This document shows, in pieces, positions 1-64,000 of a stretch of 64,000 nucleotides of DNA; within the stretch, counting starts at the first letter, position 1; each line of letters opens with the position of its first letter. This stretch comes from Saccharolobus islandicus REY15A. GTDB lineage: Archaea; Thermoproteota; Thermoprotei_A; Sulfolobales; Sulfolobaceae. The notes under the pieces were generated by a model. That model was not told the DNA's origin. It saw only the letters and a list, made by a program, of their open reading frames with translations, and made no database searches. The stretch lies in the NCBI RefSeq assembly GCF_000189555.1, contig NC_017276.1; one strand, given 5' to 3'. A program made the position numbers and the translations under genes.

Positions 1-300
1 TAATTTTTCAGATGAAATTAGCAGTGTGTCACTTTAAAACTAGTATTACTTTATGCAAGCGTATTACTTTGGGTGGAATATAGGGTATTTTAAGTAGAAA
101 AACATTAGAAATTTACTGTATAACTGGGGAGTTAATTATTACCTATAATTAAAATTTTCCTGAAAAATGACCATATGACTATACTAAATCATTTCTATAC
201 GGTCACGTCACCTACTGATAATGGCGAATTATTTTTAGAGTCTATAACTGTTAAGATTCTAACAGTTTTGAAAAAGATTAATAAGTAACTTTTTTTTAAC
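1..300. other. Replication origin region (oriC2-like) upstream of cdc6-3
   Basis: AT-rich non-coding stretch directly upstream of the cdc6-3 locus. Mini-ORB-like dyad TTTCAGATGAAA at 6-17, similar ATTTTCCTGAAAAAT at 154-168, direct repeat GTATTACTTT at 43-52 and 61-70. Sulfolobus oriC2 is known to lie next to cdc6-3. The origin probably extends left of the window. Confidence 0.7.
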
Positions 301-308
301 TTAAATAT

Positions 309-611
309 GTGTCAATAGTAATCAGACGTATGTTTATAAAGTCTACCTTAGCCGTCTCTTTTTCAATATCGTATTTATTGTATATTATTGCTAAGATATC
401 TTTCGGATCTGGTAAACTCGCCTTTATTATAGCATTGTTACAATTATATCCTTATTTCCTAATCGATTATTTGCCTACAGTACAAGTTGTTTCGTTGTTC
501 TTACAATCTCTTTTATTACTTCTTTTCGCTATTTTCATTTTATTGATTACTTACATGTTATTTTTATTCTACAAATTATACAAAATGGTAAAAACTTCAA
601 TTTTGAAGTAA
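309..611 (+). CDS. Small hydrophobic (about 3 TM) hypothetical protein
   Basis: 100-aa ORF, GTG start, almost entirely hydrophobic, no recognisable motif; could be spurious in AT-rich DNA. Confidence 0.4.
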   Translation: MSIVIRRMFIKSTLAVSFSISYLLYIIAKISFGSGKLAFIIALLQLYPYFLIDYLPTVQVVSLFLQSLLLLLFAIFILLITYMLFLFYKLYKMVKTSILK

Positions 612-685
612 TATTGATATAACTTGTGGTCTAGATATTACCAATACAGTCATAGGAAACAGGTTTAACAGTAGAAACATTAGAA

Positions 686-1873
686 GTGAATGTGATAAGG
701 GAAACATTGAAAGGTGGTAAAGGTGAAGTTATAAAAAACCCTAAGGTCTTTATTGATCCGTTATCTGTATTTAAGGAGATTCCGTTCAGAGAGGATATAC
801 TAAGGGATGCTGCAATAGCTATTAGGTATTTTGTTAAGAATGAGGTCAAGTTTTCGAACTTGTTTCTTGGATTAACCGGTACTGGGAAGACTTTCGTAAG
901 TAAATACATCTATAACGAGATTGAGGAGGTTAAGAATGAGGATGAGGAATATAAGGATGTAAAACAAGCTTATGTTAATTGTAGAGAAGTTGGTGGAACA
1001 CCACAAGCAGTATTATCATCCTTAGCTGGTAAGCTGACTGGTTTTTCAGTGCCTAAGCATGGTATTAATCTAGGTGAGTACATTGATAAGATAAAGAATG
1101 GTACTAGGAACATAAAGGCCATAATATATCTTGACGAGGTTGACACATTAGTTAAGAGGAGAGGGGGAGATATAGTACTTTATCAACTGCTAAGGTCAGA
1201 TGCTAATATATCAGTTATTATGATTAGTAATGACATAAATGTTCGTGACTATATGGAGCCTAGAGTTTTATCATCCTTAGGTCCTTCAGTTATCTTTAAA
1301 CCTTACGACGCAGAACAACTGAAATTTATCCTTTCAAAGTACGCAGAATACGGTTTAATAAAAGGTACCTATGATGGTGATATACTGGGTTATATTGCAG
1401 CTATCTCTGCTAAAGAACATGGTGATGCAAGAAAGGCAGTCAATTTGCTTTTCAGAGCAGCTCAGCTAGCTTCCGGTGGGGGGATGATTAAAAAGGAGCA
1501 CGTAGATAAGGCGATCGTAGATTATGAACAAGAGAGGCTTATAGAGGCCGTAAAAGCCCTTCCTTTTCACTATAAATTAGCTTTAAGAAGTCTAATAGAG
1601 TCAGAAGATGTGATGTCTGCTCACAAAATGTATACTGATCTTTGTAATAAGTTCAAACAAAAGCCTTTATCGTATAGAAGATTTTCAGACATAATATCGG
1701 AGTTGGATATGTTTGGGATAGTTAAGATAAGGATAGTTAATAGGGGTAGAGCTGGTGGAGTTAAGAAGTATGCTTTAGTGGAAGATAAGGAGAAGGTGTT
1801 AAGGGCACTTAATGAGACTTTTGAAGATAGTATTGGTATTGGTGATTTTGTTGATGATGTGGGAGAAAATTAA
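686..1873 (+). CDS. cdc6-3: Orc1/Cdc6 replication initiator, Cdc6-3 (Orc1-3)
   Basis: Walker [13 protein letters not shown] motif, Walker B IYLDEVD, GDAR sensor, C-terminal winged helix ([17 protein letters not shown]...GRAGG); sequence matches my recollection of Sulfolobus Orc1-3. Confidence 0.95.
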
Positions 1874-2174
1874 GAGGCTAGAAGAAAGATTGTATGAACT
1901 AAGAAAGGAAATTGAGGAAGTTGAAAAAGAATTAGAAGAATTACCAAGCGGACATCTTGAGGTAAAGACGATTAACGGAAATGTCTACTATTACTTAAGG
2001 TATTGGGAGGATGGTAGACTAAGAAGCAAATATATTGGCAAGTTCGCTAGTGATATTAAGGAAAAACTTTTAAAGAGCGAGCAATTAAGAAGAAGATTAA
2101 CACAATTAAAAGAGGAAGAAAAGAAGTTATCCAATATTATTGACAAAATAGAAAAGATTATTACTGATTATTAA
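1854..2174 (+). CDS. Coiled-coil protein with central [16 protein letters not shown] beta-sheet motif (DUF6788/SSV-integrase-N-like)
   Basis: ORF track 1812..2174; likelier start ATG 1854/1857 after GGTGA SD at 1841-1845; overlaps cdc6-3 end; coiled coils flank the motif. Confidence 0.7.
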
Positions 2175-2243
2175 ATATGTCCTTTTATGTACGTTTTACT
2201 TTAAGATAATCTTAAATAAACTGTTCTCTATATATATAGAATA

Positions 2244-3077
2244 GTGATACCTGTGATAATAGCATCAGCTCAGACATCGGTTTCCCAAGCGTTATCTGGG
2301 ATAGCGACTAGTATTATTGACGCAATACCTTCTATAATAGTGTTTATAATAATACTAATAATAGGTTATATAATAGCTAATATAGTATCGTATTCCATTA
2401 GGGCATTTTTAGGTAGGATCTTCAGAGAAGAACACGTTAGAGCTAGTGTTGACATTATAGCAGGTACGATAAAGACGTTAATCATATTAATTGCACTATC
2501 AATAGCTCTTTCTTTTCTACAGCTAGGAGCAGCTTCTGGATATGTTCAACAGATAGCTAATTATTTGCCTAAGTTAGCTGGGGCTATAGTACTCCTTACC
2601 ATAGGCTTAACTCTAGTTAATATTTTAGTTGATTACATGCAGAGGCAAATAGGAGCTAGATCTCAAGATGATTTAATAACTGCGATATTTAACGTTCTGA
2701 GGTTTGGTCTATATGCTGCAATAATAACTGTTGCTGCAGCCTTAGCAATTTTTAGTGTTATACCGTATGTCGATCCTTATGTATTTTATGCAGTAATATT
2801 AGGTGCAGTAATATTATACGCAGCATATGCTTTGATTGATAAAGTGCTAGTTCCCTTTGCGAACTCTAATCCAGACCTAGCCTATGTAGCAAATTATGGT
2901 AGACTGATATTGTATATAATTGTACTGCTAATTGCAATTGCTATAATAGTTGAACCCTTCGGAAACGTTACATCAATAATATACGCTTTATCATGGGGTC
3001 TAGCGATAGCTTTTGCCATAGCATTAATTCCTCTAGTTATAGCTTTAGTAAAGAAATTCTTAGCAGAAATTAAGTGA
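2244..3077 (+). CDS. Polytopic membrane protein with conserved TM-helix repeats (MscS TM-like/CmpX-like)
   Basis: Three repeats of type LPKLAGAIVLLxIG..VNILVD; about 7-8 TM helices; no MscS cytoplasmic domain. Confidence 0.7.
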   Translation: MIPVIIASAQTSVSQALSGIATSIIDAIPSIIVFIIILIIGYIIANIVSYSIRAFLGRIFREEHVRASVDIIAGTIKTLIILIALSIALSFLQLGAASGYVQQIANYLPKLAGAIVLLTIGLTLVNILVDYMQRQIGARSQDDLITAIFNVLRFGLYAAIITVAAALAIFSVIPYVDPYVFYAVILGAVILYAAYALIDKVLVPFANSNPDLAYVANYGRLILYIIVLLIAIAIIVEPFGNVTSIIYALSWGLAIAFAIALIPLVIALVKKFLAEIK

Positions 3078-3124
3078 TTCTTTATAACAAGCTATTTTTT
3101 AACTCTCGTTTACTTATATTTTTT

Positions 3125-3424
3125 ATGAGTGGAATTTCCTCGAAGGGACTAGAGGAACTTAAAAATAACGGTTGGTTAATATTAGAGGATGGGAAGAAGA
3201 TTAAGAAGGAATTTAGGTTTAAGGATTTTAAGCAATCAATAGATTTCTTGAAAGATATACAACCATCAGCTGATGCTTTAGATCATCATCCTGATGTTTG
3301 TATCTATTATAATAGAGTAATAGTGGAGTTAACAACCCATGATATGGGAGGATTAACAGATCTTGACTATAAATTGGCTATAAAAATTGATGAACTTTAT
3401 AAAATGAAAACTAGTAATTTATAG
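3125..3424 (+). CDS. Pterin-4-alpha-carbinolamine dehydratase
   Basis: FKDF...HHPD...V.LTTHD.GGLTDLD signature; likely start ATG 3125 (track 3074). Confidence 0.92.
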   Translation: MSGISSKGLEELKNNGWLILEDGKKIKKEFRFKDFKQSIDFLKDIQPSADALDHHPDVCIYYNRVIVELTTHDMGGLTDLDYKLAIKIDELYKMKTSNL

Positions 3425-3491
3425 TAAGAATTGACGTGTAAAATGACAATAGCGTTTTTGTACATTAATGCTTGTACTATTTATCAAAATT

Positions 3492-4001
3492 TTAAGAAGT
3501 TAGAAAGAACTCAATACGTTCTCTTCCACCAACTTTAACTCCTTTATTTACTTTTATCTTTAGGAAGTTTTCTAATATACTTATTTGACCTTTCATTTTA
3601 ACGTTTAGTATTTTTCCCGGCAATCTCCATATTGCCTCATATGGATATTCCGTGATCTCCTCCTCATAGAAGTTTTCGTACACGTTTAATCCTTTCCTTA
3701 ATTTTCCCCTAAATGTTATTATAAACTCAATAACGGGATGGGTTATATCTAAAAGGAAAATGTCTGTACTAACTACTTTAGCCCTTGTTGATCTATCGTT
3801 TATTATTATTTTTTCCACATCTAAAAAACTCTGCATGTTTCCCTTAACTACCTCTATCTCTTTATCCAGCATTTCCCTTGTTAGACTTGCGTAATAATTT
3901 TCAGGATCGTAATAGTAGAAAAAAGTGTATTGCGTTACGTTACCTAACTTATCCATAACGAAATTTCCTAAGCTGAATATCGGAGTTATTTTTTCGCTCA
4001 T
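3492..4001 (-). CDS. Hypothetical protein
   Basis: ORF track 3492..4070; ATG at 4001 overlaps the upstream stop (ATGA), the likely true start. Confidence 0.7.
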   Translation of the reverse strand: MSEKITPIFSLGNFVMDKLGNVTQYTFFYYYDPENYYASLTREMLDKEIEVVKGNMQSFLDVEKIIINDRSTRAKVVSTDIFLLDITHPVIEFIITFRGKLRKGLNVYENFYEEEITEYPYEAIWRLPGKILNVKMKGQISILENFLKIKVNKGVKVGGRERIEFFLTS

Positions 4002-4711
4002 CTTTTCCTCCTTTTCCGCCCTATCTCTACTTGCAAATAGGGCTGTAAAACTTCTTTTAGTGCTGGACATTCATTTAACTTTCGTTTTAACTCAGTTAGG
4101 AAACAGCATAGCGCTCCTAATCTCTCCATACTTGTAAACTTTATCGAGTTCTGTGGTCTCTCAGTGGATATTGTTAAGAATTTGGCTTGTCCAGATAATG
4201 CCTTTAAGTAGAGTTTTCCCGTAGAAGCTAATTCCGTAGTTGTCCATTTTCCCTCAGTGGATTCTGGTAATTTTATTTCATTCCAAGAAATGTTATTGCA
4301 CTCAGTTTGACATTCAAATTCCTCATCTGTACTAATTAAGTCTACAACCTCTGCCTCTGCAATCTGTGCTGTGGGTGATAAGAAGTTTGATGTAGCAGTT
4401 TTCAATTCCTCTTTTTGATATGCACAACATGCCAGAGTTTGTAATTCATCCACCATTTCGAAATCTCTTAGATTTATGTTATTTGTCCCTCTTACAGTGG
4501 ATATTGTGAGTAATGTAATTGAATTAGGAAGCATGAGTACTTCGAATTTAAAATAATTTGAATCAGCTATTCTTATAATATAGGTTTTGTTTTCTTCATT
4601 AGATAACTTTCTAAAACTTTCAAATTTCTCTCGAAGGAGGGTAGAATCACAGTTAGGTACAAGAAATGAGAAACCTCTTATTTCTCTTATCGACTTCGTT
4701 GAACACTTCAT
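3998..4711 (-). CDS. Hypothetical protein
   Basis: 237-aa ORF, ATG start, translationally coupled to the downstream gene; no recognised motif. Confidence 0.7.
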   Translation of the reverse strand: MKCSTKSIREIRGFSFLVPNCDSTLLREKFESFRKLSNEENKTYIIRIADSNYFKFEVLMLPNSITLLTISTVRGTNNINLRDFEMVDELQTLACCAYQKEELKTATSNFLSPTAQIAEAEVVDLISTDEEFECQTECNNISWNEIKLPESTEGKWTTTELASTGKLYLKALSGQAKFLTISTERPQNSIKFTSMERLGALCCFLTELKRKLNECPALKEVLQPYLQVEIGRKRRKR

Positions 4712-4744
4712 CGTGTATATTATACACTATTAAGGTATTTAACT

Positions 4745-5572
4745 TTAAGAGCTATCCAGTTCGTTAGCTTTTCGAATATCAGCATATGCTTCATCTTCTC
4801 TTCCTAATTTCATTAGAGATTTAGCTCTCCTTACGTACGCACTTCTATATAATGGATTGATATTGATCGTTTTCGAGTACATATCCACTGCTTCTTGTAA
4901 TAATCCCCTACTTTCCTTTAATTCTCCTAAACTAAAGTATACTTCTGCATAGTATGGGTTTAGATTAATTGCCATTTCCAAATCACTTTCAGCCTCCTTA
5001 TAGTTTCCTAATCCTCTTTGAGCCAAAGCCCTATAAAAGTACAATTCAGCGTCAGTAGGATATTTCTCAATTGCAAAACTTAAGTCAATTATAGCATCAT
5101 TATATCTGCCTAATTTAAGTTCCGAGATTCCCCTTATCTTATATATTAAAGGATCCTCATCTTCTATAGTCTTAGTCTCATCTAGGGCTTTTTCATAGTT
5201 TTCCAATTTTAAATAAATTAGTCCTCTTAGTTTACTAGACTCCTTCGAATTATCATCTAAATATGTTAGTGCATCTCTATAAAGTCCTTGAGCTATAAGT
5301 ACTTTTGCCATTCCAATTTTATCTTCAGCCTTCTGAAAATTCTCGTAAGCCTCTTGTAGTTTCCCTAGTTCAAAGAGTATTTTCCCTTTTAGGGAGTAGG
5401 CTTCCTTTAGATCTGGATCCTGGGTGATTAACTCATCTAATAATTTTAATGCGTAATTTAAGTTCCTGTTTTTATATTGGGTATAAGCTTCCTTTAGGCT
5501 CATACTCTCACTTAATATATCAATTAATCTTTTTGGTAAAATAAGCATTTTATACGATCTTGCAAACTTCAT
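4745..5572 (-). CDS. Tetratricopeptide repeat protein
   Basis: Multiple TPR motifs (AYSLKGKILFELGKLQEAYENF; LYFYRALAQRGLGNYKEAESDL; VYFSLGELKESRGLLQEAVDMY). Confidence 0.92.
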   Translation of the reverse strand: MKFARSYKMLILPKRLIDILSESMSLKEAYTQYKNRNLNYALKLLDELITQDPDLKEAYSLKGKILFELGKLQEAYENFQKAEDKIGMAKVLIAQGLYRDALTYLDDNSKESSKLRGLIYLKLENYEKALDETKTIEDEDPLIYKIRGISELKLGRYNDAIIDLSFAIEKYPTDAELYFYRALAQRGLGNYKEAESDLEMAINLNPYYAEVYFSLGELKESRGLLQEAVDMYSKTININPLYRSAYVRRAKSLMKLGREDEAYADIRKANELDSS

Positions 5573-5632
5573 TACGGTTAAACAGTTACAAATACAAAAA
5601 TCGTGTAATGAGGCAAAGGTTTGATACGTTCT

Positions 5633-5662
5633 TAACCTAAAATTGAATTTACTTTTAGGTTA
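5633..5662. promoter_or_regulatory. Perfect 10-bp inverted repeat, candidate operator
   Basis: TAACCTAAAA (5633-5642) N10 TTTTAGGTTA (5653-5662), 60-90 bp upstream of the TPR gene. Confidence 0.45.
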
Positions 5663-6036
5663 CGTCAGAATGAGAATCAGAAGTATTATGAATATTCTCT
5701 ATTTAGATACGTATTGCACTTAAGAAGTTAAATTAAAAAGACAACAACTCATTAGTGATTTGTAGAAGGAGTTTTAGGGACGTTATAATTAGTCCAATAT
5801 CGTAGATTTCTGTATTGAATTCAACATTAACCGGCACATGAAAATGTTTTTGAATTCACGTATTCTTTCACGACATGCATTAAACGAAGCAATAAGAGTA
5901 TTCATGTATAACATGTCTGTATATTCATATAAGATTTCGAAGAAAAGTATTTTAGCATGTTATGTTTTATGGGCATCTACTCTTGTCAACTGTGATGTGA
6001 GTCGATAGGAGAGATTCTTTAGCCTGAAAGTAATCA

Positions 6037-6085
6037 TCAGAACCGAGTTCGTTCTTCATCAGTCAAGATATGCCAGGTTCATCAT
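6037..6085 (-). ncRNA. Box C/D guide sRNA candidate overlapping the 3' end of the GGCT gene
   Basis: C ATGATGA (6085-6079), guide ACCTGGCATATC, D' TTGA, C' TGATGA, guide AGAACGAACTCGGTT, D CTGA (6040-6037). Confidence 0.7.
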
Positions 6086-6893
6086 ATAATCCAGTGCTAA
6101 CGCACTCATTTCCCCATCCTCTCATTAGCCCTTCTCTAATCATTTTTAGGTACTCTTCGCTTGGTTTCTCCCTATCATCTTTGTGGCTTGAGACGTAGGC
6201 ATATGCAAAATACTCCTTCCCATTTCTATCGTAAACTTTCACAACTTCTCTAATATACTTTATTAGGTGTTGTTCGGCTTTATCTAAGGAGTTTAAAGTA
6301 TGAAGAAACACCTTTTGCAAATATCCACATATTATGCCGTTTTCGTCTTCTAGTAGGTTTGCGCAATAACCGTATTTGCAAGGTACGTTAAATATCAGCC
6401 TATAGCCTTTCATATAGGCTGGAATTTCACTTAACATTATGTCAACTCCACGCTGACGTAAAATCTTCTCATTAGTATTTTCAGCATACGCAAAATAGTT
6501 CACAATTATGGGCATTCCGCTCCACGCCGAGTAATCACCGTCTTCTATTTTCTCCATATCGTTTGCTATTTCTCTGTTGTATCTGTAAAAATATACATTA
6601 TCTAAGTAATATTTTCTTTTCTGATCAAAATATACCCTAGTTTTTTCTCTTACATATAAGTCATCTGGGGATCCTTTATAATCCTCTACTTCATCAAGTA
6701 ATTTAATTAACTTTTCATCTATCTCATAAACTTCTCCCCAAACTATACCATCACCTTTAATTATACCTGGGTAATTTCCTAAATCGTACATTTCATAACC
6801 TTCTATATAACCTAAGCCTATAAACCTTGATTTAGATACTAGATGATTTAGCTCGAAACCATATCTTAAACTTCCATATACGAATAGGTACAT
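6063..6893 (-). CDS. Gamma-glutamylcyclotransferase (AIG2-like), two tandem domains
   Basis: LFVYGSL..G and VWGEVY..LDEVE in domain 1; YFAYAEN and G.L...LDKAE in domain 2. Confidence 0.88.
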   Translation of the reverse strand: MYLFVYGSLRYGFELNHLVSKSRFIGLGYIEGYEMYDLGNYPGIIKGDGIVWGEVYEIDEKLIKLLDEVEDYKGSPDDLYVREKTRVYFDQKRKYYLDNVYFYRYNREIANDMEKIEDGDYSAWSGMPIIVNYFAYAENTNEKILRQRGVDIMLSEIPAYMKGYRLIFNVPCKYGYCANLLEDENGIICGYLQKVFLHTLNSLDKAEQHLIKYIREVVKVYDRNGKEYFAYAYVSSHKDDREKPSEEYLKMIREGLMRGWGNECVSTGLYDEPGIS

Positions 6894-6895
6894 AA

Positions 6896-7186
6896 CTATT
6901 CACCTAAAAATGACTCTAACCAAAGTTCAACTTCATCTATGTTTAAAACTTTTATGGGTTTATCGTTTTCCATGAGCGTTGTAGAATCGTAGTATGCTAA
7001 TCCATTTCTTATCTTAAACTTTATAACATAGTATCGTTGATTTGGAATCTCTCCTTCTCCTCCTGCTTCTTCTATCGTTGGTGGGTAAAATATTGCTAGC
7101 AATTCTTCTCCGTTTTCCCTAACGTCAAAACCTCTTCTAGTAAGCATATCTATCAATTTTTTATACTCTACTGGTTTCAATATCAC
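6896..7186 (-). CDS. Hypothetical protein
   Basis: 96-aa ORF in operon context between the NfeD-like and GGCT genes. Confidence 0.7.
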   Translation of the reverse strand: MILKPVEYKKLIDMLTRRGFDVRENGEELLAIFYPPTIEEAGGEGEIPNQRYYVIKFKIRNGLAYYDSTTLMENDKPIKVLNIDEVELWLESFLGE

Positions 7187-7535
7187 TCACCTTCTTTTTC
7201 ACCATCAGTTTCATCCCCTCTCTTCTCACTACTACTATATCTTCGTTTTTCTTTATATCCTCTAGAGCTAAGGCTCGCCAATACTCACCCTCTACTATTA
7301 CATACCCTTCTTGTCCAGATTTTATATCATCAACTGCTTTTCCAATTTTTCCCTCATAGGAGTATAAGTTTCTTCCTCTAGTTTTTATAACAACATTAAT
7401 AACTCGATATGTTAAGAAACCTAGTAGGGCCAACGTTGGAATATCTATTATAGGGTCGGATATGTAACCAGTAATGACTAAAATTGCGATTAAAACTGCG
7501 ATAATTATCAAGGTGATTGCTACTGGATGTGCCAC
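7161..7535 (-). CDS. Short NfeD-family protein (2 TM + OB domain)
   Basis: Two TM helices, then G.AVDDI..G.V.VEGEYWRA....I.K...V.V.R.EG.KL.V, the NfeD C-terminal pattern. Confidence 0.85.
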   Translation of the reverse strand: MAHPVAITLIIIAVLIAILVITGYISDPIIDIPTLALLGFLTYRVINVVIKTRGRNLYSYEGKIGKAVDDIKSGQEGYVIVEGEYWRALALEDIKKNEDIVVVRREGMKLMVKKKVSDIETSRV

Positions 7536-7567
7536 AGATTTTTTATTAGCTTAATTGGTATATATTT

Positions 7568-8899
7568 GTGATGTATAAGGTTCTGCTCATAATAATTCTA
7601 TTGTTGCCATTATCAATGCCCTTAACAATACATACCATTTCACAACCTTCTTCGCTGGCTTTTCCGTCTGGAGTAACCAGTTATCCTTTGAATACACTAA
7701 TCTATACAGATTTCGTTATGGGTAAGATCAATATTTCATATTTAAATATAGGTAGCTCATATTTACCTGGAGGAGAATATTTCACTACTGGGAATGCATC
7801 TCTTCAGTTAAATGCTATGGTATTAGGAAAATATTGGGCACAAAATGTAATCCTATTTCATCAAATATCAAATAATACCTTTTATGCCACACTAATAGTA
7901 AATCTTTGGAATCTTTCCGGTCCCTTTAGTAATACAACAGGAAATTCGTTAGTATATCAAGGCCTTGGTGTAATTTGTTATCAAGGTCCAACGTTCAAGG
8001 TAAATTTACCTCTTTCCATAAGTCTATTTATGGAAATAGTTAATTCTACATTAGACTTTGGATATAATATAAATGGAGAAAGGGGGATTTACTTCAGATA
8101 TCCCCTAATAGGCTTATTCCAGTTAGGTGGTCTTTCATTACTAGGGTTGCCAAATGATCTAGAGTTAGTTTGGGGAGGACCAGGTGGTGGAAGTGTGGTT
8201 TTTATGAACGTGAGTAGTGTAGCCAATTTGTATTATTTCAATGGCAATGGTTTAAGTATTGTACCCAACGCTTACTCTATTGGATTTGATACCGCAGAGG
8301 CGGCATTTGGGGTTAAGATATACTCCACTTTTCCTAGTGTATTCTCGCCTATGGCAATTGAGACAAGTGGGCTTAACGTTCCTTCAGTATTATGGCCAAT
8401 CCCTCCCCACGTTTTGGTTAATCAGACTAGTGATAGAATTACTGTGAAATTGTCAATAAGTAATAAGTCATTGTCTGGGCAAGCGGTTTATTTGGAAACT
8501 GGATTCCCTCCTTCAGTAGTATCTTCTACACTAACAAACTCCTCTGGAATTGCGGTATTTCCTAATAACAATTATTCGTTTTACGTAGTTTATTTTCCGG
8601 GCAACTTTACGCTATCTTCGGCATATTATTTTTCCTCACCAATCCTTAATTCGCTTTCTAGCAAGTTTCATTCATACTACCAAGATTTATTGAATTTCCT
8701 TAACTCTGCCCAAAATTCCTTTAAGAAGGGTATAAAGTCTATATTGTCAAAGCAGGAGACTTCCATAACTACTACCACGTTAACTTCCACTACTTCAAGC
8801 TCTCCCCAATTTGGGGTCAACTTGTATATTATACTTTACATCTTAGCTTTTGTAATAGGTATGGTTATTTCAGCAATATTAATAAGGTTCAAATTATAG
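7568..8899 (+). CDS. Thermopsin-family (peptidase A5) membrane-anchored protease
   Basis: Signal peptide, P.G...Y, NASLQLNA, YWAQNV, DLELVWGGPGGG and TAE motifs; Thr/Ser linker and C-terminal TM. Confidence 0.85.
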   Translation: MMYKVLLIIILLLPLSMPLTIHTISQPSSLAFPSGVTSYPLNTLIYTDFVMGKINISYLNIGSSYLPGGEYFTTGNASLQLNAMVLGKYWAQNVILFHQISNNTFYATLIVNLWNLSGPFSNTTGNSLVYQGLGVICYQGPTFKVNLPLSISLFMEIVNSTLDFGYNINGERGIYFRYPLIGLFQLGGLSLLGLPNDLELVWGGPGGGSVVFMNVSSVANLYYFNGNGLSIVPNAYSIGFDTAEAAFGVKIYSTFPSVFSPMAIETSGLNVPSVLWPIPPHVLVNQTSDRITVKLSISNKSLSGQAVYLETGFPPSVVSSTLTNSSGIAVFPNNNYSFYVVYFPGNFTLSSAYYFSSPILNSLSSKFHSYYQDLLNFLNSAQNSFKKGIKSILSKQETSITTTTLTSTTSSSPQFGVNLYIILYILAFVIGMVISAILIRFKL

Positions 8900-8923
8900 T
8901 TATATATTTGGAGGTAGTAGGAT

Positions 8924-9727
8924 TTGGCAATTAATGTAGGAGACATAGTAGGCATAGTATTTCTAATCATTATAATAATCATCTTTATTGCCATGTCATT
9001 TAGAGTAGTCAGAGAATGGGAGAGAGCCGTTGTGTTGAGATTAGGGAGATTTTTAAGAATAAAAGGCCCTGGAATCATATTCCTTATACCCTTTGTTGAT
9101 AGACCATTAATAGTAGATCTAAGAGTAAATACTGTTGAGGTTCCACCTCAAACTATCTTAACTAGAGATAACGTTACTGTAAGTGTAGACGCTGTAGTGT
9201 ACTATAAAGTGGTTGACCCACAAAAAGCAGTATTAAGTGTTTACAACTATAATGTAGCAGTACTAAATTTAGCTCAAACCTCATTAAGGGATATTGTTGG
9301 ACAAATGGAATTAGATGAGCTATTAAGTAAAAGGGAAGAAATCAATAAGAGGATACAAGAAATATTAGATGTTACAACTGAAGGGTGGGGAATTAAAGTC
9401 ACCGCTGTAACTATAAGAGATATTAGATTATCTCAAGATTTGTTATCTGCTATGGCAAAGCAAGCTGAGGCAGAGAGATTAAGAAGAGCGAAGGTAATAC
9501 TAAGTGAAGGTGAGAGACAAGCTGCAAGTATTTTAGCTGACGCATCTACTTATTACAAGGATAATCCATCAGCATTACAGTTAAGGTTTTTGGAAACATT
9601 ATCAGATATTTCACAAAGAGGAGGTTTAATAATAGTAGTCCCGGCAGGAAATGAAATATACCCTACTCTAGGTACTAGTGCTGCATTATCAACTCTCTCA
9701 AAAAAGTTACAAACTGAAACCAAATAG
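8924..9727 (+). CDS. SPFH/band-7 stomatin-like protein
   Basis: N-terminal TM, VV.RLGR...GPG..FLIPF, TxDNV.V.VDA, AQTSLR..G...LDELL, AEAERxRRA, LQLRFLETL. Confidence 0.95.
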   Translation: MAINVGDIVGIVFLIIIIIIFIAMSFRVVREWERAVVLRLGRFLRIKGPGIIFLIPFVDRPLIVDLRVNTVEVPPQTILTRDNVTVSVDAVVYYKVVDPQKAVLSVYNYNVAVLNLAQTSLRDIVGQMELDELLSKREEINKRIQEILDVTTEGWGIKVTAVTIRDIRLSQDLLSAMAKQAEAERLRRAKVILSEGERQAASILADASTYYKDNPSALQLRFLETLSDISQRGGLIIVVPAGNEIYPTLGTSAALSTLSKKLQTETK

Positions 9728-9775
9728 TCAGCTGGACTAGGAGTCTTCATCCATCATTTACGTCTTTCTCATCAT
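9728..9775 (-). ncRNA. Box C/D guide sRNA candidate overlapping the 3' end of the NurA paralogue
   Basis: C ATGATGA (9775-9769), 11-nt guide GAAAGACGTAA, D' ATGA, C' ATGAAGA, guide CTCCTAGTCCAG, D CTGA (9731-9728). Confidence 0.65.
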
Positions 9776-10849
9776 TAGTTCTGCCAGCTTATCGTTCATA
9801 TCTAAATAGTTTTCTCTAGCTAAGTTAAATAGTAATGCATATTTTTTTGCATCTTGTGAATTTATTTCCGAAAGCTCGTCAGCTAGTTTATTCAATAACG
9901 TAACTTCTCTAATACCTTGCATAGCCCATGTGTTCAAATATTTAATTGGTGTGAAGTCAGGTTCCTTTTCACTCAACATATCTATTCTGACTATTGGTGA
10001 TGTTATATTATACTGGTAATAGAGAGAGTATATTGAGAGTGAGTAGTTAAATGCCTTTTTATATTGGTTATAAGCCTTTGAGATTCCCTTTAGATCATCT
10101 AGTATTATCTGATTATTTATTAACGAATCCCAATTTATCCATCCTAGAAAGATTGGTTTATTAAACTCAGACTTTTCGAGTCTATATTTATACATAATAT
10201 TAGATATTATGTAATTCTCCCTTGCCTTAATCAGCGCCGGATAGCTATTTAAAAATTCCTTGATCAATATTCTATGGGAGAAGTTCTTTACTATTCCCAT
10301 GATTAATTTGTTCTTACTCTTTAATCTTCTGAGTACTGTAGAACGATATAGTGCTAACTTATCCAGCGATAAGATATTTTCTATCTCAACGTCCTCTTCA
10401 TAATATGTGGGAGGATCCACTATAGGTCCATCGATAAATATCACGTCACAATCCTCGCACTTCTCAATTAAACCAGTTTCTAAACTAAGCATAAATAGAA
10501 TGGATTTATTGGATATTACGTTCTTATCATAGTAATTCTCTATTATTTTGAAATCTTCAGCTATCTCAGACGGAACACTCTTTTTATCCTTCTTTTTCCC
10601 TAAGATCTTCACAGCTCTAGCTAGGATAAGAGTTACATCACTTAGCTCTATTTCATATTTACTTCCATCTACTGCACATGCTATGTGGTCAGAATCTATA
10701 ATCTCTTCAAGTATTCCTATTTTTAATTCCGAATTATTTGATGTAATATCGTCAAAAATCAAGTTAGTTGCCATGTTTATCTTTCCTCTCTCATCAACAT
10801 CCTTGGTAGCTAACTCATTTACCTTTTTGATTATCTCATTAATATTCAA
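9758..10849 (-). CDS. NurA-family nuclease paralogue
   Basis: CAVDGS and IFIDGP metal-ligand motifs, VRID, C-terminal LxKLAD helix where canonical NurA has LKAH; last gene of the herA-paralogue operon. Confidence 0.85.
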   Translation of the reverse strand: MNINEIIKKVNELATKDVDERGKINMATNLIFDDITSNNSELKIGILEEIIDSDHIACAVDGSKYEIELSDVTLILARAVKILGKKKDKKSVPSEIAEDFKIIENYYDKNVISNKSILFMLSLETGLIEKCEDCDVIFIDGPIVDPPTYYEEDVEIENILSLDKLALYRSTVLRRLKSKNKLIMGIVKNFSHRILIKEFLNSYPALIKARENYIISNIMYKYRLEKSEFNKPIFLGWINWDSLINNQIILDDLKGISKAYNQYKKAFNYSLSIYSLYYQYNITSPIVRIDMLSEKEPDFTPIKYLNTWAMQGIREVTLLNKLADELSEINSQDAKKYALLFNLARENYLDMNDKLAELMMRKT

Positions 10850-11535
10850 ACTTTCACCTTTATCGAAATATTTCTCTCTACAAGCATTTTCATAACCTTA
10901 ATAGCCTCTTCTAAATTATCTTTACTAATCTTTATTTCGCCTTTGTCTATTAGTATTATCAGTATGTTAATCTCATTCTCGTTTAGATTTAATTTTCCTA
11001 ACTCGTTAACGATAATCTCGTATAGTTCATTAAGGTGTTGTTTAGCTTGTATTTCGACTTCATTTAGCTTAGAAAGTGATTTCTCCTTAGGTATACTAAA
11101 AGTTTTTACATCTTTCTGAATTTTAAGAAAATGATACAAAATTTTCGCATACAATTTTAGTCTATCATTTATTTCCTCGATGTTCTTAATCTTATCGTCT
11201 ATTATCTTATTCAGATCTTGTTCTACATCCTTTTCTAAGCTGTCAATTTTTCCTTTTATCTTCTCTACGTATCTAATTATTTCTTCTGCGGAATTGAGCT
11301 TGCCTAGCCTCTCTATATCTGCTTTAATTTCCTCAAGATTATCTTCATATTTATTTAATTCGTTTATCTTCTTCTCTAAGCTCCTTAATTTCTTTAGAGA
11401 CTCCTTCAAGCTTTGTTTAGATACCTCTAATTCCTCTATCATCTCAGTAATTTTTCTATCTTCTTCTCTAAGTTTTTCTACGTCCAAATTCTGCTTATAT
11501 TGGGTCAATTTTTCTATAAAGTCAGCCAAATCCAT
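10846..11535 (-). CDS. Coiled-coil protein with small C-terminal (winged-helix-like) domain
   Basis: K/E/L/I-rich heptads over about 180 aa; LNENEINILIILIDKGEIKI C-terminus; overlaps both neighbours. Confidence 0.8.
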   Translation of the reverse strand: MDLADFIEKLTQYKQNLDVEKLREEDRKITEMIEELEVSKQSLKESLKKLRSLEKKINELNKYEDNLEEIKADIERLGKLNSAEEIIRYVEKIKGKIDSLEKDVEQDLNKIIDDKIKNIEEINDRLKLYAKILYHFLKIQKDVKTFSIPKEKSLSKLNEVEIQAKQHLNELYEIIVNELGKLNLNENEINILIILIDKGEIKISKDNLEEAIKVMKMLVERNISIKVKV

Positions 11536-14500
11536 GTTCTTCTAGAACCTCCTTTATTTCTTGAATCAATTGCATAATCTTTTGCGTGTTTCTCTCCACG
11601 TTCTCCCTCAACTTAGGTAATTCTGGACTTATCTTTTCTAACTCATTTACAATCGTCTCAATATTATTTAATTGAATACCGACCTTACTTAATGATGTAA
11701 TTTCATCTACTATTGTTCCTTTTAACTCTTCACCAACGATTGCTATGCCATTTAGTGTCTCTTTCAGTAATTTGAATAATATGAAATAAAGATTTGAGTT
11801 GTCCTCAACATGAATTGTAGCAAGTAAGTAATCGAGGTATCTTTTGAAAGACTCCGTTTCTCCCCTTTCATTTATCTCCTGAATTCTTTTCGCCAACTTA
11901 TCCATGTGTATTTTGAAATTGTCTTTAAGTTCTCGAACTATCTCACGTACTTTCTCTATTTCCTCTATTTTCTCGTTTATCTTAACATATCTCTTAGCCT
12001 TTTCCACAACTTCTAATTTCTTAGAGATTTCCTCCACGATCTTGTCCGTTTCAATTACTGATTTCTCGGTCTCTCTTAATAATTCCAGATAAATATTCGA
12101 TAGGTAGAGGTAATCATAACATAGCCTTATATCCTTATTTTCAGTGCAAGATTTCTCATATGTTTCTATGACTTCTCTCATTTCTTCAAGACTCCTTACT
12201 GCAGCTCCCCTCTTTTTAGCAGTTATGAAGTATCCATAAGCTGAGTATGGATTATCTAGTTTTTCCTTTATTTTTCGTATCTGGTCATTTATTTTCATAT
12301 AAATTGAATCTTTATTTAAATGTTTGGCGACTTCACCACTAACTATTGAAGAGTAAACTAGGAAATCTAAAGTGGGATTTTGTCCAATCTTTTTATCAGG
12401 ATTAAAAATTTGGTAAGCGAAGGTTAAAGGATTATTTTTATTATCCTTTCTTCTTGTATCTTGTGGGTTTACATAGTACATGATAGAATTAAATATAACA
12501 TCCTCCGCTTCTTGTTTGTATTTTTGTCTAATAAGTCCCGCAAATAGCTTAGAAAATGAGGACAACGAGTCTCCAGCTAAGTCTTCGAAATCTATGTAAT
12601 TAGCTCTTATCTTTATTATATAATTATTATAGAAGTAAGTAATAACGTCTTCAATAAATGTGTTTGATGTTTCTATATCCTCTAAATGGAATTGCTTACT
12701 TCCATACATTCTGAATTTCTCATTAATGATGTCATTTACTTTGTCGAACACTTCATCAGCATTTGCCATCTTAATTGAAGGGTAAAATATTATCCAATTG
12801 AACGATTGTATTAATCTCTTATTTTTAGGTATTGGGAGTTGTTTCAAATTAAGGTTATCTCTTATTTTTAGCAGTAGAGAGGATATCGAATTTTTCAAGT
12901 CACCTAGTCTTAGTTCTATGGAATCCAGTCTAATTCTACTTTGCCCATAGATCTTAGAGAATAGTAGATATAATAACTGTCTTTTCTTTGGTGTGGTGAT
13001 TTTTAGTTCGATCAAAGGTATTGATAGTTCGTCTAAAGTTTTCGACAATTCTTCCTTTCCTATTTGAGGCTCTATTAGAATAAGTCCGTGAATTATATCA
13101 TCGCTTTCTTTAATCTCTTTTATTAGACTCTTAATTTCATCCTCGTTAGACGGTTTTGCTAAAATAATTGTAATTTTGTCATTTCTCTCGACGACTTTTA
13201 AAAACCTTATGTAGTCTCTGGCTCTGTTAACACTATCTATTTTTATTCCTAGAACCTCCATAAAATATTCTACTGATTCAAGTTCCTTCTCTCTATCTGT
13301 AATATATGTATTTACGAACTGTAAAGCTTTATCTCGTATTTCCCTAGACTTGAACTCTACTACTAGTCCTCCTATATTCGTATTCGCTACGCTCTCAAAG
13401 AAGTTCCAAGATAATGCATAGGCTTCAGTTTTACTGAATAGCGTTAGTTTTTTTATATTCTCCTTTAATTTGCTTGTATCTATACTTTCGTACACTACAC
13501 TTTCTATATTATCAGATATAAATACGTGAAAGTCATCTTGATAGTATGTTAAAAGGAAGTCCTCTACGTATTCTTGTCCTTTAGGGAACATCTCAATCCA
13601 TTTTAGGTATGGTAGCAGTACTCCCTTCACTACATGACCTTCTAATTGTTTTATGATTAGTTTTTCGTCAGTGAATATTCTACTCATTAGCACTCTATAT
13701 AACTTACTTGATTCTTGAGAGTCCAATTCGTTCTCCATTTTCGTCAATGTATCTAGCTTGATGGTCTCCCCTTCTGAATTTAGGCTAATTCCTTTCTCTG
13801 ATCTAGCTAGTTCGTTGAAAATTCTATCTATATTAGGAAGATTATCGCACAATATATCGTTAAAGAACCTTACGTATTTTCTTCTTTCTTGGTCTATTAC
13901 CCAGTACGGCAAATCCATGTATTGGAGTATTTTGAAGTCCTTTACGTTAGCCATATTTAGCATGCATTTTAACATCAATAGAAACTCTAATTTAGATGGA
14001 TTTTCTATACTAACTTTCCTTATTCTTTCTAAGAGTGAAGGGTATGTCTCTGAAAATAGGTTATAAATTAATCCCCCAGTTCCAAATATTTTAGAATATG
14101 CGCTAGGAGTCATGGAAAGATATACTATTGAATTTCCGGTTGAGTTGGCTAATTCCTTTACCTTACTCCAAAAATCCTTTATCTCGCTTTGATATTGTGC
14201 AAAGTAATCTACAGAACTCTCTACCTCATCAATAAGATATACGTTATTTCTGAACGTTAATAAGTCTTCAGTTTTACTTAAAAGTTCTACAAAAGGTACT
14301 TTTATTACGCTAATATTTTTGCTTTTGGCGTATTCCTCAATAATGTCAAGGAATGTGCTTTTTCCTTGACCCCAATCGGCTACAAGGGATATTATTTCTG
14401 GGGACTGTTTAGTATTAGATATCCTGTCTAGCTCATCCTTAACCTGCTTGAAAAATCTTAGTCTATTAATGTATAATGGGTTCTCACTAATGCAAGAGAA

Positions 14501-14560
14501 AATTTGATAGATGTAAGACGAGTCAGAGGCAGTCTCACTTATTCTCTTGTAACAACTCAC
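11522..14560 (-). CDS. Large (1012 aa) P-loop ATPase with C-terminal coiled coil
   Basis: Walker A ADWGQGKST, Walker B VYLIDEVE, LLERI arginine-finger-like motif; helical/coiled-coil C-terminus; family not identified. Confidence 0.85.
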   Translation of the reverse strand: MSCYKRISETASDSSYIYQIFSCISENPLYINRLRFFKQVKDELDRISNTKQSPEIISLVADWGQGKSTFLDIIEEYAKSKNISVIKVPFVELLSKTEDLLTFRNNVYLIDEVESSVDYFAQYQSEIKDFWSKVKELANSTGNSIVYLSMTPSAYSKIFGTGGLIYNLFSETYPSLLERIRKVSIENPSKLEFLLMLKCMLNMANVKDFKILQYMDLPYWVIDQERRKYVRFFNDILCDNLPNIDRIFNELARSEKGISLNSEGETIKLDTLTKMENELDSQESSKLYRVLMSRIFTDEKLIIKQLEGHVVKGVLLPYLKWIEMFPKGQEYVEDFLLTYYQDDFHVFISDNIESVVYESIDTSKLKENIKKLTLFSKTEAYALSWNFFESVANTNIGGLVVEFKSREIRDKALQFVNTYITDREKELESVEYFMEVLGIKIDSVNRARDYIRFLKVVERNDKITIILAKPSNEDEIKSLIKEIKESDDIIHGLILIEPQIGKEELSKTLDELSIPLIELKITTPKKRQLLYLLFSKIYGQSRIRLDSIELRLGDLKNSISSLLLKIRDNLNLKQLPIPKNKRLIQSFNWIIFYPSIKMANADEVFDKVNDIINEKFRMYGSKQFHLEDIETSNTFIEDVITYFYNNYIIKIRANYIDFEDLAGDSLSSFSKLFAGLIRQKYKQEAEDVIFNSIMYYVNPQDTRRKDNKNNPLTFAYQIFNPDKKIGQNPTLDFLVYSSIVSGEVAKHLNKDSIYMKINDQIRKIKEKLDNPYSAYGYFITAKKRGAAVRSLEEMREVIETYEKSCTENKDIRLCYDYLYLSNIYLELLRETEKSVIETDKIVEEISKKLEVVEKAKRYVKINEKIEEIEKVREIVRELKDNFKIHMDKLAKRIQEINERGETESFKRYLDYLLATIHVEDNSNLYFILFKLLKETLNGIAIVGEELKGTIVDEITSLSKVGIQLNNIETIVNELEKISPELPKLRENVERNTQKIMQLIQEIKEVLEEHGFG

Positions 14561-14564
14561 ATTT

Positions 14565-16178
14565 TCACCCTTCGCTTAAAATTAAATCAATTCTTTCCAC
14601 GTTTCCAGCGTATGATCCCAACCTAGCATCCCACGGTATTCTTACCAATGCTGGACTTTTCATTATTGACATAAGCCCACTTACTATTACGTGTCCAGTC
14701 TCTAATGATGTCAAATTCCTAGTCAACGATTCTGGTAAACCTCCAGAAGCAGACATCACATACCTTACATCTTCGTGATATATTCTATGAAAGAAGAAGG
14801 TGTTAATCATCGACAATACGTATTTATCTATAAATGCAGGTCTTTGACTTACGAGAATTAAAGAAGCCCCAAATTTTCTTCCTTGGGTTGCCAATGTTAC
14901 CAATGCGTCTTTTGTCAGGTTGGCGTTTACTGGATAATCAACAGAAGGTATGTAGTTTTGTGCCTCTTCTATTACAAATCCCAAGAACCTTTGATTGCCG
15001 TTATATTTGGATTTTGTGAGATAATTGAAGATCAATCTAGTTATGTAACTCACGATAAGCTGTTTTGTAAGGACGTCTATACCTGGTGAACCCTCAGCAG
15101 AGAAGTCTATTATTCCTAAACCTCTATTCCTCCAAATCACTTCTAGTGTATTTTCAGTTAAAGATGCAGAAGAGTTGACCAGTTGTAGTCTGCTAATCAC
15201 CTTGTTTTTGAATATTTCTAGTGCACTCGCAATTGCTCTAGCCGTGCTTGTTGTTATTCCTATATCTTTATTTTGAGCCATAGTAAGGATCTCATTTCTT
15301 AGGTTCTCAATTCCTATTGCAGTTCCTAGAAGGGTATTGTACTCCTTACTATCGTGATTTGCTAGCACTTGCTCTAGGAAATTTAGTTGCAAGGTGTTAT
15401 AGGAAGCTTCTCCGTATTTTAGAGACATAATGAATTCTGATAATTCTCTAGGAGTGAATATGGACAAATCTATTGTGAGTTTAACGTCATTTTGTTCCTT
15501 AGGATCCTTTAGTATATACCTTTTTATCCAGCCTCTTCCCCTAGATACGATGTCTAGATTTGTCGAAGCTAAATCTATGTAGTCTCCATTCGCATCAATT
15601 ACAATCATCGGTAAGGCTGTGATCTTATCTCCTATTTTTATGTTGGATAGAAGCTTGATTAAATATCTCATATTATAGCTTTTTCCACTCCCTGTCTCCC
15701 CAAAAACTCCTACATGCATCGTTATCGCATTAAGGTCTAATAATAATGGTATTTCAGAACCAGCTAAAACACCGTACTCAATTAATCCTTTCTTGTTTTT
15801 TATACCATAAAACGAAAGTAGGTCTTTTTCACTCTTTATTTCTGGTAGTCTTCTTACGAAAGAACCCGGTTTAGGAGTAGTGCTATGGTCATATTTTTTT
15901 ATTAAGTGTAAAGTAGTCTTTATTATTGTATTCATATCTAGAATCTCGTATATCGATGGTTCTTTTAGTATTGACTTAGCTATATCCCCCCTTTCGTCAA
16001 AAAACTCGTTCAGAAATTCATAATTCTCAACTCTGACTAGCGAAAGTTTCTCAGAATCATCAATTAATAACAATTGCCCTATGTTTATTTCTTCGTCAGC
16101 TCTAATTAGCCCTTGCAATTCATTTGCTTCGCTTTTCTGCAGTACTATTCCTATGATCTCTCCCTTTTCCATCAACAT
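14565..16178 (-). CDS. HerA/FtsK-family ATPase (HerA paralogue)
   Basis: N-terminal HAS-barrel-like region, HVGVFGETGSGKSY, VIDANGDY, VIEEAQNY, QGRKFG, SQRP, L..L..G motifs. Confidence 0.93.
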   Translation of the reverse strand: MLMEKGEIIGIVLQKSEANELQGLIRADEEINIGQLLLIDDSEKLSLVRVENYEFLNEFFDERGDIAKSILKEPSIYEILDMNTIIKTTLHLIKKYDHSTTPKPGSFVRRLPEIKSEKDLLSFYGIKNKKGLIEYGVLAGSEIPLLLDLNAITMHVGVFGETGSGKSYNMRYLIKLLSNIKIGDKITALPMIVIDANGDYIDLASTNLDIVSRGRGWIKRYILKDPKEQNDVKLTIDLSIFTPRELSEFIMSLKYGEASYNTLQLNFLEQVLANHDSKEYNTLLGTAIGIENLRNEILTMAQNKDIGITTSTARAIASALEIFKNKVISRLQLVNSSASLTENTLEVIWRNRGLGIIDFSAEGSPGIDVLTKQLIVSYITRLIFNYLTKSKYNGNQRFLGFVIEEAQNYIPSVDYPVNANLTKDALVTLATQGRKFGASLILVSQRPAFIDKYVLSMINTFFFHRIYHEDVRYVMSASGGLPESLTRNLTSLETGHVIVSGLMSIMKSPALVRIPWDARLGSYAGNVERIDLILSEG

Positions 16179-16222
16179 TTAACATTATTTAAGAACGTTT
16201 TTAAACGATTAAGCTACTGGAA

Positions 16223-16789
16223 TTATGATGAAATGGTTGTTATCACATTAGCTATGGTTTTAAAGGCTAATCTACCATATGGGTAAATTGTTATTTTTAA
16301 ATTTGAGATTTCAGCTGCCCTTTTGACTATTTCGTAGTGATGCCTAGGTAGTATACCTATTAACCTATTGTGTAACGTACTTACTTTTATGAGGGGTTTC
16401 GTTAATAACATTATAAACTCTTCTTTCTCCTCTTTACTCATAAGTCTCGGCGGGTAATCATAATTATTAAAAGGATAGCATTCCTCTAATTCTTTAGGCA
16501 CTAAAAGCATTGGTTCCGATACTGAATAGACTTGCACTTTTTCTTCTAAATTATATTTGTTTAATGTAGAATAGGCTATTTTGTGGGTTGGCGATAATGA
16601 ATAAGGCTTAACTACTGTACAAGGCAATAACAATCCAATTTCCTTGTCCGAATTCCAATTTTCCAGGAAATAGTGATGCCATCTCATTACTACCGGGTGT
16701 TTGAATAAATCATCTGTATTATCTTTTTTAGATATTCTAGTAAAATCAGGCTTTAGATATTCATATAGTCGCTCGCATGCAGAGCTCAT
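16223..16789 (-). CDS. DUF5591-domain protein (archaeosine synthase ArcS-like domain)
   Basis: LLLPCTVVKPYSLSPTH, VSEP..LVP.ELE..YP..NYDYPP pattern characteristic of DUF5591. Confidence 0.8.
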   Translation of the reverse strand: MSSACERLYEYLKPDFTRISKKDNTDDLFKHPVVMRWHHYFLENWNSDKEIGLLLPCTVVKPYSLSPTHKIAYSTLNKYNLEEKVQVYSVSEPMLLVPKELEECYPFNNYDYPPRLMSKEEKEEFIMLLTKPLIKVSTLHNRLIGILPRHHYEIVKRAAEISNLKITIYPYGRLAFKTIANVITTISS

Positions 16790-17645
16790 TTACCTCTTCC
16801 TCTATCTCATCTTCTGGGAAACTATCTAGCTTTTTAGAATACTCTATTAATGGATTGTTAATTTCATATTCTGAATTTAAGAGTACCCAAGCATTAATTA
16901 GACTTCTATCTACCCAATTATCAAGTCTGATTGGAAACATATAGTTTGTCCTATCTAAGAATGATAATAAAGTCTCTAATTCCTCTTCACTAGCTCTCCT
17001 AGTGCCCCAAACTATTTTTCTTTCGCCAACGTATCTTTCTCCTTTGCCTGGTATAATTACCATGCCATGTATTCCCTTGATTCTATAGGTTGAGGTATCT
17101 ACACTATTAGCGTTAAAGTAGACTTTTCTCATGAATGGTGATCCAGCTCCCAATACGTGAATTTTTCCTTTCCATAATTTTCTCACTAGATGATATATTG
17201 TAACTGCGAGTTTTTTGTTTCCACTTTTATTGAGGGTAGGAGGTATAATTCCACCGAATGCCACTAGATCAGTATATTGGGAGTAGAAGTCTATGGACTT
17301 CTTTATTGATTCTACATCATAAGCGTGTATAACTGGTACTATTTTCTTATCAAAAACCGCGTACAGATACTCGAAGTATTTGTAATTTAATTCTGAAGGT
17401 TTATGACAAGGGTTTGACGGTATATCGAGGCTCATGTATTGTGTAGCATCTAAAATTTTATATTTCTCAACAACTTTTTCTATTTCAACCTTTATCCCTT
17501 TTACCATTATTTGATATCCTCCAGAGTCTACCCATGTCTCATTTTCCCAGGATAGATTATTCCAGTTTAATTGGTTAACCATTAATGGTTGTTTAAACAT
17601 CCAAACTGGGATTTTCAAGTCAGGTATACCTAGTATTATCTTCAT
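16761..17645 (-). CDS. tRNA-guanine transglycosylase (TGT)/DpdA-like base-exchange enzyme
   Basis: VDSGGYQ (D40), SLDIP (D74), PVIH, AFGG, IHVLGAG and SVDTS motifs of the TGT barrel; no CxCxxC Zn site and no PUA domain. Confidence 0.85.
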   Translation of the reverse strand: MKIILGIPDLKIPVWMFKQPLMVNQLNWNNLSWENETWVDSGGYQIMVKGIKVEIEKVVEKYKILDATQYMSLDIPSNPCHKPSELNYKYFEYLYAVFDKKIVPVIHAYDVESIKKSIDFYSQYTDLVAFGGIIPPTLNKSGNKKLAVTIYHLVRKLWKGKIHVLGAGSPFMRKVYFNANSVDTSTYRIKGIHGMVIIPGKGERYVGERKIVWGTRRASEEELETLLSFLDRTNYMFPIRLDNWVDRSLINAWVLLNSEYEINNPLIEYSKKLDSFPEDEIEEEVNELCMRATI

Positions 17646-17762
17646 TTTTCCTGGTATTGGTATTACTATCGGGTTATAACTTCATTTATAATAATACCTT
17701 ATTAGGGAGTTTATTTCCCTACATTTTAGTTAACGAAAATATCACATTTATATTATAGTATA

Positions 17763-17811
17763 TCAGGGAAACAACCCATCATCACGTGTCAGTTAAGGTT
17801 GGTTTCCTCAT
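17763..17811 (-). ncRNA. Box C/D guide sRNA, probably 23S rRNA double guide
   Basis: C ATGAGGA (17811-17805), guide AACCAACCTTAA, D' CTGA, C' GTGATGA, guide TGGGTTGTTTCC, D CTGA (17766-17763); the D guide is complementary to the conserved 23S segment GGAAACAACCCA. Confidence 0.88.
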
Positions 17812-17887
17812 ACATTATAATCATTATTTTTAGTTACTATTATCAGTTACGCTTCACTGACTGTTAGATATTAAACACCGGGTTATT

Positions 17888-18568
17888 GTGTCTAAAGGGG
17901 CAGAAATCCTTATATTGTTTACAGTATTTGTATTTACGCTAAATATTATTAGTAACGCATACGTAGTTAATGTAAAAATTTTAAGTCCCTTTCCGGTTAC
18001 ATTACTGTTTTCTGACTCCCATGGTGTCAAAGTGGTTTCTTCCAATCAAACTCTAAACGTCAATAGTTCAAATTTAAGGATTCAGGCTTTTGTTTTAGCC
18101 CCCTATTCCTATTCTATACTTATTAATGGCAATAATACTAATGAATTAAACGTTAATCTGTCCAATTACTCTGAATTCAACCTCACAGTAATTGTTATTC
18201 CTAGTTATGCCTTTTTGAAAGTTGATGTAGTTGGAAAGGGTACAGTTTATATTGAATTAAATAATGGTACTATTATTGAAGTTAGGAACTCTTCTGTGGT
18301 TAAATTATATAATGGGTCTAACGTTCTTCTTGAGGCTAGTGGAGATCTTCTTAATTGGTCAAATGGTGGTAATACCATGACTATTTGGTACACGGTTGAT
18401 GGTAACTCAACAATTACAGCGTTTTTTGGTAATTCTAGTATTCTTCTAAAGTCTGGTACTGTTAAACCTATAGTAGATTACACAGAAGTAGGACTTAGTT
18501 TGTTTGCGATAGGATTTTTCGTATTATATAAAATATATTCTAGAAAAGACCAAGATACTAATGTTTGA
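17888..18568 (+). CDS. Secreted/surface, Asn-rich beta protein with C-terminal TM anchor
   Basis: N-terminal hydrophobic signal, many NxS/T sequons, B-repeat-like segment (GKGTV...V.LEA....NWS...Y.VDGNSTITA.F), C-terminal TM + basic tail. Confidence 0.75.
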   Translation: MSKGAEILILFTVFVFTLNIISNAYVVNVKILSPFPVTLLFSDSHGVKVVSSNQTLNVNSSNLRIQAFVLAPYSYSILINGNNTNELNVNLSNYSEFNLTVIVIPSYAFLKVDVVGKGTVYIELNNGTIIEVRNSSVVKLYNGSNVLLEASGDLLNWSNGGNTMTIWYTVDGNSTITAFFGNSSILLKSGTVKPIVDYTEVGLSLFAIGFFVLYKIYSRKDQDTNV

Positions 18569-18609
18569 TAACAACTTTTAAATGTGAACACGTTACTAAA
18601 AATATTAGA

Positions 18610-20541
18610 ATGAATGAGAGATTAAGGAATTCTCAAAGTGGTTATTTGAGGAAAGCGGTAAATCATCCAATAAATTGGTATACCTGGTCTAACGAAATAT
18701 TTGAGATTGCGAAAAGGGAGGATAAGCCGATACTTATTGATGTAGGTGCTGCCTGGTGCCATTGGTGTAACGTTATGGATGAAGATACCTATTCAAACCC
18801 AGAAATAGTTAAAATAGTTAATGAAAATTTCATTCCAGTTAAGGTTGATCGAGATGAAATGCCCGATCTGGACAGACTTCTACAAAACGCAGCCATGGCC
18901 ATAACAGGTGAGTCTGGGTGGCCTTTAACCATATTCATGACACCCGAGGGAAAGGTCTTCTTTGGTGGAACTTACTTTCCTCCAGAAGATAAGTATGGAA
19001 GAATAGGCTTTAAGAAATTATTGTTAGAGATTTTGAGAATATGGAGAGAAGACAGAAATCAAATATTCTCATCTTCAATAGACCCTAATATGCTAATTGC
19101 TAGGAATACTGGTGGAGTTCTAAGTTCAAGTGTTCTAGATGACGCGTTTTCCTATATAACATCCTATTTTGACATTGAGTATGGTGGATTAGGATTTGGC
19201 GCTAAATTTCCCCATCCTTTTGTGGATTTACTATTCCTCAACTACAGTGCTACTAGAGGAGATGACTTAGGTAAAAAACTTGGTCTATTCACCTTAAGGA
19301 AAATGTATTATGGCGGGATTTTTGATCAAGTTGGTGGAGGATTTCATAGATATACTGTTGATAGAGAATGGAAGTTACCTCATTTTGAGAAACTACTTAT
19401 AGATAATGCCGAATTGATTTACGATTATTTTACTTATTATACGGCAACTAATGAGATAGAAATTCTTGATGCCTTAAGAAATTCAGTAGATTTTGTTTTA
19501 AGAGAACTATATATGGATGGGAAAGGTTTTGCTAATAGCTTAGATGCAGATAGTGAAGGTATGGAGGGTAAGTACTATACGTGGACTGAGGATGAGCTTA
19601 AAGGTGCTTTAGGAAATGATTATGGTATTGCGATAAGGGTATTCGACCTAAAGAATACTGTAGAAGTGGAGGGCAGGAAAGTTCTATTGAGAGCAACTGA
19701 ACTTAGGGAGCTATCTAAGGTAACAGGTTTACAAGTAAATGAGATAATAGAGAAGGTAAGTGAGATAAGGGCCAAACTATTGACGTATAGAGAGCAAAAT
19801 AGGAAAATGCCATATAGAGATGATAGTACATACACTTATCCTAACGCAAAGCTTACTGAATCTATACTGTTTTCCTCATTAATTTTAAACAAGGGTATTG
19901 AGGAGGCTAAGCTTGTTCTGAGTAAGTTAGGAAAAAGTGTTAGCAGGAGGTTAGATGGTGGAAAAGCTGGATTACCAGAAGATTATGCTGCAGCACTTTT
20001 AGCAAGTATCTCCGCATACGAGGTATTAAGTGAAGAAAAGTATTATGATTTGGCAATTGAACTCGGTAGAAACATTGGAGGTATCAGGCCTAATAATTTC
20101 ACTGACATGCCTAATGAGTCTGCAAATTCAATGTATATTAGGGCGTTATTTAAATTATCTCTATTATCTGATGAGTTTAAAGTTGATGAAGGGAAAATTA
20201 AATCTCTAATTCCCTCTCCGACTGCTGAAAATTCTCAATTTATTGCTAGTATAGTTAGTACTATCTCGAGTTACATTAATGGTATGGCTCATATCGTAGT
20301 AGTTGATGAAAAGGACGGACTAGCTGAAAGATTGCATAAAACTGCGTTACTTACCTATTATCCCTTTAAATTAATTGAAAGGGTAGATGACAGTAGAACT
20401 GATTACGTTAGTTCAGTAATAAGGGCTATGATAAAATATAATGCGGGAAAGAGTAGAGCATATGTTTGTATAGGCAATACGTGTAGTATGCCAGTAAGTG
20501 AAGAGGAAAAGATTAAACAATTACTTAAAACTAAGCTTTAA
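18610..20541 (+). CDS. YyaL/SSP411-type thioredoxin + six-hairpin glycosidase-like protein (DUF255)
   Basis: N.L..S.S.YL..A.NHP.NWY.W, WCHWC..M, KVDRDEMPD.D, GWPLT.F.TP, GGF.RYTVD..W..PHFEK.L.DNA; likely start ATG 18610 (track 18565). Confidence 0.93.
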   Translation: MNERLRNSQSGYLRKAVNHPINWYTWSNEIFEIAKREDKPILIDVGAAWCHWCNVMDEDTYSNPEIVKIVNENFIPVKVDRDEMPDLDRLLQNAAMAITGESGWPLTIFMTPEGKVFFGGTYFPPEDKYGRIGFKKLLLEILRIWREDRNQIFSSSIDPNMLIARNTGGVLSSSVLDDAFSYITSYFDIEYGGLGFGAKFPHPFVDLLFLNYSATRGDDLGKKLGLFTLRKMYYGGIFDQVGGGFHRYTVDREWKLPHFEKLLIDNAELIYDYFTYYTATNEIEILDALRNSVDFVLRELYMDGKGFANSLDADSEGMEGKYYTWTEDELKGALGNDYGIAIRVFDLKNTVEVEGRKVLLRATELRELSKVTGLQVNEIIEKVSEIRAKLLTYREQNRKMPYRDDSTYTYPNAKLTESILFSSLILNKGIEEAKLVLSKLGKSVSRRLDGGKAGLPEDYAAALLASISAYEVLSEEKYYDLAIELGRNIGGIRPNNFTDMPNESANSMYIRALFKLSLLSDEFKVDEGKIKSLIPSPTAENSQFIASIVSTISSYINGMAHIVVVDEKDGLAERLHKTALLTYYPFKLIERVDDSRTDYVSSVIRAMIKYNAGKSRAYVCIGNTCSMPVSEEEKIKQLLKTKL

Positions 20542-20553
20542 CATTTTTTATGT

Positions 20554-21273
20554 ATGGGAAGGTTAGACAATAAGAAAGTAGCTATTATAGGTGTAAGCGA
20601 GGGTTTAGGTTACGCCACTGCCTATTTCGCATTAAAAGAGGGTGCGCAAGTTTGCATAAATTCGAGGAATGAGAACAAGCTAAAGAGAATGAAAGAGACT
20701 CTAAGTAAATATGGTATTATCCATTATGTAGTTGGTGACGTCTCTAGTACTGACAGTGCTAGGAATGTCATAGATAAGTGCGCATCTCTCCTTAACGGAA
20801 TAGACCATTTAGTGGTTACTGTTGGTGGGTATGTTGAGGACACAATAGATAATTTTAGCGGATTAGAAGAGATGTTAACTAATCACATAAAGATTCCTCT
20901 TTATGTTATCAATTCATCCCTAAGGTTTCTTAAGGAAGGCTCTAGTGTAGTCTTAGTATCATCAATGAGTGGTATTGGCAAGGCTTCTCCTGACCAATTA
21001 TCTTATGCAGTAGCTAAAGCTGGCTTGGCTAAGGAGGTCGAGATTTTAGCCTCTGAATTATTAGGGAGGGGAATTAGGGTTAACGGTATTGCTCCAACTA
21101 CCATAAGCGGAGAATTTGAACCTGAAAGAAATTGGAAAAAGCTTAGAAAATTGGGTTATGATACGGCACCTCCAGAGGATTTCGCTAGGATTATTATTTG
21201 GCTTTTAACTGACGAATCAGATTGGGTAGATGGTGTGGTAATACCAGCTCACGGTGGTGCGAGGCTAAAATAG
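20554..21273 (+). CDS. Short-chain dehydrogenase/reductase
   Basis: IIGVSEGLG, SSMSG, YAVAK (YxxxK), GIRVNGIAP, G.VIPAHGG. Confidence 0.92.
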   Translation: MGRLDNKKVAIIGVSEGLGYATAYFALKEGAQVCINSRNENKLKRMKETLSKYGIIHYVVGDVSSTDSARNVIDKCASLLNGIDHLVVTVGGYVEDTIDNFSGLEEMLTNHIKIPLYVINSSLRFLKEGSSVVLVSSMSGIGKASPDQLSYAVAKAGLAKEVEILASELLGRGIRVNGIAPTTISGEFEPERNWKKLRKLGYDTAPPEDFARIIIWLLTDESDWVDGVVIPAHGGARLK

Positions 21274-21915
21274 GTGTGTATAGTGAGTAATGTTGAAAAT
21301 TTGATTGAAAGCGTAGGAGAATTATGGAATAGGTATGTTAAACACGAATTCGTACTTAAGATGAGAGATGGATCTCTTCCATTAGATATCTTTAGATATT
21401 ACCTAATACAAGATGGAAAATACGTAGAGGACATGCTAAGGGCATTGCTGATTGCCGCAAGTAAAGGTCCTATTGATAAAGTTACTAAGGTACTTAATTT
21501 AGTTTTTTCCACTCGGGATAAGGGGTTAGAAATTCATAGTAAACTTTATTCTGACTTGAATATTTCTAGAGATGAGATAGTTAAAACTAGATACAATCTA
21601 ATAAATTACGCTTATACTAGACATTTATACTACTATGCTAATCTAGATTGGAATAAATTTTTGGTTGCATGGACTCCATGTATGTTTGGATACAGTATAA
21701 TTGGTGATTATGTAGTTGAGTCCCCTCACCAACTCTATAAAACGTGGGCCTCATTTTATGCTTCAAATGAATATAAAAAGAGAGTTGAAGCTATTCTTCA
21801 TGCCTTAAATGAGGTAAATATTACTGAAGGTCTTCTAAGTATATTTGTAGATTCTGTAAGGTTCGAGATAGGCTTCTGGGAGGCCTCTTTAAGGAAAGAC
21901 CCTATGGTGTACTAA
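21274..21915 (+). CDS. tenA: TenA/thiaminase II family protein
   Basis: H.FV..M.DGSL....FRYYLIQD..Y, PCMFGY, FE..FWE motifs. Confidence 0.9.
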   Translation: MCIVSNVENLIESVGELWNRYVKHEFVLKMRDGSLPLDIFRYYLIQDGKYVEDMLRALLIAASKGPIDKVTKVLNLVFSTRDKGLEIHSKLYSDLNISRDEIVKTRYNLINYAYTRHLYYYANLDWNKFLVAWTPCMFGYSIIGDYVVESPHQLYKTWASFYASNEYKKRVEAILHALNEVNITEGLLSIFVDSVRFEIGFWEASLRKDPMVY

Positions 21916-21917
21916 AA

Positions 21918-22580
21918 ATGAGCTGGATAAGAGATACCAGTTTTCTTATGGAGTGTGTCAAGAATGGGAGCATAAAGATTGAAATTAATGTTTCTAATTA
22001 TTCCATGTCCTTTAATCTCCTTAACGGAAAATATAATTTATCGTTATTTTCATCAGATAATATTAGAATATCATATGATGGTAATAGGCTAATTGATATG
22101 CATAACTTAAGAGTTTTGAAGGATCATGATGCCAGAGTACACATTTCTAATATGATTAGTAATATCAAGGGAAATATGTCAAATGAGATAAACAACTTGG
22201 CTATAATGTATAATATTCCAGTGAAAATTCTAAATGATAACCTAGAAGCAATATTTAATCTTAATTTCTCATTGTTAAGCTGTTTAGATTACGGTTTAGA
22301 TTATTTTCTAATCCATTTGACTAATGACTTTGCAAAGCAGTCTTCTCAATTTGATGTAATAAAGAAGTTGAAATTAATACTAGCCAATGAAAAGGGATGT
22401 ATTAAGGCTATTTTAGCCTTATCTAACACCTACGAATCGGATTCTTTTTTGTTTTCTAATGATTGTATAAGTTTTCAGGTTAACGTGAATGGATTCTCTA
22501 AATTCTTGATGGATTATAGGACGCTCAATGCAAAATATACGGAAGTTATAGATTATCTTAAACAACGATTATCTCAGTAA
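21918..22580 (+). CDS. Hypothetical protein
   Basis: 220-aa ORF, 2 bp after tenA; no motif recognised. Confidence 0.65.
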
Positions 22581-23305
22581 CTAGAATACTTCTGTATGTC
22601 GTATCTGATAAACTCAAGCCCTAATTTTTGTAATAGTTCTCTTGCATGAGTAGTTAAATCCGGAGCTACGAGTATCCCTCTTACCTTGTCTTCTTTTGTT
22701 TCTCTTATGTGTAAGTAGTATCTATATAATTGTGAGACTGCACTTAATTGAGCTTTACTTCTCTTTACTTCAATTATTACGAAATTACCTTTTTTATCTA
22801 ACCCCACCAGATCTATTTTCCCATAAGGTGTATTATACTCTCTGGTTAATGGGACAAACCCTTCTTCGATCATACTGGGATTTTGAATAATAGTATTTAC
22901 TATGTCAATCTCCCTTCCTTTAATCACGAAATCCCCATCCTTTACTTCAGCTGACGTTATATAAAATACTTCTTTCAAATCTATCTCTATTACTTCTTTT
23001 GGTCTTTTTCTTTGAGCTACTATCTTCAATGGATAATCATTCATTATCTCTATTTTAGTTCCTGGTGGTTGCCAGTTTAACGGTTCCCTTTTCACACTTT
23101 CATGTATTATCACTGTACCATCCGGTTTCAATATTATTAACCTAGGAGATTCTGAGGCTACTGATTCAGCTCTTCCCTTATAATTCACCTTACATGTAGC
23201 GAAGATTACTACGAGTTCTCTATAAATTCTCTCTGTTAAGAAGGAATAAATTTCCGTATTGCTAGGATTCAGTAGTACCGAGTACACAGTATTACTTATC
23301 ATCAA
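22574..23305 (-). CDS. nucS: Mismatch-specific endonuclease NucS/EndoMS
   Basis: [33 protein letters not shown]....VIIEVKR, A.SQL.RY, RGILVAP. Confidence 0.95.
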
Positions 23306-23338
23306 TGCTTAAATACCTTACTTTATCACTCGATACTA

Positions 23339-24397
23339 ATGGAATATTATGATCTAATACTTTACCTCCTTGTATTTGGGGCTAATATGTTAATAATTCT
23401 GCAGACATATAACGAAATCAAAATGTGGAAGACAGTTAAAGGAAGCTTCATAGGTAAAGTATCAATAATAGTTCCAATAAAGGGCATAGATACTGGATTA
23501 GAAAGGAACATAGAGTCTTTGCTTTCGCAAGATTACCCATATCCTTATGAGGTAATATACGTTGTAGAAAAGGGGGATGAGGTGGAAAATGTTCTAAAAA
23601 AGTACAACGTCAAGATCGTTTACTCAGATTTCAATTGTGATTCATGTAGTGGGAAAATTAGGGCCCAGATTTCAGGTCTTTTAAGGGCCTCTAATGATGT
23701 TATAGTTTTCGCAGATTCAGATACATGGTATCCTAGATATTGGCTTAGAAACTTAATTTCACCATTAGATAGATATGAAGCAACTACTACGTTTTCTTGG
23801 CCTTCCCCTTCTAGAATCACCTTAAGCAATCTTATAAGAGCTGGATTTTGGACCTTAGGCTTTGAATCTCAATCACTTCAGAGCTCTAGATTTTTATGGG
23901 GAGGCTCAATGGCGCTAAGAAGGGAATTCTTTGATAATGAAGTTCTAGACGAGCTTTCTAAAGAATGGTGTGACGATTGCACATTGACTAGGATAATTAA
24001 GAGAAGAGGTGGTAAAATAGGTTTCGTTATGAGCGCAATTCCCCTTAATGTTTATGACGAGGATAGTCTCATAAGATGGTCATCTCGACAGATAATTACT
24101 ATTTTAGCTTACTCGCCTAGAGGAGCAAAGGCGTATTTGGTAGCAGGAACGTTTTTCACTTTAATTCTGATTTACTCTCTCGTTTATCTCAATATAATTA
24201 CCTTTACCCCCTATTTACTATGGATAGTTAAGAATGTAATTAGAGGAGCGAAATATCCTAAACAAGCGCTGATTGCGTCACTTATGACTATAGTAGCAAT
24301 ACCTTATGCGTTATTTCTTGTGGTATTTAACTGGAATAGAAGAGAGGTTTATTGGAGGGGTAAAAGATATATAGTAAAACCTTTAAGGGAGAAGTGA
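23339..24397 (+). CDS. GT2/GT21-type membrane glycosyltransferase
   Basis: SIIVPIKG, GKI.AQ, FADSD (DxD), LWGGSMA.R, DD..L, RW..RQ; TM helices at both ends. Confidence 0.88.
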   Translation: MEYYDLILYLLVFGANMLIILQTYNEIKMWKTVKGSFIGKVSIIVPIKGIDTGLERNIESLLSQDYPYPYEVIYVVEKGDEVENVLKKYNVKIVYSDFNCDSCSGKIRAQISGLLRASNDVIVFADSDTWYPRYWLRNLISPLDRYEATTTFSWPSPSRITLSNLIRAGFWTLGFESQSLQSSRFLWGGSMALRREFFDNEVLDELSKEWCDDCTLTRIIKRRGGKIGFVMSAIPLNVYDEDSLIRWSSRQIITILAYSPRGAKAYLVAGTFFTLILIYSLVYLNIITFTPYLLWIVKNVIRGAKYPKQALIASLMTIVAIPYALFLVVFNWNRREVYWRGKRYIVKPLREK

Positions 24398-24407
24398 AAG
24401 ATACAAA

Positions 24408-24460
24408 GATGATGCTGATGTTCTACCCCTAAAGATTGATGATTGGAGGTGTGACGCTGA
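24408..24460 (+). ncRNA. Box C/D guide sRNA candidate (first of a tandem pair)
   Basis: C ATGATGC (24409-15), guide TGATGTTCTACC, D' CCTA, C' TGATGA, guide TTGGAGGTGTGACG, D CTGA (24457-60). Confidence 0.7.
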
Positions 24461-24509
24461 GATGATGAGGTCGAGTGCTATAGATAGATGATATAAGGAC
24501 CACTTCTGA
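24461..24509 (+). ncRNA. Box C/D guide sRNA candidate (second of a tandem pair)
   Basis: C ATGATGA (24462-68), guide GGTCGAGTGCTA, D' TAGA, C' ATGATA, guide TAAGGACCACTT, D CTGA (24506-09). Confidence 0.8.
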
Positions 24510-24520
24510 TAATATAATAT

Positions 24521-25084
24521 ATGCAGAGTACCTCAGTGGAAATTTACCTAAACATTTATTCGTTCAGGCATGAGCTAGAGCACTTTACCATAGAAGAGGA
24601 GAGGGACGAGTGGTCAATCGTAAAAGATAAAGCCAATGAAAAGTATATTGTAAAAGAGTTTGCTGATTACGGTATTTTAATATATCCTGTTTATGATCTT
24701 AAAGATGATATATTATCTTCATTTTCCATCCAGCTCCCATCAGTTGGCAAACTTAAAGAAATTCTCTACACACCAGAAAAATGGATTGATAGGTTAGATT
24801 TAAGAATAAACGATAATAGTATAGAAGTCACTTCATTAATATTAGATTATTTAACCGGAATAGATATTATAAACTCGTTGATATCCAGCTTCGGCTTCCA
24901 ATATGCACAATTAGATGATAACTCCTTGATTATTAAAATACGCATATCTAGACCCTTAAATCGTACTTTATTGGATTCCCATATTAGAGCGATTTATCAT
25001 ATGCTGAAATTATACTACAGTGTGAAAAAGGCACAAGAGGAAATTGCATCTAAGGTTACTCTAAGTTATATAAAAAGCATATAA
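24521..25084 (+). CDS. Hypothetical protein
   Basis: 187-aa ORF, ATG start, upstream of the radical SAM gene. Confidence 0.7.
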   Translation: MQSTSVEIYLNIYSFRHELEHFTIEEERDEWSIVKDKANEKYIVKEFADYGILIYPVYDLKDDILSSFSIQLPSVGKLKEILYTPEKWIDRLDLRINDNSIEVTSLILDYLTGIDIINSLISSFGFQYAQLDDNSLIIKIRISRPLNRTLLDSHIRAIYHMLKLYYSVKKAQEEIASKVTLSYIKSI

Positions 25085-25108
25085 AAACGTGTCCACTTTT
25101 GGTATACT

Positions 25109-26161
25109 ATGCTATGGCTAGTAATGACTACGGGAAAATGTAACCTTAAATGTGATTATTGTGGAGGTTCTTTTCCAGCTAATGTTGTACCTTATGGTGT
25201 TAAATATGATATCAATTTACTTAAAAGACTGGTAGAGAATGACAAGGAGTCCACAATAATATTCTACGGTGGAGAGCCATTGCTTAATTACAAATTTATA
25301 ATGACCGTTTTAGATAACGTAATAGCTAAGAGATATGGCATACAAACTAATGGTATTGCAGTAAGACTTCTTCCTGAAAAATATTGGAGAAAAATTAATG
25401 TTGCGTTGTTATCTATAGATGGTAGAGAGGAAACTACTGACAAGCATAGGGGTAAGGGTATTTATAAAGCGGTTTTGCGATCAGCGAAATACCTTAAGGA
25501 TCTAGGCGTTGAAACTATAGCTAGAATGGCAGTTACACAAGATAGTGACATCTTTGCTGATGTCATGCATTTAATAGATTTAGGTTTATTTGATAAGGTA
25601 CATTGGCAATTAGATGTAATATGGAGTGAGGAATGGGATTTTAAAAGTTGGTCTTTTTCGTACTTGCATGGGATAAAACGGCTGACTGAGTATTTCCTTT
25701 CAGAACTAAGGAAGGGAAGGGTTGTTAAAATAATACCCATATTAGGTGTAATTAGTGCTCATTTCTTTGATGGGTATAAGGGTTCTCCGTGTGGTGCAGG
25801 ATATTCATCAGTCACTGTCACTCCAGATGGGAGAATACTTTCTTGCCCAATAGCGGTAAGGGAAAAATGGGCTGAATTGGGTAACGTAAATTTAGGGTAT
25901 AGACTCTTAGAGGATCCATTACCAGATGATTGCAAGAGATGCGAGTTTAAACGATATTGTGGTGGGAGATGCTTATATGCGCAAAAGGAGAGATACTGGG
26001 GTGAGGAGGGATTTAAAGTTGTTGACGAAGTTAACAAGGAATATCTTCGTACGGTACTCTCAATAATACCAGAAATTGAAAAACTTATCAGAGATGGTAA
26101 TATAAGACTTAGCGATTTGTATTATAATCCGTTACTTGATTCAACTGAGATCATTCCTTAA
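25109..26161 (+). CDS. Radical SAM/SPASM protein (AF0577/TIGR04084-like)
   Basis: [23 protein letters not shown]...I.SCP and CKRC....YCGGRC SPASM cysteines. Confidence 0.9.
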
Positions 26162-26186
26162 AAACTCTTTGCACACAATATATTAT

Positions 26187-26882
26187 ATGAGTGTTAAATT
26201 CGAGGAAAGTAGTAGATTGTTAGAGACTATAAAGAGTATGCTAGCCTCTGCTACTTCTTCTATTTTAATAGTTACATATAGTATTGATCAAGAAGCCGCT
26301 TCCGAAATACTGACTAGAGCAGCGAGCGGAGTTAATACAGTCCTAGTAACAGCTGATAAGGATTGGGCACGATGGTTGAAAAATCAGTCTGAGGCTTATA
26401 AAAAAGATGAAGAGAAGAGATTATATAGGGAGCTGAGAAGAAATGAAAGTATTTACGTGCAAATAATTTATTTTACTTCAATCATTTCTATAGCCATTGC
26501 TATAATAGATATTATCCTTTATTTCATGATGGGTAGCCTCATCTATTATGATGTTCCTTTATCTTTAATTGCAATAGGGTTTTTGATTTACTATGGAATA
26601 AGAAAGAGGAGGGAAGCTTTATCTCAAATAAGTATATTGAGGGAGAGTGTTCAGAACTTCGTACAAGAGGTCAGTCAAATCAGAGATAAGATCAAAGAAA
26701 AGTTGAAAATTATAGAAATCGATAGTCAAGTTTCCTTTTCAATTGTTTCTTGTGATGATAAAACTATTTTATTTTCTGCACCTCTTAAGTTTTCAATGGA
26801 TAAACCTTCTGTTCATGTAGTTATGGAAATCTCTAAACAACTCGCCGATCAGCTAGTTAATCTTATACTAAAAATAAGCTAA
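26187..26882 (+). CDS. Membrane protein with degenerate PLD-like domain
   Basis: PLD-like N-terminus (A..SI.I.TYSI...L..AA..GV.V.LVT), inserted coiled coil + 2 TM, C-terminal strand lacking HKD; likely start 26187 (track 26136). Confidence 0.6.
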   Translation: MSVKFEESSRLLETIKSMLASATSSILIVTYSIDQEAASEILTRAASGVNTVLVTADKDWARWLKNQSEAYKKDEEKRLYRELRRNESIYVQIIYFTSIISIAIAIIDIILYFMMGSLIYYDVPLSLIAIGFLIYYGIRKRREALSQISILRESVQNFVQEVSQIRDKIKEKLKIIEIDSQVSFSIVSCDDKTILFSAPLKFSMDKPSVHVVMEISKQLADQLVNLILKIS

Positions 26883-27011
26883 TAATATCATAGAGTAGCT
26901 TAATGTCTAATACGTAATAATATCAGTAATTGATAGCAGAGCACTGTTTAGTATTTTTATAATACTAACACTTTTTAAAAACAAAATTCATGGATGAAAA
27001 TAAAATCTTTT

Positions 27012-28055
27012 CTAGATATGCAAATTATTACTTCCTACTAATTCACCATATAACTCGTCAATTTTTCTCACTAACGTATTATTACTAACTCCTCTCACGA
27101 GGGCCATTATTGCTGATCCCCCAGCTCCTACTCCCTCCTTTACATAACCTTTTTCATACGCTCTTATTCCTTCATAAGCGGAAATGGAAAGATCTAACAT
27201 GCTTGCTAATACTTTAACTCCTACTTGTTTTGCTAAACTTAACATGTCTGCAAACTTATCTTCCACTATCCACTTTGTGGTACCAATTGTAATATCCTTT
27301 AACTTATTCTTATCGAATTCGTTTATTATAGCAGCTGCAGCTGCCATTTGAGTTCCTCCAGCTAGTAAAATCTTTCCTTTAAATCCTAAAGATGTTCCAG
27401 CTACGCCCAATAGGACGGGATCCGAAACTTTAGCTAATCTTTGTAAGGAATCTGTTGGCAAATTCCTTAAAGCTTCTTCAACAACTTTTCTTTTTAATTC
27501 CTTCGGATTATCAGGAGACGCAGAACTCACTTTATCCATAGCATCATAACCTAATGCCAAAAGAGTAGCCATGGCCGTGGTTGTACCCGCTGGTATCGAT
27601 TCTCCTATCATAATAAGTTCATATTCGTTAGATAATTCTTCGCCTAATTTGATACTGTTCTCTATTATATTATTAACTTTTTCCATGGAGAGTGCTTGTT
27701 TCCTGATATCTTTTCCAGGCTCACCTTGAAGATCTATATATGGAATCTTGGGTAGTATTCTACTGCCTGCATTTACTACAATTTTTAAAGGGTTTATGAA
27801 GGATAGTGACGCTCTTGTTAACAAAGCAGGAGTTGGTATTCCAGTAGGACTAACTGGAATAGTATTTATACTTTTACATTTACCTAGAAGTACGTATTCG
27901 GCGTCAGCGGCAGGGGTAAAGTGAGTTAACTCTGGAGTTGCCCCAGCTATAGTTAATCCTGGGATTAAACTGACGTCAGTAGTTCCTATTACCAATATGT
28001 AGGCGAAGTCTTTATTTAGGATAAAAGTTTCTGCTCCATAATATTCATTAATCAT
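27012..28055 (-). CDS. cobT: Archaeal CobT-like nicotinate-nucleotide:base phosphoribosyltransferase (TIGR00303/UPF0284)
   Basis: IPGLT.AGA, TPA.DAE, G.PTPA..T, GESIPAGTTTA, SSA, LAGGTQM, KEGVGAGG. Confidence 0.88.
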   Translation of the reverse strand: MINEYYGAETFILNKDFAYILVIGTTDVSLIPGLTIAGATPELTHFTPAADAEYVLLGKCKSINTIPVSPTGIPTPALLTRASLSFINPLKIVVNAGSRILPKIPYIDLQGEPGKDIRKQALSMEKVNNIIENSIKLGEELSNEYELIMIGESIPAGTTTAMATLLALGYDAMDKVSSASPDNPKELKRKVVEEALRNLPTDSLQRLAKVSDPVLLGVAGTSLGFKGKILLAGGTQMAAAAAIINEFDKNKLKDITIGTTKWIVEDKFADMLSLAKQVGVKVLASMLDLSISAYEGIRAYEKGYVKEGVGAGGSAIMALVRGVSNNTLVRKIDELYGELVGSNNLHI

Positions 28056-28094
28056 TTTCGGTGCATATAAATAATTTCACGTATATAAAAATTT

Positions 28095-28448
28095 GTGAGC
28101 TTCTGGGAGTATTATAGAATGATTGAAAGTGGAACATTAGTAAGTCTCGAGGAATTCAAAAGTAATCAGAAATTAAAGGAAAGTGTTAAGAATGGGATAA
28201 AAGGTTTAGTTAAGTTACTTTTTCAAGAAGCTGGTAAGATAATTAAATTTACCTCTAATGACGATTTGATATTTCAATTGATGAAGTTAGGATTAATTTC
28301 AGCTACTTTGGCTCAAGAACTTCTTGACATTCTTAAAATTGTAAATAATCTAGATAGTGTTGATGACGAAATATTACACAGTATGCTTGTAAGAATTATG
28401 GAAGTTATTGAAGAGGCAATAAATAGTATAGATAAATATATGGGCTAA
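28095..28448 (+). CDS. Degenerate HEPN/DUF86-like protein
   Basis: Helical pattern (D.I..L...G.IS..LA..L) of DUF86/HepT, but no RxxxxH motif. Confidence 0.55.
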   Translation: MSFWEYYRMIESGTLVSLEEFKSNQKLKESVKNGIKGLVKLLFQEAGKIIKFTSNDDLIFQLMKLGLISATLAQELLDILKIVNNLDSVDDEILHSMLVRIMEVIEEAINSIDKYMG

Positions 28449-28453
28449 AAATT

Positions 28454-29584
28454 CTAGTTAAGTTTTCTCTCGATTTCTAAAATTTTCTCAATGGTCTTTT
28501 GAACCTCTTCCTCTGTATTATAGAAGTGTGTTGATATTCTTATTCCTTCTCCTCTCGGCGACACCACTATGTCTTCCCTTAATAGTTCCTTTACAACTTC
28601 TTTCGGTTTTTTAACCTTTACTACGACAATGCCAGCCCTCTTTTCCTCTGGAGTGATTACCTCCATGTTATGGTCCTTCGCTAGTCTTATTGCAAATTGG
28701 GAAAGATACGTTACTGAACTCTCAATCAATTCCATATTTTCACTTATTATTTCGCAAGACTTAGCAAGCGATAAGTTTGCAGCTATATCTACTGTACCTA
28801 TTTCAAACCTTCTAGGACCTTTCTCTAATGTAAACTTATTTGGATTAAAATCCAAGTAATCAGCACTAGTTTTCCATCCGTAAAACGGTGGATCTTCTAT
28901 TAGTCCTCTTTTAACATAGATAAATCCGGACCCTTGTGGACTCATTAACCATTTATACCCTCCTGCAATAGCGAAATCCACATCAAGTTCCTCTACATTT
29001 ATTCTGACTGCACCAGCACTTTGTATAATATCTAATAGGACCAATGCGTCATTCTCCCTTGCAGCTTTCACAATTTTTCTAACGTCCACTTTCAAGCCGG
29101 TATTAAAACTAACATGGCTTATTGCAACTAATCTAGTATTTTTATTAATATTTGATATTATATCTTCCTCAAAGTTATAAGGATTAGTCTTTACTACATT
29201 TACCTTGACTCCTTTCTTTGCTAATTTCAAAAATGGATATACTACAGTTGGGAACTCGAGATTATCTGTTACTATATTATCATCTTTTTTCCATTCTAGA
29301 CCATGTGCAACTAAGTTTACACCATAACTAGTATTTGGAATTAGTGAAATCTCATCTGGATATGCTTCTATCAAATTGGCTATTTTAGACCTTATGTGAT
29401 ATAGTTCGTCCTCTTCCTCTTCATTAGCAGCTATACTTCCTCTATTTGCAACTTCATATAAATATCTGTAAGCCTCAAATAATGACGGTAAAGGTGTCGG
29501 TGATACTGCTGCATGGTTTAAATAAACATATTTTCTCGTAACAGGTAAGTTTTCCCTAAATTCTCTCGGATCTCTTAATCTCAC
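28454..29584 (-). CDS. Class-V PLP-dependent aminotransferase/desulfurase-like enzyme
   Basis: [49 protein letters not shown]. Confidence 0.9.
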
Positions 29585-31268
29585 TTTTGATCTCCTTTAA
29601 TATTTCTGGGTCTTCCAATATAGTTTCATCTATTTCTTTTTCCAATAGTAAATCCCTCAAAACTCTCCTAACTATTTTACCGCTTCGAGACTTGGGTAGT
29701 CTTTCAACCTTGTATATTTTGTCAATAACGTATATGGGACCTAACATCTCCCTTACTTTAGTTACTATTGTTTTTTCGTCTATGTTTCCCACGTAAAAAA
29801 CTACTAATTTTTCACCCTTTATCTCATCTGGTATTCCTACAGCAGCTGATTCAACTATTCCTTCCAAAGAATTTATTACACTTTCTACTTCTCCACTAGT
29901 TATTCTATGCCCAGCTATCTTTATCATATCATCATCTCTACCAACTATTTTCACATAACCCTTTTCGTTAATTATAGCTAGATCCCCAGTATCATGGCCG
30001 TTGAATTTTTCAAAATAGCTTAAAAATTTGGCTTCGTCTTTCCAAATCCCAATAAATTGAGTAGGGAATGGTCCTCTTGCTATTAGGTGGCCAACATGTC
30101 CTCTTAAACTTTTCCCATATTCGTCCACTGTATCTATAACTGCACCAGGGAATGGTAATCCTGCATACCCTATTTTTGGTTCCACACTATCTAACGCATA
30201 TGGATAACCTATTACGTAACCCAATTCAGTTTGTCCATATACATCTACAACTTTATCAGAGAATCTTAATGCGTATTTCCATGCTGTTTCATCCATTATC
30301 TCCCCAGCAGTGGCTATGAACTCCACTCTTGGCAGTTTTACATCCAATTTCTGCAAAGTTCTAAGAAGTGTTGGGGATGTAAATAGTACTTTAGGCTGTA
30401 ACTCGTCAATTATTTTCGGTAATCTATCTGTTGGATAGTCTGGTGCTCCCTCTATAAATGCTAATGTGGAACCATGCATTAGAGTTCCATACATTATTCT
30501 CGAGAACGTTATCCATCCAACATCCGCAGTTGTTAGAACTATATCATTGCTTTTTAATGAGAACATTAACTCAAATACTGTGTAATCCCCTACCATCCAA
30601 GCTCCATGTGGTAAGATTATACCTTTAGGTTTTCCAGTTGTTCCGGAAGTGTACATTATCTTTAATGGTTCATTACTTTCTATTTTCTCAAATTCTTTAT
30701 ATTCTCTTGGATAGTCAAATTGTGAATCCCTTGGAAATATTATGTTGGCTAAGTTAGTATACAATTTTATTTCCTTTCCCCTTCTGAATGTCTTATCTGT
30801 GGAGATTACTAATTTAGGTTCTAGATTTGAAATTCTACTTACTATAGCATTTATTCCTAATCCTGCAAAAACGAGTGTATAAATTACTCCTATTCTAGCT
30901 GCAGCTAATATTGTAGCTATCGTATATATTGAGTTAGGCATGTAAATTGCAATCCTATCTCCTCTTCTTACCCCTTTATCTAATAATAATCCAGCAATCA
31001 TTGAGCTCATATTGTTTAACTCATTGAAGGTGATTTCATCTCCTTTGTATTTATGCTCTTTATAAAATATAAGGGCCTTACCAGTGTGATTAAGAGCGTT
31101 ATATGCAATATTTGTAGTACCGTTAACGAACCATTTAGCTATGGGTAGTTGTTTATTTTTTTCTATGACTTTTTCCCATTTCTTAAAGAATGATAGTTTA
31201 TTGGCAAAGGTTTCCCAGTAAGTTTCTGGTTTTTCTAAGGAAAGGTCGTAAAGTGTGTAGTAGTCCAT
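29556..31268 (-). CDS. AMP-forming acyl-CoA (acetyl-CoA-like) synthetase
   Basis: [30 protein letters not shown]...SGKI.RR. Confidence 0.93.
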
Positions 31269-31325
31269 ATCTTTTACTTATTATAGCTTTTTAATTTGTT
31301 TTTATGATTAGAAGAAACAGTGCTA

Positions 31326-31802
31326 TTATTCCATTATTCTTCTTTTTACCACTTTTCCACCACAATATGGGCACTCTCTATAGTCTATGTCAAATTCTCT
31401 TTTACAGTCAATGCAGACATATTTGAATTTAAAAGATTTTTCTACTTTTTTATTGATTTTGATTGAAGAGAATTGTATTCCAACATGTTTAAGTATATTT
31501 TGTACTGATAAGTCATCAGTAAATACGATTGACGGTTGCAGATCTAGTGCAAGTGCAATCACTGATATATCTGTATTAGATAGTTTTCTCTCTTTGGTAA
31601 GATTTAATACTTTAGTTACTTTTTCCACACTCCTTGTAGAAGGCTTCATTATTATTACCTTTCCGGACGATATGGCAATTTCTAGGTTAAATCTAGAATA
31701 TTTATCCTTTATTTCATTTATGACTTCCTGCGTGGTATAGACTCTATCTAATGACAATTGTAGTCCAGCTAGAAACGCTGAGGTATCAAATATGATATGC
31801 AT
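31326..31802 (-). CDS. nob1: Nob1 rRNA-processing endonuclease (PIN + Zn ribbon)
   Basis: [23 protein letters not shown]...CPYCG. Confidence 0.92.
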
Positions 31803-32544
31803 GTAATACTTCTCCTATTAAGTCTAGTTTGAAAAATCTTAAGATTTTTGCCTTGCGTTGGGAAACCCTTACCGTAATTTCTTGGTTAGTTTTTATCAAT
31901 GTTACAACCTCGCCATCTACTACCGCTCTGGCTGTTTGCGGATACCCCTTATCCTCTAATCTTAAGGTTAGGGGCTTTGGTGGTATTACAACCGATCTTA
32001 GATAGTAGAAAATTGGATTAACAAATATTATCTCTATCGCACTTAGGTCTTTATATAATAGAGAGTTGGTTGCAGACATACCCCAACCGCTACTTCCTTG
32101 TGGTGTGGAAACTAAAACCCCATCCCCTTCCACTGAGACTCTTTCTGTATCAAAACTTATTCCAACCTTTATGGCCTCTGGTCTATCGTATAAGATTCCT
32201 ACCTCGTTAAATCCTAATTCTACCTTGTCATTATATATCATTTCTAATAACATATATTCTTCCTCTTCATAATCTCCCTTTTTTAATCTCAAAAGAGCCT
32301 CCTCAAACTTATCTACTGGAACGTCCATTAATAATCCTCTTCTCCCTGCCTTTACAGCGATCACTGGTTTATTTTGCTTAACGGCTCTTAATAGAGTTCC
32401 ATCTCCACCTACTGCAATAACATAATCGAAATCTTTATCGACTACTTCAAAGCCCAATTTAGTAGAAATATTCTTAATTTTTTCTATTATGTTATTAAGT
32501 TGTGAAGTAGGTTTGCTCACTATCTTAACTCTCATTTTGTCCAC
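31786..32544 (-). CDS. nadK: NAD kinase
   Basis: GGDGTLL, NE, GDG.LVSTP.GS.G...SA. Confidence 0.92.
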
Positions 32545-32639
32545 ATATATACTTGAAAGTTATAATATTCTTTTCCTTTTCCCCGGGGGCTGTATAGGAA
32601 AAATTTAATATCGTAATTTTTGAATCATCCATTACAACA

Positions 32640-33707
32640 ATGAAAGGCATAAAAATCATAGTCGCCAGGGTTATTTACGCTATACATTGGTTTTATCTAG
32701 CACCTCTAATACCTTTTCTCGCAAGTAAACTCAATTTATCATTACAGATTGTTGGTTTAATTCCTTTTTCCTTCTTTTTGGGCTCTGGTATTATGCAAGT
32801 ACCTTCTGCCTATCTTTCAACTAAAATAGGGTTGAGGAACACTTTACTCCTAGGTCTTATTATAATGAGCATATCACCATTATTAATATCATTCTCGTCT
32901 AATTTTATTGAATTATTGATATTTTACCTAACAGATGGTATTGGTGCCTCAATGTTCTTTTCCACTGGGGGTGGGATTTTGGCTTCATTGAATAGGGACT
33001 CCCCTGGGCTAGCTTTAGGTATATATAATGCATCTTTTGCAGTTGGAGGACTTATAGGTTTAAATTGGTATACCATGTTTGGGAACTATTTATCATTTTA
33101 CGGCCTATCAATTTTGACATTTCTCTCACTTATTATTAATTTAAATAACCCGAACCTAAAACCAAGCTGGAAAATAATTAGGGATAATAGAATCGTAATT
33201 CTAGGGATTTCAATAGCTGGAATATGGGGAGTTTATTATGTTATAGGAGAATTATATCCGACGTTTGCATATTATTACTTGCATCTAAATTTAGTTGATT
33301 CAAGTTTGTTTACATCGCTCTTGCTTATTTCGTCAGTTATAGGCGGAAGTTTAACATTTTTAGCAGATAGAAAGATCAAGAAGTTCAACCTCCTTATAAT
33401 TTCCTCACTTCTAGGATCAGTCCCTTCTCTTCTTCTCTATACTAAGGTATATTTACTAGGTATAGTAATAACTGGTATTTTTAATGAACTAGCAATATCG
33501 GTGCTGTACTCGATAATAGCTAGTTTACAAAGAGACGCAAATGCAACCATGGGATTAGCCGTAGTTAATTCATTAAATATTTTAATTGGAATGAATTTTG
33601 AACCTCTAGCGTCATATTCAGGTTATTATATGTGGATTGTTGTTAATATCATCGGGCTGGTACTCTTTTCACTTATAATGTTAGTTAGGCAGAATATCTC
33701 AATTTAA
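32640..33707 (+). CDS. MFS transporter
   Basis: About 11-12 TM helices, motif-A-like G.LS.KIG.R. Confidence 0.85.
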   Translation: MKGIKIIVARVIYAIHWFYLAPLIPFLASKLNLSLQIVGLIPFSFFLGSGIMQVPSAYLSTKIGLRNTLLLGLIIMSISPLLISFSSNFIELLIFYLTDGIGASMFFSTGGGILASLNRDSPGLALGIYNASFAVGGLIGLNWYTMFGNYLSFYGLSILTFLSLIINLNNPNLKPSWKIIRDNRIVILGISIAGIWGVYYVIGELYPTFAYYYLHLNLVDSSLFTSLLLISSVIGGSLTFLADRKIKKFNLLIISSLLGSVPSLLLYTKVYLLGIVITGIFNELAISVLYSIIASLQRDANATMGLAVVNSLNILIGMNFEPLASYSGYYMWIVVNIIGLVLFSLIMLVRQNISI

Positions 33708-34038
33708 CTCTTACCTGAAATACTTTACTCTCATTGATCAACTCCAGATTTCCGCTTTCGTTCAATAGGCGTATTTTAAAGATTTTCTGCTTTGGTCCAC
33801 CATTAACTCTTATTGTTATCCAAGGATTAACTCCATATACTAAAATGGATACTTTTCCATCTATTTTGACAGTTTTAGTGCTTGAAGGTAACAAGAATAT
33901 TTCCTCCTCTCTGTAATTCTCCCCAACGTATTTTGTCCCCTCAGTTATAATGATATTATAATATCTAAACCATAAATAAGTCAGAATAGGCAATGGTAAT
34001 GCTAAAATTACTATACCAAGTTGTGTCTGATCAGTCAT
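33685..34038 (-). CDS. Hypothetical single-TM protein
   Basis: 117-aa ORF, N-terminal TM followed by a beta-rich domain. Confidence 0.65.
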   Translation of the reverse strand: MTDQTQLGIVILALPLPILTYLWFRYYNIIITEGTKYVGENYREEEIFLLPSSTKTVKIDGKVSILVYGVNPWITIRVNGGPKQKIFKIRLLNESGNLELINESKVFQVRVKLRYSA

Positions 34039-34122
34039 ATATAACTTTACGTTATTTGGTAATAAAAATTTGCACTAAGGTTTAAATAGTATAAATACTA
34101 CAACCTAATAGGTGGTTTGTAA

Positions 34123-35121
34123 GTGAATGAGTACGATATGGTTATAATCGGTGGTGGTCCAGTAGGTCTATTTGGAACTTTTTATGCAGGATTAAGAGAT
34201 ATGAAAGCATTATTGATAGATGCTCAAGATGAGTTGGGAGGTCAATTGGTTTCATTGTATCCGGAGAAAATTGTATATGATGTTGGTGGTTTAGCAGGGA
34301 TTCAAGCCTATGAATTAGCTCAAAGGCTAATTGAGCAAGCTAAAATGTTTGGTCCAGATATAAGAGTTAATGAATGGGCAGATATGATAGAAAAAACCAG
34401 CGATAACATGTGGATAGTTAAAACTGATAAAGGTTCATATAAAACTAAGACTATTTTTATTGCAGCAGGTATAGGGAAAATAGTACCTTCAAGGTTAGGA
34501 GCTAAAGGAGAGATTGAGTATGAGAATAAAGGGGTTTATTATACCGTAAGGAGAAAGAAAGACTTTGAGGGTAAGAGGATATTAGTAGTAGGTGGTGGAG
34601 ACTCTGCAGTTGATTGGGCATTAAATTTAGCCCCAGTAGCTAAATCCGTTACATTAATACACAGAAGAGATCAATTTAGAGCTCATGAGAGAAGTGTAAA
34701 GGAGCTTTTTAGGGTTGCTAACGTCTACGTCTGGCATGAACTAAAAGAAATTAAAGGGGATGGTAATAAGGTAACTCAAGCTATAATATTTGATAATAGG
34801 ACAAAGGAGGAGAAAGTGCTTAATGTAGATAGTGTAATTATAAGTATAGGATACAAAGGTGATCTTGGTAACATTCCTAAATGGGGAGTAAACATGAAGG
34901 GAAGGGATATAGTTGTTAACGGTAAGATGGAAACTAACTTACCTGGTGTTTACGCTGGAGGAGACATTGTACAGCTAGAAGGTTCTCCCAAGTTAGCGCT
35001 AATAGCTGTGGGTTTTGCCCATGCCGCTATTGCTATAAGTGTAGCGAAGAAATATGTGGAGCCTAGTGCCTCCTTATTTGCTGGTCATAGTTCGGAAATG
35101 GACAAATTTAAACCTAAGTAA
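34123..35121 (+). CDS. TrxB-like flavoprotein, ferredoxin-NADP+ reductase type (no CXXC)
   Basis: GGGP.G, GGQL..LYPEK.VYDVGG, GGGDSA.DWA, HRR, GD; the CXXC position reads YTVR. Confidence 0.88.
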
Positions 35122-35142
35122 TTATTCTTTTTTCTAAATGCG

Positions 35143-35883
35143 ATGAAGACTGAAAGGCTTAACGCGTATTTCCCTGGCGTGAGAAGTTATTACATTATAG
35201 GCGAGATAGCTATAGTAACTCCTAAACGAGTTAACGTTGATTATAATTTAGTTGCTCAGAAGATTATGCAAGCTCATCCTAAGATAAAGGCCGTATATCT
35301 TAAAAAGAAGGTAAAAGGCGAATTAAGAACAAACGAATTAGAATTTCTATCTGGAGAAAGAATATCCAGCACAATCTACAAGGAGAACGGAGTATTATTT
35401 TATGTAGATATAGTCACGGTTTATGTTAATCCTTCTCTTTCTGGGGATAGACTAAAAAATGTGGAACTTGTTGAAGAAGGAAGTATTATATTAGATGCTT
35501 TTACTGGTTATGGTGCTATTGCACTAAATATAGCTCATAAAAAAAGGGCTTATATTGTTGCTGGGGATGTTAATATCGATGGATTGTATATGCTCAAGAA
35601 GTCTTTAAGTCTGAATAAGATAAAAGGTATGATAGATATCGTTCAATATGATGCGCACTATCTGCCATTTAGGGACAAGGTCTTTAAGTTATCTTTTGGA
35701 GATAATCCTACTTTGATAATTGATTTCAAAGAAGAGTTGTGCAGAGTTTCTGAAAATGTCGTATTTTACATTTTGTGCGAATCCAAAGATAAGGCAAATT
35801 CAAGTTTAGGTAAAACTGAGTGGGTTAAGATCAACGACTATTCTAAGAATCTCTTTATCTTCAAGGGGGTTGTCAGATGCTAA
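35143..35883 (+). CDS. Trm5/Tyw2-family SAM-dependent tRNA modification enzyme
   Basis: IIG.IA, GELR..E.E.L.G, YKENG..F.VD, LDAFTG.G. Confidence 0.82.
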   Translation: MKTERLNAYFPGVRSYYIIGEIAIVTPKRVNVDYNLVAQKIMQAHPKIKAVYLKKKVKGELRTNELEFLSGERISSTIYKENGVLFYVDIVTVYVNPSLSGDRLKNVELVEEGSIILDAFTGYGAIALNIAHKKRAYIVAGDVNIDGLYMLKKSLSLNKIKGMIDIVQYDAHYLPFRDKVFKLSFGDNPTLIIDFKEELCRVSENVVFYILCESKDKANSSLGKTEWVKINDYSKNLFIFKGVVRC

Positions 35884-36291
35884 AATATGAACTTCTCCCT
35901 CAACTTCAGTTTTAAGCAAGTTAATTATTTCTCTATTTATATCTCTTGCTGCTTTATCTGATCTTATCATTACTGTTGATCCTTCTATAAAAGTAGATTT
36001 TCTGAATATAATTTTATTTTGATTCTCAAAAGTAAATTTAGATGAACCTCTACCGTGAATTATGTCAAAGAGCTCTTTCACCCTAATCACGGCGTAAATA
36101 AACCTTTCATCGTTTCTAGCAATCTTTTTGAAGCTTTCACTTAGATCTCTTGCACCTTTATTGGCTAATATTCCTATTATACAGTCTCCTCTAGTCGTAA
36201 GATAATGATCCTTAGTTATTTCTAATGTGGTCTTATGTAATCCTCTAATGTTATAATGCCCCTTGATCTTTATCTTGTCTATTGCTATCAA
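35806..36291 (-). CDS. DUF371 family protein
   Basis: GH.NIR..H.TTLEIT.D..LT.RGDCIIG, I.FRKS.F, .R.DKAA.D. Confidence 0.9.
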   Translation of the reverse strand: MIAIDKIKIKGHYNIRGLHKTTLEITKDHYLTTRGDCIIGILANKGARDLSESFKKIARNDERFIYAVIRVKELFDIIHGRGSSKFTFENQNKIIFRKSTFIEGSTVMIRSDKAARDINREIINLLKTEVEGEVHILASDNPLEDKEILRIVVDLNPLSFT

Positions 36292-36544
36292 CTTTGGCTA
36301 GTATAAAAGTATATCCTCTTACCTCTATAAGTTTAGCTCCAACCATCTCTGCAACTCTTTTTGCGAATTCTTTTCGATCATCAATTTCCTTAATTCCTAT
36401 TTTTATCTTTATCACTTTATGTTCATTTAATCTCCTTTTTATTTCATTTAGCATACCTTCAGTTACACCATATTTACCTATTCTTATATCTGCCCTTTCA
36501 GCCCTAGTTTTCTTTATTAGATCCTTTATTTCTTGAGAGTACAT
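36251..36544 (-). CDS. YhbY/CRM-domain RNA-binding protein
   Basis: IRIGK.G.TE....EI...L..H..IKIK, ..RG.T.IL. Confidence 0.9.
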   Translation of the reverse strand: MYSQEIKDLIKKTRAERADIRIGKYGVTEGMLNEIKRRLNEHKVIKIKIGIKEIDDRKEFAKRVAEMVGAKLIEVRGYTFILAKVDSNRQDKDQGAL

Positions 36545-36818
36545 ATCTCCTTTGCCAATTACAAATAAGACATGTTCTAATTAAAATCTTTGACCTAATT
36601 CTCCTTCTCTCGGTCACACCAGTAATAAGGGGTGTATAACATTTTCTACAAAACATGCGTTTGTACTTTAAAGGAATTTTAACTCTACCTTTTCTCGAAT
36701 ACATTTCGGCTAATTTTATATATTCTCTTGCTAACTCCAAATCTCCCTTCCTTGCAGTAATGTAAGCCAGCTCAATAAGCTCAATAATTCTCTTCTTAAT
36801 CTTGTTTTTTATTCTCAC
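36504..36818 (-). CDS. rnp4: RNase P protein component 4 (Rpp21)
   Basis: LA..Y..LA, KR.FCRKC.TPL..G...R.R, C..C....RY. Confidence 0.93.
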   Translation of the reverse strand: MRIKNKIKKRIIELIELAYITARKGDLELAREYIKLAEMYSRKGRVKIPLKYKRMFCRKCYTPLITGVTERRRIRSKILIRTCLICNWQRRYVLSRNKGSNKEN

Positions 36819-36839
36819 GATAACTACTAAACCCCCTTT

Positions 36840-37511
36840 ATGTTAAAATATTCTATGCATTTAAATATTGTCTTACTGGAAGCTAGTCTAGAACTAGTTC
36901 CAAAAGAAATAGTTAACCATCCAGCTGTTATTAAGAACGCTAAAAGAAGGAATAAAAAACCTGAAGAGACTTTACTAGACATTTCCTTACACTATCATGC
37001 AATGAAAAGTTTAGAAAATAGCCATAAAAGAGGCAGACCTGATATTTTACACCAAGCCTTACTTGTAATTCTAAACGATCCAGTAATTAAAGGTGACCTA
37101 TTTATACATACCATACAATCTAAGATAATTAAGGTAAATCCCAATATGAGGCCACCTAAAAATTATTTGAGATTTATGGGTTTAATGGAGCAACTATTGA
37201 AATATGGAAGAATCCCTATTAATGGCGATGAGAGTCTAATGGAAGTTATAAATCTTACACTAGAGGAAATTGCAGCTAGATATAATTTAATATTACTATC
37301 AGAAAAGGGAGAAAAAATAAATCCAGAAGAACTCTGTAAGTTAGATGAAAAATGGATTTTGGGAATAGGAACTTTTCCTCATGGAGACTTTTCTGAAAAA
37401 ATTTTGAGTTTAGCTAAGAAAATTTATTCTATAAGCGAATTTCAGCTAGAAACACAACAAGTTTTGTGCCGAATCTTCTCTGCTTGTAACTCTATTTTAG
37501 GTTGGCCTTAG
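36840..37511 (+). CDS. nep1: 16S rRNA pseudouridine methyltransferase Nep1/Emg1
   Basis: L.EASLE.VP, LLD.S.HY.AM, RGRPDI.H, R.P.NY.RF.GLMEQL, IG.FPHG; true start may be 36855. Confidence 0.93.
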   Translation: MLKYSMHLNIVLLEASLELVPKEIVNHPAVIKNAKRRNKKPEETLLDISLHYHAMKSLENSHKRGRPDILHQALLVILNDPVIKGDLFIHTIQSKIIKVNPNMRPPKNYLRFMGLMEQLLKYGRIPINGDESLMEVINLTLEEIAARYNLILLSEKGEKINPEELCKLDEKWILGIGTFPHGDFSEKILSLAKKIYSISEFQLETQQVLCRIFSACNSILGWP

Positions 37512-38067
37512 CTTTGATAGTAACTATTCCACCTGGTACCACATCTACATCTTGTATTGACAAATCATATGCCTCTGCGATTTTTGAGAATATCTTTCCT
37601 GCACATAAGGTAGAGATTAAACTAAATCCGGTTCCAGTTATTCTAAATTCTATTACATCACCAGCATTTTTAATTGCTACATTTCTTATGGGCAAGATAA
37701 TTTTAATTGCATTATAAAAATCAAATAATTCATCTAGCGTTGAGGCTTTTGATCTTAAGAATGACCCTATTTGCTCTCCTACTTCTTCACACATATTTTC
37801 ATACTGCTTACTGTCTTTTTCATAAGCTAATTTGGTTAAATTCTCAAGGAACCAACTCGTTACCGGAACTATATCTAATGCCTTTGATATTGTATAATAA
37901 TCCACTAAACTTTCTAATGTATTTGCGTCTTCACCCTCCTTTAAAAGTTTCAGTAAGGCCTTAAGAGCAGCGTTAGTCAAAGAATAAATGGTATAACCCC
38001 TCTTTTTTGCCTCGCTTTCCAATTGCTCTATTAGGTCAGCTTCAGCTGCTATATTAACTCTTGGCAT
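37492..38067 (-). CDS. Ribbon-helix-helix (CopG-like) regulator with C-terminal ligand-like domain
   Basis: N-terminal MPRVNIAAEADLIEQLESEAKKRG.TIYSL...AL fits an RHH. Confidence 0.65.
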   Translation of the reverse strand: MPRVNIAAEADLIEQLESEAKKRGYTIYSLTNAALKALLKLLKEGEDANTLESLVDYYTISKALDIVPVTSWFLENLTKLAYEKDSKQYENMCEEVGEQIGSFLRSKASTLDELFDFYNAIKIILPIRNVAIKNAGDVIEFRITGTGFSLISTLCAGKIFSKIAEAYDLSIQDVDVVPGGIVTIKAKANLK

Positions 38068-38355
38068 AATCTGTCTATAGAAAGTTTGTAAAAAGACTAT
38101 TTATATTTAGTCGTGCTATCGTTTAAACTTATTTTAAAAAACTATGAATGAGGTGTGAAAGCAATTAAATCAAAAATTATGAACAATATTAATAATACTA
38201 TAAAGACTCCTAAATACCAATTATTATCAGCAAATAATGTCTTAATTAGATTAGCCCAACTCTTTATTTCACTTTTCTTTTGGCTCAAGTAAATCCACCA
38301 CTTTAATTTATGTTTTCTCATTTATAACTTTTGCTCTAATATATATGCGAAAATT

Positions 38356-38436
38356 TATTTATGAAATAAATCATATATACTAGGAGATAAGACATAAGAC
38401 TATTAATTTAACGTATTAGATATTTATGAAATAAAT
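38356..38436. repeat. Two copies of the 16-bp dyad TATTTATGAAATAAAT
   Basis: Identical copies at 38356-38371 and 38421-38436, each containing ATTTAT-N3-ATAAAT. Confidence 0.75.
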
Positions 38437-38460
38437 ATATTGAATCTAATTCTCATGTGC

Positions 38461-38508
38461 GATGATGACTGCCCGTTAAACATCTGATTTGGTACTGAAG
38501 ACTGCTGA
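38461..38508 (+). ncRNA. Box C/D guide sRNA candidate
   Basis: C ATGATGA (38462-68), guide CTGCCCGTTAAACAT, D' CTGA, degenerate C', D CTGA (38505-08). Confidence 0.7.
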
Positions 38509-38533
38509 AAGCTTTTAAACGTGGCTTAAGTCA

Positions 38534-38710
38534 TTATTAACGATATCAAGAGGGCGAATTCTTCTGGCCGAGAGGTGGGAGTGAAAGTTGCAATGAAGAT
38601 CTACTCTTTATGAAAGAATTTCGTTAATAAAGCATATTCCTTTGCAACTCGCTCCCTGGATTTATCTCTAGAGTAGGTTGTGATACGATATTAGAGTATC
38701 TTAGGCTCTT
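38534..38710 (+). ncRNA. Possible structured non-coding RNA
   Basis: Three long complementary helices (see findings) in a locally GC-richer intergenic tract; G-U pairs favour the + strand. Confidence 0.4.
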
Positions 38711-38895
38711 AAATGTCCTAATAATATTGTAGTTCCAAACCGATAAGCTACCCCTTTAAGGAGAAAAATTTGATATAACGTGTAGTTAATTGAAACATGA
38801 CTATTTTTACTGGTAAGTTATAAATACCCATATTATTCAATAAATATTGTATAAGAGACTCTGTTTTCCTATAAGTTATGGTGTGGTGATGAGGA

Positions 38896-39780
38896 TTGAT
38901 TTCAGTTAAAGTCCTAAGAAGACTCTCTATCATTTTTCTTTTTAGTAGCATTTTTCTTATTCCAATATTTCTGCTTGAATTTATCGTTGGAATACTATTT
39001 AAATCATATATACTAATAGCAGACTCTTACCATACGCTAATAGATTTTTTAATATCACTTCTTTTTTATTTTACTTTAGTCAAAATAAATACTAGATCTA
39101 GAAGATTTCCTTGGGGTCTCTATAATCTTGAAAGTCTTGTAATTTTGGCTACATCTATATTTATAGTCTATTTATCAGCAAATTTAATACTTAGTATGTT
39201 TGATAGTTCTATAACTTTTTCAATTTCACCATGGTATTCGATTATATTATTCGCAAGCAGTATTTACTCACTCGCGTTATACTTCGTAGAGAGGAGATAT
39301 GCTGAGATACAAATAGTAAAAAACGACATGGTTCACTCCTTTTTAGATAGTATAGCTGAAGTAGTCTCTGGCATAACGTTAATCGTACAAAATATGGTTT
39401 TAATAGATGTAGTAACGTTAGCAATTCTTACATTTACCTTAAGCGACGTAATTAGAGAGATTAAGGATTCAATCCTATCGATACTTGGTGCTTCAATAGA
39501 TTCTCCAATGAAGTTTCAGCTAATTAATGAACTTAGGTCAAAGAACATACCTATAATAAACTTGTATTTAAAAAGGTGCGGCTCTTTCTATGCGGTATAT
39601 GCTTATATAGGTTTACCTAAAGATATAACTCTAGAAAAAGCTTATAAAATTAAGAGAAAAACTAAGAGGATAATCAAGAAATACGATAATATAGCCTGCA
39701 TTGACGTAATACTCGTACCCTTAACCGATATTAAGAAAAAGAAAATATTAGAGCAAGTCAATACTCTTTACTCTAGGTAA
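38896..39780 (+). CDS. Cation diffusion facilitator (FieF-like)
   Basis: ADSYHTLID, FPWGLYNLESL, H..LD, C-terminal dimerisation domain. Confidence 0.88.
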   Translation: MISVKVLRRLSIIFLFSSIFLIPIFLLEFIVGILFKSYILIADSYHTLIDFLISLLFYFTLVKINTRSRRFPWGLYNLESLVILATSIFIVYLSANLILSMFDSSITFSISPWYSIILFASSIYSLALYFVERRYAEIQIVKNDMVHSFLDSIAEVVSGITLIVQNMVLIDVVTLAILTFTLSDVIREIKDSILSILGASIDSPMKFQLINELRSKNIPIINLYLKRCGSFYAVYAYIGLPKDITLEKAYKIKRKTKRIIKKYDNIACIDVILVPLTDIKKKKILEQVNTLYSR

Positions 39781-40614
39781 TATTCCTCTTTCCTCACTTA
39801 TCTTAAAGAAGAACTCTAATCCTCTTCTTACCTCATCAACTGGAACATTGTACTCTTGTATATCAGCCCAGATCGTCTTTCTTACTATCTCTTCATCAAG
39901 GTCCGCTTTTTGCGATTCTCTCATTATTTGAACATCTCTTGGTATTATTTCATCTAAGTGTTTCTCTGCATATTTCTTACTTTTCTCGTAGGTCTCTTTA
40001 AATTTAAGTGCAAAGTCCTTTCCAACTTCTTTAGAAATTACCACCATGCCCATTGGCATTGGTGTATTATTTGAAATAGCTTTCCACATATCCCACATGC
40101 TACCTATTCTAACTACATTAATTCCCAACTTCTTTAGAGCGTACATCATCTTTATTTCATGAACTGCCACTAACACATCTCCCTCCTTTCCCAGGGCTTT
40201 TATTTCGTCCAATACTCTTCTAATTATAACTAACCTTCCATATTTTCCCATAAGTAGCTTATATAATGTAAACGCGGTAGTGTTCGGTCCATGAACTATT
40301 AGCCTGCTTCTCTTTATTTCGTTCTCACTCATTTCTTTTATTGCTAAAATTGGCATACCAGTTATACCATCCACTGCAGTTGCCACAGCATTACTTAGAA
40401 TGTAATAGTCATCCTGTATGTATGGATACATTGCAGCAGATGGAACTGAAACATCCACCTCTTTCTTTAATACCGCTTCATTGATATCTTGAACAGTAGG
40501 TATTACTTCAAACTCTAAGTTGAAGCCTTCTGGTCTAACTTTTCCCTCCATTAATGGTATAAAAGGATAAAGGTCTCCAGAATCTGCAAGTGCCCCTACT
40601 CTTATTGTTACCAT
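39748..40614 (-). CDS. MqnA/MqnD/SBP-family protein
   Basis: DSGD.Y.F..L, D.Q..N.A, TTA..L, HE....Y, P.P.G motifs of the MqnD-like periplasmic-binding fold. Confidence 0.8.
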   Translation of the reverse strand: MVTIRVGALADSGDLYPFIPLMEGKVRPEGFNLEFEVIPTVQDINEAVLKKEVDVSVPSAAMYPYIQDDYYILSNAVATAVDGITGMPILAIKEMSENEIKRSRLIVHGPNTTAFTLYKLLMGKYGRLVIIRRVLDEIKALGKEGDVLVAVHEIKMMYALKKLGINVVRIGSMWDMWKAISNNTPMPMGMVVISKEVGKDFALKFKETYEKSKKYAEKHLDEIIPRDVQIMRESQKADLDEEIVRKTIWADIQEYNVPVDEVRRGLEFFFKISEERGILPRVKSIDLL

Positions 40615-40717
40615 AAACTATAATTTAACATAACGATATATAAGTGTGATTTAAAATACGTTTATAATGTTTTCCATTAGCAACTTATAAAATCCTTGTT
40701 AATATAAACTTTAAAAG

Positions 40718-41248
40718 ATGGTAACAATTGCTTTGGGTAGTAAAAATCCTGTAAAAATCAATGCTACTAAGGAGGCACTAGATGTTTTAAAGTTAAATTG
40801 GGATTTGATAGGAATTGAAGTTGATAGTGGGGTAGATAAACAACCTTTTTGCGATCAGACGTATGTGGGTGCTAGAAATAGGGCACTGAACGTAATAAGG
40901 GTTACGAATGCAGATATAGGGTTAGGGATAGAAGGAGGAGTTTGTAACGTCTATGGTAAATTTATAGCAAATGCTGTGGTATATGTTATAACTAAAGAAG
41001 GTTTAGAGAATTTTGCAATTTCTTCATCTTTTACCTTACCTAGTTCTATGGTTTCTTTAATACTTCAAGGAAAGGAACTGGGTGAAGCATCAGATATTAT
41101 TTTTAAAACTAATAATAGTAAGACTAAAGAAGGTGCTATAGGATTATTAACTAACAATGTAATTAATAGAAAAATGCTCTATGTTCAACCTATTGTCCTC
41201 GCATTATATCCAATTTATAATATGATGATTAATAATACTCCTTTTTAA
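40718..41248 (+). CDS. yjjX: Non-canonical purine NTP phosphatase (inosine/xanthosine triphosphatase)
   Basis: GSKNPVK, SGV..QP, GA.NRA, G.GIEGG, ELG, GAIG.LT. Confidence 0.92.
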
Positions 41249-41891
41249 CTAGTTTTATAAATAACTCGCCTATCTCTTGCAGTTTGACAGTATCGTGTTC
41301 TGAAGGTCTTGGAATTGTTGCTAGGAATACTCCATAATCTTCGTGATTTCCATCTTCATTCTCACCCTTTGGTTCGCCATATAAAGAAAATATTATAAAA
41401 TCGTCAACCTTGTTTAAAATCTTTCGTACCGCACTATCTACTAATGAATAAATTTTACATTTTTCCGTAGCATCTTTATGTAGAAGCCTATCTATAGCAG
41501 TTATAGATGCTATAACGGGACTTTCTTCTATTAGCTCTAGAACTATTTGTGTTACTTTATTAATTTCCTCTTCTGCATTTACTGAAGTATCATATGGAAG
41601 ACTAAGTTTGCCATAAGTCGGATTAGTTATAGGCAAATTTATTGCTACTGCATTAGTTTCTTTAAGAAGCCTAGGTTTTTCATTATTCAAATTAACTGCT
41701 GACATATCTTTTATATCCTTGAGCTCTAATACTGACATCCATGAGGTTTGCGGAAATTGTGGCTTTTTATTTAAAACAACTCCCCTATAAGTGCTGCTAA
41801 ATAGCGTAAATAATGTCCTTGGATTACATTTCATGAAACTAGTATAGCTTAACCCATCTATTCCTAGTAATAAAGGGTTCATTCCTCTCAC
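41229..41891 (-). CDS. Alkaline-phosphatase-superfamily-like protein, degenerate
   Basis: [12 protein letters not shown] and G.H..YG.F motifs; SLYG where SDHG is usual. Confidence 0.55.
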
Positions 41892-41894
41892 TTG

Positions 41895-42302
41895 TCACTC
41901 TAATAATGCCTTTATTCTTACCTCTATTTCCTCTCTGGGTACTGCTCCTAGTATTTGGTCTACGGGTTCTCCATTCTTAAAGAACATTACAGTTGGAAGG
42001 CTCATTATTCCATATCTCATTACAATATCTTGGTTCTCTTCAGTGTTTAATTTTCCAAAAGCTACTTGAGGATAATCATTGGCGAGTTCTTCTATTATTG
42101 GAGCCAATATAAAGCATGGTGCACACCATTCTGCCCAAAAGTCAACAACTGCTATTTTGTTTTTAGTTATAAATTCTTCAAAGTTTTTGGAATTGAGATG
42201 TTTTACTGGCTCTTCAACCTTCTCCTTCAAGCTGTTGAGTATTTGATTTGCTTTTTTAGAGAGGATTTTTTGTAATTCTGGGTCATTTAGTTCGTCATTC
42301 AT
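41895..42302 (-). CDS. trxA: Thioredoxin
   Basis: DFWAEWCAPC, LPT..FFKNG. Confidence 0.95.
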   Translation of the reverse strand: MNDELNDPELQKILSKKANQILNSLKEKVEEPVKHLNSKNFEEFITKNKIAVVDFWAEWCAPCFILAPIIEELANDYPQVAFGKLNTEENQDIVMRYGIMSLPTVMFFKNGEPVDQILGAVPREEIEVRIKALLE

Positions 42303-42358
42303 AAGAGATTATATATAGTATTCATTTAAAAAGTTTTTATCATATAAAGAGATTAGAC

Positions 42359-43273
42359 ATGCCAAAACTTATAATTGTAGGTAGTGGGATAACGGGGTTA
42401 ATTACTGCACTGAAATATAGTGGAGATGTGATAATTTTAGAAAGGAATAAAATTGTTGCAAATAATTCAAAAGCTAGTTTGTGGTCAATCATTCCACCTT
42501 TATGCAGCAACCATAGAGAAGATTGTGAAAAAGGTATGAGATTCTATGAAGAGATTTGCGAAAAATATGGTATCTATTGTAAAAAGACTCACATTCTTAG
42601 AGTTTCCAGTAAAAAAATAGGTGGTAAGATTGTTGATAGAAAGGAAATAAGAGGTTTTGAACCTCAACTGAATATTGAAGAAGCAGAATTTTTTGAAAAT
42701 GGTCTATTCGTAGAAGGTGACGAGCTCTTCAGCATTCTTGGAACAGAATTTAACATTAAATCGAACTCAGAGGTTACGGATATATTAGTTCAAGATAATG
42801 AAATAAAATCTCTCTTAACATCAAAGGGTGAGGTAAAGGGAGAGTTCTATATTTTTGCTACTGGCTACCTAACTCCTAAATTATTCTCGAAATTAGGAAT
42901 AGAGGTAAATCTGTTTAAAGGACATTTAATTATTACTAAAAAAACTAGTTTAAATGGGATATTAATTGTGAATGATAGAATTGCAGTGGAGGGAAAGAAC
43001 TTATACCTTAATGGCGACTCAAAGCAAAATTCCTCCATGACAATAGATTATGATGAGATATCTAAGACCATTAATGAAATAGGTAGGGTGCTAAAGATAG
43101 ACACTACAAGTTTAGAGATCAGAGTAGGATTTAGAAGCGTAAGTAAAGATAGGGAACCAATTGTAAAGAAGATCTACTCAAATGCAATACTAATAACTGG
43201 TTATAGGTTCGGCTTTGCATTAGCTCCGGTACTTGCTGAGAAAGCCATACAGATGATCAAATATGGACATTAA
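42359..43273 (+). CDS. FAD-dependent oxidoreductase (DAO family)
   Basis: GSGITG, ATG, KGH, VGFR, G.RFGF.LAP. Confidence 0.85.
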   Translation: MPKLIIVGSGITGLITALKYSGDVIILERNKIVANNSKASLWSIIPPLCSNHREDCEKGMRFYEEICEKYGIYCKKTHILRVSSKKIGGKIVDRKEIRGFEPQLNIEEAEFFENGLFVEGDELFSILGTEFNIKSNSEVTDILVQDNEIKSLLTSKGEVKGEFYIFATGYLTPKLFSKLGIEVNLFKGHLIITKKTSLNGILIVNDRIAVEGKNLYLNGDSKQNSSMTIDYDEISKTINEIGRVLKIDTTSLEIRVGFRSVSKDREPIVKKIYSNAILITGYRFGFALAPVLAEKAIQMIKYGH

Positions 43274-43976
43274 GCTAGTTTACTCTACTTCAGATCCAGT
43301 GGGTTTGACGATAAAAAAACTTGGATATAGTTTCGAAGAGATTGATGAAGATGTAACAGATTTTCACTACAAGAATGGTGAGGCTATAGTAATTTTTTCT
43401 AGGCATGAAAGTAAGGCAAGCATTCCCTCACTAACAGTACATTATCCTGGTAATCCATCTGAAGAAGTTATGGGTGGAGAGCCTAAAAAACTCGGAATAG
43501 CTTATCCTAGGTTACTTACTTCGATTTTAAGAGAAATTAAAAAAATAGATCTAGATATAGAGAAAACTATGGAGGCTACTCATCATGGCCCTACATATCA
43601 AAACGTTCCAGTAATATTCGTAGAGATTGGTAGTGACAAGACGTATTGGACTAACGAGAGAATAGTCAGAACTTTAGTTGATTCAACTCTAAAAGGTATT
43701 GATAAGGTTGACGAGACAGATTGTAGAGATTACATTTCAGGTTTCGGTGGACCCCACTATTCTAAGCTTTTTACTAAGTTAGCTGACGAGAGTTGTATAG
43801 GTCATGTGATTTCTAAGCATTATGTTGATAAGTTGGATGACAAGGTTATAATTCAAGCTATAGCCAATTCTGTGAATAATATTAATAAAGTCGTTATCGA
43901 TAGCTTAAACTTAAAGCAGAGAGAACGAATTATAGCGGCTCTAAAAAGCTTTGATATTCATATTCAGCTTAGATAG
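43263..43976 (+). CDS. dtdA: D-aminoacyl-tRNA deacylase (DTD2)
   Basis: S..D..G, FSRH.S..P.LTVH.PGN, EATHHGPT, FVEIGS, GG.HY. Confidence 0.95.
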   Translation: MDIKLVYSTSDPVGLTIKKLGYSFEEIDEDVTDFHYKNGEAIVIFSRHESKASIPSLTVHYPGNPSEEVMGGEPKKLGIAYPRLLTSILREIKKIDLDIEKTMEATHHGPTYQNVPVIFVEIGSDKTYWTNERIVRTLVDSTLKGIDKVDETDCRDYISGFGGPHYSKLFTKLADESCIGHVISKHYVDKLDDKVIIQAIANSVNNINKVVIDSLNLKQRERIIAALKSFDIHIQLR

Positions 43977-44576
43977 TATTTGTGGAGTTAGTAGTGGTGA
44001 ACCTATACTAAGGACTTTGCAACTATCTATGTTATTTTCACATCTCAAGATAGTCAAGCTAGCATTAGGTATTCTCACTCCCCATCCACTAATATCGTCC
44101 ATATCAAGTATGTACGTAACTATAGCTCTTATAGGATCGGAGTGCGATACAGCAGCTATTACATTATTATCTTTATTTATAACGGATTCGAGGAAGCTTT
44201 TCATTCTCTTTGTCATATCTTCCCAACTTTCCAGACCTTTAATCTCCATTTGTTTTTTAAAGACCTTCAACTTCCAGTGGTCATTTGGATCAAAAGTGGT
44301 GTTATTCAATTCTCCTAAGGATCTTTCTCTTAATCTTTGATCTACTATTGGAAAAATTCCTAAGGCTTCACCAATGATAAGCGCAGTCTGATATGCTCTT
44401 AGAACTGGACTAGTGTATATTTTTTCAACTTTTAATTTCATAAGTTCCTTCCCAGCATCCTTTGCTTGTGTAACACCCTCTTCCGTGAGAGGATAGGTGT
44501 TAATATCATGGCTAAGTATTTTACTAACGTTAGAGGTACTTTGCCCATGCCTAATGAAAATAATTATTGTCATCAC
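43941..44576 (-). CDS. Histidine phosphatase / cofactor-dependent phosphoglycerate mutase family
   Basis: RHGQS..N, SP..RA.QTA, L.ER..G, SH.D. Confidence 0.92.
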   Translation of the reverse strand: MMTIIIFIRHGQSTSNVSKILSHDINTYPLTEEGVTQAKDAGKELMKLKVEKIYTSPVLRAYQTALIIGEALGIFPIVDQRLRERSLGELNNTTFDPNDHWKLKVFKKQMEIKGLESWEDMTKRMKSFLESVINKDNNVIAAVSHSDPIRAIVTYILDMDDISGWGVRIPNASLTILRCENNIDSCKVLSIGSPLLTPQILSKLNMNIKAF

Positions 44577-44641
44577 TTAGTTGTTATATTTCCCCACTTT
44601 ATTAGTTTAAACTTAAATATCATCATAAGAATAGGAGTATT

Positions 44642-45619
44642 GTGGTCTCATTATTTAAAAGGAACAAACATTCTACAAATTCTACTACTGATCTGAGAAT
44701 TCTCTTTAGCTCAGATCTTCACGCATCGTATACAGTCTTCAAGAAGTTTATAAATGCAGGGAAAATTTACAAGGTCAATGCGTTGATAATAGGTGGGGAT
44801 ATAGCTGGCAAAACATTAATACCTATTATTGATCTTGGAAATAATAATTACAATATTCAAGATAAGATTGTAACATCAAGTGAATTGAATAGCTTCATCG
44901 AGAGGTTTAAGAGCGAAGGGATCTATTATGCTATATTAAGCAAAAATGAGTATGAAGAAGCGTCTCAAAATAAAAAAGCCCAAGACGAATTATTTAAGAA
45001 GGCAATAATTGCGACCATTCGTGAATGGATGAAAATTGCTGAGGAGAGATTGAAAGATTATAAAATACCTATCTTTATAAACCTTGGGAACGATGACCCA
45101 GAATATCTCTTTGAAGTATTGAAGGAGAGCGAGATATTTAAAGTTGGTGAGGGTGAGGTGTTTGATTTTAATGGATATGAAATCGTATCATACGGCTACG
45201 TTAATCCAACACCTTGGAATACGTTTAGGGAGAAGAAGGAAGAGGAGATCTATAATGACCTAAGTAAGATAGTGTCAAAAATAACTAATTATTCAAAGGC
45301 TATTTACAACTTTCATGCTCCTCCTTACAATACCAATTTAGATAATGCTCCTCTTTTAGATGAGAATCTAAAGCCCATAGTTAGAGGAGGTGAGATTGTA
45401 TATACGCACGTGGGTTCTAAATCAATAAGGAGAATTATTGAGGAGACTAATCCACTATTAGGATTACACGGACATATTCACGAATCAAGAGGCTTTGATA
45501 AAGTCAATAACACAATAGTCATAAATCCAGGCAGTGAATATAATAGTGGTCTTCTTCACGCAGCTCTAGTAATACTAGAAGGAGAATCAATTAAGGCTCA
45601 TCAATTTATCTTAGGTTAA
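44642..45619 (+). CDS. Calcineurin-like metallophosphoesterase
   Basis: SDLH, GGDI, GNDD, FHAPP, GHIHE, NPGS. Confidence 0.9.
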
Positions 45620-45830
45620 TTAGCTAGCTTGTAACAATCAAAATTATCTAATGGTAAGCCAAAAGGAAAGAATTAGAAAGCTAAGGAAGTGAATGATCTC
45701 TATCAAAACTTTTCAACTAATAACGCATAAGTTGTTGTATCTAACTCTTTTAGAAATTGGGAGAAATTATGTGGATTTGTATCTAAGTGATGACCAATAC
45801 TTTTTTTAAGGTTCGCACTTTCTTCTATTT

Positions 45831-46157
45831 ATGATTATATTTTATGCAATTGGTGAAAGGGATAGAGCAAAAGAATTGGTTAGAATTATAACAAAAACAA
45901 GGTGGAAGACTATATCAAAGCACGCCATAAAGATAGCAAGTTCCTCGATTGGTCCTTCTGTAGTTATATTTAAGCCAACTATGGCAGGTTTAGCTGTGGC
46001 ATTATGGCTAAAACAACGTGCAGAAGAATTGGGTATGACATCTGCAGTTGGATGGTTCCAGCCTATAAATCAAATACCTCCACAAGTTGAAGATGCGATA
46101 AGAACTGATTTAAACAAGATATTGGTGAAAAAATTAGAAGTTCCATGGTCGCCGTAA
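45831..46157 (+). CDS. Conserved hypothetical protein
   Basis: 108-aa ORF, ATG start, protein-like composition; converges on the SMC-like gene. Confidence 0.7.
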   Translation: MIIFYAIGERDRAKELVRIITKTRWKTISKHAIKIASSSIGPSVVIFKPTMAGLAVALWLKQRAEELGMTSAVGWFQPINQIPPQVEDAIRTDLNKILVKKLEVPWSP

Positions 46158-46158
46158 T

Positions 46159-47922
46159 TTAACTAGAAATCTCTATTTGCTTAGGTGGTAGTGTCTTTAT
46201 TTCTGTGTTTTCACTACTTCTAGTCACAATTACGTAGTCTGCAATTTCAGTTAGATATTCTAATAGTCTATTGAATCTTTTCTGATCAAATGTCATTGCG
46301 GACTCGTCGATTATGAAGTAAGGAGTTTTGAAATAAGCTCTTAACGCGCTTAATACCAATATTAAAGCTAGCGTAGTTCTCTCCGACGATGATAACTTCT
46401 TTATATCAATTATAGCACCTTTTCTCCTTACAATTAATCTGTAATTACCGTCAATTTCAGCTTCCATATCAAATTCGAATTTCCTTAATAATTGGTTAGA
46501 TATTCTGTTAAATTCTTCCCTTGCCTTAGTTAATCTTCTTATATATTCTACTTGTAATTCATCTACCTTCTTCTGTAATTGTTCTATATGTTCCTCCTTT
46601 TCTTTTAACTCCTCTAAGATAGAGGATGGCACTCCTAATAGCTGAAGTTCGTACTCATATTCTTCTCTTTTCTTTCTTAGCTCTTCTATTCTCTTTAAAA
46701 TGCTTGTACTATCATCACTAGTTGCTATTGCCCCTGATAATGATTCGGATTTATTGAATCTCTCTTCAGTCTCTCTCTTCTGTCTCTCCAAATCATCTAT
46801 CTGGAACTTAACTGAACCTATCCTGTTGATCAATTCTTCCTTTTTAGCTTTTAGTTTTGCGATTTCATTCTCTAGCGTCTGAAACTCCTTTAATCTAAGG
46901 TCAATTTCTTCTTTTCTTTTCTGTAATCCTATTATATCGTTACGCAAGCTATCTAGAAGTGAGGTCTTATCTCTTAATTCTCTTGATATTATTTCAGCTC
47001 TTTCTTTCCATATACTAGGATCTACTTTGCTCCCACAGACGTTACACGTATCTAAATGATGTTTATCACTTTCGTCCACTTCTTCTAATACGCGTTCAAG
47101 CACCTTAAGTTCTATTTCTAACTCAGATCTATCAGAGGTTTTCAGTTTAAGTTTCTCATTTATTTCTTCTAACTCTTTCTGAAGTTGAGTCTTTATATCG
47201 GGAGAGACTTTACTCTCCTTGTTTTGGATCTCTTCCTCAATCTTCTTTAAGGCAAATTCTAAGTTTGCTAATTCATCTTTCTTAACTTTTATTTTGTTTA
47301 CTATTTCATTTATTTTATTCTGTCTTGTTAGTGTTATTGTGTATGTGGTTTTAGCTACTATATTACTACTGCTTTCTCTTTCTTTCTCCAGTTTGTCTAT
47401 CTCTTCGTCTATCGCCCTTATTTTAGCTTGTATCTCTCTAATATTATTATACTTCTTCTGTAAATCATCTCTAGCATTTATCTCAGCGGTTAAGAGTTTC
47501 TGTAATTCTTCCTTTTTTGCCTTTATTTCATTTATTTTTGATGTAGCAGATATAAACCACTCTACATTACCGTCTCCAGATAATATTTGGGTTACTAACT
47601 TGTTCTCTGGAGAGAAATACGTCAGTAGCAATGCTCTATCGTCATCCATAATTAGATTTTTGTCTTCACTTAATCCATTCTTTATCCTTTTTATCCTTCT
47701 ATAGTATAGTTTGTTATCCGATTCTACTTCTATATAACCACTATCTGCAAATACATTAAGTAGATCTTCTGCCTTAATACTGGATGTCAGTAAAGATATC
47801 AATGCCCTTACTAGTGATGTTTTACCGTAAGCATTTGGCGCCTCATATGATGTTACTCCTTTCTCTAAATCAAGACTATAATCTTGCGTTATGCCACCTA
47901 TATTAAATACTCTAACCTTCAT
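46159..47922 (-). CDS. clsN: Archaea-specific SMC-related protein, coalescin (ClsN)-like
   Basis: Walker A PNAYGKTS, long coiled coils with central CNVC zinc hook, signature LSSSER, Walker B IIDES; shorter than Rad50. Confidence 0.75.
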   Translation of the reverse strand: MKVRVFNIGGITQDYSLDLEKGVTSYEAPNAYGKTSLVRALISLLTSSIKAEDLLNVFADSGYIEVESDNKLYYRRIKRIKNGLSEDKNLIMDDDRALLLTYFSPENKLVTQILSGDGNVEWFISATSKINEIKAKKEELQKLLTAEINARDDLQKKYNNIREIQAKIRAIDEEIDKLEKERESSSNIVAKTTYTITLTRQNKINEIVNKIKVKKDELANLEFALKKIEEEIQNKESKVSPDIKTQLQKELEEINEKLKLKTSDRSELEIELKVLERVLEEVDESDKHHLDTCNVCGSKVDPSIWKERAEIISRELRDKTSLLDSLRNDIIGLQKRKEEIDLRLKEFQTLENEIAKLKAKKEELINRIGSVKFQIDDLERQKRETEERFNKSESLSGAIATSDDSTSILKRIEELRKKREEYEYELQLLGVPSSILEELKEKEEHIEQLQKKVDELQVEYIRRLTKAREEFNRISNQLLRKFEFDMEAEIDGNYRLIVRRKGAIIDIKKLSSSERTTLALILVLSALRAYFKTPYFIIDESAMTFDQKRFNRLLEYLTEIADYVIVTRSSENTEIKTLPPKQIEISS

Positions 47923-48129
47923 CTAGTGGTATTAAAGATAAACTAGTATAAAAATTCTCTCCTACTGTCTAGTTCTAGTACAATAGAAATGATAAAAGTC
48001 ATAAATACTCTTTCTCAATAACTTTAACCTTGTATAAATTCAATCAATTTCAAATTTTTATAATTTATTAAAACAGAGAAGACTTTAGATACTTGCAGTT
48101 TATTATATTTGTCAAGGTGATAGGGTTTA

Positions 48130-49053
48130 ATGAGGAAGGTCGTATTAGATTCAGATACAGCTAGCGATGATACTATAGCCATATTGCTTGCGTCTAGATA
48201 TTTCCAATTATTAGGTGTAACAATAGTTGCTGGAAATGTAAATTATAATCAAGAGGTTAAGAATGCACTTTTCACTTTAGAGTACATTGGTAAGCAAGAC
48301 GTACCAGTTTATTTAGGATCACAAAGACCTATTTTGGGAAATTGGAGAACAGTTGAGGAAGTCCATGGAAGTAACGGAATGAGTGATTGGGACTATCCCG
48401 AACCTACTAAAAGGCCAGAGAAAGAGCATGCAATAGATGCTATACTCAGATTGTCGAAAGAATACGACGGGGAATTGGAAATACTTGCAGTTTCCCCTTT
48501 AACAAATATTGCTTTGGCTTATCTTAAAGATCCGTCAGTTGTCAAGCGAATAAGAAAGATTTGGATAATGGGTGGTGCTTTTTCAAAGGGTAATACTACC
48601 CCTATAGGGGAGTTCAATTTCTGGGTAGATCCCGAGGCTGCTAAAATAGTTTTAGATGCAGGATTTGATATTACCGTCGTTCCTTGGGAAGTCGCTGAAA
48701 CAAGTGGTTCTTTAAACGAGAGAGATTGGGAATTTATCTCCAAACTCAATACTAAGCTCTCAAAATTCTTTATTAATGTCAATAAGACATTAAAGGAATA
48801 TACTACTAAGAATCAAGGTATATCTGGTAGTACTCATCCAGATTCCTTAACAGTTTCTATAGCCTATGATAGATCTATTATCTCAGAGTCTTCTCTAAAG
48901 TATATTGATTTAGAATTATGTTCAAAGTCAAGAGGAGCAATGTTAATAGACTGGTACAGTTTACATAAAAATAAGCCTAATGCTGAAATTGTATTAAAGG
49001 CAGATAGTAACAAGTTCAAAAATCTTCTATTCAGAACCCTTTCCGAGTTTTGA
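48130..49053 (+). CDS. Inosine-uridine-preferring nucleoside hydrolase
   Basis: [36 protein letters not shown]. Confidence 0.95.
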
Positions 49054-49437
49054 ACAATCAGCGTATACTATAATGTTTACATTTTTTACGTCTAAGCCAT
49101 TTTTAACTAGCTTATCCATGAAGTTATCCATTTCAACATCTAAGTCAATAATTCTATTAGAGTCCGTGCAAAAAACATTAACGTGAGGCTTTCTATTAAT
49201 TTCAAACCAAGTTATACCGTTTGCTTCAAAGGAATTTAGTATTCCAGATTCCTTTAATGTTTCTAGTGTATTATATACTGTGGATAGACTAATACTAGGT
49301 TCTGTTTTTTTAAGTTCTTCGTAAATTTGTTCCCCACTGTAATGACCCCCTCTCATTATTAGCTTTAGAATAGCTATTCTTTGTGGCGTTACTTTAAGGT
49401 TTCTTTGCCTCAACAGGTTTGCAAGATCAACTTCCAT
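49027..49437 (-). CDS. fur: Fur/PerR-family transcriptional regulator
   Basis: [24 protein letters not shown]. Confidence 0.9.
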
Positions 49438-49540
49438 ACTGTACTCATTTCTATTTTGGAGTAATTTAAAATTTCTCCTATATGCAACCCTCTTACATTT
49501 TAAATTTAGGTTTATAAAGTTAAGTGAGTATTATATAATA

Positions 49541-50026
49541 ATGCAGAACTTTAGGGAAATATCAATTGATATAGTTCTTTCGCATAGGATACGGAACTAT
49601 GACCAAATAATTCTTGAGGGCAGTAGAAAACGTGATTCGTGCGCGTTTTTCATTTATGGCTATTGTAAAAAAATTTCGTCAAAAAGTAAAGTTCTTGCTA
49701 GCTGGATATCTAATGGAAAGATTGTTCCTCATCCCTTATTCTGCTATTTATGTCCATTTTACTCGTTAAGAGACGATGATAAAACCGTAACTATTGATCT
49801 TTTCGATATTTACTTAACATATAAAAATTTAAAGACACAAATTGAAAGGGAATTAGAATTTATAGAGAGCAGACTTTCAGAGTTTTCGTTTTCCACTTCC
49901 ATAGCTCTGAGGAGGAGGAGGGAGGACTTAATAGCTTTCCTTGATGATATCTCAACTAAAATTAAAATACTCATGGAAATAATAAGGGTAAGTGAGAGAG
50001 AGCATGAGGACGGAAGATATATTTAA
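49541..50026 (+). CDS. Hypothetical Cys-containing protein with C-terminal coiled coil
   Basis: C-x7-C ... C-x2-C cluster followed by heptads; divergent from fur. Confidence 0.7.
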   Translation: MQNFREISIDIVLSHRIRNYDQIILEGSRKRDSCAFFIYGYCKKISSKSKVLASWISNGKIVPHPLFCYLCPFYSLRDDDKTVTIDLFDIYLTYKNLKTQIERELEFIESRLSEFSFSTSIALRRRREDLIAFLDDISTKIKILMEIIRVSEREHEDGRYI

Positions 50027-50741
50027 TGATCCAAAAAGTTATAAGAAATGGTACGAACTTCATAATAAGTTATACGAGAATGAGAGAAAGGTAGTTAGAA
50101 GTTTTAACCTTAAAGATTGTTTAGATTTAGGATCAGGACCAGGTATTTTTCATGAGGAAATTAGGGGAAAGATTGTATCTCTGGATATATCGTTACTTAT
50201 GCTAAAAGAAAGTAAAAGTGACGAGAAAGTTCTAGCTGACGCTTTACATTTACCCTTCAGAGATGACTCATTTAAATGTATATTTAGTTCTGTTACCGTT
50301 TGTTTTATAGAAGATGTAAAGGGGTTTATAAAGGAAATAGCTAGGGTAGCTAAAGAAAGGGCAGTTATTTGTTTTATTGCTAGGGACTCTCCATGGGGCG
50401 AATATTATGAGAAGCTAGGTAAAAGCGGCCATAAGTATTATTCATATGCTCACTTTATATCAAGGAGAGAGCTTTACGTAGTTATAAACGATTTCATGAA
50501 AATCTCAAGAATTAGATCTACGCTAAAAGATATGAGCGAAACGGAAACTGATGAAACTTATAATGATGATAGAGGGTCATTCATCTGTGTTGAAGCTATC
50601 CCTAAGAAATCGGAGCCCCTTTCATTGAGTCTTAATAGACACTCGGGGGCTGATCCTGCTGACCCTATCTCTAAACTTCAAAACCTTAGTTTATATTTTT
50701 TTCTAATGACTATCCTTTCTTCCAAAATGCTCCTTATTTAG
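50004..50741 (+). CDS. Class I SAM-dependent methyltransferase
   Basis: LDLGSGPG, LD.S..ML, AD..LPF.D.SF, E..RV; likely start 50004 (track 49992); last about 40 aa look like non-homologous tail. Confidence 0.88.
   Translation: MRTEDIFNDPKSYKKWYELHNKLYENERKVVRSFNLKDCLDLGSGPGIFHEEIRGKIVSLDISLLMLKESKSDEKVLADALHLPFRDDSFKCIFSSVTVCFIEDVKGFIKEIARVAKERAVICFIARDSPWGEYYEKLGKSGHKYYSYAHFISRRELYVVINDFMKISRIRSTLKDMSETETDETYNDDRGSFICVEAIPKKSEPLSLSLNRHSGADPADPISKLQNLSLYFFLMTILSSKMLLI
50588..50680 (-). ncRNA. K-turn hairpin sRNA candidate (H/ACA-like), antisense to the methyltransferase 3' end
   Basis: AGCCCCCGA-GUGUCU-AUUA-AGACUC-AAU-GAAAGGGGCU K-turn hairpin, GGAUC/GAUUU extension, UGAAGUU/AGCUUCA stem followed by ACA; TATA-like AATATAAA at 50697-50690. 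Confidence 0.5.
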
Positions 50742-50939
50742 TTTTTTACAATAGTGCTTTGTTGAACACTTCAATTTTCTAAGATGTCAATCTCGTCAAT
50801 TTTTCTTAAATTCAAAATCGAACGTTGATTTAAAAGTAAGTGACACGTTAACTCAGATAAAAATTGAACGAATCAACAAAGCATCTCTTAGGGTAAACCT
50901 TAAAAAGACTTATTTATAGTATTCATCTATCTCTTCATT

Positions 50940-51758
50940 GTGCAAAGAACTTTTATATTGACGTTGTTTACGTCCCTTAGTTTTATTATAGCTTACTATA
51001 TTTCCCTTAGTCCATTAATTTTAGCAGAATTTTCTCACGCCTTAATTGACTTCTTAACAATTACATTTTCAATTATCGCCCTAAAATTTATAGGGGAGAA
51101 TGAAGTAAGTGAGGGGAGGCTTTCTTATGGATTACATAGACTGGAAGTTATTGTTGCTATGATTAATATCTTTGCTATTATCCTCCTTTCACTTATTGTA
51201 GCATATACCTCCATAACGTCATTGTTAAAAGAGACTACTAACAGTTCTTTTGCTTTGATTATCTCGTCAGCCCTAGCATCAATTCTAACTTTCTTTGCAT
51301 CTCCTAAAGAAAAGGACAACTTGGGTAAGAGGGGATTATATGTGCATATAATATCAGACTTTCTAGGATATATAATCGGCTTTGTTATAGGTATTCTTAT
51401 CCTTATTTCCGGAATACATGAATTGGATCCCGTAGGAGCAATTATACTTGTAATACTAAATTTTGCACTTGCAATCCCATTATTAAAGGAATCTTTTTTA
51501 ATATTTATGGAAGGTTCTCCAGTGAAAATTGATAATATCATGGGAGAACTTACAAAAATTTCTCCAGATATTCATCATTTACATGTGTGGTCAATTTGTG
51601 ATCATGTAAAGGTAGCAACACTTCACGTTAAAGCATCTCCAAATCTGACTATAGCTGAGGCGGATAAGATAAGGGGTTCAATCTGTAGTCTGCTTAGAGA
51701 AAAATATGGCATTTCTCATGTAACGGTTCAGTTTGAGACGACGAATGATGACGATTAA
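50940..51758 (+). CDS. Cation diffusion facilitator, ZitB/CzcD-type
   Basis: AE..H.L.D, SYG.HR.EV, H...D.LG, HHLHVWSI, H.TVQ.E. Confidence 0.92.
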   Translation: MQRTFILTLFTSLSFIIAYYISLSPLILAEFSHALIDFLTITFSIIALKFIGENEVSEGRLSYGLHRLEVIVAMINIFAIILLSLIVAYTSITSLLKETTNSSFALIISSALASILTFFASPKEKDNLGKRGLYVHIISDFLGYIIGFVIGILILISGIHELDPVGAIILVILNFALAIPLLKESFLIFMEGSPVKIDNIMGELTKISPDIHHLHVWSICDHVKVATLHVKASPNLTIAEADKIRGSICSLLREKYGISHVTVQFETTNDDD

Positions 51759-52774
51759 TAAAACTGGCTGGGCCACCACTCAATATCTTTGTGAAGTTTA
51801 CTTCCCATTAACTTTATTATTTTTTCCCTATCCATCCTTGAAAATCTAACGTCTATATGAGCTTTTAAGAGTGGAAATGGATATCCCTTAATGCTTACTC
51901 CACTCAAATGATCCATTATCTCCTTTACTATTTTCTCATCCACTCTTCCAACCATATCTATTCTAACAACCCTCTTACCATTATCCAATCTAGTATAGAA
52001 AGTTGTATATTCCATTTTTCTTAATATCTCAAGCTCGGGTATCTCAGAAATTTTTCTGATGTCTATATTTTTGATTATAAGTTTTGAAAATCCTCTTTTT
52101 TCAGTAAACAGTTCAAAAACAGTTATGTCGGGATAGTCTGTACCAAATAAATCTCTCCCCCTACTGGTTTTAGATATCCATAAAACCTTGCCATCATATT
52201 GCTCTATTATTCTACTAACGAGAAATTGATTTAGTAGCATTAGCAAATCCCTCATTTTCCTTTCATCTTTTATGCTAATAATACTATTTATGTCGACATT
52301 CTTAACTAGCTTTAGCTCTTCATCAGAGATTTGTTGAATATCGACTTTATTACCAATCTTTTTGTTTAAACTTCCATCCATAAGAATGTAATCTCCTTTA
52401 CTACCATCCCTTAAAGCTAGTGATAATTCCAATGCCTCCATTAATAGTGATATTCTTTCTTGTGCATCGTTCCCTGGCTTGAATATACCTATTTGACCAT
52501 CCTCGCTCAATGTCTTTACTCCTTTATTATCTCCGATTACGGATTCAGCTCCTACAGCATAAACTATCCCTATTCTCATAGGTTTACTGAAAGAACCACC
52601 ATCAATAGCTACAAATTTGCATATTTCGCTTAACTCATTATCTCTAGTGTATTCAGTCCAAAACTCATTAACCTTTTCTTGTATTTCTTGCCTAAGGTAG
52701 CTAGCAATATTGTAAATCTGATTTTTTATCTCGTTGTGACTTTCCGCTAACTTATCATATATTTTTCTTATCAA
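51755..52774 (-). CDS. nurA: 5'-3' nuclease NurA
   Basis: AIDGG, LMDGS, YPFPLLKAH; last gene of herA-mre11-rad50-nurA. Confidence 0.95.
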   Translation of the reverse strand: MIRKIYDKLAESHNEIKNQIYNIASYLRQEIQEKVNEFWTEYTRDNELSEICKFVAIDGGSFSKPMRIGIVYAVGAESVIGDNKGVKTLSEDGQIGIFKPGNDAQERISLLMEALELSLALRDGSKGDYILMDGSLNKKIGNKVDIQQISDEELKLVKNVDINSIISIKDERKMRDLLMLLNQFLVSRIIEQYDGKVLWISKTSRGRDLFGTDYPDITVFELFTEKRGFSKLIIKNIDIRKISEIPELEILRKMEYTTFYTRLDNGKRVVRIDMVGRVDEKIVKEIMDHLSGVSIKGYPFPLLKAHIDVRFSRMDREKIIKLMGSKLHKDIEWWPSQFY

Positions 52775-55365
52775 GTCTCCTCCCTCACAAAACTTTTATT
52801 TCCTCTCTTTTCAACACGAATAACATAATCAGCTGCCTGGACTACCTCCTCGTCATGTGTTACCACTAATATCTGAGGTACACTTTCCTTTGCTGCCCTA
52901 ATTATCTCTATTAAGTACGCTTTTCTTTGATCATCTAAATGAATTGTTGGCTCGTCAAGAATGAAGAAGTTAGTATTACTCATCAGTGCCTTAGCTATTG
53001 CTAACCTTAAAGCTATAGATAAGGCAATTCTCTCACCTCCACTAAGCGATACTATGGGCAAAGTATCGCCGTTATTAGTGTATATTACTATATTCCCACC
53101 ACTGCCCTTTCCTCTACTAGTTTTTGGCATTATCTCCATTTCTACGTTTTTAATAGATAGATCAAATTTCGATATTATATCATTTAGATTATTTTCAATT
53201 AATTGTTTTGTTGCCATGATTATATAACTCTGTAATTTTCGTTCTCCTAATGCATCTCTAATTTTCTCCAGCTTATTAATACCATTGATTATCTTTTCTT
53301 TATCTTTTAGTTGCAATTCATAATTCTTAATTCGATTACTTATTTCCTCTATGTCTTTACCTAAACTATCCAATTCGCCCTCCACTCTACTTTTTCTGTT
53401 TTCCTTCTCCTTAAGACTGGCATTATGGACATCTAAACTCGTTTTAAGTTCATTATATTTATTTTCATCAAACTGTATGATATTTAATTTTTCCCTTAGT
53501 TTCTTAACATCTTCTTGTAGTAGCTCAACTTGTCCTATATAGTCTTCTAGTACTCCTCTTTTCTTCTTCATTTCATCCAAGATTTTTTTCTTCCTCTCTA
53601 AATCTGAAATTTTATTCTCCAGCTCTTTACGGTCTAACCCTTGTAATTCGGTTTCTAGAGCCCTCATTTCTTTTTCGATTTCTACTTTTTTCTTCTTCAT
53701 TTCATCTAACCTATTTTTTCTTCTTTCAAGTTCCTTCTCGTCATACTTAAATAGTCTCATAAACTCTTCATAATACTGTTTTAGGTCCTTTATTTCTACA
53801 TTTATTTTCTTAATTTCCTCCTCTATATCCTTTAAAGCTTCAATCCTATTATGAAGATTCTCTATTTCCTCGTTTAACTTTCTAAGTTGTTTTATTACAT
53901 TATCGTAATTTGCCTTATTATTTGAGAGTTTTCTATATTCTTTTTCAATTTTATTTAATTCATCAGTGGTTTTCTTTAATTCTTCTTCCAGTTCATTCTT
54001 ATCTAATTCTAATCGTGAAATGTAACTTTTTGCTTCTTCTACTATTTTTTGTTTGTGTTCCTCATCTAGGGGTCTTCCACATACCGGACAAGTTTCCCCC
54101 TTAACTTGACTAAGATTATTTATTATCTCATTTTTCTCAGATATTAGGCTTTCAACTTTACCTAATTGAGCTCGAAGATCAAGTTGTCTTTTTCTTTTCT
54201 CTTCCATAATTTGTTCAAGATTACTAATTCTATCTATATCTTTAGAAAACTCACTTGCGTCTTTCTCTAAACGTTCTTTTAAATTTAGTTTGGAGTCTAA
54301 ATTGGATTTCGATTTGAGATATTCTTCATGTTTTGGCTGTAATTCTTCTAGTTTTCTCTCCAATTCCTTGTATCTTAGATAATGTGGCTCAAGTTCTTTC
54401 TTTCTTTTAATAGCTTTTTCATATTCCTCAATTTCCTTTTCTAAATTAAGTATATTATTGGATATCTCTATATAACTTCTCGATAAAACTTCATATTTTT
54501 CAAATTTTAATCTAAAATTCTTTAAATTGTCAAGTTCGTTTACCTCCTTTTCAAGCTTATCCATGTTTTCCGTTTGTCTTCTTAGTTCTTCTATACTCTT
54601 GTTTAATTCATTTAATTTAGTTTCTTTTACCTTTAAGATAGTGGTCAACTCTAAGTACTGATTTCTTTTCTTCTCATAATCTTCGAATTGTTTCTTTAAC
54701 TCAGTTATTTGATTTTCCAAGTTCTTTATCTCATCCTCCAGTTTTTTCCTATCTTTTTCTAACTCCAACACTCTATTTCTCTTCTCCTCCAAGTTCTTCT
54801 TAGAATCATTATAGTCTTGTTCTATCCTGTCTAACTCTCTTAACTTGTTTTCCAAATTCTTCTTAAATTCCACTATTGGACCTCTGCTATCAATAAGCTT
54901 CTCGATTGATTCCAACTTTAGAATTTTCCCCATAATGTCTTGTAAATTCTCCAAAATTTTATCCAATTCTCCTTGTCTAACTATTATTGTTGATAGGGCA
55001 ATATCTTTATCAATACCCAGAATTTTCTCTATTTCATTAGAGACTACCGTTGCACTACGTGCAACTGGTATTTGATTCCGTATTAACCTATCTTCTGTAG
55101 TGCTTCTTATATCCCTTATTATTTCTATTTTATCTTTTTCATTAGAAAGATGTAAGGTAACGCTCGCCTTATTTGAGCCTTTTCTTATTAAGTTGTCGTT
55201 ATTTCCTCTACTATGGGTTCTAAACAAACTGAATACTATGCCATCTATTATAGAACTCTTACCTGCTCCATTTTGTCCCACTATTACATTTATTTCGCCT
55301 AGAAAGTGTATTTCACTGTGTTCATGACTTAAAAAATTAGTCAAAGTAATTTTGTCAATTCTCAT
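52771..55365 (-). CDS. rad50: DNA double-strand break repair ATPase Rad50
   Basis: GQNGAGKSS, CPVCGR zinc hook, LSGGE, ILDEPT, THD. Confidence 0.97.
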   Translation of the reverse strand: MRIDKITLTNFLSHEHSEIHFLGEINVIVGQNGAGKSSIIDGIVFSLFRTHSRGNNDNLIRKGSNKASVTLHLSNEKDKIEIIRDIRSTTEDRLIRNQIPVARSATVVSNEIEKILGIDKDIALSTIIVRQGELDKILENLQDIMGKILKLESIEKLIDSRGPIVEFKKNLENKLRELDRIEQDYNDSKKNLEEKRNRVLELEKDRKKLEDEIKNLENQITELKKQFEDYEKKRNQYLELTTILKVKETKLNELNKSIEELRRQTENMDKLEKEVNELDNLKNFRLKFEKYEVLSRSYIEISNNILNLEKEIEEYEKAIKRKKELEPHYLRYKELERKLEELQPKHEEYLKSKSNLDSKLNLKERLEKDASEFSKDIDRISNLEQIMEEKRKRQLDLRAQLGKVESLISEKNEIINNLSQVKGETCPVCGRPLDEEHKQKIVEEAKSYISRLELDKNELEEELKKTTDELNKIEKEYRKLSNNKANYDNVIKQLRKLNEEIENLHNRIEALKDIEEEIKKINVEIKDLKQYYEEFMRLFKYDEKELERRKNRLDEMKKKKVEIEKEMRALETELQGLDRKELENKISDLERKKKILDEMKKKRGVLEDYIGQVELLQEDVKKLREKLNIIQFDENKYNELKTSLDVHNASLKEKENRKSRVEGELDSLGKDIEEISNRIKNYELQLKDKEKIINGINKLEKIRDALGERKLQSYIIMATKQLIENNLNDIISKFDLSIKNVEMEIMPKTSRGKGSGGNIVIYTNNGDTLPIVSLSGGERIALSIALRLAIAKALMSNTNFFILDEPTIHLDDQRKAYLIEIIRAAKESVPQILVVTHDEEVVQAADYVIRVEKRGNKSFVREET

Positions 55366-56513
55366 AAGTTAACACCTGTTAGTCTTTTTAATATCTCATT
55401 TACTATATCTTCAGAATCAACGTTCTTTATCATTTGTAAAATTAAATTAGCCTCGTCCTCGTTGAACTTCTCGTATTTAGTAAGGTATTCGATTATTATC
55501 TTATCTAATGCCCTATCTTGCGGCAAGGTATATGTTAAGTTGTCTACACTTTGAATAGTTTCATCTTTATATATTCTATAATAAAGTGCAATATCATTTA
55601 AAGGAAGTAACTCTCTGTAAAGTAGATCCTTTCTCATTCTTTCACCTTCTACGATAATGTGTAATATTGGCTTATTGTTTTCACCTTTATTATTTTTTAA
55701 TAAATCACTTTTTATTTTCGATATGTCATTCTTCAGATTTTTTGTATTTATGGTTACAACTTTTTGTGGCCTTACTGTAGTATTTATCGTGGTAAGTGTA
55801 GGTAAGTCCTTTGAAAAGTCTATTAGGTATGCTCCTTTTCCAAATTTTTCATACCCTTCTATTTCCTCTTCTCTCATAATATCTGGAGAACCAGCTATAG
55901 CGATTATTGAACCGTCATCTTGAATAAGTCTCCACCTAGTATGCAAATGTCCTAAAGCATAATACCCAAAACCTTTAGGTAAACTTCCTAATTCCATTTG
56001 CCACGAACCATCATACGGCAATATCTGTTTTACACCTTGATGTAGTAATAGGATACTTCTACTTGACTTTGGTTTTAAAGAGGATAACGTGCTAACCAAT
56101 ACGTTTTTTGAAACTGTGGGAATATGGGGGATTCCGTATATTTCTATTTCTTTTATAATATATGGCTTATCATAATTCAAAATTTTGATTAAATCCAATT
56201 CAGTTAGAATATTATGAGGAATGATGTAACCTTTCCTCTTTGGAGTGTCGTGGTCCCCTGGTATTGAGAGAAATGGTATATTCGCATCTTTTAACTTTTT
56301 TAGGATTTTAACAGCTATTACTAATGCATTTGTAGTAGGATTCGAAACATCGAAAAGGTCTCCAGAATGTATTACTGCGTCAACACGTTCTTTAATAGCA
56401 ATGTCAATTAGTTGTGAGAAAACATCGTAAATATCCTTTTCCCTTTCTGCTAGGGAGTACTGTCTTTTTCCTAAATGAGTATCAGAAATATGTAGAATTT
56501 GTACCATCATCAA
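55362..56513 (-). CDS. mre11: DNA double-strand break repair nuclease Mre11
   Basis: HISDTHLG, SGDLFD, GDHD, LHQ, LGHLH, GSP; start probably 56510/56507. Confidence 0.97.
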   Translation of the reverse strand: MMMVQILHISDTHLGKRQYSLAEREKDIYDVFSQLIDIAIKERVDAVIHSGDLFDVSNPTTNALVIAVKILKKLKDANIPFLSIPGDHDTPKRKGYIIPHNILTELDLIKILNYDKPYIIKEIEIYGIPHIPTVSKNVLVSTLSSLKPKSSRSILLLHQGVKQILPYDGSWQMELGSLPKGFGYYALGHLHTRWRLIQDDGSIIAIAGSPDIMREEEIEGYEKFGKGAYLIDFSKDLPTLTTINTTVRPQKVVTINTKNLKNDISKIKSDLLKNNKGENNKPILHIIVEGERMRKDLLYRELLPLNDIALYYRIYKDETIQSVDNLTYTLPQDRALDKIIIEYLTKYEKFNEDEANLILQMIKNVDSEDIVNEILKRLTGVNL

Positions 56514-58012
56514 TCACCAATTTCCGTTCCAAAGTCGGCAAAGCCTTTAGCTATTCTTTCATTTTCTTCTGCTCTCTTCCATTCCCCTATCATGTCGGGG
56601 TCTGATCCAAGCAATTTTCCTTCAAACATATCTATCTTCACAACTGCAGGTAATTTTACTATTTTACCTATAATTATAGCCTCACCAACGTCCAAGGAGG
56701 ACAGTTGTTCAGCTAAATCTTCGCTTAGATTATCACTTGACTCTAAGATGTATTTTTTATCAGTAGGTTCAATTATCTTTAAAATGATCTTGTTTGTCAT
56801 TTGACTTAATATATTTTCATCTAGGCCTTTAGGCCTTTGACTTACTATTGTTAATCCAACTCCGAATTTTCTGCCCTCTCTTGCTATCCTGGACGCCCAG
56901 TACTTGGTTAATGTATTCTCGTTTTTAGACAAGAAAACGTGAGCTTCTTCTATTACGGCTATTATTGGGAATTTAAGGCCACTATTTTTGCTTCTTTTAA
57001 AATCTTTCCTAGAATCAAGGATTCTTCTTAAATAATGTGAGACTACTGCATCCATTGAGTCTTCATCTAATTGTGTTAGGCTTACAACGTTTACCTTACC
57101 TCTCTTTACTTTTTCAATTATATCTGAAGATGTAAGATCAATGACGTTTGAATACCTATCCATGAATTCTTCAAACTTATTCAGTACCTCATCCTTTGCA
57201 CTACTCTTTTTATCACTATTTCCTTGAGTTTCCAATTCGTCTCTCATTAGTTCATAAAATTGGCTATTTAGAGTAGAAAATGGTATTTGTCCTTCTTTTA
57301 GCTTTTCTCTTATCTCATTTGTTACCTTTATGAAAGCTCTTCTTAAAATTCTGTACTGTATAATTGCATTCTCTCTTATTTCTAGTAACGTAGAAAATTC
57401 CCTTGGGGTCATATAAAGAGGGTTAAGTTTAGGTTCAATACGATTTAGATTCTTTATATCGCTATCATAGTACTCTCCATGATAATCAAAGATAAGAACA
57501 GATCCACCAAGTTCAGAAATTCTTTGAGAAAGAACTGCTACTGTATTTGACTTCCCAGAACCAGTAGCTGCTAAAATAGCTAAATGTCTTGCAAAGGAAT
57601 TTATATTTAATTTAACCTCCACGTTTTTACCTATTAAGCTTCCTATTCTAATTTGGCCATCTTGCGAATAAATACTTTTTAACTCCTCATCTTCAGCCTC
57701 TCTAGCTGGGGTTCCAGCGAACGGGGGTATATCGGGCATTAAAAAGTGATTATTCATATCACATAACATTTTTACTTTAGCCTTTATATAAACGGGTATG
57801 CTATTGTTGAATTGTTTTAATCTTTGAACGATTTCTATATCATTCATATTATCATCTAGCATAGGGCTACCTCTAGTCACGTTTGTTATTAGTCCAAGGG
57901 CCTTAACGTTATCATATTCTAGAACAACATAAGTTCCTAATCTAACTGGCCTTTCAGCTAGTATCAAAGCCTCTTGTGTTGTAGCTTGACCAATTACATA
58001 ACCAATTATCAT
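56510..58012 (-). CDS. herA: DNA double-strand break repair helicase HerA
   Basis: HAS barrel, HLAILAATGSGKSN, IEEAH, EGRKFG, SQRP. Confidence 0.97.
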   Translation of the reverse strand: MIIGYVIGQATTQEALILAERPVRLGTYVVLEYDNVKALGLITNVTRGSPMLDDNMNDIEIVQRLKQFNNSIPVYIKAKVKMLCDMNNHFLMPDIPPFAGTPAREAEDEELKSIYSQDGQIRIGSLIGKNVEVKLNINSFARHLAILAATGSGKSNTVAVLSQRISELGGSVLIFDYHGEYYDSDIKNLNRIEPKLNPLYMTPREFSTLLEIRENAIIQYRILRRAFIKVTNEIREKLKEGQIPFSTLNSQFYELMRDELETQGNSDKKSSAKDEVLNKFEEFMDRYSNVIDLTSSDIIEKVKRGKVNVVSLTQLDEDSMDAVVSHYLRRILDSRKDFKRSKNSGLKFPIIAVIEEAHVFLSKNENTLTKYWASRIAREGRKFGVGLTIVSQRPKGLDENILSQMTNKIILKIIEPTDKKYILESSDNLSEDLAEQLSSLDVGEAIIIGKIVKLPAVVKIDMFEGKLLGSDPDMIGEWKRAEENERIAKGFADFGTEIGD

Positions 58013-58107
58013 GTATAGATAAAATACTATTGGCTTCCTAAAATGGCTTACTCATTGTAGAAGAGTAATACCTAGAAATGGGAAAAATTTAAAAAGCAAA
58101 AATAGCT

Positions 58108-58665
58108 TTATAAGGCTTTGGCGACAGATTTGATTGTTTCTGAGATTTTTGCTTCTTGTTCAGCGAATGTGCATAGCATTTTTTCAATGTCTTCGTGTCC
58201 TTCTTGTTTTGCTGTCATTGCAACCTTATTATACTCACTTATATGTTGTTCTTGCTCTTCTTTAGCCATTTCATTTAAGACTTTAGAAACCTTTGCTATC
58301 GTTTCTGCAATCTTAGCCTCTTGATCCGCAAAACTGCATAGCATTTTTTCAATGTCTTCGTGTCCTTCTTGTTTTGCTGTCATTGCAACCTTATTATACT
58401 CACTTATATGTTGTTCTTGCTCTTCTTTAGCCATTTCCCCTACTACTCCTCTTAATTCTTGGTTCTTTAATAAGGTCTCGAAGATTGCCTTAGCATGCCC
58501 TAATTCTACTAATGCCTTCTCTCTTAATGCCTTAGCTTCTTCTTTCTTTCCTAATTGCTCTAATTTCTCAGCTACTAGCATTAATGACATAAAATCTTCT
58601 GCATTTGCTTTAAATAACTCCTTTAGACCCATTTCGGTTTCTTTTCCGAGAGCCATAACAAACAC
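58108..58665 (-). CDS. Ferritin-like/rubrerythrin-family protein with internal duplication
   Basis: E..A...L...G..EEA, E.GH, EEQEQH..EY..VA..AK.EGH di-iron-type helices; the third and fourth helices are repeated. Confidence 0.82.
   Translation of the reverse strand: MFVMALGKETEMGLKELFKANAEDFMSLMLVAEKLEQLGKKEEAKALREKALVELGHAKAIFETLLKNQELRGVVGEMAKEEQEQHISEYNKVAMTAKQEGHEDIEKMLCSFADQEAKIAETIAKVSKVLNEMAKEEQEQHISEYNKVAMTAKQEGHEDIEKMLCTFAEQEAKISETIKSVAKAL
58170..58437. repeat. Perfect 103-bp direct repeat (period 165 bp) inside the ferritin-like gene
   Basis: 58170-58272 is identical to 58335-58437 on base-by-base reading. Confidence 0.93.
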
Positions 58666-58829
58666 CTACATTAATATACTAATCCAAGGTTTATAAACTT
58701 TAATTATAGTCTAACTTAATATTGTTATCATTCCATCACACATAATAATACTGTTCTAAGTTACTAGAAAGCTTACATGAAGAAGTACTAATTAAAATTA
58801 TAAGGATATTCCTCCTATTTAAGCTTAGC

Positions 58830-58878
58830 GTGATGAATAACTCCAATCCTGATCAATGATGTAGTAACTCGCGACTGA
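58830..58878 (+). ncRNA. Box C/D guide sRNA
   Basis: C GTGATGA (58830-36), guide ATAACTCCAATC, D' CTGA, C' ATGATGT, guide AGTAACTCGCGA, D CTGA (58875-78). Confidence 0.88.
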
Positions 58879-58913
58879 ATTGCATTTATACCCATTTTTT
58901 TATATTCAAGTAT

Positions 58914-60419
58914 ATGATTTCGGTAAAAGAAATGAGGGCTTTGGAAATAAATAGTTCTGCTTTAGGCGTGTCTACATTAATACTCATGGAGAATGCAGGT
59001 AGATCCGTTAAAGACGAAATAGTAAAGAGATTTAACGTAAAGGATAAGGTAGCATATGTTTATGTAGGACATGGTGGAAAAGGTGGTGACGGGTTGGTTG
59101 CGGCGAGACATTTAGCCGATGAAGGTGCTAAGGTAACCGTAATTTTATTGGGAGAAAATAAACACGAGGATGCAATCCTTAATCTTAATGTCATAGAAGA
59201 GATGGACTATTCAATAACGTTAGTTGAGATAAAGGATATGGATGAACTAAAGCCAATCTCTGTTGATATTTTAATCGATGCCATGTTAGGTACGGGATTC
59301 TCTGGAAAGCCAAGAGAACCGTTTAGAAGTGCGATAAAAGCGTTCAACAATAGTAAAGGGTTCAAGGTTTCTATAGACGTTCCCTCCGGGATAAATGCTG
59401 ATACTGGTGAAGCATATGAAGACGAATATGTTAAACCGGATCTGGTTGTCACGTTTCACGATATCAAACCTGGCTTATTAAAGTATAATTTCAATACTGT
59501 GGTTACGAAAATAGGTATTCCAGTAGAAGCCCAAATATATGTTGGGCCAGGGGATTTGATAGTTAACGTGCGTAGTAGACCTTATTACTCTAAGAAGGGT
59601 GATAGTGGAAGAGTACTAGTAATTGGAGGAAGTTACACTTTTAGTGGTGCTCCAACTCTAGCCGCTATGGGTGCTTTGAGAGCTGGAGCTGACCTAGTTT
59701 ATGTAGCATCACCAGAGGATACGGCTAGAATTATAGCAGGATACTCTCCAGACTTAATTACAATAAAATTAAGGGGAAAGAACATTTCTCCAGACAATTT
59801 TGAAGAATTGAAATCATGGATAGATAGAGCAGACGTAGTGGTTATAGGTCCGGGAATGGGTCTAGCTGAGGAGACTATTGAGGCTTCTAAACTAATTGTG
59901 AATTATGTTAAAGAGAAGAATAAGCTAGCTGTTATTGATGCTGATGCACTTAAGGCAATAAGTGGGTTCGATTTGTATGAAAATGCTGTAATAACACCTC
60001 ATGCAGGAGAATTCAAGATATTCTTTGGAGAAGAACCGAGTAAGAACATAAGAGATAGAATAAGCCAAGTAATTAGATATGCTAAGAAATGTAAATGTAC
60101 GGTTCTACTTAAGGGGTATGTTGATATAATAAGTGATGGTAAAAGGTTTAAATTAAATAAAACTGGTAACCCAGGTATGACCGTGGGAGGGAGCGGGGAT
60201 ACGTTGACTGGTATAACAGCAACATTAATGGCTCAAAAAATCGAACCATTTATGGCCGCATATTTAGGGGTTTTCATAAATAGCCTAGCTGGAACTTTAG
60301 CATATAATAGGCTCGGAGCTCATTTGACACCTACTGATATAATAAATGAAATTCCAAATGTGATAAATAATCCCTTGGATTCTTTCAAAAGAAAATTGTA
60401 TAAAAGAGTTTTAAGTTGA
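58914..60419 (+). CDS. nnr: Bifunctional NAD(P)HX epimerase/dehydratase
   Basis: LMENAG, G.GG.GGDG, DA.LGTG, D.PSG; SKKGDSG.VL.IGGS, GA, DADAL, TPH.GEF, GGSGD.L.G. Confidence 0.95.
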   Translation: MISVKEMRALEINSSALGVSTLILMENAGRSVKDEIVKRFNVKDKVAYVYVGHGGKGGDGLVAARHLADEGAKVTVILLGENKHEDAILNLNVIEEMDYSITLVEIKDMDELKPISVDILIDAMLGTGFSGKPREPFRSAIKAFNNSKGFKVSIDVPSGINADTGEAYEDEYVKPDLVVTFHDIKPGLLKYNFNTVVTKIGIPVEAQIYVGPGDLIVNVRSRPYYSKKGDSGRVLVIGGSYTFSGAPTLAAMGALRAGADLVYVASPEDTARIIAGYSPDLITIKLRGKNISPDNFEELKSWIDRADVVVIGPGMGLAEETIEASKLIVNYVKEKNKLAVIDADALKAISGFDLYENAVITPHAGEFKIFFGEEPSKNIRDRISQVIRYAKKCKCTVLLKGYVDIISDGKRFKLNKTGNPGMTVGGSGDTLTGITATLMAQKIEPFMAAYLGVFINSLAGTLAYNRLGAHLTPTDIINEIPNVINNPLDSFKRKLYKRVLS

Positions 60420-60860
60420 GTTTTGTTTCTTTATTATCTCTAATGATTTGTCAGCGTGTTCCTCTGCCTTCTTCAGATTTTTCAAGATATCTACTATTTT
60501 GCCATTTTCGTCTATTATGAAAGTCACTCTTTGGGCACTAGTCCCCCTTTCGTTTAACACACTATAAAGTTTCGATATTGTTTTCTGGGCGTCGGCAACT
60601 ATTGGGAATTTAGCTCCATATTTCTCTGCGAATTTTTTCTGGGTATCAATTTTATCTACACTAACACCTATTACCTCAGCATTCAATTTTTTGAATTCGT
60701 CATAGAGTTCAGCAAATCTTTGTAGTTCCCTTGTACAACCACTGGTAAAGGATTTTGGGTAGAAGTATAATATTACTTTTTTCCCTCTAAAATCTGATAA
60801 CTTAATTTTTCCGAGAGTGGATTCAGCCTCGAAATCTGGTGCTTCTTCTCCTACGTTCAT
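60411..60860 (-). CDS. bcp: Peroxiredoxin, Bcp family (single Cys)
   Basis: LYFYPK.FT.GCT.E, R.TF.ID..G. Confidence 0.93.
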   Translation of the reverse strand: MNVGEEAPDFEAESTLGKIKLSDFRGKKVILYFYPKSFTSGCTRELQRFAELYDEFKKLNAEVIGVSVDKIDTQKKFAEKYGAKFPIVADAQKTISKLYSVLNERGTSAQRVTFIIDENGKIVDILKNLKKAEEHADKSLEIIKKQNST

Positions 60861-60940
60861 ACTAATTTAATTCTTGCGTAATTCGAATATAAGAATTTAG
60901 ACAAAATATTTTTACTTCTTACTCGTAGTCAGTTAGTAAA

Positions 60941-62476
60941 ATGAGAATCATACCACGTACTATGTCAACACAACATCCCGATAATGCGAAAGTACCAGAG
61001 TGGGCAAAAAGCGAAGTTATTGAAGGAGAAGATGAAGTTAAAGAAGCCTTCCTAGCTTATAGTATGTATGGAGTTCATGAGGTAATGTGGGATGCTGAGG
61101 GAAAAGACGTAGATACTCATGTGGTAAGAAAGTTATTGTCAAATTATCCAGACTACTTTAGAGAACATATTTTAGGTAAAGATGTATTTTTAACTTATAG
61201 GTTACCTAACCCAAAGGTGGAAGGTGCTGATAGAAAAGTATTTGCCGAAACCATGGAGAGCATTCCAATAACTTATGATTTGGCAGAGAAATTTTACGGT
61301 AATGGGATTACGGTACCAGTTTTTGAAGTAATTTTACCAATGACAACTAGTAATTTGGAGATAATAAGTGTGGCTAGGTATTACGAAAAAGCAGTTGCAA
61401 ATGAAGATGAACTAGAACTTTACGATGGTGTAAAAGTAAAGGATTTAGTTGGAGAAATATATCCTAAAGTAATAGAAGTTATACCACTAGTCGAAGATAG
61501 GGACTCTCTTCAAAATATTGACAATATAGTGGAGGGGTATTATAAGGTAATTAAACCTAAGTATATGAGAGTCTTTTTAGCCAGGTCGGATCCAGCAATG
61601 AATTATGGAATGATAACAGCTGTTCTGTCAGTAAAGATTGCCTTAAGTGAGTTATACAAACTTTCAGAATCGTTAAACTTTGAAATATATCCAATAATTG
61701 GTGTTGGTTCACTTCCATTTAGAGGCCATTTATCTCCTGAAAACTATGAAAAAGTATTGGAAGAGTATAAGGGAGTTTATACATATACGATTCAATCAGC
61801 GTTTAAGTATGACTATGATTACGACAAAGTAAAAAGTGCTATTTCTTCAATAAATAACTCACGGATTGGCCCAGCTAAAATATTGGAAAAGTACGAGGAG
61901 GATGTTCTAAGAAAGATAACGATCTTATATACTGAACGTTACCAGCCAATTATAGAAAGTCTTGCAAACGCTATAAATGACGTCTCCATGTTACTTCCTA
62001 GAAGAAGAGCCAGAAAACTTCATATTGGCCTTTTTGGATATTCTAGAAGCGCAGGCAAGGTTAGCTTACCTAGGGCAATTTCTTTCGTGGGTTCACTATA
62101 TTCAATAGGAATACCACCAGAACTAATAGGAATTTCGTCTTTAAGCAATTTAGATGAGAAAGAGTGGGATATATTCAAACAGAATTACGTTAATTTTAAA
62201 CACGATCTCCAAACTGCTGCGAGATTCTTTAATTGGGAGTCGTTCGAATTAATTAAGGATATATGGAAAATTAGTGAGGATACTATAGCAAAGATCAAGG
62301 AAGATATCGATTACGCTGAGAGCGTGATAGGCATAAAATTAGGCGACATAGATTACGATAGTAGAAAACACATCCTAATGTCTTCGCTATTTTTACTATC
62401 ATTTAAAGAGAAAATCCTTCAAGAATCTAAGAAGTATTTATATGAGATGGCATTAATTAGAAGATCCTTGGGATGA
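60941..62476 (+). CDS. ppcA: Archaeal-type phosphoenolpyruvate carboxylase
   Basis: [38 protein letters not shown]. Confidence 0.97.
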
Positions 62477-63282
62477 GAATACTAGTAAACGGTCTACTAC
62501 CACTGGATTCGGGTAAGACAACATTTTCATTATCCATTATTCGACTATTTAATCAAGTAGGAATCAGATTGTTTCCATTCAAGCCAATTGCCGGGCATAA
62601 TGCTTGGTATAGCTTTAACACTCTCATAAGGAGTGAAGAGTTAGGAATATTGGTTGGGAATGATGCTTTAAAGTATTATGATGAAACAAAATATGATATT
62701 AGGAGAATTAATCCATTTGCTGTTCTTTTCGTTCCTATAGATTTGGAAAAGCTAAGCTACAACGTATCTCTATATAATATGATAATGGAGTATGGATTTC
62801 CATATTTAATAAGGTTAAGTGACTGCATTAATGGGATAGATCAGTATTTTGTAAACAGTAGTGCAGATATATATGTGCCGAAAGCAATGCTGAAATTTAC
62901 TAGAAACCTAGCCTTAAAATTTAATGCAAAATCATATGATAAAATGAGAGAGATAATAGACGCTTCTCCACAACTAGTAGACAATTGTACTATAGATGTA
63001 TTTAGAAACTATGAAAACGTGATAATAGAGTCCTATAATGACTCAGCTTCTCCCACTTATAATTCGGCTGACGTAGATTACGTATTTACAGTCTCCCCTA
63101 CGAAAGCGTTTCTCATAAAAGGTGAGGAATTTAAGAAGGCCTTATCATTATTTTCAATCCCGCCATGGAATGTTAGAGTCTCCACTCTTATAAAGTATCT
63201 AAAAATAGGGAAAAGTTTTGAAATAGATGTAGGAGAAAGAGTAGCTAAGGACGAGATTCTAGACATATTACTCAAGTCTTAG
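62473..63282 (+). CDS. Predicted P-loop ATPase/GTPase
   Basis: [23 protein letters not shown]. Confidence 0.75.
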
Positions 63283-63940
63283 AGTTTTTCTCTGCTTCAA
63301 AGGCTAATCCCTTGTCGGGTACGTACAATTTTCCAATGTGTTTTAGTACAGATGCAGCTACTCCCAATCCTCTTTGAATATCTGGATCCTTTAATAACTT
63401 GTAAATTTCCCAAATACTAGTTATGGGTTTTACATTTTCGGTTTTTAAGGCTTCTCCAGTTGCAGAAACCAATAAAGTATAATATTTAAAGTTAGTTAGA
63501 TCTATTCTTGACAGATCATTAGTAATCTCATCCCAATGGTTAATTAGGCTTAATGTGAAATCGTTTATGAGAGAATTTATTATCTTTCCTAAGCTTTCTT
63601 CATCTTCTAATAGTCCAATTATGGGGTCTAAAATTCCTCTGCTCCTAACTTTATCTATAAGATTTATTAAGAACTGTATATTGTATATATTGTCATCATT
63701 AATAAATAACTTAGTGGTCTTTATGATTTTATCCCAACTCGCTAATAATTCTAAGACATCATCACTAGTAAGTGACCCTATTATCTTTCCTATTGTGTTT
63801 TCATCTTCTAATATCCCTTTAATTACGTCAAGTATGCCAAGTCTATCAGTAGTGTTTATTACGTCTAGGATTTTGTTAAGACTGTTAAGTTTTTCATCTT
63901 TCAGTAAATTGTCTAAAGCATAGAATTCTCCATTAGTCAC
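63272..63940 (-). CDS. DUF1641-domain protein
   Basis: Helical repeats and C-terminal S...IYKLLKDPDIQRGLG. Confidence 0.85.
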   Translation of the reverse strand: MTNGEFYALDNLLKDEKLNSLNKILDVINTTDRLGILDVIKGILEDENTIGKIIGSLTSDDVLELLASWDKIIKTTKLFINDDNIYNIQFLINLIDKVRSRGILDPIIGLLEDEESLGKIINSLINDFTLSLINHWDEITNDLSRIDLTNFKYYTLLVSATGEALKTENVKPITSIWEIYKLLKDPDIQRGLGVAASVLKHIGKLYVPDKGLAFEAEKNSKT

Positions 63941-63946
63941 TTTAAT

Positions 63947-64000
63947 TCACCAGCTCGCTAGGAACTTTTCTAACGCCATATCTCCTTTAGTCCAAATGAA
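63947..64000 (-). CDS. 3' end of a gene, probably sulfide:quinone oxidoreductase-like flavoprotein (partial)
   Basis: Reads FIWTKGDMALEKFLASW* into the window; amphipathic C-terminus and DUF1641 neighbour fit SQR as I recall it. Confidence 0.55.
   Translation of the reverse strand, partial: FIWTKGDMALEKFLASW

Follow-up and report, generated by a model that had tools for sequence, protein, structure and literature searches.

A cluster of six minus-strand genes near the replication origin of Saccharolobus (Sulfolobus) islandicus REY15A, which we number g1 to g6, combines a predicted guanine transglycosylase and a stand-alone archaeosine synthase core with paralogs of the HerA translocase and the NurA nuclease. 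We consider it reasonably probable that the six genes make up a restriction-modification-like system of two modules that works by 7-deazaguanine base exchange. This is the best explanation because the enzyme pair has viral homologs, its association with HerA and NurA recurs, the modules co-occur in genomes, and the cluster is split into essential and dispensable genes. The combination of such an enzyme pair with a HerA-NurA machine has not been described before.

In the proposed mechanism, g1 would replace guanines in the DNA of its own cell with a 7-deazaguanine precursor and g2 would convert the inserted base at its 7-substituent, with both genes transcribed from their own promoter under the cell-cycle repressor aCcr1. 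HerA2, a hexameric ATP-driven DNA translocase, and NurA2, a nuclease, would form the degrading engine, with g4 (AAA+) and g5 (coiled coil) as candidates for loading or licensing it on unmarked DNA. A cell that lost the modifier would die because its chromosome would no longer be protected, loss of the machine would be harmless, and Sulfolobus viruses would have captured the modifier to pass as self. We infer the DNA substrate of g1 and g2, the identity of the base and the reading of the mark, as well as the role of g3-g6 as the cause of g1 and g2 essentiality.

Predicted functions of the six genes

In the window, the whole 64,000-nt stretch of NC_017276.1 that we analyzed, the cluster at 9758-17645 comprises exactly six minus-strand genes in the open reading frame list, at the coordinates and spacings given by the first-pass annotation. 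The recomputed junctions, from g1/g2 to g5/g6, are -29, +44, +4, -14, and -4 bp. The arrangement is not due to chance, as at least 13 other loci in Sulfolobaceae have the identical set and order; one syntenic site holds the conserved six-gene order in Saccharolobus, S. tengchongensis, Acidianus, and Sulfuracidifex. Within the Sulfolobaceae, much of this adjacency could be inherited synteny. Pfam, NCBIfam, profile searches, and AF2 modeling agreed with the earlier domain calls for g1, g2, HerA2, NurA2, and, by a weak match, g4.

The first gene, g1 (16761..17645, minus strand; 294 aa; orthologs SiRe_0019, M164_0019, and SSO2202), encodes a DpdA-like guanine transglycosylase of the TGT superfamily. 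Pfam returned no match for g1, but a g1-family profile matched ArcTGT (1iq8, 2e-5) and DpdA (7ui4, 8e-4), and the top folds for its AF2 model (pLDDT 90) in Foldseek were TGT, DpdA, and Cap10. In 15 relatives, no variation is seen at DSGGYQ with D40, D74, H107, and SVDTS with D183, which leaves intact an active site composed of D40 as the general acid/base, D183 as the nucleophile, and D74 as the base-binding aspartate. H107 aligns with a histidine of DpdA, apparently the base-reading His181 once the tag is allowed for, whereas ArcTGT has a glutamine there. Judged from its sequence, g1 is a minimal TGT-fold transglycosylase that keeps both catalytic aspartates. It has neither the CxCxxC...H zinc motif nor a PUA domain or C-terminal tRNA-binding domain, and its score against the TgtA family is only 19 bits (cut-off 350). 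Foldseek placed g1 about equally near tRNA TGTs and DpdA, and PADLOC gave no match for g1; we counted both against the restriction-modification reading.

The second gene, g2 (16223..16789, minus strand; 188 aa; orthologs SiRe_0018, M164_0018, and SSO2201), overlaps g1 by 29 bp and encodes ArcS2, a stand-alone C1 core of archaeosine synthase. It matches Pfam DUF5591 (E=6e-18) and positions 254-409 of the NCBIfam ArcS family (E=9e-20), and the C1 motif PC-x3-KPY-x2-S-x2-H, as defined previously (PMC10516641), is complete at P56-H69 (PCTVVKPYSLSPTH). The C2 domain is absent, no PUA or other tRNA-binding domain was found, and the score against the ArcS family is 71 bits (cut-off 440). Thus, g1 has the TGT fold and catalytic residues in common with ArcTGT (TgtA), and g2 the C1 core with ArcS, but the zinc site, C2 domain, and PUA domain are all missing from g1 and g2.

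These properties bear on two alternatives. The two halves of the cluster could be independent neighbors, with g1 and g2 responsible for an essential tRNA (or other RNA) modification of a split, non-canonical archaeosine type, and g3-g6 forming an unrelated, dispensable HerA-NurA paralog system that serves repair, CRISPR adaptation, or stand-alone defense. We regard this as unlikely. Although the database label is "queuine/archaeosine tRNA-ribosyltransferase" and preQ0-tRNA is the known substrate of the ArcS C1 domain (PMC10516641), neither protein has a tRNA-binding domain and both fall far below the TgtA and ArcS cut-offs.

Alternatively, g1 and g2 could attach a 7-deazaguanine derivative to a protein and so restrain or prime HerA2-g4-g5-NurA2, making the pair similar to an antitoxin or regulator. 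Such chemistry has a precedent in type IV CBASS, where the TGT-fold Cap10 conjugates deazaguanine to a CD-NTase (bioRxiv 10.1101/2025.04.06.647259), and it also predicts essential g1 and g2 beside dispensable g3-g6. The Cap10 structure 9ntn is among the significant g1 fold matches (TMq 0.51-0.53); however, ArcTGT, bacterial TGT, and DpdA are better ones. Since the cluster also contains no CD-NTase or Cap9-like partner, and viruses carry g1, with or without g2, but none of g3-g6, one of them having modified DNA, we consider protein modification improbable.

The restriction module of the system that we favor would consist of g3-g6. HerA2 (g3; 14565..16178, minus strand; 537 aa; ortholog SiRe_0017) is an FtsK/HerA-type hexameric translocase paralog that matches Pfam DUF87/HerA (E=1e-36) and PDB HerA 4d2i (E=7e-21), contains Walker A (GETGSGKS, 160-167) and Walker B (VIEEA, 402-406) motifs, and is 25% identical to the canonical HerA in the same window. 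NurA2 (g6; 9758..10849, minus strand; 363 aa; arCOG07312; ortholog SiRe_0014), an RNase-H-fold 5'-3' nuclease paralog, matches Pfam NurA (E=2.6e-16) and has no BLAST-level similarity to canonical NurA. In its acidic triad, D61 and D140 are invariant and E124 nearly so across NurA2, other TGT-linked NurAs, and canonical NurA.

The large protein g4 (11522..14560, minus strand; 1012 aa; arCOG07313; ortholog SiRe_0016) has an N-terminal AAA+/KAP-like P-loop domain, with a weak Pfam KAP match (E=8e-5) and Walker A (DWGQGKS, 62-68) and Walker B (LIDE, 109-112) motifs that are invariant among relatives. AAA+ matches of its AF2 model (pLDDT 85), namely Rix7, RFC, and DnaA/Hda (TMq <=0.17), are limited to this domain, and the large C-terminal part, which ends in coiled coils, has no recognizable relative. 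No PDB, PADLOC, or NCBIfam family was found for g4, and an HMM search of 1.84 billion representatives recovered only 16 relatives, its own small family, which by this measure is lineage-restricted. The coiled-coil protein g5 (10846..11535, minus strand; 229 aa; arCOG08073; ortholog SiRe_0015) gave only coiled-coil-type matches and weak HTH matches (E about 0.01). A block in its small C-terminal domain, GEIKINKxN...LIEKGI, is conserved in 12 homologs, and wherever g5 was detected it is flanked by g4 and g6, the overlaps measuring -1 to -26 bp. We counted the lack of a recognizable reader or nuclease domain in g4 and g5 against the restriction reading. Also counted against it was that HerA-NurA works from DNA ends, such that an intact circular target would need to be opened.

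The canonical herA-mre11-rad50-nurA operon lies about 40 kb away in the same window (51755-58012), as reported in the first pass. It has the same bracketing, with herA first, nurA last, and two genes between, and the Walker motifs and NurA acidic triad are conserved in both clusters, but an AAA+ protein and a short coiled-coil protein here take the places of Mre11 and Rad50. The parallel favors a second repair or end-resection pathway, originally offered as an alternative, in which the transglycosylase would recognize or exchange damaged guanines and HerA2-NurA2 would resect, as does the resemblance of the TIM-barrel TGT/DpdA fold to Endo IV-type repair enzymes (PMC10164549). We give this pathway the least credence. 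It does not predict an essential transglycosylase pair with a dispensable machine when canonical nurA is essential, the genes are patchily distributed and have been captured by viruses, and the ArcS2 and QueF-like partners indicate 7-deazaguanine chemistry rather than lesion removal.

Viral relatives, known systems, and distribution

By sequence identity, the nearest experiment-linked relatives of g1 and g2 are the DpdA/ArcS2 pair of virus STSV2, as g1 is 67% identical to STSV2_15 and g2 63% identical to STSV2_16, in the same overlapping order. The STSV1/STSV2 proteins (PMC6884629, PMC10516641) are also similar in size and have an intact C1 motif. The viral pair stands alone, without HerA, NurA, g4, or g5, and is read as anti-restriction, whereas g1-g2 is an essential chromosomal pair under cell-cycle regulation that is coupled to a nuclease machine. 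STSV2 virion DNA contains 7-carboxy-7-deazaguanine (dCDG), on only 0.04% of G, a level that we counted against our reading, and DpdA2 and ArcS of phage nt-1 produce dG+ in plasmid DNA (PMC10516641). STSV1/2/4 carry the pair, and rudiviruses carry a g1-like gene alone, in one case three genes away from an anti-CRISPR gene. In our tree, the viral proteins group with cellular Sulfolobales sequences; support for placing the viral gene within the cellular clade is only suggestive (UFboot 89; AU p=0.08). That viruses hold the closest relatives of g1 and g2, one with modified DNA, argues against g1 and g2 being RNA-modifying neighbors of an unrelated machine.

Bacterial Dpd systems (PMC10164549) follow the logic that we propose: a TGT-fold enzyme exchanges guanine, a second enzyme converts the base, and neighboring ATPase and nuclease genes restrict. 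The catalytic aspartate pair and, apparently, a base-reading histidine are common to Dpd and g1. However, the second enzyme of Dpd is DpdC and here ArcS2, homologs of the ParB-like ATPase DpdB, of DpdC, and of DpdD-K are absent, and the effector is instead HerA-NurA plus a family with no HMM-detectable relative. The protein g1 lacks the zinc site and the insertions described as conserved in bacterial DpdA, which we counted against our reading. DndFGH of phosphorothioate systems and the HerA/FtsK "capture" systems (PMC10853773) likewise place a HerA/FtsK translocase beside a DNA-modification module, and the BREX-related BRC system (PMC12839542), present in some archaea, contains HerA/FtsK, a GNAT protein, and a TGT homolog. 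Neither paper mentions NurA or ArcS2, and Pfam and PADLOC detected no PglZ, DUF6079/BrxC-like, DUF4007, STAND, or GNAT component in our cluster.

Across Thermoproteota, about eight different arrangements place a TGT-like gene close to HerA and/or NurA, and at 17 of 48 loci HerA and/or NurA is within 9 kb of the TGT-like gene. Conexivisphaera has the same parts in the order ArcS2, TGT, two genes, HerA2, g4-like, NurA2, and a Desulfurococcales contig has TGT, ArcS2, NurA, HerA, and a large P-loop ATPase. Further arrangements occur at loci L048, L029, L006, L007, L035, and L046 and in Thermoproteaceae. Both modules are present at separate loci in Sulfurisphaera tokodaii, S. ohwakuensis, S. javensis and strain S-194, and also in Ca. 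Aramenus and strain RB850M. The expected co-occurrence of the modifier with herA2-nurA2 in other genomes was therefore borne out, in several linked orders and also unlinked. With Stygiolobus azoricus set aside, where no g1 lies near the HerA-NurA machine, the g1 family was present, linked or unlinked, in every named g4-module genome or MAG checked, and we found no genome with g4 known to be without g1. The Tn-seq table for S. islandicus lists no ortholog of any of the six genes in S. acidocaldarius and, for M. sedula, only a best match to the HerA gene (PMC6249222).

Several features of this distribution weigh against independent neighbors: HerA/NurA adjacency recurs in varied orders and distant lineages, the modules are jointly present or absent in the compared genomes, and S. 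acidocaldarius and M. sedula should not be without a tRNA enzyme that is essential for housekeeping. In addition, the ArcS ortholog of M. maripaludis is non-essential. In favor of independence, the modules are unlinked in several genomes, and a QueF-like gene, from a tRNA G+ synthase family, comes after the TGT-like gene in Thermoproteaceae. Against the restriction-modification reading we counted the unlinked modules of Sulfurisphaera and Aramenus, the machine of Stygiolobus azoricus with no g1 close by, and a large Ignisphaera clade of TGT-like relatives with no HerA/NurA or ArcS2 nearby.

Transcription units, essentiality, and base supply

Junction spacing, promoter motifs, and aCcr1 data replace the single operon proposed earlier with two tightly coupled, differently regulated units, g1-g2 and g3-g6. 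Across loci, g1 and g2 overlap without exception and all g3-g6 junctions are within -26 to +11 bp, while g2/g3 is the sole junction with an invariably positive gap (43-205 bp, 1.7 kb, or 3.5 kb) or has its halves unlinked. The g1-g2 promoter region (17659..17698, minus strand) contains an aCcr1-box-like AGTAATACC at 17659-17667, an upstream GGTATTAT, and a TATA-like TTATAAAT at ~17684-17698. AGTAWTACC occurs five times in the window versus 1.4 expected. Two GTATTAC(C)-type boxes precede g1 orthologs in 7 of 9 aligned upstream regions, Stygiolobus among them, and such boxes are also found upstream of g1 at loci without the HerA module. The 44-bp spacer between g2 and g3 contains, ~23 nt ahead of the herA2 ATG, a TATA-like TTTAAAAA (16198..16205, minus strand), which is a candidate for a promoter of g3-g6 inside the cluster. 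An A/T-rich box lies at a similar distance from most herA2 orthologs, and no aCcr1-box-like motif was found upstream of herA2 orthologs, including those in genomes with herA2 unlinked from g1 and g2.

We counted the separate promoters and regulators of the two modules against the restriction-modification reading. Separate transcription, which we find in part, is no valid refutation of it, since it is common for modification genes and restriction genes to be driven by promoters of their own. In published data, sire_0018/0019 form one operon that is repressed ~7-fold by aCcr1 overexpression, and SiRe_0014-0017 are outside the 17 aCcr1-repressed genes (PMC9976878). Overexpression of csa3a raises SiRe_0014 and SiRe_0016, and SiRe_0018/0019 are not listed as responsive (PMC5587795). 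We counted this Csa3a response, together with the anti-CRISPR gene near the rudiviral g1 homolog, as an immune context that favors the restriction-modification reading. Both the separate regulation and the Csa3a response are also points in favor of independent neighbors.

In Tn-seq of S. islandicus M.16.4, where "essential" (log2FC <= -5.1 and EI <4) is a statistical call made here on two short genes, g1 (M164_0019; log2FC -8.53, EI 1) and g2 (M164_0018; -5.70, EI 0) were essential (PMC6249222). In contrast, g3 (M164_0017; +1.57, EI 24), g4 (M164_0016; -0.08, EI 17), g5 (M164_0015; -0.40, EI 9), and g6 (M164_0014; +0.40, EI 19) were non-essential (PMC6249222), and canonical nurA, unlike the paralog machine, belongs to the essential set. 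As the downstream genes are dispensable, polar effects cannot account for the lethality of g1 and g2 insertions. In genetic terms, an essential enzyme pair beside a dispensable machine is the hallmark of restriction-modification systems.

The idea that the modifier marks self while HerA2/NurA2 attacks unmarked DNA withstood each test applied and gains from the viral homologs, recurrent linkage, co-occurrence, and Tn-seq split. Two points of the first-pass annotation are not supported, the single operon and an assured supply of preQ0. A QueE-like gene was non-essential in the same screen (PMC6249222), and neither QueC nor canonical Tgt was seen in the Tn-seq tables, which leaves the base supply unaccounted for and was counted against the reading. 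The published Tn-seq split comes close to the modifier-lethality experiment that the first-pass annotation had proposed.

The six-gene cluster and its proteins

Six consecutive minus-strand ORFs lie at the coordinates assigned in the first-pass annotation, and the recomputed junctions (-29, +44, +4, -14, and -4 bp) agreed with its values. The first two genes form the putative modifier: g1 (16761-17645) encodes a 294-aa minimal TIM barrel of the TGT type, and g2 (16223-16789) encodes ArcS2, an isolated ArcS C1 core with a DUF5591 domain. The other four form what we call the machine: g3 (14565-16178) encodes HerA2, a DUF87/HerA protein; g4 (11522-14560) encodes a 1012-aa protein with an AAA+ N-terminal domain and a weak KAP P-loop match; g5 (10846-11535) encodes a 229-aa coiled-coil protein; and g6 (9758-10849) encodes the NurA-domain protein NurA2. 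The cluster corresponds to M164_0014-0019, SiRe_0014-0019, and SSO2197-2202. Genes of the window match M164_0002 to M164_0024 in length and order with a constant 156-nt offset, and clustering at 90% identity places the window proteins with those of S. islandicus and S. shibatae.

The flanking genes are of housekeeping type (thermopsin, Band 7, DUF255 thioredoxin, SDR, TenA, and Orc1/Cdc6), and with the composition also flat, nothing points to a mobile element. These features, together with a site that is syntenic across genera, rule out an integrated virus or defence island. As the Orc1/Cdc6 initiator gene (686-1873) opens the window, the cluster lies ~8-17 kb from a replication origin region.

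Although g1 matched no Pfam family, its family profile matches both ArcTGT (1iq8, 2e-5) and the DNA transglycosylase DpdA (7ui4, 8e-4). The AF2 model (pLDDT 90) is a TGT-type TIM barrel whose best Foldseek matches are 1iq8 (ArcTGT), bacterial and human TGT, 7ui4 (DpdA), and 9ntn (Cap10), with TMq values of 0.42-0.58. Four residues are invariant among 15 relatives: D40 (within DSGGYQ), D74 (LDIP), H107, and D183 (SxDTS). D40, the general acid/base, D183, the nucleophile, and D74, which binds the base, align to ArcTGT D95, D249, and D130, respectively. At the position of H107, DpdA also has a His and ArcTGT a Gln; allowing for the expression tag, this DpdA residue is apparently the base-reading His181.

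The description of g1 as TGT-like thus holds, as the profile and structural matches agree and both catalytic Asp residues are kept. The fold and catalytic residues place g1 in the TGT superfamily, but it has no structural Zn site, a conserved feature of TGTs and DpdA according to published descriptions: the CxCxxC...H motif is absent, and only two Cys are present (C80 and C289). At 294 aa versus ~410 aa for DpdA, g1 also lacks the Ins8/Zn region. A family-model search detected the core domain only, with no tRNA-binding C-terminal/PUA domain, and gave 19 bits against the TgtA model, whose curated equivalog cut-off is 350; a PADLOC search at E<=0.1 matched nothing. The family cut-offs, the absent Zn site, and the lack of a PADLOC match rule out membership in canonical ArcTGT or bacterial DpdA.

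The DUF5591 assignment of g2 was likewise confirmed (Pfam, E=6e-18). The ArcS C1 motif, defined as PC-x3-KPY-x2-S-x2-H (PMC10516641), is complete at P56-H69 (PCTVVKPYSLSPTH). The core domain alone is present (70.7 bits against the ArcS family model; cut-off 440), and the family-model search revealed no PUA or other tRNA-binding C-terminal domain. Relative to the tRNA archaeosine enzymes ArcTGT (TgtA) and ArcS, both g1 and g2 therefore fall below the equivalog cut-offs and consist of core domains alone.

The HerA2 and NurA2 identities also stood, as did the proposal that they duplicate a canonical herA/nurA set ~40 kb away, which is a herA-mre11-rad50-nurA operon at 51755-58012. HerA2 (DUF87, E=1e-36) has intact Walker A (GETGSGKS) and Walker B (VIEEA) motifs and shares 25% identity with the canonical HerA of the window. 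NurA2 (Pfam NurA, E=2.6e-16) conserves D61, E124, and D140, and has no BLAST-detectable similarity to canonical NurA. HerA-NurA requires DNA ends, which is a weak point for the restriction mechanism proposed below. Unlike the canonical set, HerA2 and NurA2, which keep the domains and catalytic motifs, lack Mre11 and Rad50 partners; the AAA+ protein g4 and the coiled-coil protein g5 take their places.

Both nucleotide-binding motifs of g4, Walker A (DWGQGKS) and Walker B (LIDE), are invariant, and they lie ~45 residues apart. Known structures match only the N-terminal AAA+ domain of the AF2 model (pLDDT 85), and neither PADLOC, the PDB, nor Pfam supplied a relative beyond the weak KAP match. 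When the g4 profile was searched against 1.84 billion representative proteins, it recovered 16 relatives, every one of its own family; on these search results together, a BrxC-like identity was rejected. The protein has been annotated as SMC/Rad50-like (PMC5587795), an assignment excluded by the Walker A/B spacing and the AAA+ fold. For g5, family searches returned coiled-coil noise only; the protein has a small conserved C-terminal domain.

Distribution of the putative modifier and machine genes

A scan of one genome per species for g1-family members yielded 48 loci. At 17 of the 48, HMMs built from these proteins detected HerA and/or NurA no more than 9 kb from the TGT-like gene. We roughly estimate chance adjacency at ~1% per lineage, based on a few HerA paralogues per ~2000 genes. 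In line with the expectation that the TGT-like/DUF5591 genes co-occur with herA2-nurA2, linkage recurs in several gene orders.

All six genes occur in the same order at loci L002-L005, and a g4-seeded metagenome scan added L053-L056, L060, and L061. Saccharolobus caldissimus, A. brierleyi, and Sulfuracidifex tepidarius carry the full six-gene locus at what is always the same syntenic site, ruling out a "modifier-only" status for these species. The Stygiolobus group is not modifier-only either: NurA lies by the TGT-like gene at L007 (ArcS2>TGT>NurA), and S. azoricus and RB850M carry a divergent g4 module. Conexivisphaera has the order ArcS2>TGT>two genes>HerA2 (37% identity)>g4-like>NurA2 (35% identity). 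Further arrangements are NurA>ABC-type ATPase>x>helicase>ArcS2>TGT (L048), TGT><HerA-like<coiled coil (L006), TGT...<HerA<NurA (Thermoproteus, L035), HerA>TGT (Thermoproteaceae), and TGT><HerA (Caldivirga). On a Desulfurococcales contig (L027), the order is TGT>ArcS2>NurA>HerA>1478-aa P-loop ATPase. Because the hhalign comparison of this ATPase with g4 was not significant (probability 13%), orthology is not demonstrable, and we regard the locus as analogous rather than demonstrably of the same family.

The TGT-adjacent HerAs do not form a single clade. Only those of Sulfolobales, L008, and L027 group with HerA2, and those of Thermoproteaceae and Caldivirga belong to a different HerA clade. A large Ignisphaera clade of TGT-like genes has none of the ArcS2, HerA, NurA, or QueF-like partners nearby. 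In Thermoproteaceae without ArcS2, a gene for a 110-aa QueF-like protein comes next after the TGT-like gene (L031, 3161-3493; L036, 10923-11255; PF14489, E=4e-11). QueF-like proteins are the other known G+-forming family. Since a G+-forming family replaces ArcS2, the TGT-like family is tied to 7-deazaguanine chemistry, with ArcS2 and QueF-like proteins as its interchangeable partners.

Outside Sulfolobaceae, the g4 family occurs only on Conexivisphaera-like contigs and on a single partial fragment from Bathyarchaeia. At every locus long enough to tell, g4 lies within a HerA2-g4-g5-NurA2 block. This block is apart from g1/g2 in Sulfurisphaera javensis, S. ohwakuensis, and strain S-194, as well as in S. 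tokodaii, where ST0762-0765 and ST1683-1684 are separate loci. In Stygiolobus azoricus, the block has no g1 in its vicinity. In Ca. Aramenus, g1/g2 occupy the ancestral site and the detached block retains its downstream methyltransferase neighbour. Because the block is unlinked from g1/g2 in several genomes, modifier and machine are separable. Nonetheless, g1 is present in every named g4-bearing genome or MAG checked, a small and phylogenetically clustered sample that excludes S. azoricus; within this small sample, whose members are not phylogenetically independent, no genome had the machine without the modifier.

Some other loci deserve mention. The contig at L008 (NZ_JBAMME010000175.1), from a "Thermogutta sp." MAG in a planctomycete bin, reads ArcS2>TGT>HerA2>g4-like. 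Its genes are sister to Conexivisphaera sequences, and its g4-like protein clusters with Conexivisphaera at 90% identity; the contig is probably archaeal and misbinned. A second HerA/FtsK-like gene of Stygiolobus azoricus (L071, 15051-17000; 649 aa) is convergent to the HerA-g4-x-NurA block. Two Njordarchaeota (Asgard) contigs (L029 and L046) contain TGT-like and ArcS2 pairs with HerA-like genes nearby.

Transcription units and transposon phenotypes

The first-pass annotation considered the gene spacing consistent with one operon, a reading that did not survive comparison of 12 six-gene loci. At every one, g1 and g2 overlap (-29 to -53 bp) and g3-g6 are tightly packed (-26 to +11 bp), whereas the g2-g3 junction is open in all 12, with spacers of 43-205 bp, 1.7 kb, or, in Conexivisphaera, 3.5 kb. 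The 44-bp spacer of the window contains an A/T box (TTTAAAAA) ~23 nt 5' of the herA2 ATG, and a similar box precedes herA2 in most orthologues. Upstream of g1 are two GTATTAC(C)-type boxes, at 17659-17667 (AGTAATACC) and 17691-17698 (GGTATTAT). Paired boxes of this type occur in 7 of 9 aligned g1 upstream regions, including those of Aramenus and Stygiolobus, and are present even at g1 loci without a HerA module; none was found upstream of herA2 in the orthologue regions compared.

Judged by sequence, the g1 boxes are putative sites that match the box of aCcr1, a cell-division repressor (PMC9976878). According to that study, sire_0018/0019 form a single operon. Overexpression of aCcr1 represses both (log2 -2.8 and -2.9), among just 17 genes, and SiRe_0014-0017 are absent from that list (PMC9976878). 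Overexpression of csa3a raises SiRe_0014 and SiRe_0016 (PMC5587795). As the junctions, promoter motifs, and published aCcr1 regulon agree, g1-g2 and g3-g6 constitute two units.

The 1.7-kb spacer (L054, 4686-6382) contains an IS110 transposase fragment and a gene for a 150-aa HPP-family membrane protein, and the ArcS2-herA2 spacer of S. caldissimus contains a 143-aa HPP-like gene (L068, 11010-11441). Since these spacers gained DNA, the junction tolerates insertions in Saccharolobus-like loci. Exact AGTAWTACC sites, which resemble the aCcr1 box, number 5 in the window versus 1.4 expected. Of four further sites, three are on the minus strand (9493-9501, 40499-40507, and 48589-48597), and the fourth, at 58064-58072 (plus strand), precedes the start of canonical herA (58012, minus strand) by ~50 nt. 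A sigma-70 promoter scan of the window was set aside as uninformative, the host being archaeal.

Published Tn-seq data for S. islandicus M.16.4, in which genes with log2FC <= -5.1 and EI <4 are classed as essential, divide the cluster at the same point (PMC6249222). Both modifier genes are essential: M164_0019 (g1) has a log2FC of -8.53 (P 4.8e-6, EI 1) and M164_0018 (g2) a log2FC of -5.70 (P 0.0034, EI 0). The machine genes are all non-essential, with log2FC values of +1.57 for M164_0017 (HerA2; EI 24), -0.08 for M164_0016 (g4; EI 17), -0.40 for M164_0015 (g5; EI 9), and +0.40 for M164_0014 (NurA2; EI 19) (PMC6249222). Canonical nurA, unlike its paralogue NurA2, is in the essential set (PMC6249222). 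The main text of that study does not discuss M164_0014-0019.

As every downstream gene is dispensable, polarity is not the cause of g1/g2 essentiality. In the orthologue table of the screen, S. acidocaldarius has no entry for any of the six genes, and the sole M. sedula entry is a best match to the HerA gene (PMC6249222). That g1 and g2 are essential, yet have no listed orthologue in either species, suggests that they are conditionally essential. If g1/g2 shield the cell from g3-g6, essential g1/g2 with dispensable g3-g6 is what one would expect; in the published values, the candidate modification part is indispensable and the candidate restriction part dispensable. Some genes scored as essential in the screen are antitoxins whose loss is lethal (PMC6249222).

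Viral relatives, known systems, and base supply

The closest annotated relatives of g1 and g2 are viral. In the Sulfolobus viruses STSV1, STSV2, and STSV4, counterparts of both genes (67% identity for g1, 60-63% for g2) follow each other in the same order and likewise overlap. The STSV2 proteins, named DpdA and ArcS2 by Cui et al. (PMC10516641), are 67% and 63% identical to g1 and g2 over 97-99% of their length. Thus, the cellular and STSV2-type pairs have orthology-level similarity, an adjacent DpdA>ArcS2 order, and the C1 motif in common. STSV2 DNA carries dCDG on 0.04% of G, and DpdA2 and ArcS of phage nt-1 produce dG+ in plasmid DNA (PMC10516641). Cui et al. left the source of the STSV2 base and the purpose of its genes unexplained; they reported no host pathway for the modification, and the host S. 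tengchongensis was said to have no Q/G+ genes (Cui et al., 2023; PMC10516641). A S. tengchongensis genome does, however, encode orthologues of g1 (V6M85_05415, 80% identity) and g4 (V6M85_05430).

Rudiviruses (SIRV1-11 and others) encode a g1-like protein alone, at 32-40% identity. In SIRV2, this gene adjoins a permease-like gene, and an anti-CRISPR gene lies three genes away. In the g1 tree, STSV2 falls with cellular sequences of Saccharolobus and Aramenus with moderate support (89/90); an AU test did not reject cellular monophyly (p=0.08).

Several known systems share features with the cluster. Like Dpd, it would combine 7-deazaguanine insertion by a TGT-fold protein, subsequent conversion, and ATP-dependent restriction by neighbouring genes. 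However, none of the five proteins neighbouring g1 matches the partners encoded by dpdB, dpdC, or dpdD-K, and DpdA-specific features are absent, so the cluster is not a Dpd member. DndFGH phosphorothioate restriction also has a HerA-containing restriction part, but the cluster lacks Dnd parts and is not a member of that group. BRC (BREX-related capture) systems (2026) join HerA/FtsK and a TGT homologue around PglZ/BrxC-like parts, in some cases with GNAT (PMC12839542). HerA and the TGT homologue are all that the cluster has in common with them; PglZ, DUF6079 (BrxC-like), DUF4007, STAND NTPase, and GNAT gave no Pfam or PADLOC match in it. As for type IV CBASS, Cap10 is merely a lower-ranking fold match of g1, and no CD-NTase or Cap9 (QueC-like) gene is present in or beside the cluster. 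Literature searches with locus tags SSO2197-2202 and with the combination TGT, ArcS2, HerA, and NurA found no description of such a system, in keeping with the first-pass statement that no characterised system of this exact composition was known to it.

That annotation proposed that the TGT-like/DUF5591 pair marks self and that HerA2/NurA2 degrade unmarked DNA. The Tn-seq split, the viral pair, and the recurrent linkage support this reading; the single operon on which it also drew was lost. On balance, we favour the view that the cluster is a restriction-modification-like system, with g1/g2 as a candidate 7-deazaguanine modifier and g3-g6 as a HerA-NurA machine. By exclusion only, g4 and g5 are candidates for readers of the mark. 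If this is correct, 7-deazaguanine DNA modification would reach beyond bacteria and viruses to include the chromosomes of archaea, and two genes that the essential-genome study of S. islandicus lists as essential, but does not discuss, would gain a function. The HerA-NurA paralogue set and the orphan families arCOG07313 and arCOG08073 would acquire a defence role, and the DpdA-like genes of Sulfolobus viruses, left open by Cui et al. (2023), would be explained.

A more speculative extension, which we advance only tentatively, is that the mark serves as a once-per-cell-cycle "licence" on chromosomal DNA. Under the control of the cell-division repressor aCcr1, g1/g2 would write a 7-deazaguanine derivative; g4/g5, as a new type of AAA+/coiled-coil sensor, would read it and otherwise unleash the HerA-NurA shredder. 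Such a system would police invading DNA and would also monitor how far the chromosomes of the cell itself are modified after replication, and STSV and rudiviruses would have taken the writer in order to forge that licence. If true, this would represent the first case of 7-deazaguanine DNA modification in a cellular archaeon and the first HerA-NurA restriction effector, and would link the archaeal cell cycle to self/non-self discrimination. Because the host is a genetically tractable, non-pathogenic model and the viruses are cultivable, the predictions are directly testable.

None of the ~30 window proteins scanned belongs to the preQ0 pathway. For M164_0225/M164_1506, the Tn-seq data give an essential QueD/PTPS homologue (log2FC -5.9, EI 1), non-essential in the other organisms compared, and a non-essential QueE-like radical SAM protein; in the portion of the tables covered, neither QueC nor canonical Tgt was seen (PMC6249222). 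These values are relevant to whether 7-deazaguanine synthesis is conditionally essential; alternatively, the QueD homologue may serve pterin synthesis.

ABC-transporter genes (ATPase and BPD_transp_1 permease; clusters c6/c45/c39) lie near the TGT-like gene at eight loci from three orders (L002, L027, L031, L032, L034, L035, L036, and L038), and the rudiviral permease-like gene (SIRV2 gp14; L052, 1293-2492) is directly upstream of the g1-like gene. Going by gene neighbourhood, these transporters may salvage a 7-deazaguanine base, which, if true, would address the unexplained base source raised for STSV2.

Sulfolobus rudivirus sequence also appeared in contigs (L017, L019, L044, and L045) of bacterial assemblies from Streptomyces gamaensis, Planomonospora alba, Paenochrobactrum glaciei, and Nocardioides koreensis. 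L019 matches SIRV3 at 99.8% identity across 13.9 kb. These sequences almost certainly reflect cross-contamination of culture-collection sequencing runs, which accounts for the NCBI name "MULTISPECIES ... [Bacteria]" of entry P0058.

Follow-up and report, generated by a model that had tools for sequence, protein, structure and literature searches.

A HerA2-NurA2 operon with a large AAA+ ATPase, preceded by DpdA-like and ArcS2-like genes, is a candidate restriction-modification-like defence locus of Saccharolobus islandicus

The locus described here shares features with several known defence systems. In the Dpd system of Salmonella Montevideo (dpdA-K), a 7-deazaguanine restriction-modification system, the TGT-family DNA transglycosylase DpdA shares a gene cluster with ATPases, helicases and nucleases; a modification module is predicted to act together with a multi-protein restriction module, and phages and viruses carry their own DpdA. 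The combination of HerA/FtsK and Orc/Cdc6-type AAA+ ATPases with rapidly evolving wHTH proteins and nucleases is a recurrent anti-invader theme (PMC10853773), to which 'HerA/FtsK capture' and BREX-Related Capture (BRC) belong, with HerA/FtsK, an ATPase of ORC/Cdc6/STAND grade, a fast-evolving putative DNA-binding partner, a nuclease and, in BRC, also a TGT (PMC10853773, PMC12839542). In modification-linked BREX, the large proteins BrxC/PglY have an AAA+/ORC-like P-loop at the N-terminus, followed by a long C-terminal region, and the bacterial anti-phage systems SIR2-HerA and DUF4297-HerA pair a HerA hexamer with an effector enzyme. A literature search found no paper describing a HerA2-NurA2-ATPase-TGT system.

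The window analysed, 64,000 nucleotides from S. islandicus REY15A (GCF_000189555.1, NC_017276.1), contains by ORF calling a tightly coupled minus-strand operon of four genes, directly upstream of which lies a pair of genes related to DNA and tRNA base modification enzymes:

16761-17645, minus strand: dpdA-like gene, 294 aa, orthologue of M164_0019, arCOG00996, predicted TGT-fold base transglycosylase
16223-16789, minus strand: arcS2-like gene, 188 aa, orthologue of M164_0018, standalone ArcS C1 core (DUF5591; PF17884, E=6e-18)
16198-16205, minus strand: TATA-box-like TTTAAAAA, read from the sequence, 20-27 nt 5' of the herA2 ATG
14565-16178, minus strand: herA2, 537 aa, HerA/FtsK-type hexameric DNA translocase (Pfam PF01935, E=1e-36)
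11522-14560, minus strand: ATPase gene, 1012 aa, GTG start, annotated SiRe_0016, arCOG07313 family
10846-11535, minus strand: coiled-coil protein gene, 229 aa, orthologue of M164_0015, arCOG08073
9758-10849, minus strand: nurA2 (SiRe_0014), 363 aa, NurA-family nuclease (Pfam PF09376, E=2.6e-16)

The dpdA-like and arcS2-like genes overlap by 29 nt, and the operon junctions consist of a 4-nt gap (herA2/ATPase), a 14-nt overlap (ATPase/coiled-coil) and a 4-nt overlap (coiled-coil/nurA2). From general knowledge of Sulfolobus promoters, TTTAAAAA probably serves the herA2 operon as a promoter of its own, giving a leaderless transcript. The gene order herA2-ATPase-coiled coil-nurA2 given in the initial annotation agrees with the ORF calls and the Pfam matches to HerA and NurA; the genes within its interval, 10846-14560, are real, and the two upstream genes that it omitted carry most of the functional information. 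Judged by sequence, the six genes most likely constitute a new archaeal restriction-modification-like defence system, and we put at roughly 0.55 the probability that the ATPase and the coiled-coil protein are its specificity/control subunits.

HerA2 carries a Walker A motif at G160-S167 (GETGSGKS), a Walker B motif with E404/E405 (VIEE) and the arginine finger R446 (SQRP), and is matched by the PADLOC HerA models down to E=1e-28. Against the NCBIfam models of the SIR2-HerA and DUF4297-HerA families it reached 57-61 bits versus cut-offs of 800-850, and those systems differ further in having two genes, with an NADase or Cap4-like nuclease as effector, and in lacking both a modification module and a large sensor ATPase. 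The catalytic residues of NurA2 are D61, E124 and D140, with Asp324 replacing the motif-III histidine; in an alignment of 13 sequences, D61, G62, E124, D140 and G141 are invariant and LAH has become LAD in the Sulfolobales and Conexivisphaera clade. At the gene level, the domains, the motifs and a shared operon in every ATPase locus with both flanks are those expected of a HerA-NurA complex. Expression of nurA2 rises by 1.7 log2 when the CRISPR-adaptation activator Csa3a is overexpressed.

The canonical operon lies in the same window:

51755-58012, minus strand: herA-mre11-rad50-nurA (HerA_Thermprot 885, Mre11_Sulfo 540, Rad50_Sulf 765, NurA_Sulf 456 bits)

Both operons have four genes, with herA first and nurA last, and encode HerA and NurA family members with intact motifs, whereas Mre11 and Rad50 are unrelated to the products of the two middle genes of the herA2 operon. 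This had initially been taken for a swapped middle module within the same outer frame. HerA2, however, is nearer to a widespread separate archaeal HerA clade (36-40% identity) than to canonical HerA1 (25%), no significant BLAST alignment was obtained between NurA2 and canonical NurA1, and relatives of the herA2 system use gene orders unlike the canonical frame, such as nurA-herA-ATPase; the resemblance to herA-mre11-rad50-nurA is therefore coincidental. In a published Tn-seq dataset from S. islandicus M.16.4, the canonical operon is essential whereas the four genes of the herA2 operon are dispensable, with essentiality indices (EI) of +1.57 to -0.40 and 9-24 insertions each, including herA2 (EI +1.57, 24 insertions), nurA2 (EI +0.40, 19 insertions) and the non-essential coiled-coil gene. 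A role distinct from double-strand break repair, as the initial annotation had proposed in assigning HerA2-NurA2 another substrate, is supported by this difference.

The large ATPase can be divided as follows:

13841-14560, minus strand: ATPase residues 1-240, AAA+ module, with Walker A/B and then a helical lid
14354-14371, minus strand: Walker A, W63-G64-Q-G66-K67-S-T, the coordinates covering residues 64-69
14219-14236, minus strand: Walker B, L109-I-D111-E112-V-E114, residues 109-114
12191-13840, minus strand: ATPase residues 241-790, middle region specific to the family, alpha/beta and helical
11525-12190, minus strand: ATPase residues 791-1012, C-terminal region of long helices, coiled-coil-like

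The two Walker motifs are separated by 45 residues within a single N-terminal domain, and W63, G64, G66, K67, D111, E112 and E114, as well as the S149/T151 strand, are invariant across 32 homologues. Foldseek searches of the PDB retrieved Rix7, ClpC, RFC, DnaA, Hda and ORC (prob ~1.0, E=6e-5 to 3e-3), and a viral structure library searched with the AlphaFold model (pLDDT 85.8, the middle region being confidently modelled) returned AAA+ proteins only. Pfam matches across the family were to nSTAND_NTPase5 (10/32), AAA_22 (8/32), KAP (5/32) and BrxC_BrxD (2/32). From these matches and the invariant residues, the N-terminal domain is assigned to the AAA+ superfamily at the grade of ORC/Cdc6, clamp-loader/RFC and STAND proteins. 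Beyond it, some 770 residues matched no known structure: the best 50 Foldseek matches contained no non-AAA+ structure, and no PDB sequence match was found for the middle region, which includes two conserved motifs, KFR(M/I)(Y/F)GSKQFHLEDIE and YFITAKKR. The C-terminal region is modelled as helices (DSSP, residues 791-808, 811-859, 866-898 and 958-1008), and its only PDB sequence matches are coiled-coil design proteins. The initial description of this protein as an N-terminal Walker A/B ATPase without ABC signature, with a long unannotated middle and a C-terminal coiled coil, is confirmed.

Existing labels for the ATPase were also considered. In ABC/SMC/Rad50-type proteins, an antiparallel coiled coil stands between an N-terminal Walker A and a C-terminal signature motif plus Walker B. 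Such a protein, as implied by the 'SMC-like' label of SiRe_0016, was rejected on account of the 45-residue Walker spacing within one N-terminal domain, and neither an ABC signature nor SMC_N or ABC_tran was found in the window ATPase by motif inspection and Pfam. KAP family proteins have transmembrane helices inserted in the P-loop domain. A true KAP NTPase (PF07693, the UniProt/NCBI label) was rejected because the match is partial (22.4 bits against a cut-off of 20, residues 47-106, profile positions 12-72 of 293) and the AlphaFold model shows no hydrophobic helices inserted between Walker A and Walker B. Membership of BrxC/PglY was rejected in the absence of a corresponding Pfam or PADLOC match for the window ATPase and of PglZ/PglX in the loci; its middle and C-terminal regions have no detectable similarity to those of the BREX proteins, and among the PADLOC models none represents NurA2, the ATPase or its coiled-coil partner. 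As an analogy, which is how the initial annotation had invoked BREX and Dpd, the comparison with BrxC fits the AAA+/STAND-like head and the weak match of two family members to BrxC_BrxD (PF10923, E=0.0017).

The 229-aa partner, likewise described earlier as a coiled coil, has an AlphaFold model consistent with that description, an all-helical bundle of pLDDT 87.9 for which Foldseek returned nothing below E=0.6. Within the locus its gene evolves fastest, orthologues sharing 18-46% identity, and the protein ends in a conserved tail (residues ~180-229, nt 10849-10998) of the form L-x2-L-x-D-K-G-E-V-x-I ... E-K-G-I-x-I-x-V-K. The wHTH-like nature proposed for this tail is weakly supported: residues 180-224 gave sub-threshold profile matches to Lrs14 (E=0.008), HTH_7 (0.039) and TrmB (0.062), and this part is modelled as a pair of helices without any strand. 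The Conexivisphaera locus has no separate coiled-coil gene, and a 1460-aa protein encoded there ends in the same tail motif after an S/T/P-rich linker, so that a fusion of the ATPase with the coiled-coil protein is probable, the match alone being statistically weak (E=0.014-0.046). Never found apart from HerA2-NurA2 and seemingly fused in this lineage, the two proteins behave as the dedicated partners that they had been proposed to be.

The dpdA-like protein alone had no Pfam match, but its family profile aligned with PF01702 TGT (hhalign Prob 99.4, E=1.8e-21), and its invariant D40 (VDSGGYQ) and D183 (SVDTS) correspond, as mapped via a bridge protein, to the catalytic D95 and D249 of Pyrococcus horikoshii ArcTGT. 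By these alignments it is a TGT in which both catalytic aspartates are kept and the tRNA-binding domains at the C-terminus are missing, as is the Zn motif. The arcS2-like protein has the motif PC-x3-KPY-x2-S-x2-H, read from the sequence as LPCTVVKPYSLSPTH and defined for ArcS in PMC10516641. ArcS proteins that act on tRNA comprise Nt (TGT-like), C1 (DUF5591), C2 and PUA domains, of which PUA binds RNA; this form was rejected for the arcS2-like protein, in which only the C1 core and no PUA domain was detected. Such a standalone core, 'ArcS2', is the form found in viruses that introduce dG+ into DNA, and Sulfolobales viruses modify their own DNA with 7-deazaguanines (PMC10516641): STSV2 DNA carries dCDG, and in phage nt-1, DpdA2 plus ArcS2 lead to dG+ in DNA. 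The dpdA-like protein is 67% identical to viral DpdA of STSV1/2/4 and 37-40% identical to its rudivirus homologues, and the arcS2-like protein is 60-63% identical to ArcS2 of STSV1/2/4, with identical gene order. No preQ0-synthesis genes were found in the Sulfolobales loci, and S. tengchongensis is reported to lack the preQ0 pathway (PMC10516641).

Given the 67% identity and the same gene pairing, the host DpdA-like protein most likely has the same activity as the viral writer. This weighs against modification-dependent (type IV-like) restriction, in which the host TGT-like enzyme would recognise or excise viral 7-deazaguanines and hand the damaged DNA to HerA2-NurA2. Such a mechanism would suit the modified DNA of Sulfolobales viruses (PMC10516641), and DNA-glycosylase defence against modified bases is documented (bioRxiv 10.1101/2025.10.29.685425); it leaves the essentiality of the host genes without a reason, however, and is considered highly improbable. 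In the Tn-seq dataset both modification genes are essential (dpdA-like, EI -8.5, 1 insertion; arcS2-like, EI -5.7, 0 insertions).

Among 22 ATPase loci (GC 29-56%) from Saccharolobus, Acidianus, Sulfurisphaera, Sulfuracidifex, Aramenus, Stygiolobus and Conexivisphaera, herA2 lies upstream and nurA2 downstream of the ATPase gene wherever that flank is present. Both are present in 19; the other three loci are on contigs that stop short of herA2 or within the ATPase gene. The herA2-ATPase-nurA2 arrangement is not due to chance, and the frequent occurrence of the ATPase without herA2/nurA2, which would have counted against the initial proposal, was not seen. An HMM search run exhaustively over 1.84 billion representatives gave 16 matches at E<=0.001, all placeable ones belonging to Sulfolobales or Conexivisphaera. 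The DpdA-like/DUF5591 pair adjoins the operon in 11 of the 22 loci, in reversed order in Conexivisphaera, and is unlinked from it in Sulfurisphaera, Aramenus and Stygiolobus; its cellular orthologues come from the genera that carry the ATPase. In a published table, none of the six genes has an orthologue in the S. acidocaldarius column, and in the M. sedula column five of the six have none, herA2 being listed with Msed_0760, which is probably the canonical HerA. The chromosomal position of the locus is fixed in Saccharolobus and Acidianus, with no obviously variable island. Identities to the Acidianus orthologues are 64% for HerA2, 42% for the ATPase, 40% for NurA2 and 31% for the coiled-coil protein, and fast evolution of the last three is typical for sensor/effector parts of defence systems.

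Beyond this family, a remote version of the gene set (TGT, usually DUF5591, once QueC, NurA, HerA and a large ATPase) was found arranged in five different ways, frequently within defence islands, including:

L012: TGT-nurA-herA-1407 aa ATPase
L027: TGT-DUF5591-nurA, divergent from herA-952 aa
L028: nurA-herA-1412 aa-DUF5591-TGT-QueC
L030: 375 aa-herA-1427 aa-DUF5591-TGT

Residues 377-871 of the window ATPase aligned with the 1407-aa ATPase of L012 (hhalign Prob 94.4, E=8.9e-8); with hhalign E-values of 8.9e-8, 8.5e-4 and 6e-3, together with common motifs, the large ATPases of the remote loci are, by profile comparison, homologous to the Sulfolobales ATPase. Neighbours of the remote loci include McrBC-like genes and HicA, and those of the Conexivisphaera locus a DUF499 ATPase, a DUF1156 methylase and an SNF2 helicase. 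In Pyrodictiaceae, closely related HerA-NurA pairs adjoin cdvB/vps4 in a core genome context.

This distribution bears on the alternative that the operon encodes a second host end-resection or fork-processing machine, serving housekeeping or specialised repair, in which the ATPase and the coiled-coil protein replace Mre11-Rad50 as lesion sensor and the TGT-like neighbours are unrelated tRNA enzymes. The fixed chromosomal position, apparently vertical inheritance at GC 29-50% in Sulfolobales, the core genome setting of the Pyrodictiaceae relatives beside cdvB/vps4 and the NCBI name of NurA2, 'DNA double-strand break repair nuclease', are in keeping with it. It is nevertheless unlikely in view of the dispensability of the operon next to an essential canonical one, the lack of listed orthologues in S. 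acidocaldarius and, save the Msed_0760 entry for herA2, in M. sedula, the recurrence of TGT, DUF5591 and QueC in five gene orders, in distant lineages and within defence islands, the carriage of modifier genes by viruses and the fast evolution of the ATPase, the coiled-coil protein and NurA2.

For the QueC/TGT-like proteins of type IV CBASS, a protein-attached deazaguanine has been proposed, and similarly for those of Qat systems. The Qat systems are described in PMC13376578. The TGT-like and ArcS2-like proteins, with QueC elsewhere, might in the same way attach a 7-deazaguanine moiety to one of the system's own proteins, such as the ATPase or its coiled-coil partner, and thereby prime or regulate it. 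QueC does adjoin TGT and DUF5591 in L028, and defence systems exist that have QueC-like components without a DNA-marking role. The closest relatives of the TGT-like protein are, however, viral DpdA proteins associated with modified viral DNA, and an essential modifier beside a dispensable nuclease would go unexplained; protein-directed chemistry is accordingly rated very unlikely.

A stand-alone 'HerA/FtsK capture' defence without self-marking was also weighed, in which the ORC/STAND-like ATPase and its fast-evolving DNA-binding partner would find the invader and HerA2 would feed it to NurA2, the modifier pair being tRNA-acting and linked by accident. The theme is a published one (PMC10853773), and the pair is indeed unlinked in several Sulfolobales genera. 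Yet chance linkage would be needed repeatedly, in varied orders and with varied TGT-family members; the pair has no PUA RNA-binding domain and shares the architecture of the DNA-modifying viral form; and G+ is reported in S. acidocaldarius tRNA, where the published table lists no orthologue of the pair. We regard this explanation as rather unlikely. The capture and BRC systems use nucleases of the restriction-endonuclease fold, or PglZ, accompanied by DUF6079, DUF4007 or GNAT, whereas the components here are NurA, DUF5591 and a distinct family of large ATPases (arCOG07313 with its remote relatives); NurA is mentioned in neither PMC10853773 nor PMC12839542.

The upstream pair, recurring with the remote versions, makes the analogy with Dpd better than the initial annotation could know, a TGT-fold DpdA with both catalytic aspartates adjoining herA2 among DNA-processing genes. 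The differences are that a DUF5591 ArcS core stands in place of DpdB (ParB-like ATPase) and DpdC (DUF328), both absent among the called genes of every locus examined; that HerA, NurA, the AAA+ ATPase and the coiled-coil protein are, as far as compared, not homologous to DpdD-K; and that most of the hosts are archaea and the TGT fold no longer has its Zn motif.

The restriction-modification-like reading draws on gene content, operon structure, intact catalytic motifs in all enzymes and strict co-occurrence; to these are added the recurrence of the gene set in five orders among distant lineages, the homologues in viruses and the published Tn-seq contrast between essential modifier genes and dispensable nuclease genes. 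In the corresponding model, the DpdA-like transglycosylase and the ArcS2-like amidotransferase core would replace guanines in host DNA by a 7-deazaguanine derivative as a self mark. The AAA+ ATPase, joined to the coiled-coil protein via helical regions, would bind DNA and spend ATP to detect unmarked or otherwise foreign DNA, and would then recruit or license a HerA2 hexamer and NurA2 dimer to thread and degrade it, as is known for canonical HerA-NurA. STSV1/2/4 and rudiviruses would evade the system through their own copies of the modification genes. A host mark and the restriction of unmarked DNA are supported indirectly by the Tn-seq contrast between modifier and nuclease. Against the model stand several points: 7-deazaguanine is not known from Sulfolobales chromosomal DNA, the Sulfolobales loci lack preQ0-synthesis genes, the locus keeps a fixed place on the Saccharolobus and Acidianus chromosomes, and in Sulfurisphaera, Aramenus and Stygiolobus the modifier pair lies apart from the operon. 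S. islandicus can be transformed with shuttle vectors grown in E. coli, so any restriction is not absolute, and the essentiality of the modifier pair could alternatively stem from a role related to tRNA. The wider proposition, that a cellular DpdA/ArcS2 7-deazaguanine self mark exists on Sulfolobales chromosomes, in scattered other archaea and possibly in bacteria, with HerA-NurA and a giant AAA+ ATPase/coiled-coil adaptor destroying unmarked DNA, is advanced tentatively, at somewhat less than even odds.

If true, HerA-NurA would here be the basis of a restriction system for the first time, and archaea would gain their first deazaguanine restriction-modification system; the 'tRNA-guanine transglycosylase' genes of rudiviruses and bicaudaviruses would be explained as counter-defence mimicking the host mark, and the two TGT-like genes of S. 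islandicus would be essential as protection from the cell's own nuclease. Three observations, namely a second HerA-NurA operon, two essential TGT-like genes and the TGT/DpdA genes of Sulfolobus viruses, would be joined, in a model archaeon amenable to genetics, into a single host-virus arms race that can be tested. For defence biology, a HerA-NurA shredder under the control of a giant AAA+ ATPase would be a new effector architecture, and 7-deazaguanine marking of DNA would extend beyond bacteria and viruses to archaeal chromosomes.

The window carries, on one strand, a four-gene operon consisting of herA2, a gene for a 1012-aa ATPase, a gene for a coiled-coil protein and nurA2, as follows:

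14565-16178, minus strand: herA2, 537 aa (ORF calls; Pfam HerA, E=1e-36)
11522-14560, minus strand: ATPase gene, 1012 aa (ORF calls)
10846-11535, minus strand: coiled-coil protein gene, 229 aa (ORF calls)
9758-10849, minus strand: nurA2, 363 aa (ORF calls; Pfam NurA, E=2.6e-16)

A gap of 4 nt separates herA2 from the ATPase gene, and the next two junctions overlap by 14 nt and 4 nt. A TATA-like element, TTTAAAAA, can be read 20-27 nt 5' of the herA2 ATG. The canonical herA-mre11-rad50-nurA operon lies at 51755-58012, with NCBIfam scores at or near equivalog level. The ORF calls, together with the Pfam and NCBIfam matches, thus confirm the initial annotation in its observation that both operons are present. 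The 90%-identity clusters of the window proteins are mostly from S. islandicus, S. shibatae and S. solfataricus. Flanking nurA2, at 7568-9727, are genes for a 443-aa protease of the thermopsin type and a 267-aa Band 7/SPFH stomatin homologue. Conservation of this block beside the locus is restricted to contigs of Saccharolobus type (L001, L014 and L015); S. acidocaldarius has orthologues of the block and, by the published table, of none of the six genes of the locus.

The ATPase and coiled-coil genes had been proposed to be a swapped middle module replacing Mre11-Rad50. This was not sustained, as HerA2 is only 25% identical to HerA1 of the canonical operon, NurA2 gave no significant alignment with NurA1, and their relatives occur in other gene orders. 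These identity levels also led to rejection of a recent duplication of the canonical operon. HerA2 shares 36-40% identity with a broad, separate HerA clade (Pyrodictiaceae, Desulfurococcales, Aenigmatarchaeota and others), and NurA2 aligns with the NurAs of that same clade. Given these clade affinities and the other gene orders, the herA-first/nurA-last frame common to both operons is coincidental. NurA2 retains D61, E124 and D140, with an Asp at the position of the motif-III histidine; this LAH to LAD change is confined to the NurA2 clade of Sulfolobales and Conexivisphaera, and the NurAs linked to tRNA-guanine transglycosylase (TGT) genes in remote loci retain the histidine. NurA2 matched no NCBIfam family or PADLOC v2 model, and the herA2-nurA2 operon is not mentioned in a 2026 review of NurA. 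In Pyrolobus and other Pyrodictiaceae (contigs L011:7001-14873 and L032:7001-14694), a HerA2-clade herA-nurA pair is found without ATPase or TGT, adjoining the cell-division ESCRT genes cdvB and vps4 and about 5 kb from a second NurA-domain gene; this pair may be the housekeeping ancestor of the defence-type pair.

The Walker A (W63-G-Q-G-K67-S-T) and Walker B (L-I-D111-E112-V-E) motifs of the ATPase are invariant across 32 homologues and lie only 45 residues apart, which excludes an ABC/SMC/Rad50 architecture. AlphaFold models the protein with confidence (pLDDT 85.8), and the Foldseek matches of the model in PDB are limited to the first ~250 residues and are all AAA+ (Rix7, ClpC, RFC, DnaA, Hda and ORC); likewise, the full model matched a viral structure library by the AAA+ head alone. 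SMC-like, Rad50 or ABC identity was therefore ruled out by motif spacing and fold, and an N-terminal, non-ABC Walker A/B ATPase, as first described from the sequence, is borne out. So is its long unannotated middle: residues ~241-790, modelled as alpha/beta and helical domains, resemble nothing in PDB that sequence or fold searches could detect, and residues 791-1008 are long helices in the model. Pfam matches over the family were sub-threshold and restricted to the P-loop (nSTAND_NTPase5 in 10/32 proteins, AAA_22 in 8/32, KAP in 5/32, BrxC_BrxD in 2/32); membership of the KAP NTPases was rejected, the match being partial, over 60 residues of the P-loop only. The family had no match among PDB sequences, the ATPase had none in NCBIfam, and PADLOC v2 has no model for it. 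Public labels are inconsistent and partly wrong, including 'gas vesicle protein', 'KAP NTPase' and, for the REY15A protein itself (SiRe_0016), 'SMC-like'; the annotated lengths of 913 aa in L.D.8.5 and 907 aa in Sulfolobus sp. A20 suggest mis-called starts.

The coiled-coil gene is the fastest-evolving of the locus (18-46% identity among orthologues), with a conserved C-terminal tail. Its product is modelled as all-helical (pLDDT 87.9), Foldseek returning generic helical bundles only (E>0.6), and PADLOC v2 has no model for it, its only matches being to coiled-coil segments of LmuB and JetC. As the Lrs14, HTH_7 and TrmB profiles that touch residues 180-224 are all sub-threshold, a wHTH in the tail is a possibility. 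JGI records misname the protein 'oligoendopeptidase F'. In Conexivisphaera, a separate coiled-coil gene is absent, and the ATPase (1460 aa) continues through an S/T/P-rich linker into a helical module of ~295 residues that closes with the tail motif of the coiled-coil protein. Of the in-silico evidence, this probable ATPase-coiled-coil fusion speaks most strongly for the two proteins functioning as one unit. The coiled-coil family showed no hhalign match to the C-termini of the 1400-aa ATPases of remote loci.

A word-indexed search with the ATPase retrieved 32 clusters, all from Sulfolobales, and only 16 matches at E<=0.001 came out of an exhaustive HMM search over 1.84 billion representatives; the ATPase was not found on IMG/VR viral contigs. 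Twenty-two loci with a GC content of 29-56% were compared, from Saccharolobus, the Sulfolobus sp. A20 and S. tengchongensis types, Acidianus, Sulfuracidifex, Sulfurisphaera, Ca. Aramenus, Stygiolobus and Conexivisphaera. Every locus with its upstream flank present has herA2 and every one with its downstream flank has nurA2; both flank the ATPase in 19/22 loci, and the remaining three contigs stop before herA2 or within the ATPase. With no partner missing where the flank was present, the ATPase is dedicated to herA2/nurA2, as the earlier reading of the operon required.

Directly upstream of herA2 are two overlapping, co-oriented genes, referred to here as the modifier pair:

16223-16789, same strand as herA2: DUF5591 (arcS2-like) gene, 188 aa, overlapping orf294
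16761-17645, same strand as herA2: orf294 (dpdA-like), 294 aa, by hhalign of its family profile against TGT

orf294 alone has no Pfam match and its family none among PDB sequences; the family profile aligns with a bona fide TGT (hhalign Prob 99.4, E=1.8e-21), and the invariant D40 and D183 correspond to the catalytic D95 and D249 of P. horikoshii ArcTGT. In the alignment, both catalytic aspartates are retained and the CxCxxC...H zinc site is lost in the DpdA-like proteins of Sulfolobales and Conexivisphaera and, judging by identity, in their STSV relatives; ArcTGT and the TGT of an Aenigmatarchaeota MAG (L027) retain the site. The DUF5591 protein is a standalone C1 catalytic core of archaeosine synthase with a complete PC-x3-KPY-x2-S-x2-H motif and without the PUA RNA-binding domain. 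The pairing matches the "DpdA + ArcS2" architecture of viruses: in Vibrio phage nt-1, DpdA2 and ArcS2 make dG+ in DNA, and Sulfolobus virus STSV2 carries DpdA and ArcS2 genes and has dCDG in its DNA (PMC10516641). orf294 and the DUF5591 protein are respectively 67% and 60-63% identical to proteins of STSV1/2/4, in identical gene order, and an orf294 homologue is present in 35 Sulfolobales virus records, rudiviruses among them. A DUF5591 homologue annotated as archaeosine tRNA-guanine transglycosylase was also found in Methanobacterium virus PhiF1 (MK994522.1; Methanothermobacter host; 28.5% identity, E=1e-8), and deazaguanine genes may have a counter-defence role among euryarchaeal viruses as well. 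The tRNA of S. acidocaldarius is reported to contain G+ (PMC4770233), and no orthologue of the pair is listed for this species in the published table; the pair is thus not the pathway that Sulfolobales in general use for tRNA archaeosine. ArcS is said to be missing from most Crenarchaeota. Deazaguanylation of protein is a rival reading of the pair.

The modifier pair adjoins the operon in 11/22 loci, in reversed order in Conexivisphaera, which argues against simple inherited synteny. Cellular orf294 orthologues (at least 43% identity) occur in the same genera as the ATPase, with locus tags that indicate adjacency in S. tengchongensis (V6M85_05415/_05430) and A. sulfidivorans (DFR86_02195/_02180). 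The S. islandicus Tn-seq study (PMC6249222) includes a table of orthologues, which gives an S. acidocaldarius counterpart for none of the six genes and lacks an M. sedula counterpart for five, herA2 being assigned Msed_0760, probably the canonical HerA; the flanking M164_0011-0013 have counterparts in both species. The six genes therefore behave largely as one insertion/deletion unit. Outside Sulfolobales, TGT and a giant ATPase accompany HerA2-clade genes in 5/9 contexts examined, four of them also with DUF5591; of the rest, two consist of a plain herA-nurA pair next to cdvB/vps4 and two have other arrangements. Four loci with remote versions of the whole set are:

L012: TGT, nurA, herA, 1407-aa ATPase; adjoins McrBC-like genes
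L027: TGT, DUF5591 and nurA, divergent from herA and a 952-aa protein
L028: nurA, herA, 1412 aa, DUF5591, TGT, QueC; near HicA, HD and PD-(D/E)xK genes
L030: 375 aa, herA, 1427 aa, DUF5591, TGT

The giant ATPases share the motifs (D/E)WGxGK(S/T), (L/F)IDE(V/F)E, TPxAYxK, KFRxYG(S/T)K and TKKR, and with hhalign matches to the window protein of E=8.9e-8 over residues 377-871 and, for others, 8.5e-4 and 6e-3, they are, at the level of profile comparison, its remote homologues. The L012 HerA cluster bears the name 'Methanothermobacter sp. MT-2', and L012:1-4402 holds sporulation-type genes (Spore_YtfJ, DUF2953) and the McrBC-like pair (AAA_5 and DUF2357/PDDEXK_7); its true host may be a Firmicute, in which case the system would also occur in bacteria. 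In a Conexivisphaera sp. MAG (GCA_049967735.1; L013:1-6205), the DUF5591/TGT-like/herA/ATPase/nurA locus abuts genes for a DUF499 ATPase (895 aa), a 128-aa protein, a DUF1156 N6-methylase (860 aa) and a ResIII/SNF2 helicase, which look like a BREX-related or DISARM-like system and would thus place two systems in one defence island. A further contig (L031:7001-15710) carries herA, nurA, an AAA_21/AAA_15 ATPase, a 331-aa protein and a protein of >1700 aa. Mrr_cat and PLDc_2 genes occur in the same island, and a TGT is absent within 7 kb; the contig may represent a further type of middle module of the HerA2 clade.

Functional data come from the Tn-seq of S. islandicus M.16.4, with the essentiality index (EI) taken from its supplementary data (PMC6249222). 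Both modifier genes are essential (M164_0019, EI -8.5, 1 insertion; M164_0018, EI -5.7, 0 insertions), and the other four are dispensable: herA2 (EI +1.57, 24 insertions), the ATPase (-0.08, 17), the coiled-coil gene (-0.40, 9) and nurA2 (+0.40, 19). As the genes downstream are dispensable, polar effects do not explain the essentiality of the pair, and the combination of essential modifier and dispensable nuclease classically marks a restriction-modification pair. Specialised repair is a rival role for the herA2-ATPase-coiled coil-nurA2 operon; canonical mre11, rad50 and nurA are essential (EI about -9; PMC6249222). Overexpression of the CRISPR-adaptation activator Csa3a raised nurA2 (SiRe_0014) by 1.7 log2 and, in one strain, SiRe_0016 by 1.09 log2. 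Among searchable papers, that transcriptome table was the only literature found for locus tags SiRe_0014-0017, M164_0014-0017, SSO2197/2199/2200 and ST0762-0765, and nothing beyond it was found for arCOG07312/07313/08073.

Together, the most economical reading of the locus is a Dpd-like restriction-modification system. The DpdA-like and ArcS2-like proteins would place a 7-deazaguanine mark on self DNA, the AAA+ ATPase and the coiled-coil protein would be sensor and licensing factor, and HerA2-NurA2 would be the processive degradation engine; viruses would counter by bearing the writer genes themselves. Modification of host DNA and the source of the base are inferred, as are the target of the ATPase and all protein-protein contacts; genes for preQ0 synthesis are absent from the Sulfolobales loci, and S. 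tengchongensis is reported to lack the pathway (PMC10516641). Type IV-like restriction is a rival reading. Identity to Acidianus decreases from HerA2 (64%) and the DpdA-like protein (55%) to the ATPase (42%), NurA2 (40%) and the coiled-coil protein (31%), which fits fast-evolving sensor and effector parts. The locus has DpdA and a restriction-modification logic in common with bacterial Dpd, but the partners differ. Comparative genomics has predicted "HerA/FtsK capture" and BRC systems (PMC10853773, PMC12839542), which share with it the theme of HerA combined with an ORC-like ATPase, a rapidly evolving DNA binder and a nuclease, and BRC, like the window locus, includes a TGT; however, their proteins differ and NurA is mentioned in neither paper. 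A capture-type defence without a self-mark is the corresponding rival. BrxC of BREX offers a weak analogy to the ATPase. The Dpd-like restriction-modification model is directly testable in a genetic model organism and, if true, would account for the viral TGT genes and for two "essential genes of unknown function".

Follow-up and report, generated by a model that had tools for sequence, protein, structure and literature searches.

The window analysed here, a 64,000-nt stretch of contig NC_017276.1 of Saccharolobus islandicus REY15A, carries an operon of six genes that encode, in order, a DpdA-like protein, ArcS2, a HerA paralogue, a 1012-aa AAA+/KAP-like NTPase (termed KAPL), a coiled-coil protein and a NurA paralogue (Table 1). 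Successive genes are spaced by -29, +44, +4, -14 and -4 nt. The original prediction, made without database searches, dealt with the first two genes only; it overlooked the four downstream genes of the operon and the existing description of a viral DpdA/ArcS2 pair.

Table 1. Features of the six-gene operon and the canonical NurA gene of the window.
Feature	Length	Coordinates	Strand	Remarks
DpdA-like guanine transglycosylase	294 aa	16761..17645	-	TIM-barrel TGT fold (predicted), Zn-less, no PUA
ArcS2-type stand-alone DUF5591 protein	188 aa	16223..16789	-	PF17884; archaeosine-synthase C1 core without Nt, C2 or PUA
HerA/FtsK-family hexameric ATPase-translocase paralogue	537 aa	14565..16178	-	PF01935, E=1e-36
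P-loop NTPase (KAPL)	1012 aa	11522..14560	-	AAA+/KAP-like N-terminal domain, then a long helical region
E/K/L-rich protein, probably coiled-coil	229 aa	10846..11535	-	overlaps its neighbours by 14 nt and 4 nt
NurA-family nuclease paralogue	363 aa	9758..10849	-	PF09376, E=2.6e-16
Intergenic region	242 nt	17646..17887	.	separates the operon from the divergent gene at 17888; promoter only presumed
Canonical NurA		51755..52774		NCBIfam NurA equivalog score 456

In a Pfam scan the TGT-like protein matched no family at E≤0.01 and did not reach the PF01702 gathering threshold, and neither PF23859 nor the PADLOC DpdA models were matched in the Pfam and PADLOC scans. The match to the TgtA model was weak (E=3.8e-4, 19 bits, with an NCBIfam TIGR00432 equivalog cutoff of 350). 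When an AF2 model of the protein (pLDDT 92.1) was submitted to Foldseek, the top PDB match was P. horikoshii arcTGT (1iq8, E=1.7e-9), followed by Z. mobilis TGT, human TGT and bacterial DpdA (7ui4), all with a probability of 1.00. In BFVD the model matched a rudivirus TGT with a TM score of 0.90, and phage DpdAs such as those of nt-1 and phiST were also recovered. The (beta/alpha)8 TIM barrel of TGT type predicted by the model is therefore considered secure despite the absence of a Pfam match. A single-sequence search against PDB sequences gave a spurious ATP-synthase match only and was discarded; the family profile was needed.

The catalytic residues are conserved. In the family-profile alignment D40, D74 and D183 pair with the arcTGT motifs VDSGSFQ, LDIP and FDSASY, and these residues and G131-G132 correspond to arcTGT D95, D130, D249 and G196-G197. 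All three active-site Asp residues (general acid/base, base recognition and nucleophile) and the GG base-binding loop are thus kept, and D40-S-G-G, Q45, D74, H107, H163, G166, S181 and D183 are invariant across 59 family members. The protein contains two Cys residues only (C80 and C289). The structural Zn motif CxCxxC was present in none of the 59 members of the family alignment, 10 of which are Cys-free, and there is no PUA, since the chain stops at residue 294 without a further domain. The sequence, the AF2 model and the family alignment therefore uphold the predicted TGT with catalytic motifs, two Cys residues, no Zn site and no PUA. The emphasis that the prediction placed on Zn loss had to be corrected, because the window protein is not alone in this: CxCxxC is missing from phage 9g DpdA1 too, whereas bacterial DpdA keeps the site. 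Among more distant relatives of 340-400 aa, the CxCxxC site was found in 95 of 147. That the protein might be a split-off, inactive N-terminal ArcS domain was considered and rejected, because its catalytic Asp residues are all invariant, it scores with TgtA rather than ArcS, and it belongs to a DpdA PHROG. We annotate it as a putative DNA 7-deazaguanine insertase, an activity that is inferred.

The second gene overlaps the first by 29 nt in a different frame, both on the minus strand. Its product matched PF17884 (E=6e-18, 65.6 bits against a cutoff of 26, residues 34-167; Pfam) and aligned with positions 254-409 of the 575 of the ArcS model, that is, with the C1 region only; it falls short of the ArcS equivalog NF040592 (70.7 bits against a cutoff of 440) and of the four-domain build of ArcS. 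Its sequence contains the ArcS C1 motif PC-x3-KPY-x2-S-x2-H, here PCTVVKPYSLSPTH, which does not vary among 26 homologues. The protein also matched phrog_34505 (E=2.4e-73), and AF0587 (2q07) is its PDB relative (E=2.4e-14). All features that define ArcS2 are met: PF17884 over threshold, the C1 motif, no Nt, C2 or PUA, and a DpdA-type neighbour. PF17884, the gene overlap and the coordinates in Table 1 bear out the claim of a stand-alone DUF5591 coupled to a TGT, and the pairing is kept in >15 loci, so that it is no chance arrangement. We regard the protein as a putative modifier of inserted preQ0; that DUF5591 processes the inserted base, as had been proposed, is supported in silico only and the activity remains inferred. 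T. kodakarensis ArcS takes a bare preQ0 nucleoside or nucleotide, so that an RNA context is unnecessary, and requires the radical-SAM partner RaSEA for activity (PMC11298593). No RaSEA-type radical SAM partner was found near the gene pair. A radical SAM protein encoded at 25109..26161 was considered and rejected, as it belongs to the unrelated SPASM-domain TIGR04084 family.

The HerA paralogue has Walker A (GETGSGKS) and Walker B (VIEEAQ) motifs in its translation, and PADLOC HerA models matched it, down to 1e-28. The window also contains a canonical HerA-Mre11-Rad50-NurA operon at 51755..58012 (NCBIfam scores 884.6, 539.8 and 456). The HerA paralogue shares 25% identity with this canonical HerA and reached only 94.6 bits against NCBIfam HerA_Thermprot (cutoff 800), and the NurA paralogue gave no match with the NCBIfam NurA equivalog; both proteins thus fail the criteria for the canonical DSB-repair enzymes, and the HerA paralogue is distinct from DSB-repair HerA. 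In the NurA paralogue the motifs D61-G-S, E124 and D140-G are kept across 12 relatives, and it is a putative effector nuclease. In KAPL, PF07693 (KAP_NTPase) was matched at residues 47-106 (E=8e-5; Pfam), and a Foldseek search with its AF2 model (pLDDT 85.8) recognised the N-terminal AAA+ domain alone (RFC, DnaA and Hda, E about 1e-4). The KAPL family was detected in Sulfolobales only. Its N-terminus shares homology with the N-termini of 1421-aa proteins from related clusters, and no significant similarity was found between KAPL and the 1478-aa protein of locus L037. KAPL may be a sensor or regulator, with the function of the helical region unassigned. The 229-aa protein matched no Pfam family in the Pfam scan and is probably coiled-coil, on composition only; it weakly matches coiled-coil parts of LmuB/JetC and holds the same position in all six-gene loci with 26-58% identity.

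Could the pair modify RNA? Under this explanation a split minimal ArcS-like pathway or a second arcTGT pathway would place archaeosine, or a derivative of it, in tRNA or in some other RNA. In its favour, DUF5591 is the catalytic core of the tRNA archaeosine synthase, arcTGT is the best solved structural match of the TGT-like protein, the database names are "tRNA-guanine(15) transglycosylase-like" and "archaeosine synthase, short", and G+ is found in Sulfolobales tRNA (PMC11298593). Against it, S. islandicus has a separate Arc-TGT (WP_012711831) together with Gat-QueC and preQ0 genes (species level; Hutinet 2019 Suppl. Table 2), and the S. islandicus copy of the TGT-like protein bears different accessions (WP_012715397, ACP34173). 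No PUA or other RNA-binding domain was detected by domain scans in the window pair or in any HerA/NurA-linked DUF5591 partner, the TgtA and ArcS equivalog scores are low, the orthologue belongs to a virus with modified DNA (STSV2; PMC10516641), and the operon partners are all DNA enzymes. We consider RNA modification very unlikely, though it is not excluded. The original prediction had asked for a bona fide arcTGT elsewhere in the genome and had placed the pair outside the housekeeping G+15 pathway; the separate Arc-TGT, known from species-level literature, supports this view.

The pair has viral relatives in STSV viruses. DpdA of STSV1/2/4 is 67% identical to the TGT-like protein, and STSV2_16 (ArcS2) is 63% identical to the DUF5591 protein; STSV2_15 and STSV2_16, whose genes likewise overlap, are orthologues of the chromosomal pair. 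The viral DpdA/ArcS2 module thus has its chromosomal counterpart in this pair: the orthology is shown, and the activities are inferred. STSV2 virion DNA contains dCDG (7-carboxy-7-deazaguanine), the viral genes having been named DpdA and ArcS2, and phage nt-1 DpdA2 and ArcS2 produced dG+ in E. coli (PMC10516641). Against phrog_887 the window protein scored 153.9 bits (E=1.4e-44), compared with 331.5 for phage 9g DpdA1, which puts preQ0 into DNA (PMC6884629), and 191.4 for STSV2 DpdA. An hhalign comparison of the TGT-like family with 9g DpdA1 gave a probability of 95.9% (E=5.3e-9) over 228 columns that include the region C-terminal to the nucleophile. The suggestion that the pair may act on DNA is therefore supported by in silico evidence (STSV2 orthologues, phrog_887 and DNA-handling operon partners), with the activity inferred. 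In the tree, a cellular Sulfolobales clade encloses STSV DpdA. STSV viruses carry the gene pair and rudiviruses the TGT only, and no HerA, KAPL or NurA match was found in these viral loci. Among the viruses of these hosts found here, modification genes are thus shown to occur without HerA, KAPL or NurA genes, as expected if a host mark were copied to escape restriction. Homologues listed as "MULTISPECIES [Bacteria]" were rejected as bacterial members, as they derive from rudivirus contigs contaminating bacterial assemblies.

The operon structure is conserved: in Saccharolobus, Acidianus and Sulfuracidifex-like genomes and in S. tengchongensis, the host species of STSV, the six-gene cassette occupies one and the same syntenic locus. 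Among the named matches to the TGT-like family there was none from S. acidocaldarius or Metallosphaera, and the family is therefore dispensable. Linkage of a TGT with HerA/NurA is repeated beyond Sulfolobales, in Thermoproteales, Desulfurococcales, Conexivisphaerales and Njordarchaeota, with at least three HerA subfamilies; overall, the adjacency recurs in at least six lineages in which HerA/NurA subfamilies and gene orders vary. Zn-bearing TGT relatives lie within clusters of NurA, HerA and a 1420-aa ATPase (L065/66 and L078), and the Zn-bearing TGT of L065 matches the PADLOC DpdA model (E=6.8e-13).

In Sulfurisphaera javensis and Aramenus the modification half is not linked to the HerA-NurA half, and in the Ignisphaera clade a solitary TGT is found among housekeeping-like genes. 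These arrangements, and the lone TGT of rudiviruses, would fit a second explanation, in which the pair modifies DNA independently of HerA-NurA (e.g. as a shield against other nucleases or CRISPR, for thermostability or for epigenetic regulation) and the operon linkage in Saccharolobus is incidental. Phage DpdA modifications do shield DNA from many unrelated restriction enzymes (PMC6884629). The recurrent and varied TGT-HerA/NurA adjacency, which is not producible by chance, argues against such independence. We judge this explanation unlikely without excluding it.

A third explanation is DNA repair or genome maintenance. Here the transglycosylase and the DUF5591 protein would act on chromosomal DNA, e.g. 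to replace damaged guanines or to mark breaks, and a specialised HerA-NurA resection would form a second DNA-end-processing pathway rather than immunity. It is favoured by the fact that archaea use HerA-NurA as their end-resection machine, by the vertical inheritance and fixed synteny of the cassette, by divergence rates of the TGT-like protein and HerA that match those of the flanking genes, and by surroundings of non-defence, housekeeping-type genes with NucS nearby. In L065/66, moreover, a TGT-DUF5591 pair is flanked by NurA-HerA on one side and by Rad50/Mre11-like genes on the other. Several observations count against this explanation. The complete canonical HerA-Mre11-Rad50-NurA operon is already present in the window, viruses have the transglycosylase and no resection genes, the TGT-like family is dispensable, and the Rad50-like protein of L065 matches defence ABC ATPases (mad3, LmuB and PbeC). 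In addition, sequence divergence is faster for KAPL, the coiled-coil protein and NurA than for the TGT-like protein and HerA or for the flanking genes. A repair role is rather unlikely but remains possible.

In our preferred reading, which we hold with no more confidence than doubt, the six-gene operon is a Dpd-like modification-restriction system of which the viruses hold the modification half only. The TGT-fold enzyme, employing D183 as its nucleophile and D40 for general acid/base catalysis, would excise guanine from double-stranded DNA and insert preQ0, which the cell's own FolE/QueD/QueE/Gat-QueC pathway would supply. The DUF5591 protein would then convert the nitrile of the DNA-bound preQ0 to an amidine, lysine-adduct or carboxy derivative, e.g. 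dG+ or dCDG, and the resulting base would label the host chromosome as self. The predicted restriction half comprises the HerA translocase, the AAA+/KAP-like NTPase, the coiled-coil protein and the NurA nuclease, a complex that may load on or pump unmarked DNA and then degrade that DNA. With a self-mark and a restriction half, the proposed system would work like bacterial Dpd with different restriction parts.

The modification-restriction reading is supported because the TGT-HerA/NurA linkages are independent, the viral pair is orthologous and the cassette is syntenic, and because KAPL, the coiled-coil protein and NurA are fast-evolving and a separate arcTGT/Gat-QueC and a canonical HerA-NurA exist. 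It also draws on the modified DNA of STSV2, on phrog_887 shared with 9g DpdA1 and on the acceptance of bare preQ0 substrates by T. kodakarensis ArcS. A defence function for the pairing of HerA with a TGT had been predicted earlier for BRC systems (PMC12839542). Several points weigh against it: (i) vertical inheritance, a fixed locus and the flank-like divergence of the TGT and HerA are unusual for a defence island; (ii) no 7-deazaguanine has been shown in Sulfolobales chromosomal DNA, nor has any activity; (iii) the two halves are not always linked, and the TGT can stand alone; (iv) the position of the L065 cluster beside Rad50/Mre11-like genes is compatible with repair too; (v) no PADLOC model matches the TGT-like, DUF5591, KAPL or NurA proteins of the window; (vi) no RaSEA was found nearby, though T. 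kodakarensis ArcS needs it; and (vii) the preQ0 pathway is stated to be absent from S. tengchongensis (Cui et al., PMC10516641).

A bolder version, to which we give slightly less credence, is that Sulfolobales, including the genetic models S. islandicus and S. solfataricus, carry a chromosomal 7-deazaguanine derivative that Zn-less DpdA and ArcS2 would write and HerA, the AAA+ NTPase and NurA would read, as a branch of an old, archaea-wide family of TGT, NurA, HerA and a giant ATPase. The viral DpdA and ArcS2 pair is already known, as is deazaguanine modification of DNA in bacteria (Dpd), phages and archaeal viruses. The literature examined mentions bacteria and viruses only and no deazaguanine in an archaeal chromosome, and no described TGT-HerA-NurA system was found in the literature searched. 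If the proposal is true, this would be the first deazaguanine restriction-modification system in cellular archaea, and a new defence system of archaea based on paralogues of HerA and NurA. The long unexplained "tRNA" transglycosylase genes of rudiviruses and STSV would be copies of a host self-mark, the source of dCDG in STSV2, so far puzzling, would be accounted for, and the "extra" HerA/NurA genes of Sulfolobales would have a role. S. islandicus permits a direct test, as gene knock-out tools and the culturable viruses SIRV2 and STSV2 are available.

Among known systems, DpdA and ArcS2 of STSV1, STSV2 and STSV4 (Hutinet 2019; Cui 2023) resemble the window pair in size, in the overlap of the two genes, in the ArcS C1 motif and in the Zn-less TGT. 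In contrast, the window pair is chromosomal, lies at a conserved syntenic locus and is followed by the HerA, 1012-aa NTPase, coiled-coil and NurA genes, whereas STSV viruses lack those four genes and have the pair near thymidylate synthase and DNA methyltransferase. Phage 9g DpdA1 shares phrog_887, a length of about 300 aa and the absence of CxCxxC and PUA, but identity is only about 20%, and 9g encodes its own FolE/QueD/QueE/Gat-QueC and no DUF5591. Archaeal arcTGT (TgtA) and ArcS-RaSEA have in common with the pair the TIM-barrel TGT fold, the three Asp residues, the GG base-binding motif and DUF5591 as the C1 domain of ArcS. They differ in that the window TGT has neither the Zn site nor the C1/C2/PUA extension, the DUF5591 protein has no Nt, C2 or PUA, RaSEA is not found near the pair, and the scores are far under the equivalog cutoffs.

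Bacterial Dpd (dpdA-K; Thiaville 2016, Gedara 2023) is alike in proposed logic: preQ0 is put into DNA by an enzyme of the TGT family and converted by another enzyme, and DNA without the modification is restricted by the products of linked ATPase and nuclease genes. Bacterial DpdA has a CXCX2CX22H Zn site and large insertions, and the window protein does not match PF23859 or PADLOC DpdA; no ParB-like DpdB, DUF328 DpdC, DpdD-K or any other Dpd match was found among the six operon products (Pfam and PADLOC). The second enzyme of the window is instead a DUF5591 protein, and the restriction half is of HerA/NurA/AAA+ type. HerA/FtsK-anchored "capture" and BRC systems likewise join a HerA translocase with an ORC/AAA+-like NTPase and a nuclease (PMC10853773, PMC12839542), and some BRC loci include a TGT proposed to mark self DNA (PMC12839542). 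No PglZ, DUF6079 (BrxC-like), DUF4007, STAND or GNAT was detected in the six operon products (Pfam and PADLOC). The window system shares only HerA and a TGT with BRC, and differs from it in its NurA nuclease and DUF5591 protein, in being archaeal and in its vertical inheritance.

The 294-aa TGT-like protein matched no family in a Pfam scan and scored only 19 bits against the TgtA model. Its AF2 model, built from a 59-sequence alignment, had a mean pLDDT of 92.1, and among solved structures Foldseek ranked P. horikoshii arcTGT first (E = 1.7e-9), ahead of TGTs from bacteria and human and of bacterial DpdA. The predicted TGT fold is, with high confidence, secure despite the absent Pfam match. 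In the family profile, D40, D74, D183 and G131-G132, all invariant across the family, line up with the arcTGT residues for catalysis and base binding. The 294-aa sequence contains exactly two cysteines and no domain C-terminal to the barrel; CxCxxC is absent from every family member, ten of which have no cysteine. The 188-aa protein, whose ORF overlaps that of its neighbor by 29 nt in a different frame, is clearly a stand-alone DUF5591 (PF17884 in Pfam, E = 6e-18, 65.6 bits, cutoff 26) that aligns with the ArcS model (575 positions) from position 254 to 409. Its ArcS C1 motif (PC-x3-KPY-x2-S-x2-H) reads PCTVVKPYSLSPTH and is invariant in 26 homologues. The original prediction (TGT motifs, two cysteines, neither Zn site nor PUA, and a stand-alone DUF5591) was right in each detail checked, but overlooked the HerA, NTPase, coiled-coil-like and NurA genes downstream of the pair.

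In phage and virus records (tblastn), the 294-aa protein shared 67% identity, across its whole length, with a protein of the Sulfolobus viruses STSV1, STSV2 and STSV4, and 32-40% identity with the rudivirus 'queuine tRNA-ribosyltransferase'. The STSV2 homologue, STSV2_15, overlaps by 23 nt the next gene, STSV2_16, whose product is 63% identical to the DUF5591 protein. The STSV1/2 homologues are DpdA and ArcS in Hutinet et al. (2019, Suppl. Data 1), the second being renamed ArcS2 by Cui et al. (2023; PMC10516641); the gene pair itself is of a known kind, viral DpdA plus ArcS2. STSV2 DNA contains 7-carboxy-7-deazaguanine at 0.04% of G, and co-expression of phage nt-1 DpdA2 and ArcS2 in E. coli yielded dG+ (Cui et al., 2023). 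The 294-aa protein falls in phrog_887 (E = 1.4e-44) with phage 9g DpdA1, STSV2 DpdA and the rudivirus protein, and profile-sequence comparison gave 9g DpdA1 a probability of 95.9% across 228 columns, which extend into the stretch past the nucleophile. Phage 9g DpdA1 likewise lacks CxCxxC, so the stripped-down architecture is common to at least one validated viral DpdA; bacterial DpdA, unlike the 294-aa protein, keeps the Zn site. The family HMM is about equally distant from 9g DpdA1 (39.8 bits) and the arcTGT core (34.4 bits); its closest outgroup is Zn-bearing PF01702 proteins of 340-400 aa (100-136 bits).

The maximum-likelihood tree roughly mirrors taxonomy (Sulfolobales, Ignisphaera/Desulfurococcales, Thermoproteales). 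The STSV DpdA sits among the cellular Sulfolobales proteins, where the Saccharolobus group is its sister, indicating that the virus captured the host pair. Among viral contigs carrying the TGT, DUF5591 was found in STSV only, and HerA, KAPL (the 1012-aa NTPase) and NurA had no match. SIRV3-like rudivirus contigs also lay inside bacterial assemblies (Planomonospora alba JCM 9373, Streptomyces gamaensis, Paenochrobactrum glaciei JCM 15115, Nocardioides koreensis JCM 16022; loci L006, L007, L027, L029, L054, L055). They are probably contamination, which accounts for the NCBI name 'MULTISPECIES: tRNA guanosine transglycosylase family protein [Bacteria]'.

The exact TGT-like protein was found on 205 contigs, and its 90%-identity cluster has named members from Saccharolobus islandicus, S. 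shibatae and S. solfataricus. S. islandicus has FolE, QueD, QueE, Gat-QueC (WP_012712064) and Arc-TGT (WP_012711831) (Hutinet et al., 2019, Suppl. Table 2), and its copies of the TGT-like protein (WP_012715397, ACP34173) differ from the Arc-TGT accession. Therefore arcTGT, G+ synthase and preQ0 supply exist elsewhere, and the pair is likely not the housekeeping pathway; the expected arcTGT elsewhere in the genome held at the species level, from the literature, not for the window's own genome. Beside this separate pathway, the rival that the pair modifies RNA appears very unlikely. S. acidocaldarius tRNA contains G+ (PMC11298593), and no S. acidocaldarius protein occurred among named homologues of the TGT-like or 1012-aa proteins; this is weak evidence because most matches are unnamed.

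Coordinates, strand and supporting evidence for features of the window
Feature	Coordinates	Strand	Size and evidence
Orc1/Cdc6 replication initiator	686-1873	plus	TIGR02928, 245 bits
NurA-family nuclease	9758-10849	minus	363 aa; PF09376, E = 2.6e-16
Coiled-coil-like protein	10846-11535	minus	229 aa; no Pfam family
P-loop NTPase (KAPL)	11522-14560	minus	1012 aa; weak KAP_NTPase match
HerA-family ATPase	14565-16178	minus	537 aa; PF01935, E = 1e-36
ArcS2	16223-16789	minus	188 aa; stand-alone DUF5591
DpdA-like	16761-17645	minus	294 aa; TGT fold, family profile, viral orthologues
NucS/EndoMS mismatch endonuclease homologue	22574-23305	minus	PF21003/PF01939 in equivalent gene of homologous locus L001
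Family-less protein	24521-25084		
Radical SAM/SPASM protein	25109-26161	plus	TIGR04084, 617 bits
Family-less protein	26136-26882		
Canonical herA-mre11-rad50-nurA DSB-repair operon	51755-58012	minus	500, 383, 864 and 339 aa; NCBIfam equivalogs

The pair heads a tightly packed six-gene operon. Walker motifs are intact in its HerA and in the 1012-aa NTPase, which has an AAA+-like domain identified at the N-terminus only (AF2 and Foldseek), and its NurA retains D61-G-S, E124 and D140-G. The operon HerA scored 94.6 on the equivalog model (cutoff 800) and the operon NurA did not match its equivalog model, whereas canonical herA, mre11, rad50 and nurA scored 884.6, 539.8, 764.9 and 456, at or close to NCBIfam equivalog thresholds. 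The window thus holds two HerA-NurA pairs, the operon proteins being paralogues of the canonical ones. The Orc1/Cdc6 gene suggests that a replication origin is likely near. The NucS/EndoMS gene lies five genes upstream of the operon. The TIGR04084 protein and its two flanking genes, syntenic across Sulfolobales, could form a peptide-maturation cassette.

Our leading reading, which we hold no more firmly than its negation, is a Dpd-like modification-restriction system. The DpdA-like protein would swap DNA guanine for preQ0, ArcS2 would convert the inserted base, and HerA, the AAA+ NTPase, the coiled-coil protein and NurA would translocate and degrade unmarked DNA; STSV and rudiviruses would carry modification genes as a disguise for their DNA. 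What is shown is limited to fold, residues, orthology, the structure of the operon and comparative genomics; substrate, product and restriction are inferred.

All six genes, between the same neighboring genes, were found in Saccharolobus strains and in S. tengchongensis, the species that hosts STSV; Acidianus hospitalis, one Sulfuracidifex-like genome and one Sulfolobaceae MAG have them too. Divergence of HerA and of the TGT-like protein keeps pace with that of the flanks; it is faster for the NTPase, the coiled-coil protein and NurA. Vertical inheritance at a housekeeping-like locus speaks against the Dpd-like reading, as does the unlinking of modules in some genomes: Aramenus has the pair at the usual locus and the other four genes elsewhere, and in Sulfurisphaera javensis the modification and HerA-NurA modules are also apart. 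That the pair marks DNA without any connection to HerA-NurA is unlikely. S. tengchongensis is said to encode no Q/G+ pathway protein (Cui et al., 2023); its 2024 genome (CP146016) carries the full cassette (DpdA-like, 80% identity; DUF5591, 66%), so host genes could contribute to dCDG in STSV2 DNA.

Outside Sulfolobales, the TGT-like gene adjoins HerA and/or NurA of different subfamilies in Thermoproteaceae, Caldivirga, Njordarchaeota and a Conexivisphaera-like contig; a Desulfurococcales MAG has the order TGT-DUF5591-NurA-HerA-1478 aa. Zn-bearing TGT relatives show the same linkage: in L078 the order is TGT-NurA-HerA-1429 aa, and in L065/L066 a 1421-aa ATPase, HerA and NurA lie divergent from TGT-DUF5591, with Rad50/Mre11-like genes alongside. 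The 1012-aa protein shares its N-terminal ATPase with these giant proteins, the L065 HerA is 34% identical to the cassette HerA over its full length, and the PADLOC DpdA model matches the L065 TGT. No DUF5591 partner has a PUA domain. Proximity of Rad50/Mre11 in L065 is a further point against the Dpd-like reading, and a repair or maintenance role of the operon, though less likely, remains possible. In L065/L066 (14403-17089), the Rad50-like protein matches the defence ABC ATPases mad3, LmuB and PbeC. This distant cluster is also close to genes of the MJECL32/MJECL33 families, which are known from an extrachromosomal element in Methanocaldococcus and hint at a mobile context.

In the Ignisphaera clade the TGT-like gene is solitary in a conserved neighborhood; no DUF5591, HerA or NurA lies beside it in the Ignisphaera/Desulfurococcales loci (L004, L020, L023-L026, L030-L036), and its role there may differ. 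It is divergent from genes for a 594-aa radical SAM protein (Zn_ribbon_HMPTM) and an AAA ATPase, and adjoins ribonucleotide reductase. An archaeal DUF5591-TGT-HerA-KAPL cluster also lies on contig NZ_JBAMME010000175.1, assigned to a planctomycete bin ('Thermogutta sp.'); the contig is probably mis-binned, because its TGT groups with Conexivisphaera in the tree.

Two other points weigh against the Dpd-like reading: no RaSEA partner, which T. kodakarensis ArcS requires (PMC11298593), was found nearby, and evidence for deazaguanine in cellular archaeal DNA is so far lacking. The literature searched described neither a vertically inherited chromosomal form of the pair in model Sulfolobales nor the way in which this TGT clade is repeatedly coupled, in many archaea, with HerA-NurA-giant-ATPase modules. 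Precedents for the modification-restriction reading are the bacterial Dpd system and capture systems predicted to be anchored by HerA, a TGT being part of some of them (PMC12839542).
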